Below are positions 1 through 64,000 of a DNA stretch of 64,000 bases, in pieces. The DNA is from Macrostomum lignano (taxonomy: Eukaryota), in contig NIVC01000731.1 in assembly GCA_002269645.1 (NCBI GenBank), forward strand, positions 62,001 through 126,000, written 5' to 3'. The notes beneath the pieces were generated by a model that worked only from the letters and a program-made list of their open reading frames with translations, ran no database searches and was not told where the DNA came from. Position 1 is the stretch's first letter. Every line of letters starts with the position of its first letter. A program made the translations under genes and the position numbers.

Positions 1-1430
1 GACTGACTGACTGACTGACTGACTGACTGACTGACTGACTGACTGACTGACTGACTGACTGACTGACTGACTGACTGACTGACTGACTGACTGACTGACT
101 GACTGACTGACTGACTGACTGACTGACTGACTGACTGACTGACTGACTGACTGACTGACTGACTGACTGACTGACTGACTGACTGACTGACTGACTGACT
201 GACTGACTGACTGACTGACTGACTGACTGACTGACTGACTGACTGACTGACTGACTGACTGACTGACTGACTGACTGACTGACTGACTGACTGACTGACT
301 GACTGACTGACTGACAAACTGACTGACTGACTGACTGACTAACTGACTGACTAACTGACTGACTGACTGACTGACTGACTGACTGACTGACTGACTGACT
401 GACTGACTGACTGACTGACTGACTGACTGACTGACTGACTGACTGACTGACTGACTGACTGACTGACTGACTGACTGACTGACTGACTGACTGACTGACT
501 GACTGACTGACTGACTGACTGACTGACTGACTGACTGACTGACTGACTGACTGACTGACTGACTGACTGACTGACTGACTGACTGACTGACTGACTGACT
601 GACTGACTGACTGACTGACTGACTGACTGACTGACTGACTGACTGACTGACTGACTGACTGACTGACTGACTGACTGACTGACTGACTGACTGACTGACT
701 GACTGACTGACTGACTTTAGTGAGTGACCTGACTGACTGACTGACTGACTGACTGACTGACTGACTGACTGACTGACTGACTGACTGACTGACTGACTGA
801 CTGACTGACTGACTGACTGACTGACTGACTGACTGACTGACTGACTGACTGACTGACTGACTGACTGACTGACTGACTGACTGACTGACTGACTGACTGA
901 CTGACTGACTGACTGACTGACTGACTGACTGACTGACTGACTGACTGACTGACTGACTGACTGACTGACTGACTGACTGACTGACTGACTGACTGACTGA
1001 CTGACTGACTGACTGACTGACTGACTGACTGACTGACTGACTGACTGACTGACTGACTGACTGACTGACTGACTGACTGACTGACTGACTGACTGACTGA
1101 CTGACTGACTGACTGACTGACTGACTGACTGACTGACTGACTGACTGACTGACTGACTGACTGACTGACTGACTGACTGACTGACTGACTGACTGACTGA
1201 CTGACTGACTGACTGACTGACTGACTGACTGACTGACTGACTGACTGACTGACTGACTGACTGACTGACTGACTGACTGACTGACTGACTGACTGACAAA
1301 CTGACTGACTGACTGACTGACTAACTGACTGACTAACTGACTGACTGACTGACTGACTGACTGACTGACTGACTGACTGACTGACTGACTGACTGACTGA
1401 CTGACTGACTGACTGACTGACTGACTGACT
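1..1430. repeat. (GACT)n microsatellite, runs off the window start
   Basis: Near-pure GACT tetramer. The variant pattern GACAAACT...AACT recurs at ~313 and ~1295. ORF 717..1622 (SQSV)n is its translation. Confidence 0.98.
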
Positions 1431-2160
1431 GAGAATGCGGCACAACTGCCTGTTGCCTGTTGGGCAGCACTGCAGTCTGTCCCGTGTTGATGCGCCCGCC
1501 AAATGCAATAACCGGCCCCAGCAGAACCTTTTAATCGGATAAAGCGAGCCGCAGGCCTGGGCTGGAGAATTATTAATTAGTAAAAATTTAACTGAAACCG
1601 CGGCTTCGCTCAGAGAGACCAACGCATGCGTGGTCGCGGTGGAAAAAAAGTTTGATCCCAGCCAGGCAGAACTTGGGAATTTCTCCCTAACTGTCTCCTT
1701 CGGTCCCCCTTCCCATGACCGCCTGGCCAGCCCTCTATTCTGCCGTCGGGAGCTGTCCCACAGTTTTTCTGCTTCAACCTTCTATCTGTCCTGCGGCCTC
1801 CACAGCAGCAAAAAGCTCTCGAAGCTCCGAGACCCAAGCGTCCGCCAGCCCCCCCCCCCCCACTGATCTCCAGACCGTCCGGCATTGAGAACGGGAACAC
1901 ATGCTTCCGCGCTGAGTCCCAGCCGCTTCAACGACTCGCTTGAGTCGGTGACCATAAGTGCAGCAGCGGCTGGTCGACAGAGGCTAGAGGGCGGGGACGA
2001 CCCAGTCGGGGCGAATGAGTACCTTCAATTAAACCCTTGCCCGGGATCGGCAGCCTTGCCAAGTGTTTCCAAGGCTTATAGCGTGAGGCCGGGGATCACG
2101 GCTTTAGAAATTCTGCTCCTGCGCAACAAGAAGACTCCCTAACCTCTCCTATTGCTTTTG

Positions 2161-2750
2161 TCAAGAATTCTTCGGGCCGATCAAGGCACTTAGGCACCTT
2201 GTGTGCTGCCCTATCCCGAGCGATCGCCCCAATACCTTTCGGTGAAATTGCATGCGGCATTGCCAGCCGCTCCCGCAGCCCGCGAGCTGCTCAAAACCTT
2301 CTTGCCACTCTCTTAAAAATTTGTTTGCAAAATCTGACGCCGCAACAGGAGAGCGCGTGTTGCTGCCTCTCTGCATTGTCTCCGAGAGGATTTTCTCTCG
2401 ATTCTCGGGATCAGCATAGATCGAGAAAGGCATTTTTGTTTCCGCTGCAGCCGGGCCAAAAGGGAATTTATCCCCGGTTGCTGCCTGCATGCCGTGTATC
2501 CCGCCCGTGCACGCAATCTCCCCTGCCGCTGTCCGCGAAATATTTTCAAGTCCAAAGAGAACTGGTCAAAACAGTGAGCGATGCATATCCTCCCAACTTT
2601 GCTGCTGCGCACTTCAGCGGTTGAACTCCCAGCTTGATAAGCGATTCGGTTCGCCCCCCAACCCTGCCCGCCGCGCTGCAGTCCCGATTCGGAAGATCGT
2701 ATAAATAGAAGCGGTCACCAGCGGCGGGCGGTCGGTCCTGCGCGTTCATC
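2161..2750 (-). CDS. Possible small two-exon coding region (about 2750-2719 joined to about 2560-2161), unknown product
   Basis: A phase-1 donor GCTG|GTGACC and a phase-1 acceptor TTTGACCAG|TT join MMNAQDRPPAA to the 2161..2490 ORF frame. No recognisable domain. Confidence 0.25.
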
Positions 2751-5700
2751 ATGCCCGGAGCTTCTGTCAAAGCTGCAGACGTTCGGCAGACAAAAAATGC
2801 TTTAAAAATTGCCTCGCCGACAATGGAATGCCTGAATTGTTTGTCGCACATGCAGCTAGTGCGCCTTTCTCGCATCCTCGCGCAAACAGATTGGCTATGC
2901 TGCATGGTATAACAAATCCCTATTGGTAAGATACAGTCCCAGTTGTGTAGGCATGGGTTTCGCATGCTGCAGAAGCTCTTCTGGGGCATCCATCAATGAG
3001 GGTGTGTACACTGATACTGCAGAAACCTGGTGTTGCTTTCTGCGTGAAACTGAACGAATACCCCCGTTGGACAAGCACCTAATTGCACTGTTCAGCTACC
3101 GTGTCTGCATGGATACTCGTTTAAAATTAAGTACTCGCATTTGACAATATGAGGAAATGCCAGCGAGGAACTTAAAAATAATTAACACGGTTATTTGGTC
3201 ACATTGTCATCTATACATTTCATCTATACATGTATACATGTATATATATTGTGTTGTGGCATGGCCGTTTAATCGATCGTAAATATATTACCCGGCTCTT
3301 GCGCTACTCACTAATGCACCGACGTTGTAAGGCAGCAGGCTGTGTGGCCGTTGGCGCTTATTGTTATACTTGTACGATCGCGTAGATCGAATTGACGGGC
3401 GAGGTCGCCGCAATGTCAACAACCTGCCCGCTGCGCCCCACACATCTCCTTATGTGGGTCCACTGACTTTTAGCCCTATAGAGTCTCCGACCCACGATCA
3501 GTTCAAGCCAAGTCTAAAATTACACGAAAAACCAATAGCCAATCAGAGGGCAAAGGAGGGTACAAGCAGCTGGACGCAGACAGCTTTGGGCGGGTCAGCC
3601 AATCACAGCAGAGTTAGGGGGCGGTCGCATGGCTGGCGCGTAAACAACTTAGAGGGCAAAAAAATGGGGTGGGGCACAAACAAGTTAGCAGCTTAGGGGG
3701 GCTGAGAGAGAAAAATGGACAAGTGCAGGCGCCGGGCACACTTGACTGAGAGTGCCAGGTTTTGCAAGTGCACCCAGGCACAACAATTGTCAAATTACAA
3801 GCTGGGAGATCAGAAGCTAGATTAATGACAGGCCATACCAGTATATCTGGTTAAACAGGTGATTGGCATGATAATAAGGTGAAATTATAAAACGTAATGA
3901 ATTCTTGAAAGCTGCGCGGTTGATCAGGAGCAATCCAATTATCTGAGCTCAGGCAGAACATCGAAGTTATTTGAATCCTGCCTTTTTGTTTAACTCAGCC
4001 TTCAACTCAGACAACATCATCTTGAATCGTGAATCAGACAAAATCGCCTGAGATATGCAATAAGTATCATATATCTGAGGCAGGCCTTAAACCATGGTTT
4101 TATTCACCCATGCTTTAAACTACGAGTAGAAAAGCTCGTTAAATTGTTAGAAATTTCGAGGAAACCATGCTCTGCACGTGGGCATCCAGGATTGACGATC
4201 TTGAAGAATAGAAAAATATCATAGGTCAGATACATCCCAGACAACTCATTGTTGGTTGTTACTGGGCTCAGAAGTAAATAATAAACTGAAAGTTTCCTTA
4301 GAATTCAATCAATTCATCCAATATGGCAATAAAGAATCCATCCGATTCAAATCAATTGTATTTGACATTGCCATTGACAACTGAGTTACTGTTACTGTCA
4401 CTGATACTGATAAGAGTGATAGGCATTATTTGTTGACGCCTATGGTAGACCTATTGCAATGGGCCATGCCGCCATGCCTTTAATTTTAATCACTTACTCA
4501 CCTTATGCTTGTAACATTGTGATTATCTTTTGTGTCTTAGGGCCTATTTGATAATTTTAGCCCTAATTTATTTCACAAAGCTAGAGTCCAATATACTAAA
4601 AATGAGTTATCTGTGATAATAGATCTAAAAAAGCCAAGTAGGCATTATAATATAACTAAGTTATTTAATATTCAGTTATTTGTTATGTTGCAATCTAATC
4701 TAGACTAGAAGTAGAACTAGGGTTTATAACAAGTAAATTTAAAATTTTGAGTTTAGTTTTGGCCTAGCTAGGGCCTATAGCTATAGAGTATAACTATAAA
4801 TATAAGGCAATTTAAGGTATTTGTCATTTGAGATTGGCCTACAAAAATAAAAATATCTTATTCTTAAATACCATTATCTTAGCCTATTCAAAATTTGTAA
4901 TTTTTAACAAGTTAGTTTTTTTATAGTAGGCCTATGGTATTTTAATGAAATATAGGCCTAGCTCAAGACATTTTGGATTTTTTGCAAAGGTAATTTTGGC
5001 AAATATGGTTTTAAGGCAATGTCCTAATTTCTAGCAATAAATTATTTTGACATTAGTTCTTTTAACAAATGAACTAGGCCTAAAACAAGTTTATTAAAGT
5101 ATATTTAAGGTCTGCTAAGTCACTATTGCAAATTAAAGCAATAGGCCTAGCTAATATGTGTTGCCTAAGATATACATTTTGACTGATAGATGGCTAGTAA
5201 GCATACAATGCACTTCCTAATTACATGCTTGTCAATCACTATATTTTTTTTATCTCAACCTTAAACATAAGACCTTATAAGACTTTAAGTATGCATTAAT
5301 AAACTTGTTTTCATTTGTTAAAAATCTAGTATCAAAATAGTTTAATATTAAGAAACTAGGATATTTCTTGTTTTATTAATAGCACTGCCTTTTATAGAAA
5401 TAAATACACTTCTATTATGTAAGATAGCCATTAGTTTGTGGTCATGCATAGCCTAGAGATTATAAATATAAATAGGGATCTAGTAGGCTTAGTGTTTAAA
5501 TATTTAATATTTAAGACCAGATTTAAGGCTAGACCAGATTATAAAAATGGTATTATTTTTTGCAGGTATTATAAGCAATTAATAGGTATAAAAATTTATT
5601 CTTGCATATACAAGTACATGCAATTAAAATGTAGTTTATAATTCTATTCTTGCTATAGACCAACCTCTAGACTACACAAGCCATCTTTGACTATTTATGT

Positions 5701-5929
5701 AAGTGTATCTATTCATAAGAAAAAGTACAAAGATTTATTATGCATTCCAATATATTATTTAGTAAATTATGATATATTTGTATCTTCAAGCCATTTTGGA
5801 GCAAAAATGGGCCTAATTGTTATATTTCTTGATAACAAAGTTGTTAATTTTGTATATACTTAACATAATAAATTTTGCATATACAATTTTTCATACACCA
5901 TACACTGTATTTGAAAAAAAGAATCATTG

Positions 5930-6850
5930 ATCCCCTCAGTTCCTGGTTCCTAATTCCTTATCTCCCTCAGTTCCCGATTCCCCATCCTTGATCTCTCTTC
6001 AGTTCCCGATTCCCCATCCCTGATTTCCCTTCAGTTCCCGATTCCCTATCCTTGATCTCTCTTCAGTTCCCGATTCCCCATCCCTGATCTCCCTTCAGTT
6101 CCCGATTCCCTATCCTTGATCTCTCTTCAGTTCCCGATTCCCCATCCCTGATCTCCCTTCAGTTCCCGATTCCCCATCCCTGATTTCCCTCAGTTCCCGA
6201 TTCCCCATCCCTGATCTCCCTTCAGTTCCCGATTCCCTATCCTTGATCTCTCTTCAGTTCCCGATTCCCCATCCCTGATCTCCCTTCAGTTCCCGATTCC
6301 CCATCCCTGATTTCCCTCAGTTCCCGATTCCCCATCCCTAATCCTCTCAGTTCCCGATTCCCCATCCCTAATCCCCTCAGTTCCCGATTCCCCATCCCTG
6401 ATTTCCCTCAGTTCCCGATTCCCCATCCCTAATCCCCCAGTTCCCGATTCCCCATCCCTAATCCCCCCAGTTCCCGATTCCCCATCCCTGATTTCCCTCA
6501 GTTCCCGATTCCCCATCCCTAATCCCCTCAGTTCCCGATTCCCCATCCCTAATCCCCTCAGTTCCCGATTCCCCATCCCTGATCTCCTCAGTTCCCGATT
6601 CCCCATCCCTGATCTCCCTCAGTTCCCGTTTCTCCATCCCTGATCTCCCTCAGTTCCCGTTTCTCCATCCCTGATCTCCTCAGTTCCCGTTTCTCCATCC
6701 CTGATCTCCTCAGTTCTCGTTTCTTCATCCCTGATCTCCTCAGTTCCCGTTTCTCCATCCCTGATCTCCTCAGTTCCCGTTTCTCCATCCCTGATCTCCC
6801 TCAGTTCCCCTTTCTCATCCCTGATCTCCTCAGTTCCCGTTTCTCTATCC
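5930..6850. repeat. ~30-bp minisatellite (CAGTTCCCGATTCCCCATCCCTGATCTCCCT-like)
   Basis: About 30 tandem units with gradual variant drift. Confidence 0.95.
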
Positions 6851-6854
6851 CTGA

Positions 6855-7427
6855 TCCTACCCGTGGTTTCCATTCCTGGCGGACATGGACTACTGTCTGG
6901 TCGAAGTCTCCACGGCAGTCTCGGACGCGGAGCTCCGTTCGCTGAACTTGACGCCCGCCTTCGACCAGCCGGAGCCGACCAGCGCGCCATCGGCAGCTCC
7001 GGTCAGCCTGGTCAACCAGGACGGCTCGGCTGCCGCGGCCAGCGCTGGCGGAGCGGTGCACCTGCGAATGCCGGAGCGCTGGGTGCTGGAGCGGCTGCAG
7101 CCCGTCTGCCGGCCGCTGGTGCTCTCTGAAGTCACCGGGGACACCACCGCCGCCGCTGCCGCCGCCACCGATTCGCCGCGCTGGCGGTCGCTACGCCAGG
7201 TGGCCGCCGTCTGCCGCCTCCGCCGTCGCTTTTTGAAGCCGCAGCCGCTGCCGGTGAAGGCGCCGCCTCCGCCGCCACTTCCACAAGAAACAACGCCGCA
7301 GGCAGCGGCAGAGCCGGAAGCAGACAAGGCCAAGAAAAAGAAGAAAAAGCAGGACAAGAAGCGAACCCATCGCATCAGCGGTGAGGACGAAGTTGCAACT
7401 CAGGTTTATAGGCAGGTTTACAGTTGA
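6855..7427 (+). CDS. Probable terminal or single coding exon; low-complexity, Lys-rich protein of unknown function
   Basis: GC-rich open frame 6855-7427 (ATG at 6885, 180 aa) with poly-Ala, poly-Pro and a KKKKKK tract. AATAAA at ~7552. The 5' splice acceptor is not evident. Confidence 0.5.
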   Translation, partial: SYPWFPFLADMDYCLVEVSTAVSDAELRSLNLTPAFDQPEPTSAPSAAPVSLVNQDGSAAAASAGGAVHLRMPERWVLERLQPVCRPLVLSEVTGDTTAAAAAATDSPRWRSLRQVAAVCRLRRRFLKPQPLPVKAPPPPPLPQETTPQAAAEPEADKAKKKKKKQDKKRTHRISGEDEVATQVYRQVYS

Positions 7428-7619
7428 GATCCTCTAGCTGAGCACGAGGCGGATCGAATCCCCGAGAGACTAACAGTACGAGTAGTGTATTTTTCATTTG
7501 AGAAGCATGCAGTACTGCTAAGCGTGTCCGCTGTGATGGTGTCCTGTATCAAATAAAATTCTATGATAGGCTCAGCCTGACTTATAGCCACTGGTTCTTG
7601 CGAGCTGTCTGTGGCATAC

Positions 7620-8205
7620 AAATCCCACACTGAATACCTGTGTCTAAATCCCACACTGAATACCTGTGTCTAAATCCCACACTGAATACCTGTGTCTAAA
7701 TCCCACACTGAATACCTGTGTCTAAATCCCACACTGAATACCTGTGTCTAAATCCCACACTGAATACCTGTGTCTAAATCCCACACTGAATTCCTGTGTC
7801 TAAATCCCACACTGAATTCCTGTGTCTAAATCCCACACTGAATTCCTGTGTCTAAATCCCACACTGAATTCCTGTGTCTAAATCCCACACTGAATTCCTG
7901 TGTCTAAACCCCACACCCTCAATACCTGTCTAAACCCCAAACCCTCAATACCTGTCTAAACCCCACACCCTCAATACCTGTCTAAACCCCACACCCTCAA
8001 TACCTGTCTAAACCCCACACCCTCAATACCTGTCTAAACCCCACACCCTCAATACCTGTCTAAACCCCACACCCTCAATACCTGTCTAAACCCCACACCC
8101 TCAATACCTGTCTAAATCCCACACCATCAATACCTGTCTAAACCCCACACCCTCAATACCTGTCTAAACCCCACACCCTCAATACCTGTCTAAACCCCAC
8201 ACCCT
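7620..8205. repeat. 26-bp minisatellite (AAATCCCACACTGAATACCTGTGTCT) grading into a related variant unit
   Basis: Direct tandem units visible. Confidence 0.95.
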
Positions 8206-8889
8206 GAATGTTGGTGCACCCGAATTTGCACCCGAATTTGCACCCCGAGTTTGCACACGAATTTGCAAGCGCAAACAAATAAAGTAAAATGCTGCGGTGT
8301 TACTGGTTAGCAGGGTAAGTTCAACAGAACAGATGCGAATGTACTTTTAAAAGAACTGTCATTGACCAATCAGGTTAAAGATAGGATTTTTAGGTGGCTA
8401 TAGTTGTTATCCACTTGTTATGCACTGATGGTTAGTAATGTATTATAGCGTACACATGTAATTTTAGTTACGTGAAATCAATACAAGTGAAAAGCGTACA
8501 TTTCGAAATATTTAATTGCTCGATAGATGGAATATTCGGAAAAATCAATAAACAATAAAAATGGTTCCGGATGGTGCCAGCCTTCATTCAGTATCTACAA
8601 TGCTTCGTAAAAACAATTTCTTCACTGACACTGATGTACAATAAGTAATTAAAACTGGTACATAAGCGTGCAAATAAACTACTGATCAAGTAGCGACATG
8701 CGACACAGTTCAGGTAAACAAAACTTGGGTGCAGAAACACGATTATTAATGACAATTATAAATTATCACCATGGCAACACAGCCGACCTACTTTACTTTT
8801 GCTACTTAATTTCTCCTGCAATGTCCCTATCGCACTACTCGTGACTCAGTCAGTAGTTAGCGGAAGTTCCCTCTGGCCAGTGCACACCA

Positions 8890-11009
8890 TCAGGCGGTGT
8901 ACTCGCCCTGGCTGGACTGCAGGTGCGGCGCGATGCTGGTGGACGTCGGGAACGGGTCCTGCGGCATCTCGGCGTACCGAGTCCCCTCGTACTGCGGGTT
9001 GTTGAGCTCCGGGTACAGCAGCAGGATCTTCTTGTCCAGCGCGGACTCCTTGAAGCTGTACACAAAGTGGAACACTGTGAACAGGCCGCAGACGGAGAAC
9101 AGGATGCTGCCCAGCACCGTGAGGATGAAGCTGTCGCCCAGGCGGAACAGCGGGTTCGAGGCCATCTTGTTCGTCAGGCAGCCGCCCATGATGCCGCTCA
9201 CCACGCCGCCGAACACCCCTGCGGAGCACCCGGTTTCCTTCCTGACTCTGATGTGACAGCTGGTCTCTCAGTCTCCCTGCACTGCCTTCCTGACTCTGAT
9301 GTGACAGCTGGTCTCTCAGTCTCCCTGCACTGCCTTCTTGACTCTGGTGTGACAGCTGGTCTCTCAGTCTCCCTGCACTGCCTTCCTGACTCTGATGTGA
9401 CAGCTGGTCTCTCAGTCTCCCTGCACTGCCTTCCTGACTCTGATGTGACAGCTGGTCTCTCAGTCTCCCTGCACTGCCTTCCTGACTCTGATGTGACAGC
9501 TGGTCTCTCAGTCTCCCTGCACTGCCTTCCTGACTCTGATGTGACAGCTGGTCTCTCAGTCTCCCTGCACTGCCTTCCTGACTCTGATGTGACAGCTGGT
9601 CTCTCAGTCTCCCTGCACTGCCTTCCTGACTCTGATGTGACAGCTGGTCTCTCAGTCTCCCTGCACTGCCTTCCTGACTCTGATGTGACAGCTGGTCTCT
9701 CAGTCTCCCTGCACTGCCTTCTTGATATCCCTACCTCTCTTTTAACGACTAGAATCTCTCTCCCAACCCTCTACTCTCCCAACCCTCTACTCTCTCAGTC
9801 CCTCTACTCTCCCAACATCTCTACTCTCCCAACCCTCTACTCTCTCAGTCCCTCTACTCTCCCAACATCTCTACTCTCCCAACATCTCTACTCTCCCAAC
9901 CCTCTACTCTCTCAGTCCCTCTAATCTCCCAACCCTCTACTCTCCCAATCCCTCAACTCACCAGCGGTGACCTGGAAGCCGCTGGCCATGACGGTGCAGA
10001 GTTTGTCCAGGCGGTGCCTGGCCGAGAAGGCGTGAACTCCCTGGCTGACCAGAGCCGCGACTCCCGTCAGGATGGCAAAGATGGCGCAGACTTTCGCCTC
10101 TAGCAGGTCGCCCTTGCCCTTCACGCCCTTGCCAGAAAGCCCAGCGGAGAGGGTTGGGGATGAGCTGTGTGATGCCTGGATGGACTGGGATCCAGGATTG
10201 AGGAGATGCGGCACGAGGCATTGAAAATCAGCACAAAAGAAACTCGGCTTGGCTGCCCGAACCTCCGCGAATCGAGATGCCCCGGGGGCAGCTGCATTTA
10301 TGGGAAATTTCCTTTGATAATCTGGGATCTGATGGAGACAGCTGGGAATTGGGAATCAATAGGGAAACAAGCAAAGAAATCCTTTAATCTGCTTCACTTA
10401 ACCATTGATTTTTGCTTTCCTGGGTTGATTGCATTCCGATTATTATCTTAATTTTTCTGGGGAGGGGGCAGCTGAGGATCTGGGATTTGATCTGGCAGCC
10501 ACTGAGGATCTGGCGGGTGGCAGCTGAACAATCTGGGAGGCTGGCCCAGCAACTGAGGATCTTGGAGGCTGGCCCAGCAACTGAGGATCTGGAAGGGCGG
10601 CAACTGAGGATCTGGGAAGGCGGCAGCTGAGGATCTGGGAGGGCGAGCTGAGGGCAGCTGAGGATCTGGAAGGGCAGCTGAGGATCTGGGAGGGCAGCAA
10701 CTGGGATCTGGGAGGGCAACTGAGTATCTGGGAGGGAGGCAACTGAGGATCTGGAGGGCAGCAACCCCATCACCCAGAACCCAGTGGCGCTGATCTCCCA
10801 CCAGTCCCGGGTTCAGATCCTCGGAGTTCCTTGGCCTTGATGAAGTTGGGATTGTCCCAGTTGTTAACCAGGCTCTCCAGCACGCCCTTCTGCTTGTCCA
10901 GCCGGGTGAGCAGGCCCATGCCCCAGAACGGGGTGACCAGGCCGATGAAGCTGAGAATGAAGCCGATCACAATCAGGCCGAACACGGTCGCGCGCACAGG
11001 GTCGGTCAT
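8890..11009 (-). CDS. Claudin/PMP22-like four-TM protein, ~255 aa, 3 exons (11009-~10774, ~10164-9962, 9218-8890)
   Basis: TM1 followed by TPFW, three further hydrophobic helices, and an LGDSFILTVLG motif before TM4. The exon2/3 junction G|GTGAGT...CAG|GG is phase-consistent. The exon1/2 junction is uncertain. Confidence 0.7.
9240..9725. repeat. 48-bp intronic minisatellite, ~10 copies
   Basis: CCTGACTCTGATGTGACAGCTGGTCTCTCAGTCTCCCTGCACTGCCTT tandem, in intron 2 of the claudin-like gene. Confidence 0.95.
9760..9950. repeat. CTCTACTCTCCCAAC-type minisatellite
   Basis: Tandem units abutting the donor at 9961. Confidence 0.85.
10465..10760. repeat. ~21-bp degenerate minisatellite (GGCAGCTGAGGATCTGGGAGG)
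   Basis: Tandem units in intron 1 of the claudin-like gene. Confidence 0.85.
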
Positions 11010-11579
11010 TGTTTTGCCGGAGCTGCCTTTGTCGCCTCTGCTGCCGGCCTCGCTCTGCCCAAAGTCGGTGGCTTGAGAATTCTTTAGCTGCTCCTAATGA
11101 AATCCACTGAGCTGCGCCGAGTCACTTCCGGGGTTTCTCTCGTCTTGTCGACTTGCGGGGCAGGGGGGTTGCTCTTGAATAGCTGACAAGCAGGTGGGCT
11201 CCGCGACTCTCCCCCTCTGCGTACTCACCGCCTGCAATGTACATTGAATGTGTCAGGAGAAGTGTTTAGAGAAGGCGCAGGCTTGTCCCTGTGTCTCGGC
11301 CGGGGCTTGAGCTGAGCGGGCAGGTTAGAGAAGCGGTCTTTCGTCTCAAGCAAGAGCTTGCTGGATTTCTGCACTGCCTGTCACAGTTGCAGTCCAACTG
11401 TGGAGTGAATGTACAGCTCACTAGAATGTAGCAGATTGACTTGCATTATACATGTAATTGCTTTTGCATGGCCTGGCAGGCTCAGGAAAATAATATTTTT
11501 TTTCAAATGAGGAAGATAGCTCGTTTTGCTTCACTTGCGAGTGCATTCTCATCCCTAAGCTGGGATGGCTTCAGGCTCC

Positions 11580-12765
11580 ACCTGGAGTTTTTGGAGTTTT
11601 CCCACCGGAGTTTTCCCACCTGGAGTTTTCGGAGTTTTCCCACCTGGAGTTTTCGGAGTTTTCCCACCTGGAGTTTTCGGAGTTTTCCCACCTGGAGTTT
11701 CGGAGTTTTCCCACCTGGAGTTTCGGAGTTTTTCCACTGGAGTTTTCCCACCTGGAGTTTTCCCAACCGGAGTTTTCCCACCGCATTTTACCACCTGGAG
11801 TTTTGGGAGTTTTCCCACCTGGAGTTTCGGAGTTTTCCCACCTGGAGTTTCGGAGTTTTCCCACCTGAAGTTTTCGGAGCTTTCCCACCCGGAGTTTCGG
11901 AGTTTTCCCACCCGGAGTTTCGGAGTTTTCCTACCTGGAGTTTCGGAGTGGAGTTTTCCCACCTGGAGTTTTCCCAACCGGAGTTTTCCCACCGCATTTT
12001 ACCACCTGGAGTTTTGGGAGTTTTCCCACCTGGAGTTTCGGAGTTTTCCCACCTGGAGTTTCGGAGTTTTCCCACCTGAAGTTTTCGGAGCTTTCCCACC
12101 CGGAGTTTCGGAGTTTTCCCACCTGGAGTTTCGGAGTTTTCCCACCTGGAGTTTCGGAGTTTTTCCACTGGAGTTTTCCCACCTGGAGTTTTCCCAACCG
12201 GAGTTTTCCCACCGCATTTTACCACCTGGAGTTTTGGGAGTTTTCCCACCTGGAGTTTCGGAGTTTTCCCACCTGGAGTTTCGGAGTTTTCCCACCTGAA
12301 GTTTTCGGAGCTTTCCCACCCGGAGTTTCGGAGTTTTCCCACCCGGAGTTTCGGAGTTTTTCCACTGGAGTTTTCCCACCTGGAGTTTCGGAGTTTTCCC
12401 ACCCGGAGTTTCGGAGTTTTCCCACCCGGAGTTTCGGAGTTTTTCCACTGGAGTTTTCCCACCTGGAGTTTCAGAGTTTTCCCACCCGGAGTTTCGGAGT
12501 TTTTCCACTGGAGTTTTCCCACCTGGAGTTTTCCCAACCGGTGTTTTCCCACCGCATTTTACCACCTGGAGTTTTGGGAGTTTTCCCACCCGGAGTTTCG
12601 GAGTTTTTCCACTGGAGTTTTCCCACCTGGAGTTTCAGAGTTTTCCCACCCGGAGTTTCGGAGTTTTTCCACTGGAGTTTTCCCACCTGGAGTTTTCCCA
12701 ACCGGTGTTTTCCCACCGCATTTTACCACCTGGAGTTTTGGGAGTTTTCCCACCTGGAGTTTCGG
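11580..12765. repeat. GGAGTTTTCCCACCTGGAGTTTC-type minisatellite with higher-order repeats
   Basis: Tandem units. The CAACCGG...CGCATTTTA variant block recurs several times. Confidence 0.95.
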
Positions 12766-13423
12766 AGTCCCCCCCTTGAGATTTCCAGCTGTTTTCTAGT
12801 CAAGTCTCGGTGGGAAACCACGAGAAAAAACCGTAACCTCATCAGGGCAATTTTTGTGGTAAAAGCTTAAACTTCAACATCACGGATAGCTACTTTAAGT
12901 AAGCTACTCGTATGCAGCAAGCCGCATTAATAAGGATGTAAGGACCTTTTTAAATATCAGAACATGAAGCTCTAAGACATACTTTTACATTTAAATTTTC
13001 TTCATCCGGAATGTATTCATTGTAGATGCTCCGCAAGCATTTGAATCGATGCTTCTCTCATTTCTTCATTAAATTAAGCTAAGATTTATTCTTAAAAATA
13101 TTTTTCCGGTAAGCCCAGTCGCAGTTACCACTCGACAGGTACCGGAAATAAATAAAAAGCTTTAGATGCAGGACTTCGGCAATGAGACGCTGTGGATGAA
13201 TCAACCAAACAAGAAAACAAGAAAACAGGATAGTGTGAAAGCAGAGTGTACAACAGAGGCAGGGAGACAGATGGAGAACAATGGCACAGTAACAGGGCTT
13301 ACTCAAGCTTAAGTATAGCTGTCTCAGCTCAGACACACCTTGCAGGCTACAATCTCAGCTAGCAAGTGCCGCAGTTGGCCGCAGAGGTGCTCAGAAATTT
13401 GCAGTGCAATATCTCTGCCTCCC

Positions 13424-16400
13424 ATGACCCTTCGCAGTTGTTTGGTGGCGCTGGCTGCCTTCATCTCAGCTTGCAGCTTCCCATGTTGCTGCCCAGGTAA
13501 GAGACTCGCCTGACTCGCGCAACCAGAAAATCTGACAAGCATCCAGAAAGGTAGGCTACCAGAAGGACAGGTAGGCTATCAAAAGGACAGGTAGGCTACC
13601 AGAAGGACAGGTAGGCTATCAAAAGAACAGGTAGGCTACCAGAAGGACAGGTAGGCTATCAAAAGGACAGGTAGGCTACCAGAAGGACAGGTAGGCTATC
13701 AAAAGGACAGGTAGGCTACCAGAAGGACAGGTAGGCTACCAGAAGGATAGGTAGGCTACCAAAAGGACAGGTGCGCCATCCCCGCCTGAGGTGGTGGACC
13801 AGTCGCATTTCCAGGCTACCAGAAGGACAGGTAGGCTATCAAAAGGACAAGTAGGCTACCAGAAAGACAGGTAGGCTACCAGAAGGACAGGTAGGCTATC
13901 AGAAGGACAGGTAGGCTACCAGAAGGACAGGTAGGCTACTAGAAGGACAAGTAGGCTACCAGAAGGACAAGTAGGCTGCCAGAAGGACAGGAAGGCTACC
14001 AGAAGGACAGGTAGGCTACCAGAAGGACAGGTAGGCTACTAGAAGGACAAGTAGGCTACCAGAAGGACAAGTAGGTTGCCAGAAGGACAGGAAGGCTACC
14101 AGAAGGACAGGTAGGCTACCAGAAGGACAGGCAGGCTATCAGAAGGACAAGTAGGCTGCCAGAAGGACAGGAAGGCTACCAGAAGGACAGGTAGGCTACC
14201 AGAAGGACAGGTAGGCTACCAGAAGGACAGGTAGGCTACTAGAAGGACAAGTAGGCTACCAGAAGGACAAGTAGGCTGCCAGAAGGACAGGAAGGCTACC
14301 AGAAGGACAGGTAGGCTACCAGAAGGACAGGTAGGCTATCAGAAGGACAAGTAGGCTGCCAGAAGGACAGGAAGGCTACCAGAAGGACAGGTAGGCTACC
14401 AGAAGGACAGGTAGGCTATCAGAAGGACAGGTAGGCTACCAGAAGGACAGGTAGGCTATTAAAAGGACAGGTAGGCTATCAAAAGGACAGGTAGGCTACC
14501 AGAAGGACAGGTAGGCAGACGGAAAGTCAAGTAGGTAACTGAAGTCAGACGGGTTGCTAACCAAGTTCCCGCATGCAAAGTTAAGCAAAGTTTTCAAAAA
14601 ACATCGCGGTTCAACCCGCAGCCGAGCAGACGCTGCCCCTGCACGCCAAGGTCCTGCAAAACGGCACCGACCAGCTGCTGCACCTTTTTTGGCAATGCGA
14701 CAACTCCAGCGACTGCGGGCAGCCCGAAGTGGCCAAGATCTGCTTTGAGGACATGTGGAGAAAACAGGATGGCAACGGGACAGTTGTAGAAATGGTGAGT
14801 CCTGTCTGTCTGTCTGTCTGTCTGTCTGTATGTCATGTCCTGTCCTGTCTGTCTGTCTGTCTGTCTGTTTGCCAGCTGTTCAGCAAAAGCAGTCGCCAAC
14901 CCCGCAGAAGCAGCTGCTTATGCCCGACGGGCAGAGATATCGCTACGCCCTGCTGCGCCTCAGTGCAAAGCTTTTGTTCTGCTCCCGGGCCTACCGCATC
15001 CTGGTGAGTGCGCGGCTTCTGTTAGAGTCGGTGCCGTATGACTAATCACATAAAATAATCTCCCAACTTCTCCCCGTTAATCTCGCCGTCACTCTCGCCG
15101 TCACTCTCGCCGTCACTCTATCCGTCACTCTACCCGTCACTCTCGCCGTCACTCTACCCGTCACTTTACCCGTCACTCTCCCCGTCACTCTCACCGTCAC
15201 TCTACCCGTCACTTTACCCGTCACTTTACCCGTCACTCTACCCGTCACTTTACCCGTCTCTCTCCCCGTCACTCTCCCCGTCACTCTACCCGTCACTCTA
15301 CTCGTCACTCTGCCCGTCACTCTACTTGTCACTCTACCCGTCACTCTACTCGTCACTCTGCCCGTCACTCTACTTGTCACTCTACCCGTCACTCTACCCG
15401 TCACTCTACTCGTCACTCTGCCCGTCACTCTACTTGTCACTCTACCCGTCACTCTACCCGTCACTCTACTCGTTACTCTCCCCGTCACTCTCCCCGTCAC
15501 TCTACCCGTCACTCTACTCGTCACTCTGCCCGTCACTCTACTCGTCACTCTACCCGTCTCTCCCTATTCGTCTATCACCACTTCTCAATCTTTAGTAACA
15601 TTTTAATTGCAGCTGGAGTTCGGAGCGTCAAGCTCAAACACCGAGCTCTACAGGACGAAATCGCTTCTTAATTGCTCTGAAAGCGCCTGGAGATCTGCTG
15701 GCTACATCCGGAGTGAGTTCCGCCAGAACAGGTGGGATGGGAATGATGAAGGAGACAGGGAACGGAGACAGAGGGAGGAGACAGGGGGAGGAGACAGAGG
15801 GAGGGAGACAGAGGGAGGGAGACAGAGGGAGGAGACAGGGGGAGGAGACAGAGGGAGGAGACAGGGGGAGGAGACAGAGGGAGGGAGACAGGGAACGGAG
15901 ACAGAGGGAGGGAGACAGAGGGAGGGAGACAGAGGGAGGGAGACAGAGGGAGGGAGACAGGGAACGGAGACAGAGGGAGGGAGACAGAGGGAGGGAGACA
16001 GAGGGAGGGAGACAGAGGGAGGGAGACAGGGAACGGAGACAGAGGGAGGAGACAGAGGGAGGAGACCGAGGAAGGAGACAGAGGGAGGAGACAGGGGGAG
16101 GGAGACAGAGGGAGGAGACAGAGGGAGGAGACAGAGAGAGGAGACAGAAGGAGGAGACAGAGGGAGGAGACAGAGGGAGGAGACAGAGAGAGGAGACAGA
16201 GGGAGGAGACAGAGGGAGGAGACAGAGGGGGGAGACAGAGAGAGGAGACAGAGGGAGGAGACAGAGAGAGGAGACAGAGGGAGGAGACAGAGGGAGGAGA
16301 CAGAGGGAGGAGACAGAGGGAGGAGACAGGGGGAGGGAGACAGAGGGAGGAGACAGGGGGAGGAGACAGAGGGAGGGAGACAGGGAACGGAGACAGAGGG

Positions 16401-17075
16401 AGGAGACAGAGGGAGGGAGACAGAGGGAGGAGACAGGGGGAGGAGACAGAGGGAGGGAGACAGAGGGAGGAGACAGAGGGAGGGAGACAGGGAACGGAGA
16501 CAGAGGGAGGAGACAGAGGGAGGGAGACAGAGGGAGGAGACAGAGGGAGGAGACAGAGGGAGGAGACAGAGGGAGGAGACAGGGAGGAGACAGAGGGAGG
16601 GAGACAGAGGGAGGGAGACAGAGGGAGGAGACAGAGGGAGGGAGACAGAGGGAGGAGACAGAGGGAGGGAGACAGGGAACGGAGACATAGGCGGTGTCAC
16701 AGAGCAGCGGCCCCACCTGCAGTTCCGCGGCAGCAAGCTCTGTGCACCAACGGTGATCGCCAGATCGGCAGCGCAATGGACGCGGACCTACCAGCCGACA
16801 TCCACCGCTTCCTGCTGCAGCAGCAGACCAAGCCGGAAGTTGTCCGCAGCCACAGCTGGGTTGGTCTGGTGGCCGGGACCGCTGCGACCTTCCTGGTGGC
16901 GGCCTGCGCCATCCTGATCGCCTGGGCGCTGCTGACAGGCCGGCTGGAGCCGTCCGTTGAGTCGCTGGTGGCGCAGCAGCACTGGGAGCCGGTGGACCTG
17001 GAGATCCGCGATCCGGACCACATCGACCAGAAGCTGCTAGTTCGGGGGACGGGCCCCGCGTCCTCGGCTCCGTGA
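13424..17075 (+). CDS. Orphan type I single-pass membrane protein (~272 aa, or ~292 aa with the hidden exon). Exons 13424-13496, [13771-13830], 14622-14794, 14884-15003, 15613-15712, 16723-17075
   Basis: Signal-peptide-like MTLRSCLVALAAFISAC. All junctions are GT-AG and phase-consistent. N-glycosylation sequons NGT, NSS, NCS. TM segment VGLVAGTAATFLVAACAILIAWALL and a short tail. AATAAA at ~17263. Confidence 0.7.
13550..14515. repeat. 20-bp minisatellite (CAGGTAGGCTACCAGAAGGA) containing a 40-bp unique island at 13773-13812
   Basis: About 45 tandem units. Confidence 0.95.
15075..15560. repeat. 12-bp minisatellite (CGTCACTCTACC)
   Basis: Tandem units in an intron. Confidence 0.95.
15750..16690. 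repeat. GAGACAGAGGGAG-type purine-rich minisatellite
   Basis: Tandem units in an intron. Confidence 0.95.
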
Positions 17076-17384
17076 TGGCGCTGGGGGTGCGTAACCGCGT
17101 GCTCCAGCTCCAAACTCGAACTGAGCCTGTGGTATCTGCCAGGTTCCACTGTTTGAGGCACTGTCTGCAGCTTTTGCAGGGGCTGTGGCCGCTCCTTTCT
17201 TACGTGTAATGTAAGCATATATCAAGTACGGAATCTCCCATCATACTCTCATGAAATTGCACAATAAAGTGTTGACCTACTCGGATATTTCACTTCTCCA
17301 AAATTGCACACTTTGTTCATACTACTGGACTCCTGGATCCAATTCGACAAAAATGCATTCAGCACACTGCTGCCGAACCATCCC

Positions 17385-18270
17385 GCTCAGCTGCAATCCC
17401 CTCCCTCCGCTCAGCTGCCAATCTCCTCCGCTCAGCTGCCAATCCCCTCCCTCCGCTCAGCTGCCAATCCCCTCCACTCAGCTTCCGGTCCCCTTCGCTC
17501 AGCTGGCAATCCCCTTCGCTCAGCTGCCAATCCCCTCTACTCAGCTACCGGTCCCCTTCGCTCAGCTGGCAATCCCCTTCGCTCAGCTGCCAATCCCCTC
17601 CGCTCAGCTGCCAATCCCCTCCACTCAGCTACCGGTCCCCTTCGCTCAGCTGGCAATCCCCTTCGCTCAGCTGCCAATCCCCTCCGCTCAGCTGCCAATC
17701 CCCTCCACTCAGCTACCGGTCCCCTTCGCTCAGCTGGCAATCCCCTTCGCTCAGCTGCCAGTCCCCTCCGCTCAGCTGGCAATCCCCTCCGCTCAGCTGC
17801 CAATCCCCTCGGCTCAGCTGGCAATCCCCTCCGCTCAGCTGGCAATCCCCTCCGCTCAGCTGCCAATCCCCTCGGCTCAGCTGGCAATCCCCTCCGCTCA
17901 GCTGCCAATCCCCTCCGCTCAGCTGGCAATCCCCTCCGCTCAGCTGCCAATCCCCTCCGCTCAGCTGCCAATCCCCTCCGCTCAGCTGCCAATCCCCTCC
18001 GCTCAGCTGGCAATCCCCTCGGCTCAGCTGGCAATCCCCTCCGCTCAGCTGCCAATCCCCTCCGCTCAGCTGCCAATCCCCTCGGCTCAGCTGCCAATCC
18101 CCTCCGCTCAGCTGCCAATCCCCTCCGCTCAGTTGCCAATCCCCTCCGCTCAGCTGCCAATCCCCTCCGCTCAGCTGGCAATCCCCTCCACTCAGCTGCC
18201 AATCCCCTCCGCTCAGCTGGCAATCCCCTCCGCTCAGCTGGCAATCCCCTCCACTCAGCTGGGAATCTCC
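17385..18270. repeat. 21-bp minisatellite (CCCTCCGCTCAGCTGCCAATC)
   Basis: About 42 tandem units between two convergent genes. Confidence 0.95.
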
Positions 18271-19139
18271 TCCGCTAAGCATAAAGCCTCAAAGCTCAGC
18301 TTCATGTGATCAAGCTCAAGGTAAAAAAATCGATCAAGAAGCCAATTTGATCAGAATAAAAATGTAAATTACGCAGGTATATATTTTGAACTACTCGCTG
18401 ATCGCATTACCGGCAGATAAATTATAATAAACAGTAAAGTTCTTAGCATTTTTATTAGCAGATTTTTATTGAAGATAAAAAAGGTCAAAGAGAGAAACAC
18501 GCAGAGAGAATAAAATTTAACGCTTCTCCTTTAGTAAAAATGTGTGCCGAACTCGGGGGACAGGTAAAAACGGGCTGCAGTAAAAAAGGCCAAGCAAAAC
18601 AAGGCAGACCCCTCCCAACCGCGTCATCTCCGAAAACCGCTGCCTACCGGAGGCTGAAGAAACGCTTCATCTTGACAATAATAAAAAACGGTTTTGCACT
18701 GGCTGTTAGCACAATGACACAAAAATGATGAAGCAGAGAAGCTGCAGTGCCGGGCTGTGCGGGGCTGTACAGAGCACAGTGGGAGCACAATAAGCTAAAT
18801 CAGCGGCCTAATGAATCATCACAGCTTAAAGATGAGGTGCGGGAGAAGCAGATTTACAGCGCCAGGGCCGAGCAGATTGTGGAAGATTGCGGAGGGCGAG
18901 CCGCTGCGGCAGTGGAAGAGGAAATGGCGGATTTCTGGGGCCGAACTGCAGAACTGGAAAATTGAAGGGCAAATGAAGGTCAAGGAGGTTTGAGACCGCG
19001 TCAAGGAACGTCACGAGGGTAAGTCGCTCAGACGGTGCTGCAGATGATGAGTCAGGGTATCAGACAATGTGTCAGTAAGGAGTCAGACAGTGTGTCAGTA
19101 AGGAGTCAGACAGTGTCAGACGGTGTATCAAATGTTAGT

Positions 19140-19400
19140 CGGTGTGTCAGGGGGAGGCAGGTGTGTCAGGGGGAGGCAGGTGTGTCAGGGGGAGGCAGGT
19201 GTGTCAGGGGAGTGAGAAAGTGTGTCAGGGGGAGGCAGGTGTGTCAAGGGAGGCAGGTGTGTCAGGGGAGTCGGACGGTGTGTCAGGGGAAGTCAAAAGG
19301 TGTGTCAGGAAGTCAGAAGGTGTGTCAGGGGGAGGCAAGTGTGTCAGGGGGAGGCAGGTGTGTCAGGGGGAGGCAGGTGTGTCAGGAGAGTCAGACGGTG
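19140..19400. repeat. ~19-bp minisatellite (GTGTGTCAGGGGGAGGCAG)
   Basis: Tandem units just downstream of the minus-strand stop at 19415. Confidence 0.85.
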
Positions 19401-19414
19401 CGTCAGTCGACCTG

Positions 19415-22400
19415 TCACAGCAAGCTGGCATCGCTGGTGAGCCGAGTTCGCGCCCCGAAGCCCGCTGATCCGGCCTGGGACCCGCCGCCGCCGGCAGCGC
19501 TGTCGGAGTGTCCGGAGGCCGGCCGGCCAGAGCGATGGACGAGGGCGGCCACGCGCAGGGTCTCGGAGGTGTACTCGCCGCCCGCCCCGGCCGAGTAGTC
19601 GTCGGAGGAGGAGGCGGCCAGGCGGTCGTAGCCGGCGCTGCCGTCCAGCAGGGAGCCCTCGATGGAGCGCTCCATGAGGGGCGTCATGGCCGGCTGGCGG
19701 CCGAGGCTCGCGGCCGCGCCCAGCGGCTCGCCGGTCGATAGCGGCAGGGGCGGCGGAGGCAGTCGGTGCTGCGCCGGCGGCGGTGGCGGCGGCTGCTGCT
19801 GGCGATGCTGCAGCGGCGGCGGAGGCGGCGGGGGTCGCGAAGAGCGCAGGGAGGCCGCCGCGATGTCCACTGAGGATGGGGAAAACCGGGTGGGGATCAG
19901 GGATCAGAGGATGCGAATGAGGTGAGCCGCAGTTCGAGTCCCGTGGGGTGAGCCGCAGTTCGAGTCCCGTGGGGTGAGCCGCGGTTCGAGTCCCGTGGGG
20001 TGAGCCGCAGTTCGAGTCCCGTGGGGTGAGCCGCAGTTCGAGTCCCGTGGGGTGAGGTCAGCAAGGCAGGTCAGCAAGGCATTTAAGCGCAGCTGTGGAG
20101 GACAACAGAGACCATGCGGTCAGACATGCCAGTGGCTGGTTTCGCATGCTTGTAAAACTGTCTAGGAAACAGAACGCGACAAATGATGAATTGTAAAATA
20201 TGACAACAGAGATAGATGTTCGGTCTTCGCAGGGAGCGGAATTCTATGAGAAAAAATAATAAATTTATTAACTGATGGCGGTGGCTGGAGAGGCTGCGGG
20301 TCTCACCGAGTCCCAGCCGGGGCTGCTGTCGCCAGCTGAAGTTCAGCTCTCGTCTGGGCGATGATTGGGCAGTGTAGAACGATTGAAAAATGCAGGTTCT
20401 TTAACAGGTGAAAACTAAAGTGCAAATGAACTCTAATTACTGGTTCAGTGTTCATTTGAAAGGTTTGAAAATCTCGGAGTGGAGTTACCTACGGACAAGG
20501 TGCTCCAGACAAATTAAACTTAGGCGTGCAAATAGAGTCAAATTATGGAAGAAAAAATAGTTTTAGTGCTTGCATTTTAGTTTCAGATTGCACTTTAAGA
20601 GAACGCCAGAACCGTAAAAAACCACACTGGTGCCACATATGCACCGATAAGTGCACATGCACTTTAAAAGTGCATCAGCACTTAGAAAGAATATCTGGTA
20701 CTCTAAAAGTACACTTGAACTCATATGTACACGAGAAATCCCAAAGCACTCTAAAAGTACACTTGCACCAACCATGCACCAAAAAAGTGCACATGCACTC
20801 AAGCCTACACCAGTAGATTCCCCATTCAAAGCTCACCATCGCTGTCCATGTGGCGAAAGTTCTGCATCTCATTCAGGATGTTGAAGCCGGAGCCGCCGCC
20901 TCCGGGCTGCTGCCGGCCGCTGAACCTCCGCACGGCGTCGCGCGGCGAGCGGCCAGCGGCGCGGAACGGCGGCACTCGCGGCGCGCCGAAAGCTCCGACC
21001 AAGGAGGACATGGAGTTGGATGCGGACTCGCGCAGGCCTGCGAATTTGCGCGTATTCAACATCTTGATGACGGAGGCCTACTAACAGTAGTAAAACGCAG
21101 GATAGAAATTTTGCAATAGATTAGCAATATGCCTGACCCAGGTGTGAAGCTGAGGGCTGTACAGGGCTCAGAGGAGGTCGTGGCCCAGGCTCGATTCTAA
21201 GCGCAGTCACATTAATTTGGGGCTAAATTTGGATCTCGGCTTGGCTCTGCTCGTGCAATTAACGCCATTGAGGGCCAACTCCCAATGGATAGTGAGGGTG
21301 TAAATCCCTAACGATAAATACAGTCAGGACGGCTGCACAGTCCTGTGTGTGCCTGTGAGTGTGACTGCGTACCGCATCCGCGCGCTTGCGAACTGGAGCA
21401 ACCTATTTATTTGTGTGCTAACCAATGCCAACACTGCTTAACTTACAGTGCTACCGGTAATCCACTTGGCTTTAGAAAGGTTCATAAAAAGAAAGACAAA
21501 AAATGGTCGCAGCACTGAGCAGCCCGCACCGTCGGTATTGTACTCGGAGTACAAGTCGGAGTACGAGTCTCCCAGGCTGCCGCCAGCGCCTCTGAGCTCG
21601 GCATCGTACAGGTCCTCGTACAGCGAGTCCTCTGGCGCGGCGGCCTGGCCAGCCAATCGGCCGCTGAGGTGCAGCGGCCGCTGCTGGCTGGCGGTGGCGG
21701 CAGCCGCAGCGGAGGCGGGCCGGCCAGCCGTCATGGGGAGGGCGTTGCGGGCCCGCAGGCTGGCCAGGGACTCGCGCACCGTCACCCGCTGGTACTCGCC
21801 GTCAGCGGGGGCCGCAGCAAGTTCAGGCCGGAGGTCGTTGAGGATTGGCCGCAGAATCGGCTGCTGCTGCTGTTGCCGAAGATTCGCTCCAGCGTCTGTT
21901 GAAATTAAAAATTTAGTAAAAAACGCTTATTTTTCTACTGTCAGTAGCTTACTAAGGAATTTTAACGACTTTTTAAGTATTATAAAGTTAACAAAACAAA
22001 AAACACAGACAGCTGACAAGCCAACATTTATCCATTTATCACAATTAATCCCCCTCGAGGCGGCGCACAATAACTCTGCCGGAGCGAGACGCAAACCGCT
22101 ACACCCGACACCCGGGCAGCGGCGGGTTCTGCGGCGCAACAACCGGCTCCTGAAAGCTCGGGCACCCCCCCCAGTAGAAACTGCGGCGAAATTGCAACAG
22201 TTTAAACTAATGGCGGAGTTGCATAGAGGGACAGAGAGCGGAGAGGAGGGGAGAGTGGCCGGGCGCACAGCAAACTGTGGAAGGCATGCTGGAGCTGCAT
22301 GCACTGCAGTGAAATGCAGATCACCGGACAGCAGATTGAGGAGACGAAACCTTCAGTGGGGGGGGGCAAAGTGCAGACAGATTGGGAGCGATAATGGGAC

Positions 22401-23885
22401 CCCCTGGCGGGCGGGCGGGGTTTCTACATTCCGACAGCGGCTGTGAGGGATCGCAGGCTCCAGAATGGGAGATCCGGTTGACCCCGCGGTGACCCCGGAG
22501 CAGGATGATCCCCCACACCAAGCAAGGCTCCAAGCAGACCACTTTGTGAAACATGATATTTTGGGATATTGGGCCCCAGGGGCTTGTGGGAACTGGCAAA
22601 ATACTGAAACTTGAGCAGGGAGTTGCCGCTCTTACGGAAAGATTATTGGCTCAGTTGATGCAGCCCAGAGCCTGGGACACGCCAGCTCATCTGTGGCTAG
22701 TAATGTCCTTGAAGGTGTTTCACAGAACTGCCATCCCGGGGCAAGGAGAGGCGGCTTAACCGAATTGCCCACATTCTTCATCACCCCCGCCTGAAGCTGA
22801 ATTCGATTGCACCGGAGCCGCCGCTGATAGCCCTGGCCGGGACGGCTGATCCCTGGGAGCGGAGCTGCCCCCTGACCTCCACTGCCGGCTTGGCAGGGAG
22901 ATTTATCCCCTTCTCGATCTTCCCTGTCAGAGTCAGAGTCAATTAGGCCAATTCCCAGTCAGCCGGAGACCCTCAGCCCACTGGAGAGCCGCTGGCTGAT
23001 GAAGCTCAGCTCAGGGACCCACCCTGATCCCCAGTAACGACTTCGCAACTCTCCGATTTCAATTCGGCAAATGCTGGCACATTCTCCCTGTCTACCCTAC
23101 CTCAGTCTCCCTGTCTACCCCACCTCAGTCTCCCTGTCTACCCCACCTCAGTCTCCCTGTCTACTCCATCTCAGTCTCCCTGTCTACCCCACCTCAGTCT
23201 CCCTGTCTACCCCACCTCAGTCTCCCTGTCTACCCCACCTCAGTCTCCCTGTCTACTCCATCTCAGTCTCCCTGTCTACCCCACCTCAGTCTCCCTGTCT
23301 ACCCCACCTCAGTCTCCCTGTCTACTCCATCTCAGTCTCCCTGTCTACCCCACCTCAGTCTCCCTGTCTACCCCACCTCAGTCTCCCTGTCTACCCCACC
23401 TCAGTCTCCCTGTCTACTCCATCTCAGTCTCCCTGTCTACTCCATCTCAGTCTCCCTGTCTACCCCACCTCAGTCTCCCTGTCTACTCCATCTCAGTCTC
23501 CCTGTCTACCCCACCTCAGTCTCCCTGTCTACCCCACCTCAGTCTCCCTGTCTACCCCACCTCAGTCTCCCTGTCTACTCCATCTCAGTCTCCCTGTCTA
23601 CCCCACCTCAGTCTCCCTGTCTACCCCACCTCAGTCTCCCTGTCTACCCCACCTCAGTCTCCCTGTCTAACCCACTTTATCTAACTGCCTGCCCCATGCC
23701 GTGCGTCCCTCACTACTCAATAATACAGCAGAGGCTGCTCACCCCAATTACAGCTCCGCCCGTCCACCCCACTAAAAGCCGCCCGCCCACATGCCATGCA
23801 CATCAGCAGTGGCAGCGCAGCAGTCAAAAAGCTGCTCTCTGCTGTAACCATCGCCTCCCACCCGGATAAAAGTGCAAAAATGCAG

Positions 23886-23927
<42 letters not shown>

Positions 23928-24279
23928 CTCTTCCATCAGCCTCAGTCCGCACGGGACACGCGCGGACCAGTCACCCTCCACCAACTGGAATTCTTTAGCG
24001 ACGGAGGCAGCGGATCGCAGCAAAGACAGGGGGGGGGGGCTCCAACCCGGACAGCCCGTGTTTGCCAGCCACTAAGCCGCCCGCCACAAATCACTCAGTC
24101 ATCATCACTGGCGAGCCCGCAGCTCAATCTGTGCGCACCGGATGAGTGATGAAATAACAGATTCGGTTGGAAACCAACTCGGGCTCCGGAAGTGCTCAGG
24201 ATCGGGATGTTGGAGAGGAAGGCAAGCAGAGGTAGCGAGGAAATGGACACAGGCAGACAGACACAGACAGACAGACAGC

Positions 24280-24311
<32 letters not shown>

Positions 24312-24315
24312 GGAA

Positions 24316-24347
<32 letters not shown>

Positions 24348-24383
24348 GGAAAGACAGACAGACAGACAGACAGACAGACGGAA

Positions 24384-24459
<76 letters not shown>

Positions 24460-24471
24460 GGAAAGAAAGAA

Positions 24472-24508
<37 letters not shown>

Positions 24509-24543
24509 CACAGACAGACAGACAGACAGACGGAAAGAAAGAA

Positions 24544-24619
<76 letters not shown>

Positions 24620-24631
24620 GGAAAGAAAGAA

Positions 24632-24668
<37 letters not shown>

Positions 24669-24699
24669 CACAGACAGACAGACAGACGGAAAGAAAGAA

Positions 24700-24764
<65 letters not shown>

Positions 24765-24839
24765 GCCACACAGACAGACAGACAGACACACAGACAGACA
24801 GACAGACGGAAAGACAGACAGACAGACAGACAGACGGAA

Positions 24840-24919
<80 letters not shown>

Positions 24920-24931
24920 GGAAAGAAAGAA

Positions 24932-24980
<49 letters not shown>

Positions 24981-27900
24981 GGACAGCAGGCAGCTCAAAT
25001 CCCCCCCAAAACAGCGGTGTTCCGCCCAGCAGCTCAGGCCGGACAATGCCAGGCCTCAGAGTACACACAGGTGCAGCACAGACCCCCCGCTGATTCAGCC
25101 CGGACTGGGACAAGGTTGACGCCTGCAGGGAGGGGGGGACACGGGGAGAACTCAGCCGCAGCCAGAAACAATGCTTGGCTTTCTACCTTCCCCTAGTAGC
25201 AACTCAGCTCCCAGCGCCCTGGCAACAGCCAAGTGTCCGGCCCAGGCGACGGAAGCCGCTCAGCCAGTTAGAATTTCCAGTCAGGAAATGCACCTGGCTG
25301 GGAGCGCCACTGGCCGTGTGAAAGTTTGGGTCGCATGAAGGATTTGCAAAAAATGTTTCAATCTCTCAGGGCTGGCTGGAAACTCTCTAGAGGCTTTTTT
25401 AACTGACACTGCTGTCTGAGACACGGCCGCTGTTGTTCAGTGAGCTCCAACCCAGTCTGTGAGCCACTCTTCCATACAATGCACCTCTCTCATCTCCCGT
25501 CTCTCCCCCTCTTATCTACCGTTTCTTCCCCTCTCATCTACCATTTCTCCCCCTCTCATCTACCATTTCTCCCCCTCTCATCTACCATTTCTCCCCCTCT
25601 CATCTACCATTTCTCCCCCTCTCACCTACCATTTCTCCCCCTCTCATCTACCATTTCTCCCCCTCTTATCTCCCATTTCTCCCCCTCTCATCTCCCATCT
25701 CCCCCCTCTCATCTCCCATCTCTCCCCCTCTCCTCTCCCGTTTCTCCCCTCTCATCTACCATTTCTCCCCCTCTTATTTCCCATCTCCCCCCTCTCATCT
25801 CCCATCCCTCCCCCTCTCCTCTCCTGTTTCTCCCCCTCTCATCTACCATTTCTCCCCCTCTCATCTACCATTTCTCCCCCTCTTATCTCCCATTTCTCCC
25901 CCTCTCATCTCCCATCTCCCCCCTCTCATCTCCCATCTCTCCCCCTCTCATCTCCCGTTTCTCCCCCTCTCATCTACCATTTCTCCCCCTCTTATCTCCC
26001 ATCTCCCCCCTCTCATCTCCCATCCCTCCCCCTCTCCTCTCCTGTTTCTCCCCCTCTCATCTACCATTTCTCCCCCTCTCATCTACCATTTCTCCCCCTC
26101 TCATCTACCATTTCTCCCCCTCTTATCTCCCATCTCCCCCCTCTTATCTCCCATCTCCCCCTCTCATCTCCCATCTCTCCCCCTCTCCTCTCCCGTTTCT
26201 CCTCCTCTCATCTACCATTTCTCCCCCTCTCATCTACCATTTCTCCCCCTCTTATCTCCCATTTCTCCCCCTCTCCTCTACCATTTCTCCCCCTCTCCTC
26301 TCCCGTTTCTCCCCCTCTCATCTACCATTTCTCCCCCTCTTATCTCCCATCTCCCCCCTCTCATCTCCCATCTCTCCCCCTCTCCTCTCCCGTTTCTCCC
26401 CCTCTTATCTCCCATTTCTCCCCCTCTCATCTCCCATCTCTCCCCCTCTCATCTCCCATCTCTCCTCTCTCATCTCCCACCTATCTCCTCTCATCTCCCA
26501 TCTTTTCTCTCTCATCCCTATCTCTTTTCTTATCTCTCATCTCTCTTATTCCCATCTCCTATCTATCCCCTCTTATCTCATCCCTTTCCTCTCACCTCCC
26601 ATCGGCCACCCACCCGAGCCGGCAGAGTCCAGGTCAATATTAGAGTAGTAGGCCGCTGGCTCCTGCAGGATGCGGTCCACCTCCTCCCGCCTGTAGTTGC
26701 GGGAGGGCAGCGGGGGCGGCTGACCTCCCCCAGCGCCTCCGCTGCTGGCCGACTGCTCGGCCGGGGCAGCCGTGGCGGCCGCAGCTGCGGCATCGGAGGA
26801 GGCGGAGTCCGCGGTGTTGTTCAAGGAGCTCGGCAGCGTCTTGCAGATGCTGGCGTAGACATGCTGCTGCTGCTGCGGAGGCTCCACGGCGTGCCGCCGG
26901 CGGGCAACCGGCGTCGGCGTGGCTGTCGCCGGCTCGTCCTGACCGGCGCCGCTGTGCCGCCGGATAGCGGAGTAGAGCGGGTCGATCTCGCTGGTGAGGT
27001 CGCTGTCGATGGTGTACACCGAGGCGGCCGCGGGCAGCCGGGGCGAGGCGTTGGCTCGGGGAGCCGGCGCTGGTGCCGCCGTTGCTGCGGGCAGGGTATT
27101 CCGCGGGTTCCCGGGGGTCGCGGCGGCTGCGGCAGCCGAGGAGGCGGGGCGGCCGAAGCCGAGCCGGTGGGCGATGCCGGGCAGCGGGAAGTCCTGCAGG
27201 TGCCGCTTCAGCAGGCTGCGGCCCGTGGCGGCCTCCGGCGGCTGCGGCGGCGGCGGCGGCAGGGGCGGCTGCTGCTGGGGCACCGGTGGCAGCTCGCGGT
27301 CCGCCGGCTGGCTGCGGATGGACAACTGCGACTCCAGCCTGGCGGACGGGAAGGGGGCACATGAGAGTTGTGTGAGAGTTGTGTGAGAGTTGTGTGAGAG
27401 TTGTGTGAGAGTTGTGTGAGAGTTGTGTGAGAGTGGCGGTGAGAGTTGTGTGAGAGTTGTGTGAGAGTTGTGTGAGAGTTGTGAGAGAGTTGTGTGAGAG
27501 TTGTGTGAGAGTTGTGTGAGAGTTGTGTGAGAGTTGTGTGAGAGTGGCGGTGAGAGTTGTGTGAGAGTTGTGTGAGAGTGGCGGTGAGAGTTGTGTGAGA
27601 GTGGCGGTGAGAGTTGTGTGAGAGTGGCGGTGAGAGTTGTGTGAGAGTTGTGTGAGAGTTGTGTGAGAGTTGTGTGAGAGTTGTGTGAGAGTTGTGTGAG
27701 AGTTGTGTGAGAGTTGTGAGAGAGTTGTGTGAGAGTTGTGTGAGAGTTGTGTGAGAGTTGTGTGAGAGTTGTGTGAGAGTTGTGTGAGAGTTGTGAGAGA
27801 GTTGTGTGAGAGTTGTGAGAGAGTGGTGTGAGAGTTGTGAGAGAGTTGTGTGAGAGTGGCGGTGAGAGTTGTGTGAGAGTGGCGGTGAGAGTTGTGTGAG

Positions 27901-30900
27901 AGTTGTGTGAGAGTTGTGTGAGAGTGGCGGTGAGAGTTGTGTGAGAGTGGCGGTGAGAGTTGTGTGAGAGTTGTGTGAGAGTGGCGGTGAGAGTTGTGTG
28001 AGAGTGGCGGTGAGAGTTGTGTGAGAGTTGTGTGAGAGTGGCGGTGAGAGTTGTGTGAGAGCTGTGTGAGAGTGGCGGTGAGAGTTGTGTGAGAGCTGTG
28101 TGAGAGTGGCGGTGAGAGTTGTGTGAGAGTGGCGGTGAGAGTTTTGTGAGAGTTGTGTGAGAGTGGCGGTGAGGGTTGTGTGACAGTGGCGGTGAGAGTT
28201 GTGAGAGTTGTGTGAGAGTTGTGTGAGAGTTGCGTGAGAGTTGTGTGAGAGTTGTGTGAGAGTAGCGGTGAGAGTTGTGTGAGAGTTGCGTGAGAGTTGT
28301 GTGAGAGTTGTGTGAGAGTAGCGGTGAGAGTTGTGTGAGAGTTGTGTGAGAGTGGCGGTGAGAGTTGTGTGAGAGTGGCGGTGAGAGTTGTGTGAGAGTG
28401 GCGGTGAGAGTTGTGTGAGAGTGGCGGTGAGAGTTGTGTGAGAGTGGCGGTGAGAGTTGTGTGAGAATGGCGGTGAGAGTTGTGTGAGAATGGCGGTGAG
28501 AGTTGTGTGAGAGTTGCGTGAGAGTTGTGTGAGAGTTGTGTGAGAGTAGCGGTGAGAGTGGCGGTGAGAGTTGTGTGAGAGTGGCGGTGAGAGTTGTGTG
28601 AGAATGGCGGTGAGAGTTGTGTGAGAGTGGCGGTGAGAGTTGTGTGAGAGTGGCGGTGAGAGTTGTGTGAGAGTGGCGGTGAGAGTTGTGTGAGAGTTGT
28701 GTGAGAGTTGTGTGAGAGTGGCGGTGAGAGTTGTGTGAGAGTGGCGGTGAGAGTTGTGTGAGAGTTGTGTGAGAGTTGTGTGAGAGTGGCGGTGAGAGTT
28801 GTGTGAGAGTGGCGGTGAGAGTTGTGTGAGAGTTGTGTGAGAGTGGCGGTGAGAGTTGTGTGAGAGCTGTGTGAGAGTGGCGGTGAGAGTTGTGTGAGAG
28901 TGGCGGTGAGAGTTTTGTGAGAGTTGTGAGAGTGGCGGTGAGGGTTGTGTGACAGTGGCGGTGAGAGTTGTGAGAGTTGTGTGAGAGTTGTGTGAGAGTT
29001 GCGTGAGAGTTGTGTGAGAGTTGTGTGAGAGTAGCGGTGAGAGTTGTGTGAGAGTTGCGTGAGAGTTGTGTGAGAGTTGTGTGAGAGTGGCGGTGAGAGT
29101 TGTGTGAGAGTTGTGTGAGAGTGGCGGTGAGAGTTGTGTGAGAGCTGTGTGAGAGTGGCGGTGAGAGTTGTGTGAGAGTGGCGGTGAGAGTTTTGTGAGA
29201 GTTGTGAGAGTGGCGGTGAGGGTTGTGAGAGTTGTGTGAGAGTTGTGAGAGTGGCGGTGAGAGTTGTGAGAGTTGTGTGAGAGTTGTGTGAGAGTTGCGT
29301 GAGAGTTGTGTGAGAGTTGTGTGAGAGTAGCGGTGAGAGTTGTGTGAGAGTTGCGTGAGAGTTGTGTGAGAGTTGTGTGAGAGTAGCGGTGAGAGTGGCG
29401 GTGAGAGTTGTGTGAGAGTGGCGGTGAGAGTTGTGTGAGAGTGGCGGTGAGAGTTGTGTGAGAGTGGCGGTGAGAGTTGTGTGAGAGTGGCGGTGAGAGT
29501 TGTGTGAGAATGGCGGTGAGAGTTGTGTGAGAATGGCGGTGAGAGTTGTGTGAGAGTTGCGTGAGAGTTGTGTGAGAGTTGTGTGAGAGTAGCGGTGAGA
29601 GTGGCGGTGAGAGTTGTGTGAGAGTTGCGTGAGAGTTGTGTGAGAGTTGTGTGAGAGTGGCGGTGAGAGTTGTGTGAGAGTTGTGTGAGAGTGGCGGTGA
29701 GAGTTGTGTGAGAGCTGTGTGAGAGTGGCGGTGAGAGTTGTGTGAGAGTGGCGGTGAGAGTTTTGTGAGAGTTGTGAGAGTGGCGGTGAGGGTTGTGAGA
29801 GTTGTGTGAGAGTTGTGAGAGTGGCGGTGAGAGTTGTGAGAGTTGTGTGAGAGTTGTGTGAGAGTTGCGTGAGAGTTGTGTGAGAGTTGTGTGAGAGTAG
29901 CGGTGAGAGTTGTGTGAGAGTTGCGTGAGAGTTGTGTGAGAGTTGTGTGAGAGTAGCGGTGAGAGTGGCGGTGAGAGTTGTGTGAGAGTGGCGGTGAGAG
30001 TTGTGTGAGAGTGGCGGTGAGAGTTGTGTGAGAGTGGCGGTGAGAGTTGTGTGAGAGTGGCGGTGAGAGTTGTGTGAGAATGGCGGTGAGAGTTGTGTGA
30101 GAATGGCGGTGAGAGTTGTGTGAGAGTTGCGTGAGAGTTGTGTGAGAGTTGTGTGAGAGTAGCGGTGAGAGTGGCGGTGAGAGTTGTGTGAGAGTGGCGG
30201 TGAGAGTTGTGTGAGAATGGCGGTGAGAGTGGCGGTGAGAGTTTTGTGAGAGTTGTGAGAGTGGCGGTGAGAGTTGTGTGAGAGTGGCGGTGAGAGTTGT
30301 GTGAGAGTAGCGGTGAGAGTTGTGTGAGAGTGGCGGTGAGAGTTGTGTGAGAATGGCGGTGAGAGTTGTGTGAGAATGGCGGTGAGAGTTGTGTGAGAAT
30401 GGCGGTGAGAGTTGTGTGAGAGTTGCGTGAGAGTTGTGTGAGAGTTGTGTGAGAGTAGCGGTGAGAGTGGCGGTGAGAGTTGTGTGAGAGTGGCGGTGAG
30501 AGTTGTGTGAGAATGGCGGTGAGAGTGGCGGTGAGAGTTTTGTGAGAGTTGTGAGAGTGGCGGTGAGAGTTGTGTGAGAGTAGCGGTGAGAGTTGTGTGA
30601 GAGTGGCGGTGAGAGTTGTGTGAGAATGGCGGTGAGAGTTGTGTGAGAATGGCGGTGAGAGTTTTGTGAGAGTTGTGTGAGAGTTGTGTGAGAGTTGCGT
30701 GAGAGTTGTGTGAGAGTTGTGTGAGAGTAGCGGTGAGAGTTGTGTGAGAGTTGTGTGAGAGTGGCGGTGAGGGTTGTGTGACAGTGGCGGTGAGAGTTGT
30801 GAGAGTTGTGTGAGAGTTGTGTGAGAGTTGCGTGAGAGTTGTGTGAGAGTTGTGTGAGAGTAGCGGTGAGAGTTGTGTGAGAGTTGCGTGAGAGTTGTGT

Positions 30901-33260
30901 GAGAGTTGTGTGAGAGTAGCGGTGAGAGTTGTGTGAGAGTTGTGTGAGAGTAGCGGTGAGAGTGGCGGTGAGAGTTGTGTGAGAGTTGTGTGAGAGTAGC
31001 GGTGAGAGTGGCGGTGAGAGTTGTGTGAGAGTTGTGTGAGAGTAGCGGTGAGAGTGGCGGTGAGAGTTGTGTGAGAATGGCGGTGAGAGTTGTGTGAGAG
31101 TTGCGGTGAGAGTTGTGTGAGAGTGGCGGTGAGAGTTGTGTGAGAGTGGCGGTGAGAGTTGTGTGAGAGCCCGGCAACTGGGGATCTGGGACGGCGTTCA
31201 CCTTGGCCGCCGCTGAGCAGCCGTCGGCTTCTTTGTCGCTGAAGTTGCCGCCTGAGCTCCGGGCAGATCGGAGCGGCGCAGGCGGGCCAGGAAGCTCGCG
31301 CGGAGGCCGCTGAGCCGACGGCCGATGGCGGACTGGCGAGGGTCCTGACGGACGGCTGTCGTTGCTGCCGCCGCTGCTTCGCCTGCGGAAGGCGCTGCGG
31401 ACTCGTAGATGTCCGAGCCGGCCGCGTCCCGGCTGCGGGGGTGGCGGAGGGCGGATCTGATGAACTCAGAGGCGGATTTGATGAGCACAGAGGGCGGATT
31501 TGATGAGCACAGGGGGCGGATTTGATGAGCACAGGGGGCGGATTTGATGAGCACAGGGGGCGGATTTGATGAGCACAGGGGGCGGATTTGATGAGCACAG
31601 AGGGCGGATTTGATGAGCACAGGGGGCGGATTCGATTAACACAGGGGGCGGATTTGATGAACACAGGGGGCGGATTTGATGAGCACAGGGGGCGGATTCG
31701 ATTAACACAGGGGGCGGATTTGATGAACACAGGGGGCGGATTTGATGAACACAGGGGCGGATTTAATTAGTATGGATGCATCTTACTACAGGTGGGAATT
31801 TAATCAATACTCCAAAGGCAGCCCCAGGCGGAAGTGAAGCCAGAATACCAATTGAAACTCTAAGAATCAGCGTGGACTCGATTGCCTGGCAGCTTGCCAA
31901 GTCCGAACTCGCCGCGCTCCCGGATGTCCCCCTTCTTGCAGCCTCTGCTTCCCAGGACTTGGCGAGAATCTATAATTAATTCCTGCAAAAACGCCAGTCC
32001 AGCAGCAGGTGCGTTGCCTCAGCCAGGCAGGCGGGACCCCGGCTGCCCCTCCCACCAGGTCAGGTGCAAAAAGTTGCAGTCTAAAAGTTGCAAAAAGGGC
32101 AGCCCTCAAAGACTGGGTGCCCCCTGCCAGGCCAATCAAGCTGGGGGGGGGGTCTTATCTGCCAATCTGACAGCCGGCCATCCCGGATTCTGGAGGAACA
32201 CGGCAAACCCGCGGACTGCAGGCTGGCATCATTTATTCTAAGGGGATTCCTAAACCCCCCCCCCCCCCAACAGTTGGGAACACGCGCAACAGACAGACTG
32301 GGCAGGGCTTATCAATTGTTTGCAAAACAGAGGGTGCTGGAGAGGCATCCGTTCTGACTTTGCCGACCTCCCAGCCAGCACGGATGGTTGAATTCTACTT
32401 AGTTTTATGAATTCCAAGAGTGACTCTCAGCTGCAGTGAAGAGTGACTCTCAGCTGCAGTAAAGAGTGACTCTCAGCTGCAGTGAAGAGTGACTCTCAGC
32501 TGCAGTGAAGAGTGACTCTCAGCTGCAGTAAAGAGTGACTCTCAGCTGCAGTGAAGAGTGACTCTCAGCTGCAGTGAAGAGTGACTCTCAGCTGCAGTGA
32601 AGAGTGACTCTCAGCTGCAGTGAAGAGTGACTCTCAGCTGCAGTAAGAGTGATTCTCAGCTGCAGTGAAGAGTGACTCTCAGCTGCAGTGAAAAGTGACT
32701 CTCAGCTGCAGTGAAGAGTGACTCTCAGCTGCAGTAAAGAGTGACTCTCAGCTGCAGTGAAGAGTGACTCTCAGCTGCAGTGAAGAGTGACTCTCAGCTG
32801 CAGTGAAGAGTGACTCTCAGCTGCAGTAAAGAGTGATTCTCAGCTGCAGTGAAGAGTGACTCTCAGCTGCAGTGAAAAGTGACTCTCAGCTGCAGTAAGA
32901 GTGACTCTCAGCTGCAGTATAGAGTGATTCTCACCTGTAGTAGGAATGATTTTCGTGATTGCCGCCCGACCTCCGCCAGTCCGCAGGAGGCAGTTTGCCA
33001 TTCTTGGCAAGGCCGCTGCTGTTGTTGTTGCCACTGCTGGCACAGCTGCTGCGGCCACCGCCGCCCCCGTCGCCGCCGCCTCGCCCAGCCCCAACCTCAG
33101 CCTCGGGGTCGGGCGCCTTGACCCTGCCATGCAGGAGGCCTTTGAACCTGACGCACAGACAGAGTCCCGTCATGATTGATAGGCAGCTCAGGGTGCAGGC
33201 AAGCAGCAGGACCGAGACGGCGGACTGCAACTCCGGGCTGGCAGCGCCCGTGCTGTCCAT
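19415..33260 (-). CDS. Single-pass, Tyr-motif-rich, disordered transmembrane adaptor-like protein, ~800 aa. Exons 33260-32935, 31456-31202, 27338-26596 (or -26614), 21895-21530, 21469-21447, 21077-20837, 19869-19415
   Basis: All junctions are GT-AG and phase-consistent. N-terminal TM ends in CLC followed by basic residues. Tail motifs include IYESA, LYSAI, VYASI, YYSNI, EYQRV, LYEDL, SYSDL, GYDRL. Extra cassette or 5' exons are possible. Confidence 0.75.
19921..20055 (+). repeat. Five 26-bp tandem units, each containing a Pol III B-box-like GTTCGAGTC
   Basis: GGTGAGCCGCAGTTCGAGTCCCGTGG x5. Confidence 0.9.
23085..23670. repeat. CTCAGTCTCCCTGTCTACCCCAC-type minisatellite
   Basis: Tandem units. 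Confidence 0.95.
24255..24980. repeat. (GACA)n microsatellite with periodic CGGAAAGA interruptions
   Basis: Direct reading. Confidence 0.97.
25490..26590. repeat. ~22-bp pyrimidine-rich minisatellite (CCTCTCATCTACCATTTCTCCC / CCTCTCATCTCCC)
   Basis: Tandem units abutting the donor at 26595. Confidence 0.95.
27360..31170. repeat. 3.8-kb intronic satellite of interleaved GAGAGTTGTGT and GAGAGTGGCGGT units
   Basis: Direct reading. The 1542-aa and 1696-aa ORFs are largely its translation. Confidence 0.98.
31455..31765. repeat. 22-bp minisatellite (GATTTGATGAGCACAGGGGGCG)
   Basis: Tandem units abutting the acceptor at 31457. Confidence 0.95.
32410..32934. repeat. 23-bp minisatellite (GAGTGACTCTCAGCTGCAGTGAA)
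   Basis: Tandem units abutting the donor at 32934. Confidence 0.95.
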
Positions 33261-36200
33261 GAAGGGGGCGACTGAAGCTCAAATGGGGCTTACAGTTAGA
33301 GCTTTGAAGCAGTGAACTTCATTTCATTGTAGGTCTAGCAAGTTTTAACATGGTCTAAACATGTATATATCTATAAACATGCAGATATATATAAATATAT
33401 AGGAATATTAGGTTTACAACAATTTGGTATAGATTGATAGCTAACAATAAACCTAATCCTAACCTAAACCACCCTAGTTTAACATAAAATGTCAGCTATC
33501 TAAATAGTTAATAGTCAAATTGTGGCAATCATTTCTCTTGCTCCCCACACTCTCAAATCTGTTATATAGTTATGCCGAAAAAAGTGACCCCCTACACCAT
33601 AAATTCAAGTTTATACCAGAAAAAACAAATTTACTTATAATATATACACCAGACATTATCAGAAAGGCATTGCAATAATAAAGGACCTTTTTTGCATTGC
33701 AACAATATAGGACCTTCCTTTCTTGCATTATAATATTTTGGTCTTTTGTACACTAATAGCTATGCCATATGCTGGCTCTGTGGCACAATTTCCCATTGGA
33801 TTTTCTGCATGCTAGATATTTTATACCAACCAATTTTTATGTCTATTTTATGCTAGAAAATTCTATATATAAGATTCAAGAGTAGAGCTTGCTTCCAAAA
33901 TATTAGAATATTTATTTTTTCTCTAATTGATCACATATACCTATTTGCTAATAGACCATTTTTACTATATATGATAATATAGCTTAGTTATTATACTATA
34001 TTAAACTTTATTATCATTTTATTAGAAAGCTTTATTTTTCAAATTCTATTATATTAAAAAAATTGAAAATTGAGTTTATAAAAATAAAACCTTAGAAATT
34101 TGTTTGATCTATATAAAATGCTTTTTACACTTTTTAGAATATAATTATATATATATATGTTTTTTAAAACTGATTCTATTATTTTTATACATTAAATATT
34201 ACCCTTTAAAGATAAATTTATAAATCAATAACAGTTTCAAAAAAGTATATTACATTTAGCTATTGCATGTATTTTATAATGATCTTAATTTTTTTATTGA
34301 CATCAATCAATGTTCTAAAATTAAAATACTATATGACTTTAGAATAAACTAAGTACTAAAGCTGGTCAAAAGCAAAGCTACTTTTAGAACAAAAAAATCA
34401 AATACTTAATAGCCATAATAGCTTTAGACAAAGGAAAGATTATAATAAGGCAAGTTTAGTTCCTTCTATTATTAAAAAAGTATATATTATAGCATGGCAA
34501 TTACAAAGACAAATTAGTTTTAGTATAATTGAAAATTTTTAAAGACTATTTTTAAAACTTAACCAGATCGGAAAAAACCAAGAAAAAAGTAATCTGAATA
34601 AACCATTTTGATATTTTGCACAAGTCTCCTATAACATAACTACACCCAATTATAGGCCTATAAATAACAAAATGGTTATTTTTATGGTTAACACATAAGA
34701 CACTATCTGGGCCTAGGGTTTTAACTTAATCCTAGTATTTTTCTCCTTTATCTCCATTATACTACTAAAAGATAATTAATAAATAGACTTTACCTTATTA
34801 TTATCTATTATATATTTAGAGCTGCGGCCATCTTAGTATGTGGCTATCTCTGTCATGTGCTATTTGTTAAACTCATTGTATGTGCATTTTTTAGCTTTTT
34901 TAACTTTCCAAAAATGAAAATTAGCATTATGCCAACATTTTAAAAGTGTTTTTGCATTACAAATTATTAGTTTAAATTATAGGGCTAGGCAAACCTCTTG
35001 AGTAGGCCTAGCACAATTCATATTAGGGCTAGACTTTGTCTACCAGCCATTTTTTAATGGAAAGCACTTTATTCACATTATTAGCATCTTAGCAGCAAAA
35101 TATTTCTTATAGGCCTACCCCAAGCCTCTCTCCTTTAAGCCCTAGAGTTTGTAAGTAATCTTGGCCTTGGCCCATAGTCCGGAAGGTGGCTTTTATGCTG
35201 GAATTTTCTGGCATAATTTTGCACTCGCTAACAATCTTGGCGACGTTGGCGTACATTTGGTGTATAAAATATGCAGGTTCAACATGAAGTCTAAACAACT
35301 GGCATACAAGAAATAGAAAAGTTCAGGGCTGATGCAATTGTGTAGTTAAATATCAATCAACTAAAGCTCTTATTGAGCTTTAAATAATTAAATTAAATTA
35401 AATATCTTATTGCTTTATACATTTGTGTTCATGTTTTTATTTAAGTAAATCAAATAAAAAAGTTAAAATTTAAATTAAAAAAATATATATTCACAATCTA
35501 AATCATAACCAAAGGAAAAATTGTCCTCATGATAATTATCACATCCAACCTGTAGTTAAAATATGTAGCTCTTTAAACTAATTAGAAACTGAAACAGAAA
35601 ATATTGATGTTATTTATGAGTCAAGCATTAGTAAAACAGAGAATATCACTTTTTAGCAAAAAACCTGAAATATAAACAACTTTTAACTTGTACAAATGTT
35701 TTTTGAATTTTTAAATCTGTTTAAAATAATTAATATGATCATTCAATTATTCTGGTATGTGCCTGTCATGATCCAAGCTATGGTAGATATAGTGCTGATT
35801 TTTGTATACTCAATATTTAAGAGATAAACTTATTTGAAACAAAAAATGTGATTATCAACAAAGCAAAATGTAATTTTTAGGTTTCAAATTTCAGAAGTCC
35901 ATAAAATTAGCTTAAAACAAAAGTTAAGCTTCTAGTAAAATTATTCCTTATTTTCTGGTTAAGGTAAAAAGTTTGAATAGAAAATTCAAAGGTTTTTTCA
36001 CTGTGCAAAATAACTTGATCATTTATATGTTGATGTGTATTTATGGTGGCAAATATACTAGATATATACTATAAATATGTTATCTTTAGATATTCTTTTT
36101 GGGTTTATCTAAACTCTACCTAGGTTTAACCTAAAACTTGTAGCCAAATAAGCTCATAATAAATGACAATATTATATTTATTGGCATTGCAATTTATAAA

Positions 36201-36745
36201 ATAATTTTTGTTTTATTTGCTACCATTTAATCTGTAACAATTGTTTACTTTCTAGGAGTATAAGCAAAAAGTGATAGTAGCAAAAAAGCAAAATGACTTA
36301 AATTGAAATGTTTAAGATTTCTAGAGCATTTAGATATCAAGAATGGAGAGTTACAGATGATATGTGGCATGATTATTAATGAAAAATAGAAGCAAGGCAC
36401 TAGAAGGTCTGTGTGCACTGTGATCAGTTATGTGAAGGACTTGTAGTTGCTGATAGACATACACTTAAATAATGTGATTTAGTTGTATGAGTCAATACTC
36501 TGAGTGCAAACAAGCCAACCTGTGAGTTTAAGGCTGAAATAAAAATCTATCAAGTTCCCCTTTCTAATTTCCATGTGTCATTATATGCATTCATGTTATG
36601 AGCATTGCTATGCTCCTAGCAATGCTTTAGTGTCTCATTGTTTCATCAAATGCAATAATTCAAGTCTTTTCAATAACAATTTTACAATACTTTTATACTA
36701 CTAAAATTCATACCTTTTGGCAAATTATCGGTCCATTCTATTCAT

Positions 36746-37880
36746 ATCTAGGCTAGCTTTAATCAAATTTATAAATGGATTAGAAGCACTTATAATTTAA
36801 CACTTATACCAAGTCAGTTAGATTAAAAGTCACATGAAGCAGTGTTTTAATTTGGTAACAATCCCTTTATATATGCTATTGAAAAATAGTACATTTTTAA
36901 CAACAGAAAACAATAAGTCAAAAAATGGGGACCAAGGTAAAAGATACTTCAAAACAAAAACTTCAATGAATTCTACATAGAAAAATTGATATTAGTAATA
37001 TTGCATTAGTAATATATATCAAAAGGCATTTGTAAATAAAAAAGGTTGTATCTCTAAAGTAAATACATAAAATGTTCTGTTTTTTTGCTGATGCTAATTG
37101 TTGATTGCTGATGCTAATGTCTACTTAAGGCTTAAGCACTAGTCATCTTGGTGTCAATCAATTTCCCAGAATGAAGCCTTGATTGCTAGAATTGGCAAAA
37201 GCAATCTTAGATTTCTATATTACCTGGGTCATTTGCTTTACATTGTTAAAATGATATGAGTTGTCAATTAGGGCTAAATCTGACCCAGCTTAGTGTTTTC
37301 ACATCCAGCAAATTCAGCTTCAAATTTCTGGTTGCCATCTTTGATGGCTTTATAGACAACATTAACTGCTTGGTTCAAATCAGATTTAATTAACTTTGAG
37401 ATGTTTACAAAAGTTTAGCACTTTGGCTTATTGCTATTATTCAGTATTACAATCTGGCAGAAAGTCTAGCCAGTTGCTTTTAATTTTTTAACTAACCATT
37501 TAATTGGTTTAGGTTGCATCTTGCCTTTTATTCTCAGAGTGTCCTGCTTTGCCAACAGAGCTGTACTCAGCTATCAAGCTAGGAGGTTGTTGAATTTGCA
37601 GTCCAGTTTGTTTACATCTAGGCTAGCTTAAACAAATTTATAGTACTTATAATTCAACACTCATACCAAGTCAGTTAGAATAAATGTCACACAAAGCAAT
37701 GTTCTAATTTGGTAACAATCCATGCTATTCAAGTACATTAGTACATTATTCAAGCAACAAAAAACAATAAGTCAAAAACTAGAGACCAAAGTAAATTACA
37801 CTTGTAACTAAATCTAATAAAAACTCTGCATTGAAAAATTGATGTTTGCATTAGTAATATCTATCAAAAGTCATTTGTGA
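36746..37880. repeat. Diverged ~300-bp direct duplication (about 36746-37040 and 37616-37880)
   Basis: Shared colinear blocks: TCTAGGCTAGCTT, TACCAAGTCAGTTAG, TAATTTGGTAACAATCC, AACAATAAGTCAAAAA, GCATTAGTAATAT. Confidence 0.8.
37130..37600 (-). pseudogene. Possible heavily decayed non-LTR retrotransposon fragment
   Basis: Stop-riddled translation (ISKLIKSDLNQ...AIKDGNQK; CKANDPGNI) loosely recalls the linker between endonuclease and RT. Weak. Confidence 0.2.
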
Positions 37881-38127
37881 AAAGAATTTTTTTGCAAATA
37901 TAAAATTTTATGAAGGATAATATCTTTAAAGTATTAAAGTTTAATGCATTAAGATTCATTAAGATGTAGAAGGACACATAGTCACATCTAAAATCCAAGT
38001 TCAAAATACAATTTGGAAAGCCAGGGTTTTGTATGGCATCTTTATTGCTAAATTAGCCTAGATTTCTTTTTGCTAATACTAGGATACAAAATTTTATCTA
38101 AGGTTTGTTTAATTTGAAGAGCTAATC

Positions 38128-38185
38128 CAAGGTTTGCTGCTGCTGCTGTTGCGGCTATTGCGGCTGCTGCTGCAGCTGTTGCTGC

Positions 38186-38219
<34 letters not shown>

Positions 38220-38330
38220 ACTGTTGCGGCTGCTGCTGCGGCTATTGCTGCTGTTGCGGCTGTTGCTGCTGCTGCTGTTGCGGCTGTTGCGGCCGCTGCT
38301 GCTGCTGTTGTTGTTGTTGTTGTTGTTGCT
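38128..38330. repeat. CAG/CAA/CCG trinucleotide tract (minus strand), also at 38666-38748 and 43438-43480
   Basis: Direct reading. The tract is split by two retroelement insertions. Confidence 0.95.
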
Positions 38331-38665
38331 GATGTCTAGCAGTTTTCCGGTGGTTTCCTCTTCCACCACTCCCACACCTTCAGCGCTTCCTCCGCATTCG
38401 TGTGGACCTCGCTCAGGATCCCGCTCCTCCATCCCCTCCAGCAGCTGTCCAGGACCGGGCAGGCCACCACGTGCTCGATGGTCTCCTCTTCCATACCACA
38501 GTGTCTGCACTTCCCTTCCTGCTGCAGCCCGATCCTCTTCCTAAACGCCGCCAACTCCAGGGAGTGACCCGTGCGCCACCGTCTAAAGCTGACTTCCATT
38601 TTCCTGCTCGCGAATTCCGGCTCTTTCCTTGGCCCCTCCGATCCGCCGTACGTCTCTCTCATCCT
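38312..38665 (-). mobile_element. 5'-truncated non-LTR (Ingi/I-group-like) 3' fragment with (CAA)n tail
   Basis: RRWRTGHS...CRHCGMEEETIEHVVACP is the C-terminal CCHC region, followed by a stop and about (CAA)6. Its sequence differs from the adjacent long element. Confidence 0.8.
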
Positions 38666-38772
38666 CTGCTGCTGCTGTTGCTGCTACTGTTGCGGCTGTT
38701 GCTGCTGTTGCGGCTGTTGCTGCTGTTGTTGTTGTTGTTGTTGTTGTTTTGGTGGTACGCGCCCAGGCAGAG

Positions 38773-41700
38773 CTAAGGGCAGTGTCTGGCCAGCGCTATC
38801 AACCCGAGGGGGTCGGCGGAAATGCTGCTGATGTCTGTCGTGGGTCCTCCAAGAAGGCGGAGCCTGGTGCCGGCGAGAGCTGGGCAGTCAAGCCAGTGTT
38901 CCAGGTCATCGCAGGGATGGCCGCAGCGGTGACATGCTGGGTCGACGGCCGGGTCGACAATGCTGCGATACGCGTTGAAAAGAGTGCAGTGACCTGAGCG
39001 TAAGCGCGCAAGAAGCACCGCATCGGCACGGTTGGTGATGGAGTCCTCTTCCAATTGACGGTTGAGAAGCCGGTACGCGTGCCGGGTGCGCTCGTGGCGT
39101 ATCGGGGGATCGAGGACGGATCTTCTGATGACGTTTTTGGCGCTGTGGATGCTGATCTGACTAGCGGGAGACACGAGCGTGGTGGCCTCTTTGGCTGCTT
39201 GGTCGGCCAGCTCGTTGCCAGGAATATTCTGGTGGCCCGGAACCCACTGCCAGGTGATTTCGGCAGATGCAGTAGGTAGTGCAGATCTGATTCTGGGGTT
39301 GCCGCTGGCCAGAGCGCGGAGCATAGATTGGCTGTCTGAGCAGATGTTGGTAGCCGCGGTGAGAGCAGCTTGGTTGATCCAGCCGATGGCGAGAGAGGCG
39401 GCGCGAAGCTCCTCTTCGAACGAGGATGTGGAGGGCGCGCCGCGCTGTTGAAGAGTCGCCAGGATGATAGGGTGGGCTGGGTCACCGGTCGTGACGATGG
39501 CTGAGGCGCCGCCATTGGTCGTGCCGCCTGATGCCGAGCCGTCGCAGTAGATGGTGATCAGGCCTGGGAGGTGGCGGATAGTGTCGATGGCCGTGGCTGT
39601 GCGCGCGGGACCGGGTTCCGGCAACGCCATGTCGACACGCACGTCGGTAGAGAAAGGGTCCCAAGGCGGCGGACGAGCAGTGCAGATCATGGCGCGCGGC
39701 GTGACCGAGCTAGCAATGAGTGGCAGCAGGTCGGTGACGTGGTTCCGCCAACTGTTCCTGCGTAGCCTGTGCGCTGTGTTTCCAGTGGCGGCAATGCGGC
39801 ACGGGTGAGAATCCGGGAGGCGCTGAGCTCTTTCGAAGGCCGTCAGGCATATAACATTGCTACCAGTGCGGACGGAGCAGATGCCAGCTTCCAGCCTAAG
39901 GGCCTCAACCGGAGTCGTGCGGTGTTGTCCTGTGACAATACGAAGGGCTGCGTTCTGCGCTCTCTCCAGCTGTTGAAACGCGGATTCAGAGAGCCAAGGG
40001 TGCCAGGCCGGCGCAGCGAAGTTAATGATGCTAAGTTGCATGGCACGGTAAATGCGGAGCAGGAGTTTTTTGGACCATCCCCATTCCTTGGAGGCCAGGC
40101 AGGCGAGGAGACGGCATCGGGAAGTGGTCCGATTGCACACGTGCTCCAGATGACTGCGGAAACTCAGAGTGCGGTCCAGTGTGAGGCCCAGCAGCCGAGG
40201 CGTTGGATTGTGCCGCAGGTTCCGGCCTTCGATAGAGATAGCCGGGGACCAGGCGGCTTCGCTGGTGTCTGTGGAGAAAAAGGCGGCCTCGCTTTTGTCT
40301 GGGTTTAGGACCATTTTGTGCTCATTGCTCCAGCGGGCCACGTTGTCGAGTGCTCTTTGCACAGCGCGTTGAGCCTCGAGCTTGTTGCGGTGGCGGGCGC
40401 GGAGGGCGATGTCGTCGGCATACATGGAGATCTCTGCCGGCGGGTTGACCACGTCATTGACCGTGTCAATGAAAATAAGGAAGAGAAACGGAGCGATGAC
40501 CGATCCTTGCGGGAGGCCCTGGCGCATGATAACCGGTGAGCTGCGAGCACCGTGGAGTTGCACGCGGGCAATGCGATGGCGCAAAAAGGCCGCAGTCCAT
40601 TTGATAAAGACAAGAGGGACGCGTTTGCGTGCCATAACGGTGATGAGGCGCTCACGCCACACTTTGTCAAAGGCTTTACAAAAATCAAGCAGAGCAATGA
40701 TCGTGCGTTCAGATGGTTTGAGGTTCATCCCGTCGCTGATGTCTTGGGTGACTCTCAGGAGCTGATCCTCGCAGGAGTAGTTGGCCCGAAACCCCGCCTG
40801 GTTCGGGGAGATCCAGCCGTGGCGCTCAGCCAGGTGGTGCAATCTAGTGACCAGGATGCGCTCGAGCAGCTTGACAATACAGGATGTGAGGCTGATGGGG
40901 CGAAAGGCCGCGATGTCCCGAGCTGACTTTCCAGCCTTGAGCAGGGGAATAATAATCGCGGTGCGCCAGGATTGAGCGACGGCCGCGTGCTGGAAGGACC
41001 AGTTGAATAGACTAAGCAGCTCTGCGCGGGCGAGCGGGCCAAGGGCCTTAATGAACCGAGGCGTGACCTCGTCGGCGCCAGCAGCGCCGTTAGCACGCTG
41101 GTGTTGGATGGCGGAGTCCAGTTCCTGCTCGGTGATGGCGGCGTAACCGTCGTGGGTCGAACCTGGGAGCGGAAGGGGAAGCCGAAGGATGGCTTTGGCT
41201 TCTCGGATAGTAGCGCGATCCGAATGGGAAATGTGGTACCTGCTGACAGAGGCGTACTGCTTGGCAAAGGCGTTGGCTTTGTCTCTAGGGTCTGTTAACA
41301 CTGTTGCCGACCTGGAGGGCCTCATTAGGGCAGTTGGAGTCCGGAGTGCCGTTAAGGCTGCGGATGAACTTCCACGCCTTGTTCGAGTTGGGCTCTTTCT
41401 CAAGATCGGTTATCGTGTCACGCCAAGCAGCCTCTTTCGTTGCCCTGGCAATTTTGTGAACGTTGGCGCAGGCGCTGAGCCAATCTTCTCTATTCTCGCC
41501 AACGGAGCGCCTGAGGCGGTTACGGAGCTTAATCGCCGCTTTGAGTTCAGGGGTGAGCCAGGGACGCGGTCTGTGCGAGGTACGGACTTTGCCGATGCAA
41601 AGGTTTGCCGCTTGCATGACTATATCATTAAAGCGTTTGGCTCTGGCGTCAAAGGTAAGATGCTCTTTGTGAAGGGCTTTAAATTTGTCCTCGACGACCG

Positions 41701-43219
41701 TTTGGAAAGCATTCCAGTCGACCCCTTGTTTGCGCCATATGAGACGGCTTTGGGCCTTAGGCAAGGTCCTAACCTTGAGGTCAAGGCGTATCACAATCGG
41801 CGTGTGATCACTGCCGAGGTCATCGGAGACTTGCCAGGTGCATTTGCTAGCCAGCTTTGAGGAGGCGAAGGACACATCCGGTGAGCTTTCGCCACCTGTG
41901 GCTTTATTGACTCTGGTGGGCGAGCCGTCGTTAAGGATTTCCAGTTGCGTGTCGATGGACCAGTCCAGGAGCGTGGAGCCTCGTTCGTCCTGGGGCTGTA
42001 TAGGGTCCCAGGCCGGAGAGTGGCTGTTGAAGTCTCCTAGGATGATGCCCTGAGACGGAGTGCCCAGGTGATTCCAGTCCGGAAGCTGTCGATCCTCGAC
42101 GCAGGTGCGGACAGGTGGAGCATAGACGTTGGTGATGGTAATCCAGTTAGCGGTAGATATCTGGATGTCGACCGTCTGGATTTCCATGTCCGCTGTGGCC
42201 GTGGGTTGCGGGGACGAGCGGAAGGCCAGCTTGTCTCTGATGAGAAGCAGCAGACCTCCACCGCTGCCGTCGCCGCGGTCTTTGCGCACGGCGATGTACC
42301 CGTTGATCTTTGGCAGCTGCGTGCGGTTGGAGAGCTTCGTTTCTTGGACAGCTGCAATGTCGATATCGCTGTCGGAGAGGCGTTCGGCCAGCTCGGGCAG
42401 TTTGGAGGCGATTCCGTCGGCGTTCCACTGGAGAAGACGGAGGCTGTCGGCAAATTTAGTGTCGCGGGCGACCTTGTCCTGCAGGGGGACGCGCGACGTA
42501 GCTGCCGAAGGGGCGGGAGCTCCTTGGGTGCGCGCTGTGCAAACTGGGCAGTCCCAAGGGCTGCGAGCCGCGGCATCCGCGGCGTTGCGATTAAGGCCGG
42601 TGCAGCACTTGTGGTAAGCGGCGCTGCAGGAGTTGCACTTGACAAACGCGACGCCGCGGCGAATGGCGGTCGAGCATTTAGCACAGTAGCGGCGCTGGGC
42701 GTCGCTTGGATCGTTCAGATCTCTGTCGGTAGTGGGATCAGCTTGTCTGCGGGTAAGAGCAGGGCGGCGGAAGATGGAGTGTGCGCCTGGAAGTTGGACC
42801 GCCTGCTGCCGATGCAGAGGGCAGAGCCAGCTGGGGGCGCCACGATACCGCGAGATGTGGCTGCAGTTGCTGGAGCGGTGGCAGGCCAGAGCGCAACCTT
42901 TGGCAGCGCAAGTGAGCGGAGTAGTGCCAGTGCGGATGGGCCCTGAGCAGCTGTGACAGCGCGTTGGCTGAGACATGCGGGGCTCGGGTGCCGGGAGGTC
43001 ACGCAGGTGCGCAGCGGATGCCGAGTCCAATTCAAGGGGGCGGTGCACAGAGCAGCGCCACGGAGATCGGACAATCTCGGCGCGGTGCATACCGCTGCAT
43101 TTCTTCTGACAGTGACAGCGCTCGGAACATTCTGGGACCTCACATGGCAGGCTGTGCATGCCCGTGCGGATTGGGCCGTTGCATGAGTTGCAGGCTGGGC
43201 CGGGATTAGTTTCGATGTC
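38773..43219 (-). CDS. Retrotransposon polyprotein with one frameshift near 41300
   Basis: ORFs 41285..43159 and 38773..41403 join as ...LQVGN/(V)LTDPRDKANAF. The frame extends upstream of ATG 43159 through DIETNPGP. Confidence 0.88.
43196..43219 (-). other. 2A/StopGo motif DIETNPG|P, in frame with the polyprotein
   Basis: GAC ATC GAA ACT AAT CCC GGC CCA, preceded by the hydrophobic helix YLSRLVLFALALTTLAG. Matches D(V/I)ExNPGP. Confidence 0.9.
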
Positions 43220-43349
43220 CCCGGCGAGCGTAGTGAGGGCGAGCGCAAAGAGGACGAGGCGGGACAGATAGACAGCAGCAAAACAACCGGTCTCCCTGCC
43301 AGCCGTGCCGAAGGCACGCGAGGGCAGATGGGTTGAAGACCACGACTTA

Positions 43350-43422
43350 GGAGCTTTGGTGTTAAAACCGGGTCGCCGCGATGAGGCAGCTCCTTTGACC
43401 GCACCAGAAGGTGCACCAACCC
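43350..43422 (-). ncRNA. Candidate HDV-like self-cleaving ribozyme at the element 5' end
   Basis: P1 GGGUU/GACCC, J1/2 hairpin GCACC/GGUGC, P2 GGAGCU/AGCUCC, P3 GCC/GGC, L3 UCAUCGC, GG after P1, J4/2 CCAA. Manual fold only. Confidence 0.6.
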
Positions 43423-44375
43423 TATGGGGCTGATCGGGCTGCTGTTGCAGCAGCTGCTGCTGTTGTGGCTGTTGCTGCTTTTTTTCTTCTGTTTTTTTGC
43501 TTTAGCAGTTTTTCATGCTCTTTCTGCTTTTTGCTTTCTAGCGTTGTCGGCCAGTCTTTTTTTAAATCAATTGACTTAAGTCTAGAAAACAGGACTGGAG
43601 CCTTTCGAGGGCTCAAATTTAGCTCGACAGAATTTCTGCACTTAGGCATCTGAAATACATGATATACAGGCACCTTATCATGTTTTATATGGGAGAGAAG
43701 GGCTCAGGAGATGCTTACGATTGAGTGAATGCTTGCTATCAAAGAAAGCCCGATTTCAAGGGTGCTTGCTATTGGGAGGAAGCGCAGTGAATGCTTACTA
43801 TTAGGAGACGATTCCAATTATTGCTTCCTTATTGCATCTTTAAATTAAATTTAAGCATTCTAAGGGGGCAAATTTAGTGATGGTTCCAAGATTGTTAAGC
43901 TGACCTGCATTTTCTGTTCATAAATACGTACAGATACTAGTTTGCGAAAGAAAAGAGAGAAAATTAACACGCGCAACAAGACGTTAATCAATATCGGCTA
44001 ATATTGTTATATCAATCACTTCATGATATATTTCAATTCATTATGTCATAATTTTTAAAGTTCTGTATCTCTGTTGTCATAATATAATGCAAAAGCGAGG
44101 CAGAAACGGAATAAAAAAGGGAAAAAAGTACGAAGGACTACGGACGAGCAGTACGAAAGATTGGGGGGGGGCATGGTGAGCAAGAGCAATAGATGGCAAG
44201 GTGCGTAGAACAATGAATGGTAAAACAGATTGACAGAAATTAACATAGGGGTCGTGACGTCTTGGCCAGTGCACAATAGAATGCACTGTTCACTTTCACG
44301 CCGGCGATGAGGCGCATCACGTTTGTGAAAGAAAAATTAATGTGAGCTTTTGTACCCATCTTTCGGGTACATGGA

Positions 44376-44650
44376 TTGGTCAAAGCAATTCTGCACATTG
44401 ACGATCTAGTTAATAATTCCATAAATACATTTCAGGCATATGGATTGGTCAAAGCAATTCTGCACATTGACGATCCAGTTAATAACTCCATAAATACATT
44501 TCAGGCATATGGATTGGTCAAAGCAATTCTGCACATTGACAATCCGGTTAATAATTCCATAAATACATTTCAGGCATATGGATTGGTCAAAGCAATTCTG
44601 CACATTGATGATCCAGTTAATAACTCCATAAATACATTTCAGGCATATGT
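44376..44650. repeat. 66-bp tandem repeat, 4 copies
   Basis: (CATA)TGGATTGGTCAAAGCAATTCTGCACATTGACGATCCAGTTAATAACTCCATAAATACATTTCAGG. Confidence 0.95.
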
Positions 44651-45134
44651 ACCCAGCAAGTAAGCTGTGACCCTCTGATCCCGGGAACGCCCAGGACTGA
44701 GAATAATATCTTTAGAGTATAGGGATAGGATAGACGGTGCCTAAAAGACTGCTCAGGCCAGAAAGTACAATAGAAGTACAGACGCTACCAATAAAAGTTC
44801 ATACACTACCAATAGAAGTATATGCGCTACTAGTAAAAGGCAAGTAATAACCAGTAAGATTAATAAAAAGAAATAACCCCTGTTACAACTGGTGGCAATT
44901 AGTGGGAAAATTGGAGGATAGAAGTAAAACCTAGGACAATATACACGAATCTAATATACTTAAGAAAAGAGCATTGACTTTATACATGAGGTCACGGAAA
45001 GCACTGTCGATTGGAACTTTTTATGAATAATCACTAGAATAAACGGGCTAAAATTCTAGCTCACACAGCATATAATGAATGAATAGGCCTAATTAAAATT
45101 CTAACCTGACACTGTCTGATGACCGTCCATACAT

Positions 45135-45290
45135 GCGCAACTTTGGGAATCACCCGGCCATTTCTATTGGCAACACACACATGTAAGTCGCTATTGGCTA
45201 AGAGCAGTCACGTGACTACTATTCCGTCAAATAGCGACTTACATGTGTGTGTTGCCAATAGAAACGGCCAAGTGAATCCCAAGGTTGCGC
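45135..45290. mobile_element. Palindromic MITE-like element, ~60-bp arms
   Basis: GCGCAAC...CATGTAAGTCGCTATT pairs with AATAGCGACTTACATG...GTTGCGC. TSD not resolved. Confidence 0.65.
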
Positions 45291-45455
45291 CTAAGCATGA
45301 CCGTAACCGTAAGTGTGAAATGCGTTCATAGTAGGCGTAATTCTTTCCGTTGATGTTGAGTCTTCTAGTATGGCCCGCAATTGGCTACCAATTTTGCAAG
45401 TGTGAAGTACTTGTTATTGTCTCGGGGTTGTCTCGAGGTGGCCTGGTAGGTCTTT

Positions 45456-45475
45456 GAATCCCACCGCTGCCACCA
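45456..45475 (-). promoter_or_regulatory. Primer-binding site complementary to the tRNA-Leu 3' end
   Basis: TGGTGGCAGCGGTGGGATTC, one base after the LTR-terminal CA. Confidence 0.85.
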
Positions 45476-45476
45476 A

Positions 45477-46509
45477 TGAGGTACTTGGTTCCGGCTACTT
45501 CCCTGTCAGTCACGTGAGCTGCCTACTTTGAGCTCTTGGTAGACTCTCCCAGGAAGTCTTCTAGCAATCCTTAGTAGTGTTGGTAGTGCTGCCACCAGCT
45601 CGCTCGGATCTTGTCCTTCGGTGAGGGAGACTCCGGGCTGAGCGAAATAAACGAGACACAAGAACTCAGCACGTCGTGCAGATTTGACAGTTCGTATCGG
45701 TGCACACCTTGTCAGCGGTCCTGCCGGGCTCAAGTGTGGGGATGAGGAACTGTGCTAGTCTCTGTTAGTTCGGTTGGGATTTAGCACACTCAAGGACACA
45801 CAGTCGCAGATGGATCAGAAATCAGATAGGTTGGCTAAGGCCTAGCACAAGCTGCGCTGGACTTCCAAGAGAGAAGTTATCAGAAGAGTTAACGCACAGG
45901 TAAACGAGAGGTTTCACAGAGGGTGGGGGGGGGTTGCCAAACAGAGGCACGAGAGGCCTGTACTTATAGGGTAGCGGATCAATTTCACCATACCATGCAA
46001 CACCCCATTGCGCCAGAGTGCACAAGGCCGCTCTCACTGCCCCCAATCTGGCATGATTCAGATCTAAATTTAGAAACAGGCGCAGAACCCCCAACTTGAG
46101 AGGCAAGGACGCCTTTCCTAATTTAGAGCCTGACACATGAGATTGCACAAGGGAGCGCAAAAGGACAGAGCGCCTGGGGCACGTGATCCGCTCCCGTACG
46201 GCCAGACAGAGAGAGGACAGCCGGAACTAGCTGGACTCGAGCCAAAAGAATGCAGTCACACAAAAGGGGGGGGAAGGGGACAGACAAAGAATCAAGGACA
46301 GGCTAAGCGGAGAAGCTTAGACGCTGGGAACGCAAACGAACCGGAAAAAAGGGGGGGACAAAAGGGAGCGCAGGCAGACAAAAGGACAACACGGGAGGGA
46401 GAGGGAGAGAGAGGAGTGGGAGAGGGAGAGAGGGAGGGAGAGCTGCGGCCAGCGGCAGCCAACAGCTCAGGAGGGCGCAGGGCACAGCTGACAAAGGGGG
46501 CACCTAACA
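45477..46509 (-). mobile_element. Gypsy-type 5' LTR (~1033 bp, LTR-D) with PBS; internal region truncated
   Basis: Minus strand reads TGTTAGG...ACCTCA, then T and the PBS. Confidence 0.75.
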
Positions 46510-48244
46510 CTAAACTAGTGCTCACTTCACAAGCAACATCATATATAAAAATAAGATTCTGTGCTGCTGGCTGGTTGCATAGATATTTTTTAGGCAATAT
46601 ATTCAGCATAGGCGAGACCGCTTTTGCCATTGGACCAAATATCAGTACAAGCACCAATAAAATTGTGACGACAGCTGATAGCAAAGAAACCGTGGATATC
46701 GAGTCCATGCCGCCACATACCAAGTCACCAGCATGAAAATTAGAACAAGCATCGTTTGTCTCGTTGCTGGAAGCATCTGTTGATCTATTTTCTGGTACAT
46801 GGACAAACAGAGCTGGCATAACTCCGTTAGATGGCAGAACGTCCTGTTTATTGCCGGCAGACCATCAGCTGCTAAAATAGTAGGATGCTCGGTGCACTCC
46901 TAAACAATTAGAAGCATGGCAATTCTTATGACTAATGCAGATAAGTTGCAAAAAACCTTGCTAATTCAACAAACAAATGCGGAAACTTTTTTATGGCATT
47001 TAAAAAATAGTGTCCCAAACTTTTCTCAATTCTGCCTGTACAACTAAAAATAGACGAAAAAAATAAAATAATGAATATATTTATGCTGTTTGGAATTCAA
47101 TTCGTCGGCCACATAGTGACATCCAGAATTAACTGACAATAGCGCTGCATAGTGCCATGACAATAAAATGTTTGATAGAAGTTGTTAAAATTCTGAAAAT
47201 AGCAGCATGTGAGTCATTTAACAAGTATTTAACCTTTGCTATGACAATTTTTTCATTGATTCTAAGCCTAACAAGGCTTCATTTGAAAGTTTCAAGCCTC
47301 TATTTTTGTATTAAGGAAAAAGTAAAGTAATTGACAGTATGTTCATTTAATGTACCATTAGCTGGACCTTTGAAAATGTCCCAGAGAGCAGAATCGTCCA
47401 GAGAGCTTTCCATAACAACAATGTCGCTTCGCACATTAGACTGTTGATAAGTTCAAGCAATCTAATGTCCACGAAAGAGACAGGGTCCTGCTTGCTGATT
47501 GGGCACGGTGCTACCATAGGCGGAAAATTGCTTAAAAAATTCACTGGAAAAGTTATTTGTCACAATTGACAATCGAGTTATTAAGGATTCCATGGAAGAA
47601 AAAATTAAAATTGTACTCGTTTGTTTTAGCTTAAAAAACAATTTTCTGTTTTTACCATAGATTATATTGGAAATTTACTGCAATGTAATTGAATTCTTTC
47701 AAATTGTTGTCAATATGCGTATTAAAGAAGAGTTATTACGAGCTACAATTTAAATCGAAACAAATTCACAAATTTTTTCAGCAAGTCCATGAATATTGTA
47801 TTGTATGCATATTTTAAATCTACTCGAAGCTTAGCACACTGTCTTACATGAAGCAAAACAACTCAAAGCAGCATGGTGCTGCGGCGTTTCACAAACCCCA
47901 AATTTTACAATATAAAAATTTTTTTTATATTCTTTCACCTTAATATCTAACCCCAAACCATGTGAATATGTTCTTGATGCTATGAAATTTCGGGTTTGTG
48001 AAAGCACCCCTATCGTACAAGGTTTTGTATTACCTTACAATTCAAATTAGAATCGTTACAATTGCAATTTAATATATAGACTTCAAAGGGGACATTTAGC
48101 GGGTTGATTTTCCTGGAGGCTTTGACTACAATAACTGAGTGGGTCGAAAAATTGTGCTACTAAATTTTCTGACTTCATAACTGTCCAATACTTGCGTTGC
48201 AGTTCAACTGTTGCAGTTCTGGATTCGCACTTTCCACAAAACGC

Positions 48245-50274
48245 TCACAAATGGCGACTGTTGTAACACCGCACAGGTGCCAGGAGCCTTTCAGCGAAGA
48301 GAGGATGCGTGCTCGCCACCTTGTATCTCTCCCAATGCAGGAGGAAGTCTCTGTGCATCGACTCCGTGCATTGTTCGCTCCATGGCCCCAGGCCTGTTTT
48401 GTCCTTGGCGCGGCAGAAGTCACCGACGTGGTGGAAAATCGCGTGGATTTTTGGACTGATGGAAATGCCGAGATCGGCATAACTAGTGCGAAATTCCTGA
48501 ATCGCCTGCTTGAAATTGGGACGCAGCTCACTCCCGAAGCATGACACCACGACCGAGTTCAACGCTCGAAGGGCGGCAACAAACGGCAGCGCTGCCATCG
48601 GGCACATCGCTTCTAGCAGGTCCACGTTGCGCAGCAACTTGCGGCTCGTATTGCCAGTGAAGCTGCCACCGTGATGCTTGTCACGTTGGACATTGCAAGC
48701 TGTAAGCCAAGCTTCGCTCTCGGGCCACACACCATGCAGACCCTCGTACAGTACATGGACCGCACCGGTCAGCAGGTGCAGCTCCGGCGGAGGGACAATG
48801 TGCAACACCGGGACTTCAACTCCAGCGGAAAAGATGCTGGGCTGGACGACGTTATCGAAGTGCTTAGCTAGTTGGCGTTCACCACCAGCAGCCAGGTAGG
48901 CCTGGTATTTCTCACTGAGGCTGCCAAAGGTCCTTGGCTCGCCACAGCTGTCAAGGCTCCCTTTATTGACGTTGCACCAGGTGCAGGGATGCGAGCTGCT
49001 GTGGGCCATCAAGCCGAGCAGGATGTTGGCAAGCTTCAGGTCGCACGCGATGCTGATGTTCGCCGACAGAAGCTGCAGGCGGCAGCTCTCCCAGAGACAC
49101 TCCAGGTTCCTGTGGTTCTCCTGCGTGTTGGGAGCGATGCCAAGGATGACGGCCCGATGCACGCCAGTGTCGAGGAATCGGCGATCAGCCCCCTTCTGCT
49201 GCTCCTCACCAGCACACACGCACAGGTCAAAAACGGATATCGAGAGCTTCAAGAACCCACCTCCACCATCGATTCCAATTCTGACGACTGTGGAAGCAAC
49301 ATCCATCAGCCGGCGGTTTGCAATCATGCGGCCCAGGAGCTCGACCACATCAGTGCAGACAACGGCCCACTGCTCAGCTGGAGTCTGCCTTCCCCTCTCT
49401 TCTCGGATAAACGCCAGCTGCTTCGCTTGGAAGAGGTCATCCAGTTCGTGATCCATCTCCCTCAATGTCTGCCGGATGTTGCTCTGGACAGCTGAGGCGC
49501 CAATCGAAGACCGAAGATTTCGAAGTACAACCTCCGTTTTGCGCGAACTGAGGCCCAGCTCACCTTGCAGATGACGCATATTATCCGCCGTGAAGACCGC
49601 TGTTGGCTTCGGAGGCGGCGGATTCACGGCCAGCCTCATTGAGGGTCCAGCGTTGGATGCCAGCACGGTGATGCCCGAGGCTGTGTCTCCGGAGCCTGAA
49701 GTAATAAGTTTCTGCCGCACAATTGTTGTGGCGAGCCGCTCTGGGAATTCCGGGGACGCTTCCTGCAACAGGGCATGCGCATTCTGCAGTCTTGTGGGTC
49801 TGTTGCATGTGTGCGGCTTGCCCCTGCCAATAGGACTGATGCAGAAGGAGCAGACCTTGACCATTTCGGGCTTGGGCGTTGTAGCCTCGTCCGCCGTCAA
49901 ACTCGGCCGCCCAACAGACCGCTTTGGGACGTTGGCTTCTGGAGGATGGACTCTGCATCTGGCAGTGCTGCAGATCTTACAGTCGCATCCATCTTGGCCC
50001 ACTGATCGGGTCACCGGCAGTGGCTGCACGTCCCTGAAGTCATACATCGGTGGCACATCAGCCCGTTGGCCCTTCTCCAGCTGCTGCAGAGCGAATCTGC
50101 ACGTGCCACAAATTGCCTTAGGAACGCGATTATCGTGCAGATCGTAGAGCCAGCCACTGTGCCGATTGATGATGGCCAGCATCCAGGGCGTAACGGATCG
50201 CTACGCTACTCTTTTGCCTTCGAAAAGCACAAAATGCAGATCCGATTGAGGCAATCTTCGTGTGACAGTGGCAT
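48245..50274 (-). CDS. Chapaev transposase; 645-aa ORF from 50182, with the N-terminal 22 codons (from ATG 50274) separated by a stop/frameshift
   Basis: H-x7-C-x2-C (HEDCLNRICILC) and D..P..IC..C zinc motifs. Putative catalytic D (IDGGGG), D (CDLK), E (ESMH). Also CTWC, PELH, H-x4-H, and C-terminal YNSRH. Confidence 0.85.
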
Positions 50275-50666
50275 GACAAAAACTGTGTACACGCAAGCAC
50301 AATCGTTGCAACTAAATGTTTGGATGAAACACTTTTAGACAGAGTTGGACAACAAAACCTCTTCAAACGGGACCTCCTTACGTTTGAGGTTTGACGTTTA
50401 TATTGATGAAAAACATAAATGAGCACGATGGCATTACAAGACTGAGGGTGGTTCGGCGAGTGCTTGGTGCAAAGAGCACACACCAATGTACAATATCATA
50501 CTTTGTATGTACAGCTCAGGAAGAGAGAGAGCAAGCCACAGCGTACGAGTGCTTACCTACGTATGTAGAATGGTGGAGGGATTGGCTGAGGGTAAAGCTT
50601 TGGGTCTGGGCGGGCTGGGTGGATCTGAACCAGTGACTCATCCGAACAGGGTGAGTACGAGTATAA

Positions 50667-50797
50667 AGGCTCATTCACAACGCCATCAAACAAGCAACCA
50701 TACTCACATGACTTACGTACAAAGGGATGAAAAACTATGCAAATGTCGTGTGATCACTTGAAATTTGGTCTCGTTTGACGGTGGTGTGAATGGGCCT
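50667..50797. mobile_element. PIF/Harbinger (Tourist-like) MITE nested in the Chapaev element
   Basis: Imperfect TIRs AGGCTCATTCACA / TGTGAATGGGCCT with TAA on both sides. Confidence 0.7.
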
Positions 50798-51659
50798 TAA
50801 GACTCTCTTGTGGTAGGCCCATCCAAGTCAAATGTGTAGCTTTTAGGCATCAACCAATCATTGATGAATATCAGTAACATGTTTTTTAATGCTTGCCTTT
50901 GATCCTGGACTCAATCGAATTGATTTCTAAACAGTACGGTGATACTTTGCTTTTTTATTAATTCGTCTATGGTAAAAACTGAAAATAGCACTTTTTGAGC
51001 TAAAACGAACAACTACGATTTTTATTTTTTCATCTAAGGAATCCTTACTAATTCGAGTATCGATTGTGACAAATAGCTAATTTTTTAGCAATTTTCCGAC
51101 TATGGTAGCACCGTGTGGGAAGTAGCCCTGCTTCAGGAGACTATGCGTCGAGCAGTTTGCACAGAGGGCAAAGTCAGCAGAGGTTTCTGCAAAACTCGGA
51201 AAAATGTAAAAACACATTGCATGCAGAAAGAATGCATAATTAAGTACACTATAGGTTGAGAAGAGTTCTATTATTTTATTTCACATGTAAATTTTATGTA
51301 AATAATGTGAAAATCACCGAAAAATTATATACAATAGTTTCTTTTAAGCTAAGAATCAAAAGCTAAAGCAACTCTTGCCCCCATGCTCGTCAATAAGCGA
51401 AATGGCGAAAGTGTGCCCAGCTACAGTCGACTCTGAGCAAAAATTGTCATCTTGGGCCTCATTGGAGCTGCTTCGGTTGAAAACAAATTGCCCTAAGGGT
51501 TGAGGGGTAAAGATTTACATCGCTTTGTGAGGGTACCAAATTTTTATTTATTTGATGAGCTGGCCTTTATAATTCAATTAGGGAATGTAAGATATAACAT
51601 AGCAGTACTAAAAAACTGTTATACAAAATATAACAGGAGTAAATTACATTCCACTCATG

Positions 51660-52020
51660 GAATCGATGCGGAAGGAACCGACCATGTGACAACTCTTTGC
51701 AATCCGAGCAAAATTGGGCTCTGCAGTTGCAGCAAAAAAATGTGGCGACGTTGCATCCGCATCTAATACAGATGGACTGCAGAAAGAAGTACTTGAAGTT
51801 AAAAGAATACGTCACAGGATTCTCCGAGATGTCCCAGGGGATGGTCGACGCCAGTGTTGACTCTAGCTCTTCTGACGAGTGTACTTCTGACGATGATGGT
51901 GGACATTGATAATCAGCAGCATCTCCACCACGAACACCACTACCACGATTGTTTCCTCCTCTGCCACGAGCGCCTCCGCGAGGAGCGCCACCGCCACGAG
52001 CACTGTGGTTAATAAAATGG
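51660..52020 (+). pseudogene. Possible degenerate Myb/SANT-like fragment plus Ser/Thr-rich tail
   Basis: VATLHPHLIQMDCRKKYLKLKEY resembles the third helix of SANT/MADF domains. GTGAGT donor near 52020. Weak. Confidence 0.2.
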
Positions 52021-52194
52021 TGAGTGCCTTCACCCCTCGGACCCCTCTGACATAAAGTTTTACGGCGCGCCTCCTCATTTAAGACGATGCGCTCTGAAAG
52101 CTAAGTATGAAGTATAATTTTATATATTTACACACATGGAATAGCAAGCTTTTGCCATTGCTTGACTATCTCCACAACTCTGTATAAGCAAGTG

Positions 52195-53085
52195 AGAGCA
52201 GGGGAGGGTAGCTAGGGAGAGCAGGGGGTAGCTAGGGAGAGCATTGGGTAGCTAGGGGGAGCAATGGGTATCTAACGAGTGCGATGTGTAGCTAAGGAGA
52301 GCAAGGGTAGCTAGGAAGAGCATGGCTAGCTAGGAAGAGCAGGGCTGGCTAGGGAGAGCAGGGGGTAGCTAGGGAGGGTGGGGAATAGCTAGGGAGAGCA
52401 TTGGGTAGCTAGGGGGAGCAATGGGTAGCTAAGGAGAGCAGGGTGTAGCTAGGGAGAGCAATGGGTAGCTAGGGAGAGCAGGGTGTAGCTAGGGAGAGCA
52501 GGGTGTAGCTAGGGAGAGCAAGGGTGTAGCTAGGGAGAGCAAGGGTAGCTAAGGAGAGCAATGGGTAGCTAGGGAGAGCAGGGGTAGCTTAGGAGAGCAG
52601 GGTGTAGCTTGGGAGAGCAGGGGGTAGCTAGGGAGAGCAGGGGGTAGCTAGGGAGAGCAGGGTGTAGCTAGGGAGAGCAGGGGGTAGCTAGGGAGAGCAG
52701 GGGGTAGCTAGGGAGAGCAGGGGGTAGCTAGGGAGAGCAGGGGGGTAGCTAGGGAGAGCAGGGGGGTAGCTAGGGAGAGCAGGGGGTAGCTAAGGAGAGC
52801 AATGGGTAGCTAGGGAGAGCAGGGGTAGCTAAGGAGAGCAGGGTGTAGCTAAGGAGAGCAGGGGGTAGCTAGGGAGAGCAGGGTGTAGCTAGGGAGAGCA
52901 GGGTGTAGCTTGGGAGAGCAGGGTGTAGCTTGGGAGAGCAGGGGGTAGCAAGGGAGAGCAGGGGGTAGCTAGGGAGAGCAGGGGGTAGCTAGGGAGAGCA
53001 GGGGGTAGCTAGGGAGAGCAGGGGGTAGCTAGGGAGAGCAGGGGGTAGCTAGGGAGAGCAGGGGGTAGCTAGGGAGAGCGGGGAA
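52195..53085. repeat. ~20-bp minisatellite (GGGAGAGCAGGGGGTAGCTA)
   Basis: Tandem units. Confidence 0.95.
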
Positions 53086-54010
53086 TAGAGCGGCGGTTAA
53101 AAAAATTTGTTTAGGCAGTTTTTTAGAACTTTGAATTCCCGCCTTTGTTAACTCGGCACTCGTAAAGCCGGAAAGTTGCACCAATTTGTTCAAGTCGCTT
53201 TTCTCCTTTGATACTCCGTCTTCCGGGTCCTCAATTCCGGGGGGGTAGTCGTAATCGCAGTCGAGCGGTCTTGAGCAGGCACAGTCGTTCAGATTGTATA
53301 CACAGCGGTCTTGACACCGTAAATTTCACTGTTCGCCGATTCGCTTAACTGATTACTTTCAGTAGTAGAGTAGCGCTGCCACCACCGTAATTTCGTATTA
53401 CGGATCGTTGAGATCTCAGTGCTCGTTCGGAGCTGAGATAAATTACGTTGTTTTACGCCCCGTGGGCAAATGACTCAAGAAAAACTATTAAGGGCTTGGA
53501 TTATTTAATGAAAATAGTTATTAAGCAGGGATTTATTATTAATTGTTATTTTCAGCCGACAAAATATTAATGCTGCTAACGATCGAGATTACCACGGCGG
53601 TGCCGGGTGCGGAATAATATATGAGTAACTGGTTAAACTATTAAGACTGCAAGCAAATTAATTAATTTAAAACTTTGACTGAGTAAATGTATTAGGACGA
53701 ACACGAAGAGAAAAACACGGATCACTAAACCAATTAAACAAGGAGGGGAAGGAAGGAAGAAGGAAAACTGGCTTTGGTGCGACACAAACTGGCCGTATAA
53801 ATATAAAAAATAAAAACAATCCTGCGACAGATGGGGCAGCGAATGGGGCAAAGGATGGTGCAGCGGACGGAACTACAGAAAACGCACGGGAACAGAAAAA
53901 CAAAAATTATTAACGCCAAACGATGGGGCAGCGGATGACGGGAAAGGGCCATCAGCGGGTCACGTTAAATTTAGTCATTCGTCAAACAATGGTAGTTTCG
54001 CCCTACCACA
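53085..54010 (-). mobile_element. LTR-A (~930 bp); its 3' end is obscured by the minisatellite
   Basis: Begins TGTGGTAGG on minus at 54010. Shares colinear blocks with LTR-B and LTR-C. Confidence 0.65.
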
Positions 54011-54943
54011 AACCCATTACTAGACGGGTAGTATAAAGCGGGGCATAAATTACTAGTTGTATCACGCTCTACTTCCGTCTAGACGGTTGACTATAGGGTG
54101 TGAGGTGGGGGTGGAGAAAGTTTTTAAAAGGTTGGCGGGTTTGCTGACACCAATGAGGTGGGGCGGATTCCACGTTTGAATTCCCGCCGGCGTTGCGTTC
54201 GCACGAATAATCCGGAAATCGCGCAGACGAATCACAACGAAACTCTTTCTCCTGTTTTACTCCGACTGCCGGGGTCCTCAAATTCCGGGGGAGGGTAGTC
54301 GTAATCGTAGCAGAGCGGTCGTGTAGCGGTCGTTTAAATGGCAGACACCGATATTCTGACACCGTAAGTTAATGGGTCGATTTGCAGAGCTTGTTACTTT
54401 TAGTAGGGTAGATCTGCCACCACCGTAATTTACGTATTACGGAACAAATAAGTCTCAGAAACTTTCTTTGAGCTGAGAACTTTGATTGTTTCACGCCCCG
54501 TGGGCAAATGACTCAAGATAGGCTATGGCTTAACGTCAACGAATAATTAATGAGCGTAGCGATTACGGATTGGTTATTATTGGGGTTATTAATTAATTTG
54601 AGATAGTATTATAGCAGGCTAATCGCTGAATAAAATAAAACAACAAAGATGACTTCACGAGCGGCACCGGGGTGCTGAATTATGAGAGCGATAAACTAGT
54701 TAATGAACTAAATAGACTCGGTTATTAATCGAGCAAATTACTAAGGAGGAAAAGGTAAACGGAACGGCAAGGGAGGGAGAGAGAAAGCGAGAGAGGGAGC
54801 GGGATGAGGAAAGGCAGGGCTCGGGACAGCGGTTTAAATAAAACCGGGAAAACATACAAACGATGGAGACAGGCGTTGGACAGAGCAGTGGGCAGCAAAA
54901 TTCAGGGGATGGACACAGGGACTACTCAATTCTCGGGACGGGA

Positions 54944-55602
54944 AACGGCCAAATCATGCAGAAAAAAGATGGAGGCCGATTTTCTCTGTTCTCTGCTGAT
55001 CTTATGTTTTATCGCAAGAGTTTCAGCTTTTCACTATGTACACAAAATTTATCCCTCTTCAACTTCCTGTAGCCTGTTTCTACTCAAATAATTTCGGATA
55101 AATGCTAGGAGACATTTTATACAGTACCCCTTTAATACACAAACTCGATGCTTGATAAGCTAAGTGCATCTGTTGTAGAAGTCTATGGGAAACATTGAAG
55201 CAAGAGCAAATGAAAATTTCTGTCGTGTCGTGGCTACCCAGCCAAGTTAACTTACAGAGGAGTCCAAAGTTGACTATTTATTTGCATTCTATGGTATCAG
55301 TCCTTACCTTATAGGCCATCACATAATACAAGCTTTCACTTCTTGCTTCAATGTTTCCCATAGACTTCTACAACAGATGCACTTAGCTTATCAAGCATCG
55401 AGTTTGTGTATTAAAGGGGTACTGTATAAAATGTCTCCTAGCATTTATCCGAAATTATTTGAGTAGAAACAGGCTACAGGAAGTTGAAGAGGGATAAATT
55501 TTGTGTACATAGTGAAAAGCTGAAGCTCTTGCGATAAAACATAAGATCAGCAGAGAACAGAGAAAATCGGCCTCCATCTTTTTTCTGCATGATTTGGCCG
55601 TT
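54944..55602. mobile_element. Foldback/MITE with 262-bp near-perfect inverted arms
   Basis: 54944-55205 is the reverse complement of 55341-55602 with one mismatch seen. Flanks are GGA/GAA, so the TSD is ambiguous. Confidence 0.9.
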
Positions 55603-55691
55603 GAATTTGGGATTGAACAGACGATGGACGTGGAAAACGGAAAATGACAGCCAATGGAAAAAGGGGGGAATTCGCATGCGATTAATGATGA

Positions 55692-57718
55692 TGAGGTCAG
55701 GGGGGTTTTGAAAAAAAACCTTGGGATTGGTCGCCGCTCTGGTTGGTCGCAGGCGCTCTCGGCTGATAACAGTTGTTATCGGCGCCGCGGTTGCCGACTG
55801 TTCTTCGGCTCAGCTCCTCGAGCTGTCTGCGGAGAGCTTCGAGGGCTCGCTGTTGCTGGCGGATCGCATCACTCTGCTGTCACAGCAAATCTCGCAGTAG
55901 GCTTCTTCGGGCCGCGCTTGCTTCGGCGTGCTTCCCGCGGCAGCTGCAGCAGGGGTCTCGCCGTCTACGTTGTCGACGACTCGAACTGGACGATGGCCGA
56001 GGGCCACTCGCTGCGCCAACTGGGCCGCGGTCTCCAGCCGCTTAAATGTTCGCTTGGCTGCGATGAGATTGGCCGGTCGGACCAGGATGAGCTGCTCTCT
56101 GGCCGACGGCGTGGCCCGAATGCCGACTACGAACTGGTCGACAATCTCGGCGTCCTTTTGCACCGGCGAAAAGTGCGGGAACGCCTTGTCGGCGAGCACG
56201 ATGAGTCGATCCCCAAAATCATCAACGCTTTCGTTCTTACCCTGAATACAGAAACGAAATTCTTCTCTAAAGCTGAGGGTGTCGGCAGGCTGCGTGTATC
56301 GCTCCGACAGTCGCTGGCGGAACTCCTCGTAGCTCAGGTGATCCGGCAGGGACATCCTGACGATAGCTGGATAGGTCGTGGCGACTTCCATGTTCACCAG
56401 GACCTAAGCCTTCTTGCGTCGGGGGTGGGTGATGCCATTCGGCGTGTAGCGCTGAATCTTCAGGGGCGGAGGGCCGTCGTTCCGGGGCTGCTGATAGACA
56501 TGATGATGGTGTCGCTGGCCTAGGTCGGTCCTCTCCAGCCTCTGTCTTACTTCTTTGGTGACCGCTCGGAGCATGTCCTCGTAGGTCGGCTGCGGCTGAT
56601 CTTCGGTTACCGCGTCTGCTGCATCCTTCTGAGATGCTGTGGCCATCCTGAATGTCGTCGAAGGGATCTCGGCGTTTCGTATCCCACCTCTGCCACCAGT
56701 GAGGTCGGGGGGAGGGTTTGAAAAAAAACCTCGGGGTTGGTCGCCGGGTTTAATCTGTTCGTTCCAGCCGTTCGAATCGGTGCGCTTCGACGTTTCAAAC
56801 AAACTTAAACGAAGATCTCGGCTGGCAGATGACGGGGAGCTCCGCTGCTGGGTTCCTCAGGCTCAGGGGGGAGGGTAGCTATGGTTGCGGCTGAGCGGTC
56901 TAGTTTTGCCGACGTTCAGAATGCCGGATGCAGACTTTGTAGCCGAAATAAGGGACTTCAAAAATAAGCTAAATTTTGTAGAGAGTCTTACTAATAGTAG
57001 TAGGTCGCTGCCACCACCGCGATTATACGCGAGAAAAGCTCTAAGGCTTACAACTAGCTTGAGTTCCGCTCTAGCGCTTCTCAGTAGACCTCTAAGGGTA
57101 AAAATAAATTCTTCTGAGGTCACGAAGGCTAAGACACCGTTTCACACACAAGATTAAATGGGCCGAAGTAGCAAGTGGCCAAAACCGGATATTACTATTA
57201 TTATTTAACAAACGCAAAGAGATTATTGGCTACAGACAAATACTAACTTAAATATTATTGTTAAATTGCTGAGCGAGGAGTTGGTCGGGTCGGGAGGTCG
57301 GGCTTACAATTAGGGGCCTCGTAGTGGGCTGTAGCTAAGGAAGGTGGGCGATTCCACGGAGTTCGGGGCAAGGGCCACGAGAGTCTGGCTGGGAAAGGCG
57401 GGGCGCAGACTCTTAAAAAGGGCTCTCATGAACCACCGGGAGGAAACGGGTTACCCCGGGTGTGACAGGAGAGACACCGGGTGGGGAGAGAGGAGGGTAC
57501 ACCAGGTGGTGATGATCAAACACCGGGTGGACCCTAAGGAAAAGCACAGACAAACAAAAATTATACGGGAGATGGGAAGGGAAATACCTTAAGGGAAACG
57601 GATTTCCACGCAGGGAAATGACGTCAGCAATGCGCAATTTACTGGTGAGCAAATCCACACGGCGGAATTGAGTTACGTTTGGTGGGAGTAGTGGGAGGCC
57701 AGGCCTTAGCCTACCACA
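55692..57718 (-). mobile_element. Internally deleted Ty3/Gypsy element: 5' LTR-C (57718-56700), tRNA-Leu PBS (56698-56679), gag, and the last ~45 bp of the 3' LTR
   Basis: 4-bp TSD ATGA at 55688-55691 and 57719-57722. Both ends are ...GACCTCA on minus. PBS TGGTGGCAGAGGTGGGATAC. Confidence 0.8.
55694..56646 (-). pseudogene. gag: gag (capsid-like) pseudogene
   Basis: QGKNESVDDFGDRLIVLADKAF retrotransposon-gag motif. In-frame TAG at 56406-56404 and a frameshift near 55900 before a coiled-coil segment. Confidence 0.8.
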
Positions 57719-59809
57719 ATGAGTTTATTAAAGTAATATAAATATCAGAGTTTAATTGTGGCATCCCGCCTGCCACAGGTGTTATTTTATGCAGTTGCAT
57801 TTTATATTGGCTGAACTTAGGCCTAACAAATAAAATTTTACTTATTATTATGATGTCTTATAAGAAATAGGCCAACTTTAAAATAGGAAAGCTATGTCAT
57901 TGTCAATCAATTGTACTTTTGCGTATGTGAGCATTAAAGAAATTAATTTAGGGCCTATGACTAAGTATCCAGACCTAGCCTTTAAGTAGATAAAGTACTT
58001 ATTAAATTGTCTTATTGTCATTAGTTTTTCATTGCTGATCAAATTTGTATTGACTATTGTTTTTGGTATTTTAAATGTATAGGATAGGTCAAACTATAGT
58101 CTAAATTGCAACATTCTTAACATTTATAATCTTGAAGTTTTTCTCTAATGCTTTGCAGGCAATCGTTTGGTTTCCTGTGTTAAATTATCTTATGTATAGA
58201 ACTTTGACCCATCAGTTTTTATTGACACTAAAATGTATATAGCAGGGTGGGGTGGCTGCACACTGGAAAAACAAGTAGAATAGAGTAGCTGTCCAAGGGA
58301 TGAGAAGTGATGAGTCATCATGCAGAATCATGCTATTTGCTTAGTTTGCATTGCAACTGAAATGAACACATTTAAATTTAATATAATTTATTGCAGCAAA
58401 CCAAAAGATTGCCACTTTGCATATTTGATATTTAAAATCTTAATATTATTATTAGGGATGCTAAAAACTGTCAATATTATAGAATTGATTAACTAGTTTA
58501 AAACCCAGTTTTTGGCCAAAACCAGTTTTAAAGCTGGTTTTTCTATTTTTGCTGTTAGACCACTCAAAAAAGTCATTTAGCATGCTTGCACCATAAAAAT
58601 ATGCTTGAAATTAATTTCGTATCATATTTTCTTTTTTAGTGTACTTTTCTATCACCAAATAAAGAGTGCATTCAATTTATTATTAATTTTCAATTGAAAA
58701 TTTGTTAGGGTTGGCAGTTTTCTCTGGTGCAAACAGATAAGGTAGAATAATAACTAGAAAAAGTAACTCTGTGCATTAACACACTGTATTCTTTGCTTTC
58801 TCGACTGATCTCATTATCTCATTATCAATAGAAAGTAACTGCTTAAAAGCTATATAAAAAATATTATAATTTGCTAAAATTTGCCTAAAGCTCAGAGTTA
58901 GATTTTTAAGTCCTACACTCCTACCAGTCCTACTCCTAAGGGCCTATACTAGTCTTATACAACTTATACTTTTAATATACCAAAAGTATCAAATCAAAAT
59001 CCAACCACGTTATTCACAACAAAATCATGACAATGACAATGACAATAGGTAATAGTTGATAATTAATTTGATATTAAAATAGATATATTGCATATTGCTT
59101 TGCTCATTTGATCAATATGATTATTAGATTAGGCCCTATTCCTTTTCATAATACATATTTCATCTACAAATTGTGATTTGTAATTCATAAATTACAGTTG
59201 AATAGATACAAATTTTTGCATAGAAATACAATAGGCCTAGTTTGTATTAATTACAACACGCGATGTAACAATACAAAAAAAACTGCAACATGACATCTTA
59301 CCTTGTTTATAAAATAAAACACTAAAAATTGTTAACAAAAGAATTTAGAAGTGCAAAAACCAGACCAAAAAACAGTTATTGAAAATGTTTTTTGGGGCTA
59401 AAACAGATTTTTTGGTTAACTGGTTAACCAGAATTGGCATCCCTACTTAATATGCATTTGTTACTACTTTATTGTAGTATTATTTAATTTTTTATTTAAT
59501 GTCTTGTAGACTATAGGTACTTATATTTATTGTATTAATATAAATTTTTAATTTCTATCAAGTAAAGGAATGGGAAATATAGGAAGTTAATCTTTGACAT
59601 AATGGCAAACCAATTTTATAGACTTTAATGGCAATTTATTGTATTGTATTGTATTTATTGTATTCAAATGCAATAATATAAGTAAGGTTTTAATTAACAA
59701 TAAAATAAAACAATCAGCGTCATAATGTTGCTTTAAACAGGAAATAATTAAGCAATAAAAATTATTTTTCTGCAACAATATAACTTAACTAATTACAGGC
59801 CCAGCAGTC

Positions 59810-61099
59810 ATGCAGACTGCAACCAATGGCAGCTGTGTGGTGAACAACACAGACAAGCCCATCCTGCTGCACAACTGCCACCCGGACATGCCCGAGTGGA
59901 CCTGCGTCCTGGCCAACCTGGGCGGCCTGACCAGCACGGCCATTTGGTTCCTCATCCTGCTGCCTCAGTTCTGGCGCAGCATCCGCCACAAGACGATGCA
60001 GGGCGTGTCATCGGCCTGGGCAATTTCCAACTTCACAGCGGCGCTGAACAACAGCTTCTTCGTGTTCAAGCTGACTGGCATGCCGCTGTACGCCTACATA
60101 TCGGCTGTGTACATGCCGGTGCTGGAGCTGGCGCTGCTGGGTCTGTTCTTCTACTTTGCACCGCGGACTCGCTTCAAGCTGATCGTGACGGCCGTCTGCG
60201 TTGTCGTGTGGGTGGTGCTGGTGTCGCTCCAGCTGGCCCTGTCGCTGCAGTTCTCCCAGTGGATGGAGTGGATCTCCATCACTCTATGGAGTGTTGAGAC
60301 TTTTCCGCAGGTTCGTTTCAAATTTTCAAGTGAGAATTTTTCTAGCCCAGCGGGTCAGCTCAAGTTAAGCAGAGTTGGTCGTGGTTAGTACACAGCTGAA
60401 TACAGTGATAGGATAGGACAGAAGCTCATTAGAAATACAGGTTGGTAACTGGAAGCCTTCCAATGCATCGGCTGTACATATTTTTTATGTTTTAGGGACC
60501 TGTCAAGACTGCTGTGCAATTATTTACCCATGAAATTGCAGGTTTTCCTGAACTCGCAGCGCCAGACCACCTACGGCCTGTCCAAGGTGATGGTTGCCAT
60601 GGGAGCGGTCGGCAAGACAACGGACTACCTAGGCCCGTACCTGCTGTGCATGCCGCTGCAGTACGCGGTGCTGGCCTTCTTCTCCAGCACGGTGTCCCAG
60701 ATCAGCAGCCTGCAGGTGCTGTGGTACTGGAACCGCGTGCCCGCCTCTGTGGCCGCCGGTCCGCTGCCATCGACTGCCGCCGACTCCGCCTCCGTGTCCG
60801 CCGAGTCGGTGGACGGCGGCGGGGCCGCTCCGATCGGTGACGACGACGGGCGGGTCGTGCAGCTGCCGATGACTCCGGGCTGCCAGGCGGCTCGCTGGCT
60901 CGGCATTTCGGCGCTGGTGACGGAGCTCGGCGCGTTCGCTGGCGCCTTCGTGTGGCGCACGGGCAGCTGGTGGGCGCTGGCCGCACCTCTGTGCACCTTC
61001 GCCGTGTGTGTGGCGGCCTGGTGCGCCTACCACCTGCGCAAGGCCGGGCCCGGCCGTCGGCGCCTGTTTCCTATTCTGTACAAGCCGGCTGATTCCTAA
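59810..61099 (+). CDS. PQ-loop repeat membrane transporter (PQLC2/cystinosin-like fold), 352 aa, 2 exons (59810-60310, 60542-61099)
   Basis: Two PQ motifs: LLPQFWRSIRHKTMQGVS and TFPQ|VFLNSQRQTTYGLS. Phase-0 GT-AG intron. Multiple TM helices. Confidence 0.88.
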
Positions 61100-61518
61100 A
61101 CGGTCACAAATTCGTTTCTATTTCGAGAGCGCAGACGCTTTTTTAGCGCAGTTTTTTACTCAATTTTTTTAATCATTTTTGTTGATATTTAAAAAACTGA
61201 ATCTAGTTTAAAACCGTAGCACCGGTCCGTAGCACAAATGCTATCTATATACTCTGTTTGTGATATTTAAATGGGTCATTTAGCAAATTTGCGCATAAGC
61301 TACTTTGTTCAGTAGACAGTTAAAATAGAAACATTTTATTGGCCCTCGACCCCCGCTACGCCGCTCAATTTTTATTGCCCTCCGGTGTTCCAGTTGTTAA
61401 CGTTTGCAAGTTAAACTGCCTTCTTTTAGAAAAAATAGCTTGCGAATTCTGCTTTGCTACTGTTTTAGTAAACCAAAAAGCCTGAGTGGCCCACTAGTTC
61501 CCAGTGAGCTCCGCGAAA

Positions 61519-61650
61519 CCCACAAACCCAAGGACACGCGCGAAGCGCGTGTCCTTGGGTTTGTGGGGTGAGCGGAGCGAACGCGCGAGGCACAAAGTGC
61601 CGAGCATGAGGAACAAACAGCCAGCCAATGCGCGAAGCGCATTGGGTGGT
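61519..61650. other. Cluster of perfect hairpins with GCGAAGC mini-loops
   Basis: 23-bp perfect stem 61519-61541/61545-61567 with a GAA loop. Second 9-bp stem CCAATGCGC-GAA-GCGCATTGG. Confidence 0.85.
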
Positions 61651-62671
61651 CTGGCTTGTGACGAATATAATAATATGAGACGTGTGCATCGAAAAAATGA
61701 CAAGAAAAATCTCACAAAAACTGCTGTAACTTCAAAACTACAAGTGCGAATTTCACAAGTGAGGTGTCATTTTAAAGAGAAGAATCTGATCTATTTAACG
61801 AGTATAGTTTTGTATGGATTCACTGCGGAGAAAAGGAACAGGCTTCAGTTGAAATGTTTGTCTTAAGATTATGTCTTTACAAAAGTGCATTTCCTCATGC
61901 ACATTAAAACTCGAGCTAAAAATGTTCGAGGGTTATAGGTGCACCTTACTAAGATGCATAACATTATTGGGTTGTTTTTTTCAATTGTATCAAAAAGTTG
62001 GCACTTTGGTTGCAAAAAATGCAAAAATTGAAAATGTACTTTTACAGTTTTTTGCATTTTTTTCTATACTGCTAATAGTTAAGCATACATACTATGCACC
62101 AATTGATGCGCAATTCAAAGATACACAAGTGTGGAAGTTTTCAATTCTTAAACATTTGAAATCAGAAAGTTATCGACGAAAGACTAAAAATCATGATCTC
62201 AAACTGATTTGAGGAAAAGTGCTCATTATAATTTTTGGAATATGGAAGAAACAATTCAACGCCGTCATCTAATTCCAAACTAACTGTACTTTAAGGTACT
62301 GCGATGATTTTTTTATTGAAAGAGCGAAACCTGTTTAAATATTTGAAAAAATGGAAAAAAAGTACCTTTTTTCATAGAAATACACTCTTTTGACTGCTTA
62401 ATCCGATTTCCAACAACAAAATAGTTGCTTTCCTGCTGGTGCAAACCGTTATTAGGGTGAATTTTCAAAATTGCATACTGTGCCAAAAGTAAACTGAAGC
62501 TTAATATTTATAAACATTAGAAACGGGACCACTAATGGGTATTTTACTTTGGTTACTTTCTATGGACTAAACTGGCACTGGCAGAGACAGATTTGAGAGA
62601 AACTAATTGCTCCATTGTATTTGTATTTGGCTCCAGCGTTACAAATTACAATAGCTATTTCGGGGTCTAAC

Positions 62672-63620
62672 TAGGGATTCCAATCCCGGGATCCCGGGAT
62701 CCCGGGATCCCGGGATCCCGGGATTGGGGCCAAAAATCCGGGATTTGAATCCCGGGATTTTTTTGGGAATCGAATCCCGGGATTTTTAATCCCGGGATTG
62801 CAAAAGACCGGGATCGGGATCCCGGGATTTCAAGGCCTTAATCCCGGGATTGGTCCGGGATTAGAACGACCTTTCAATGCCTAAATTAGATAATTTAAAG
62901 TCTAAACGTTTATTTGAATAATAAAACATTTATTTGTTTTTGCTGTTTCTCAATGAAACGTTAAACATTTGCAAAGCTCCTGTCTTAATTGAGCTAAAAA
63001 TTGTTAATGTGAACTGTAAATTATAGATAATTTTAACTTTTTTTTCGTTTTCTACCACGAGACGAGACTGAGGGCCTTTTCATATTGCTTGCTCTGGTTC
63101 CAGAACAAGAACCAATTTGTGAAGTATAAACTTTTTGTCTCCATAACTAGAGGGAGATACGTGCTATAAAGTTTTTATAATTGAATGACAGTCGCCAAGA
63201 AGAAAGTGAAAAATTGTGCTAAGTGAGGCTGTTAAGGCAGTCAAATATTAACAGAGTTTAATAGTTATACTGCTGTTTTTCTTGGAATTCCGAACCGATT
63301 CTGGTTCTGGAATTGGTAATATGAAAAGGCCCTGAGACTCTGAGAGTCGCGAGACCATGACTACTGCACGCGGCACGCCGCACAGTCCGTCTAGCAATTT
63401 AGGGATTCCAATCCCGGGATCCCGGGATCCCGGGATTGGGGCCAAAAATCCGGGATTTGAATCCCGGGATTTTTTTGGGAATCGAATCCCGGGATTTTTA
63501 ATCCCGGGATTGCAAAAGCACCGGGATTCCGGGATTTTGAATCCCGGGATTTCAACAGCATCGGGATTTCGGGACTATTCAATCCCGGGATTGTAAAATG
63601 TCGGGATTTTGGAATCCCTA
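62672..63620. mobile_element. Non-autonomous hAT element (949 bp) rich in ATCCCGGGAT subterminal repeats, with an internal second left end at 63400
   Basis: TIR TAGGGATTCCA/TGGAATCCCTA. 8-bp TSD GGTCTAAC at 62664-62671 and 63621-63628. Confidence 0.88.
63072..63332. mobile_element. Harbinger-like MITE nested in the hAT element
   Basis: 15-bp TIR GGGCCTTTTCATATT with 3-bp TSD TGA on both sides. Confidence 0.75.
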
Positions 63621-64000
63621 GGTCTAACCGGCTAAGTTATCAAAAAAGCTAGATACCAATCACCAGTTTCATCATCAGCTATACCTACCACGATTTTATA
63701 GTCACATGCAACAGTAATACCCTCCTTTAAAAGTTTTCAATATCTAAAATGATGTGTTAAATTTTATAAAATTTCATAAACAGTGAAATTTTAGCTGTTT
63801 ACGTGCTGGTGGTTTGAACGTAGCTACTTTGTGCGAAAATACACTGTCATTAATACCGTACCTATTATTGTATTTATTGTATTGAAAGTTGATGTGTAAA
63901 TTGTACTTTTCTATTTTTTTGTCATTCGTTATCGCACTCGGGCCGGCCTGCCTGCCTTGTGGGGTGTGGTGGCCTTGGCCACTTTCTCCCCCTTCTGCTA

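What the first reader, a model, noticed from the sequence alone, without database searches (positions are those of the whole stretch)
43196..43501. 2A/StopGo peptide in an AUG-less leader of the retrotransposon ORF
Seen: LAGDIETNPG|P is in frame with the polyprotein. The frame is open from 43501 through the putative ribozyme, but its first AUG (43159) lies after the 2A. A c(UUCG)g-capped hairpin (CUGCC...CGUGCC-UUCG-GCACG...GGCAG) sits between the ribozyme and the 2A. Established: L1Tc and several animal APE-type elements encode 2A-like peptides, and ribozyme-cleaved uncapped RNAs such as R2 are thought to initiate non-canonically. Inference: ribosomes initiate without AUG and the 2A gives the enzyme a defined N-terminus (PACNSC...) whatever the start site. 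The first Cys-rich finger begins upstream of AUG 43159, which argues that the upstream frame is translated.
Basis: partly seen in the sequence, partly recalled or inferred. Interest (0 to 1): 0.72.

Follow-up and report, generated by a model that had tools for sequence, protein, structure and literature searches.

The report
StopGo peptide in a start-codon-less retrotransposon leader
A young, still-intact jumping gene of the flatworm Macrostomum lignano reads open from its very first base, has no AUG for 92 codons, and carries a textbook 2A "StopGo" peptide just before its first zinc finger. The peptide itself is an ordinary feature of such elements, but how translation starts here is an open and testable question.

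Summary
GDIETNPG|P (43222-43196, minus strand) is in frame with a non-LTR retrotransposon ORF. About 1e-4 such motifs are expected per window.

The frame is open from 43501. The first in-frame ATG (43159) lies inside zinc finger 1.

The window comes from Macrostomum lignano. Three further copies are 99.6-99.9% identical, and all three have an intact 1555-codon ORF.

At least 22 protein clusters and about 60 metagenomic loci carry the same 2A-finger-APE order. Only the last 30 residues before G|P are conserved. In-frame AUGs are neither conserved nor commoner than chance.

A two-tier leader hairpin (43328-43295) covaries in relatives. Its cap is a UUC triloop, not c(UUCG)g.

The HDV-like ribozyme is not established. 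Rfam finds nothing, and 14% of shuffles match my descriptor as well. Its cleavage site would lie 16 nt inside a 5' end shared by four insertions.

Best reading: the leader is translated and StopGo sheds it. The start mechanism is unresolved. Candidates are non-AUG initiation, an AUG donated by the flatworm spliced leader, or read-in through the in-frame (CAG)n target.

2A in such elements is known. The AUG-less design is a new variant.

The parts
38751..43438 (-). Full-length non-LTR retrotransposon copy (4688 nt without tail). It is a single ORF open from nt 1, broken in this copy by a 2-nt deletion.
   Evidence: 99.6-99.9% identical to L004, L079 and L080 of M. lignano, with identical 5' and 3' ends and different flanks. 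APE, RT and RNase H are found by Pfam.
43439..43477 (-). (CAG/CAA)n tract abutting the 5' end. It reads poly-Q in the frame of the element ORF and is target-derived.
   Evidence: All four copies join (CAG)n|CCCGATCAG in the same phase, and the upstream flanks are otherwise unrelated.
43502..43504 (-). In-frame TAA in the flank that closes the frame 21 codons upstream of the element.
43223..43438 (-). AUG-less leader: 72 codons from element nt 1 to the 2A core, with no ATG in any frame.
   Evidence: invariant in four copies
43400..43434 (-). Two adjacent 5'-terminal hairpins: AUCAGCCC-CAUA-GGGUUGGU and GCACC-UUCU-GGUGC.
   Evidence: -19.8 kcal/mol, z = -3.3, 88% of the ensemble
43349..43422 (-). 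Candidate HDV-like pseudoknot, not established. P1 GGGUU 43422-18 pairs with GACCC 43374-70. P2 AGGAGCU 43394-88 pairs with AGCUCCU 43355-49. P3 is GCC/GGC with L3 UCAUCGC (43387-43375). The candidate catalytic C is at 43359/43358.
   Evidence: Found by my descriptor scan, but 13.7% of dinucleotide shuffles score as well. No Rfam hit. Nested fold z = -0.7.
43295..43328 (-). Two-tier hairpin UCUGCC-CUCG-CGUGCC-UUC-GGCACG-GCU-GGCAGG, conserved in relatives.
   Evidence: z = -2.4. The same architecture occurs in 8 of 68 leaders against 0.56 expected. In relatives, 6 of 10 pairs covary. A model built from relatives alone hits it at 12.6 bits, E = 0.002 within the leader but E = 0.56 in the whole window.
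43325..43327 (-). In-frame CUG near-cognate codon at the 5' foot of the hairpin. A second in-frame near-cognate, ACG, sits in a GGCACGG context at 43306-43304.
   Evidence: its use as a start is inference only
43196..43285 (-). Family-conserved 30-residue StopGo peptide CFAAVYLSRLVLFALALTTLAGDIETNPG|P. The core is at 43222-43196.
   Evidence: Positional information content rises at -29 (V/F/L block; F at -28 is shared by the window) and is near maximal from -13 to 0.
43043..43192 (-). Cys/His finger 1. It begins two residues after the StopGo proline.
   Evidence: the same junction occurs in relatives
43182..43184 (-). First ATG of the element in any frame. It is out of frame and opens a 14-codon ORF that overlaps ATG 43159.
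43157..43159 (-). First in-frame ATG (codon 93 of the element), located inside finger 1.
42539..42958 (-). Cys/His fingers 2 and 3 (42958-42812 and 42685-42539).
   Evidence: only a weak RING-like Pfam hit
41795..42433 (-). AP endonuclease domain.
   Evidence: Pfam Exo_endo_phos and Exo_endo_phos_2
41302..41303 (-). Site of the 2-nt (AA) deletion that frameshifts this copy after ...ALQVGN.
   Evidence: Alignment of four copies
40249..40911 (-). Reverse transcriptase domain.
   Evidence: Pfam RVT_1
39184..39558 (-). RNase H domain.
   Evidence: Pfam RNase_H
38666..38750 (-). 3' tail AAAA(CAA)n(CAG)n.

Best explanation
This is the N-terminal StopGo (2A) module of a young, (CAG)n-targeting, single-ORF non-LTR retrotransposon of Macrostomum lignano. 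The domain order is 2A, three Cys/His fingers, APE, RT, RNase H.

The element has no start codon of its own. Its reading frame is open from its first nucleotide, and its first 72 codons double as a structured RNA made of 5' hairpins and a conserved two-tier hairpin.

Ribosomes that enter this frame at or upstream of about codon -30 make a heterogeneous, unconserved leader peptide. At GDIETNPG|P the nascent chain is released and translation continues from proline. The enzyme therefore always begins P-A-C-N-S-C, two residues before its first zinc finger, wherever translation started.

I commit to non-AUG initiation on the element's own leader as the single most likely entry route. That could be near-cognate or structure-assisted initiation, as is thought to happen for R2.

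Shown here: the motif, the frame, the absence of AUG in four copies, conservation of the 30-residue peptide, and conservation of the hairpin.

Inferred: that the leader is translated, that skipping occurs, and where ribosomes start.
For: - The 2A core is perfect and is not a chance match (1e-4 expected).
- It sits exactly where at least 22 protein clusters and about 60 loci of relatives have theirs, directly before the first CxxC.
- A 30-residue block before G|P is conserved. It includes F at -28, which the window shares. Upstream of it there is no peptide conservation.
- Finger 1 would lose its first CxxC if translation began at ATG 43159.
- Four copies differ at 20 of 4690 columns. Three have an intact 1555-codon ORF from nt 1. 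The leader is invariant, with the first M at codon 93.
- In three of the four copies the in-frame flank offers no ATG before a stop.
- In 45 relatives, stops per frame are 26/61/89 (ORF frame first). In-frame ATGs fit a Poisson model, with 12 of 45 loci having none. ATG positions are not conserved.
- L005 has an AUG where L007 has ACG, inside a helix, with a compensatory change on the partner strand. Both ORFs are intact.
- RNA-level selection acts in the leader: the hairpin covaries and relatives have a 5' pseudoknot.
- Precedent: R2 RNA is thought to start translation without a cap (PMC12203849).
- Odon et al. 2013 (PMC3708506) document the 2A-PHD-APE order and 2A activity in such elements.
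Against: - No transcript, ribosome-profiling or protein data were available.
- The copies are so young that a recently lost AUG would not yet show as decay.
- An AUG-free 247-nt leader in all three frames is also what an ordinary scanned 5' UTR looks like. ATG 43159 has a purine at -3.
- No in-frame near-cognate codon is conserved among relatives.
- Relatives come from metagenomic contigs of unknown integrity. Prokaryote-style gene calls there invent M from TTG, as in P0016.
- Most retrotransposon-associated 2As tested elsewhere are only moderately active. Leu-rich ones often lower protein abundance instead of skipping cleanly (PMC13405545; bioRxiv 10.64898/2026.09.24.754024). The window peptide has 4 Leu at -19..-10.
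Confidence: 0.42

Rival explanations
1. The start codon is donated by spliced-leader trans-splicing. The M. lignano spliced leader (SL) ends in ...UUGCAUG. Spliced onto any CAG| of the (CAG)n target, or onto GAUCAG|CCC at element nt 4-9, its AUG falls in frame with the ORF. The mRNA then has a cap and an AUG, and 2A removes the M-Q(n)-leader.
For: - The SL sequence ends in ATG, and about 30% of M. lignano genes are trans-spliced (PMC8629364).
- The flatworm SL AUG is used as an initiator in Schistosoma (PMC9851317, citing Cheng 2006).
- All four copies join (CAG)n|CCC in the Q phase, so every CAG| is an in-frame acceptor.
- The leader has no ATG in any frame for 247 nt, as needed if the SL AUG must come first.
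- The ORF is open from nt 1.
Against: - The enriched acceptor motif [T/C]TNCAG (PMC8629364) is not met: there is no T at -5 and no pyrimidine tract.
- None of the four copies carries SL sequence at its 5' end.
- Relatives with AUG-less leaders abut (CAA)n, which has no AG, and show no consistent in-frame acceptor.
- No SL-read data could be checked.
Confidence: 0.2
2. Ordinary cap-dependent scanning. The 5' 280 nt is a UTR and translation starts at AUG 43159, after leaky scanning past the weak out-of-frame AUG 43184. The 2A and the first half-finger are an untranslated relic of an ancestor that had an upstream start.
For: - The leader is AUG-free in all frames, and AUG 43159 has G at -3.
- Copies are too young to show decay.
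- The open frame alone is only P about 0.1.
- Annotators called the protein from this M (P0008, P0130).
Against: - The lineage is only 35-46% identical to its nearest relatives. It still keeps a perfect 8/8 core, the family-specific F at -28, the Leu-rich helix, the CxxC of finger 1 and 92 stop-free codons.
- M43159 is not conserved in relatives.
- A 14-codon out-of-frame ORF starting at 43184 overlaps AUG 43159.
- A stable hairpin starts at nt 5 of the RNA, which is unfavourable for cap-dependent loading.
Confidence: 0.2
3. Translational hitch-hiking. The element has no promoter or start. It inserts after a whole CAG unit, so in a sense-oriented poly-Q exon it is automatically fused in frame to the host protein. 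The host AUG drives translation and 2A cuts the enzyme free.
For: - The junction phase (CAG)n|CCC is constant, and the ORF is open from nt 1.
- In L079 the in-frame upstream frame is open for 201 codons with an M, and GenBank annotates a fused partial protein, PAA57949.1.
- (CAG)n and (CAA)n are stop-free in all sense frames.
Against: - Only one of four copies has an upstream in-frame AUG.
- L004 sits in a (GCA)n Ala tract of another element, out of frame. The window and L004 have stops 21 and 9 codons upstream.
- Such insertions would destroy host genes.
Confidence: 0.1
4. An HDV-like ribozyme at 43422-43349 cleaves the co-transcript. The uncapped RNA then starts translation through the ribozyme fold without an AUG.
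For: - A fold with contiguous P2-P3-L3(UCAUCGC)-P3'-P1' and a C in J4/2 can be drawn.
- Relatives have a covarying P1/P2 pseudoknot that begins at nt 1 of the element. Between P1' and P2' they carry AAC[GC]AA, which resembles the window's ACACCAA.
- R2 and L1Tc are precedents (PMC12203849, PMC4035085).
Against: - Rfam finds nothing in the window or in 20 relatives.
- P1 is only 5 bp, and 13.7% of shuffles do as well.
- The P1 strand is locked in a hairpin that makes up 88% of the ensemble.
- The predicted cut is 16 nt inside a 5' end shared by four independent insertions, so cleaved RNA could not be the template.
- The relatives' fold lacks a canonical P3/L3 next to P1'.
Confidence: 0.12
5. 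The main role of the 2A is to throttle output rather than to define an N-terminus. It would lower the yield of the APE-RT protein, as a form of self-restraint by the element. This can coexist with the best explanation.
For: - This was proposed for L1Tc and other elements (PMC3708506, PMC3894237).
- In a high-throughput screen, 3 or more Leu at -19..-10 goes with reduced abundance, and 59% of ORF2p-associated 2As fell in that class (PMC13405545).
- The window peptide has 4 Leu in that stretch.
Against: - It does not explain why the peptide upstream of the 2A is unconserved and lacks a start codon.
- It does not explain why the 2A always abuts the first finger.
Confidence: 0.3

Closest known systems
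L1Tc / ingi elements of trypanosomes (Heras 2006; Sanchez-Luque 2011, 2014)
   Same: Single long ORF with APE, RT, RNase H and a C-terminal zinc motif. A 2A sits in the N-terminal region. The 5' RNA domain is structured (Pr77, an HDV-like ribozyme). There is no ORF1. (PMC3894237, PMC4035085)
   Different: Here three Cys/His fingers lie between the 2A and APE. The target is a (CAG)n microsatellite. No ribozyme could be shown, and no AUG precedes the 2A. Clade membership by RT phylogeny was not tested.
2A-PHD-APE non-LTR elements of amphioxus and sea urchin (Crack-17_BF, CR1-1/17/26_BF, STR-24/25/34/35_SP; Odon et al. 2013, PMC3708506)
   Same: The order is the same: 2A, then a PHD-type finger, then APE, in the ORF2-like protein. 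Most are single-ORF elements. Their 2As were shown to be active in vitro.
   Different: Those authors attribute missing starts to 5' truncation. They propose down-regulation or separation of an ORF1-like function. Here full-length, intact, near-identical copies lack an AUG, and the upstream peptide is unconserved.
R2 elements (HDV-like ribozyme, cap-independent start)
   Same: No own promoter, co-transcription with the target, a structured 5' RNA, an ORF that runs into the 5' region, and non-canonical initiation (PMC12203849, PMC3774820).
   Different: R2 has a restriction-like endonuclease, targets 28S rDNA and has no 2A. Its ribozyme is experimentally proven and cuts at or upstream of the 5' junction.
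Flatworm ORFs started by the spliced leader's AUG (slORFs)
   Same: AUG-less ORFs that rely on the 3'-terminal AUG of the flatworm spliced leader (PMC9851317). The M. lignano SL ends in ATG (PMC8629364).
   Different: This is known for cellular genes, not for a retrotransposon. No SL junction has been shown here.
N-terminal 2A-like signal sequences (Roulston et al. 2016, PMC4981915)
   Same: A 2A lies at the extreme N-terminus, with a hydrophobic stretch before it. The protein proper begins at the proline.
   Different: Those occur in cellular NOD-like receptor genes with a normal AUG. Dual targeting was not assessed here.

Membership tests
2A / StopGo peptide (class A) | Core octapeptide D(V/I)ExNPG|P | tested here: met
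   DIETNPGP at 43219-43196. I at the V/I position and T at x are tolerated in mutational scans (bioRxiv 10.64898/2026.09.24.754024).
2A / StopGo peptide (class A) | Lies inside a continuing ORF, with a functional protein encoded downstream | tested here: met
   An intact 1555-codon ORF runs through it in L004, L079 and L080.
2A / StopGo peptide (class A) | Hydrophobic, Leu-rich upstream context of about 10-14 residues that fills the exit tunnel | tested here: met
   LVLFALALTTLAG. In the family, positions -13..-9 are L/L/L/L/A. Compare the L-rich upstream motif groups in PMC12846837.
2A / StopGo peptide (class A) | Enough translated sequence upstream (about 18-30 residues or more) | tested here: inconclusive
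   72 stop-free codons precede the core, but no AUG does. Whether they are translated is inferred.
2A / StopGo peptide (class A) | Demonstrated peptide-bond skipping | not testable with these tools
   Needs a reporter assay.
2A-bearing APE-type non-LTR retrotransposons | APE and RT domains in one ORF | tested here: met
   Pfam Exo_endo_phos(_2), RVT_1 and RNase_H.
2A-bearing APE-type non-LTR retrotransposons | 2A in the N-terminal region, upstream of APE | tested here: met
   the same holds in relatives.
2A-bearing APE-type non-LTR retrotransposons | Clade assignment (Ingi, I, Nimb, CR1 and so on) by RT phylogeny | not tested
   Only the domain order is known: APE-RT-RNase H plus a C-terminal Cys motif.
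HDV-like self-cleaving ribozyme | Nested double pseudoknot: P1 of 6-7 bp, P2 of at least 5 bp, 3-bp P3 with a short L3 next to P1' | tested here: inconclusive
   A fold exists with a 5-bp P1 and a 7-bp P2, but 13.7% of shuffles match it. Criteria are from PMC3774820.
HDV-like self-cleaving ribozyme | Cleavage site at or upstream of the element's 5' end | tested here: not met
   The predicted site, 43423|43422, is 16 nt inside the 5' end shared by four insertions.
HDV-like self-cleaving ribozyme | Match to curated covariance models | tested here: not met
   No Rfam hit at E up to 10 in 43000-44000, nor in 20 relatives. These models are known to miss retrotransposon ribozymes.
HDV-like self-cleaving ribozyme | Self-cleavage that depends on the J4/2 cytosine | not testable with these tools
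   The candidate C is at 43359/43358.
c(UUCG)g tetraloop hairpin | UUCG loop closed by a C-G pair on a continuous stem | tested here: not met
   The register gives a 6-bp stem with a UUC triloop. Relatives have C(UNC)G triloops.
SL trans-spliced flatworm mRNA | Acceptor of the type [T/C]TNCAG, with no upstream donor | tested here: inconclusive
   In-frame CAG| sites are present, but the T at -5 is absent (motif from PMC8629364).
SL trans-spliced flatworm mRNA | SL-containing reads at the junction | not testable with these tools
   No read data were available.

The most novel reading that the evidence does not exclude
The element is built to have no start codon of its own. It integrates after a whole CAG unit of (CAG)n tracts, which keeps its frame continuous with whatever lies upstream. 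It then borrows cap and AUG from outside, either from the AUG-terminated flatworm spliced leader joined at an in-frame CAG| acceptor or from a host poly-Q exon. The 2A then cuts off the borrowed part. This would be a retrotransposon that couples target choice, mRNA capping, start-codon supply and N-terminus definition.
Probability: 0.28. Interest if true: 0.8.

Novelty: new variant of a known kind. Interest (0 to 1): 0.52.

Why it matters
Why 2A peptides sit at the N-terminus of so many single-ORF non-LTR retrotransposons has been open since 2006. The published ideas are down-regulation of the downstream product, or separation of an ORF1-like function.

This case offers a clean system to test a third idea. 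It is a family with intact, near-identical copies in a transgenic-ready model flatworm. There is no AUG before the 2A. The leader peptide is unconserved, but the leader RNA is structured and under selection.

The third idea is that the 2A exists to discard whatever is translated before the enzyme, which frees the element from needing a defined start.

It would also bear on how promoter-less elements get translated at all. The options are non-AUG initiation, AUG donation by the spliced leader, or host read-in.

It also warns annotators that first-ATG gene models truncate these proteins.

Tried and rejected
- **Rfam.** Gathering thresholds over the whole window, E up to 10 over 43000-44000, and E up to 5 over 20 related loci gave no ribozyme or other family.
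- **HDV-like descriptor scan.** A permissive version gives many chance hits in every leader. A stricter version recovers the by-eye fold, but 13.7% of shuffles match it. A second hit uses the conserved hairpin as P4. I rejected it because no unpaired C is left in J4/2.
- **P1 from the true 5' end.** I looked for a P1 built from the real 5' terminus or from the (CAG)n flank, for example the GCUGCUG at 43277-43271. No adjacent P3/L3 exists.
- **Whole-leader folding.** It is not more stable than shuffles (z = -0.7).
- **Exact-protein look-ups.** Look-ups of the window's own ORFs found nothing. The source was found through the RT search.
- **Near-cognate starts.** I looked for a conserved in-frame near-cognate codon next to the hairpin in relatives and found none.
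- **Nucleotide relatives of the leader.** There are none outside M. lignano, so the window's own pseudoknot cannot be tested by covariation.
- **Finger assignment.** Pfam gives only a weak RING-like hit.
- **Whole-window hairpin model.** The window hairpin ranks third (E = 0.56), behind chance hits at 6975 and 39621. The model is small and not very specific.
- **Papers not available.** Supplementary tables of the 2A screens are not held. Ruminski 2011 and Heras 2006 are not held.
Full report
**What is at the coordinates.** On the minus strand the frame of the large ORF reads ...SRAFGTAGRETGCFAAVYLSRLVLFALALTTLAGDIETNPGPACNSCNGPIRTGMHSLPCEV.... The 2A core GDIETNPGP occupies 43222-43196. The frame is closed by TAA at 43504-43502 and is open from 43501. 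The first in-frame ATG is at 43159. The only earlier ATG in any frame is at 43184, out of frame and downstream of the 2A. The motif D[VI]ExNPGP is expected 1e-4 times in the six-frame translation of this window and occurs once. The lack of an in-frame ATG (about 0.9 expected per frame) and the open frame (2.3 stops expected per frame) are each unremarkable alone. Their meaning comes from context.

**The element.** Pfam finds AP endonuclease, reverse transcriptase and RNase H along the same strand. They are split between two frames in this copy. An RT-based protein search gave a 100% match to a Macrostomum lignano protein (P0008), so the window is from this free-living flatworm. I retrieved three further genomic copies, L004, L079 and L080.

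The four copies align over 4690 nt with only 20 variable columns. The other three have an intact 1555-codon ORF that is open from the first nucleotide of the element. The window copy has a 2-nt deletion near 41302.

All four share the same 5' end, CCCGATCAGCCCCATAGGG... (window 43438). All four share the same 3' end...ACCACCAAAA(CAA)n(CAG)n. Each lies in a different flank and always inside a (CAG)n tract. The junction is always (CAG)n|CCC, in the poly-Q phase of the ORF. So 43501-43439 is flank and target repeat, not leader. The true leader is 43438-43223.

The leader and 2A (nt 1-242) are invariant in the four copies, and the first M is codon 93 in all. In-frame flanks give no ATG before a stop in the window (21 codons), L004 (9 codons) or L080 (72 codons). 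Only L079 has an upstream in-frame M, and GenBank there annotates a fused, partial protein (P0128). So the idea that consensus copies have an upstream AUG is not borne out.

**Is the upstream frame translated?** Three lines of evidence say probably yes.
- M43159 lies inside finger 1. Finger 1 is CNSCNGPIRTG-M-HSLPC.... Its internal repeat, finger 2, reads CHSCSGPIRTG-T-TPLTC.... Starting at the M would remove the first CxxC.
- The same junction, 2A followed within 1-10 residues by CxxC, occurs in relatives only 35-46% identical. It is in 22 of the 130 protein clusters retrieved, many of which are N-terminally truncated by gene callers. It is also in about 60 loci fetched from metagenomes.
- A positional profile of 61 non-redundant leaders shows conservation from -29 to 0. 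There is a V/F/L block at -29..-27, L-rich positions at -16..-10, and AGD[VI]ExNPGP. Upstream of -30 the profile is at noise level. The window shares the F at -28.

A lineage this diverged would not keep a perfect core, the F at -28 and the CxxC if they had long been untranslated. The caveat is that the extant copies are too young to exclude a recent loss of an AUG.

**No conserved AUG in the family.** I looked at the 80 codons upstream of the conserved block in 45 leaders.
- In-frame stops are depleted: 26, against 61 and 89 in the other two frames.
- In-frame ATGs number 60, against 50 and 45 in the other frames and 41 expected.
- Twelve loci have no in-frame ATG, exactly the Poisson expectation.
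- ATG positions are scattered.
- Fifteen loci have no M at least 17 residues upstream of NPGP between the 2A and a bounding stop.
- L005 has an in-frame AUG 10 nt from its 5' end. Its relative L007 has ACG at the same place, inside a helix, with a compensating change on the partner strand. Both ORFs are intact.

Caveats apply. These are metagenomic contigs. Some may be truncated or dead. Prokaryote-style gene calls turn TTG into M, as in P0016.

**RNA structure in the leader.** Its register gives a 6-bp inner stem with a UUC triloop and a 6-bp outer stem, not a c(UUCG)g cap.
- The same two-tier architecture with a C(NNC)G triloop occurs in 8 of 68 leaders, against 0.56 expected from shuffles.
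- In relatives, 6 of 10 pairs show changes on both sides, and 95% of cells are paired, against 25-39% in slid controls.
- A covariance model built from relatives alone finds the window hairpin as the best hit in the leader (12.6 bits, E = 0.002). It ranks only third in the whole window (E = 0.56).
- The peptide encoded over the hairpin is not conserved, so selection there acts on the RNA.
- The first 39 nt of the element fold into two hairpins (z = -3.3, 88% of the ensemble).
- Relatives L005, L007, L013, L030 and L028 have an interleaved P1/P2 pseudoknot with compensatory changes. It begins at nt 1 of the element, right after a (CAA)n flank.

**The ribozyme.** An HDV-like fold can be drawn at 43422-43349, with P1 GGGUU/GACCC, P2 AGGAGCU/AGCUCCU, P3 GCC/GGC and L3 UCAUCGC. 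The evidence against it is as follows.
- 13.7% of dinucleotide shuffles give as good a hit.
- Rfam is silent.
- The P1 strand is held in the stable 5' hairpin.
- The predicted cut lies 16 nt inside a 5' end that four independent insertions share. Cleaved RNA therefore could not be the transposition template.

I treat the ribozyme as unproven, at about 0.12. The 5' domain of the relatives has HDV-like topology but no canonical P3/L3 next to P1'.

**How translation might start.** There are four options.
1. **Non-AUG initiation on the element's own RNA.** In-frame near-cognates exist: CUG at 43327 at the foot of the hairpin, and ACG at 43306 in a GGCACGG context. None is conserved in relatives. 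R2 is the precedent for cap-independent starts (PMC12203849).
2. **Spliced-leader donation.** The M. lignano SL is CGGTCTCTTACTGCGAAGACTCAATTTATTGCATG, about 30% of genes are trans-spliced, and the acceptor motif is [T/C]TNCAG (PMC8629364). The flatworm SL AUG is a proven initiator (PMC9851317). Every CAG| at the junction would be in frame. However, the T at -5 is missing, and no copy carries SL sequence.
3. **Read-in from a host ORF through the in-frame poly-Q repeat.** This is possible only for L079 among the four copies.
4. **Ordinary scanning to AUG 43159, with a relic 2A.**

I rank these 0.42, 0.20, 0.10 and 0.20.

**What the 2A does.** Published proposals are down-regulation of the downstream product, or release of an ORF1-like upstream function (PMC3708506, PMC3894237). 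The second does not fit, because the upstream peptide is unconserved and of low complexity. The first may well apply. The peptide has four Leu at -19..-10, a feature linked to reduced abundance in a 2026 screen (PMC13405545). Only 7% of 2As associated with reverse-transcribing elements were highly active in another screen (bioRxiv 10.64898/2026.09.24.754024).

**Novelty.** 2A in APE-type non-LTR elements, including the 2A-PHD-APE order, is established. L1Tc combines a 2A with a 5' ribozyme. No paper in the searchable library links Macrostomum with 2A or non-LTR elements. The new points are a flatworm family with intact, AUG-less, near-identical copies, family-wide evidence that the leader is selected as RNA rather than as peptide, and the in-frame (CAG)n target. 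I rate it a new variant of a known kind, of moderate interest.

Noticed in passing
window 43477-43439 and 38750-38666; L004 2706-2721 and 7412-7446; L079, L080: The family inserts into (CAG)n tracts. The 5' junction is always (CAG)n|CCCGATC, and the 3' end is ACCACCAAAA(CAA)n(CAG)n. Relatives from metagenomes likewise abut (CAA)n or (ACA)n. It looks like a microsatellite-targeting non-LTR lineage.
   Followed up: partly
window 38662-38336 and 38335-38134 (minus strand): Directly downstream of the tail lies the 3' end of a different, 5'-truncated non-LTR element. It has a C-terminal zinc motif (Pfam zf-RVT, E = 3e-4) and its own (CAA/CAG)n tail. Elements therefore pile up tail to head. L005 also carries two tandem elements.
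   Followed up: partly
window 41302-41303: This copy alone has a 2-nt (AA) deletion that splits the ORF into the 624-aa and 876-aa pieces. The other three copies are intact.
   Followed up: yes
L005 59-170, L007 178-288, L013 74-194, L028 329-436: Relatives have a 5'-terminal pseudoknot, with P1 at nt 1-5 and P2 at nt 9-15. Compensatory changes occur in four different sequences, and AAC[GC]AA is conserved before P2'. Between L005 and L007, AUG and ACG swap inside P2 with a compensating change. Whether this domain self-cleaves is unknown.
   Followed up: partly
leaders of L002, L005, L013, L014, L016, L017, L021, L022, L028, L038, L051: The 240 nt upstream of the conserved 2A block are free of stop codons in all three frames. 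The cause may be composition or some other constraint.
   Followed up: no
window 43285-43277 and homologous positions in relatives: The conserved V-F-L block at -29..-27 corresponds to a conserved nucleotide run, GUGUUUUUGG (GGUUGUUUUGCUG in the window). This is further from the peptidyl transferase centre than the residues resolved in the cryo-EM structure. Its role, as peptide or as RNA, is unexplained.
   Followed up: no
L079 2501-7444 (GenBank PAA57949.1): The deposited gene model fuses 92 codons of unrelated flank to the element ORF and marks it partial. The models for the other copies start at the internal M. First-ATG annotation truncates this family.
   Followed up: partly
window 48245-50182 (minus strand): A 645-aa ATG-initiated ORF has no confident Pfam family (zf-AD E = 0.03, DUF1280 E = 0.09). 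It may be a domesticated or transposon-derived gene.
   Followed up: partly
window 717-1622, 8923-9924, 15607-18309, 24095-31730, 44371-44649: The window holds many long minisatellite arrays with strong GC skew, including a run of more than 5 kb at 26.6-31.7 kb and a 69-bp repeat of 4 copies. They alternate with 26-30% GC blocks (4-6 kb, 34-38 kb, 58-60 kb).
   Followed up: no
window 6975-7006 (+) and 39647-39621 (-): The small hairpin model scores higher here (17.5 and 16.0 bits) than on the leader hairpin. The first site lies in an unrelated GC-rich ORF and the second inside the element's own RT-RNase H region. I took both as chance hits that show the model's low specificity.
   Followed up: partly
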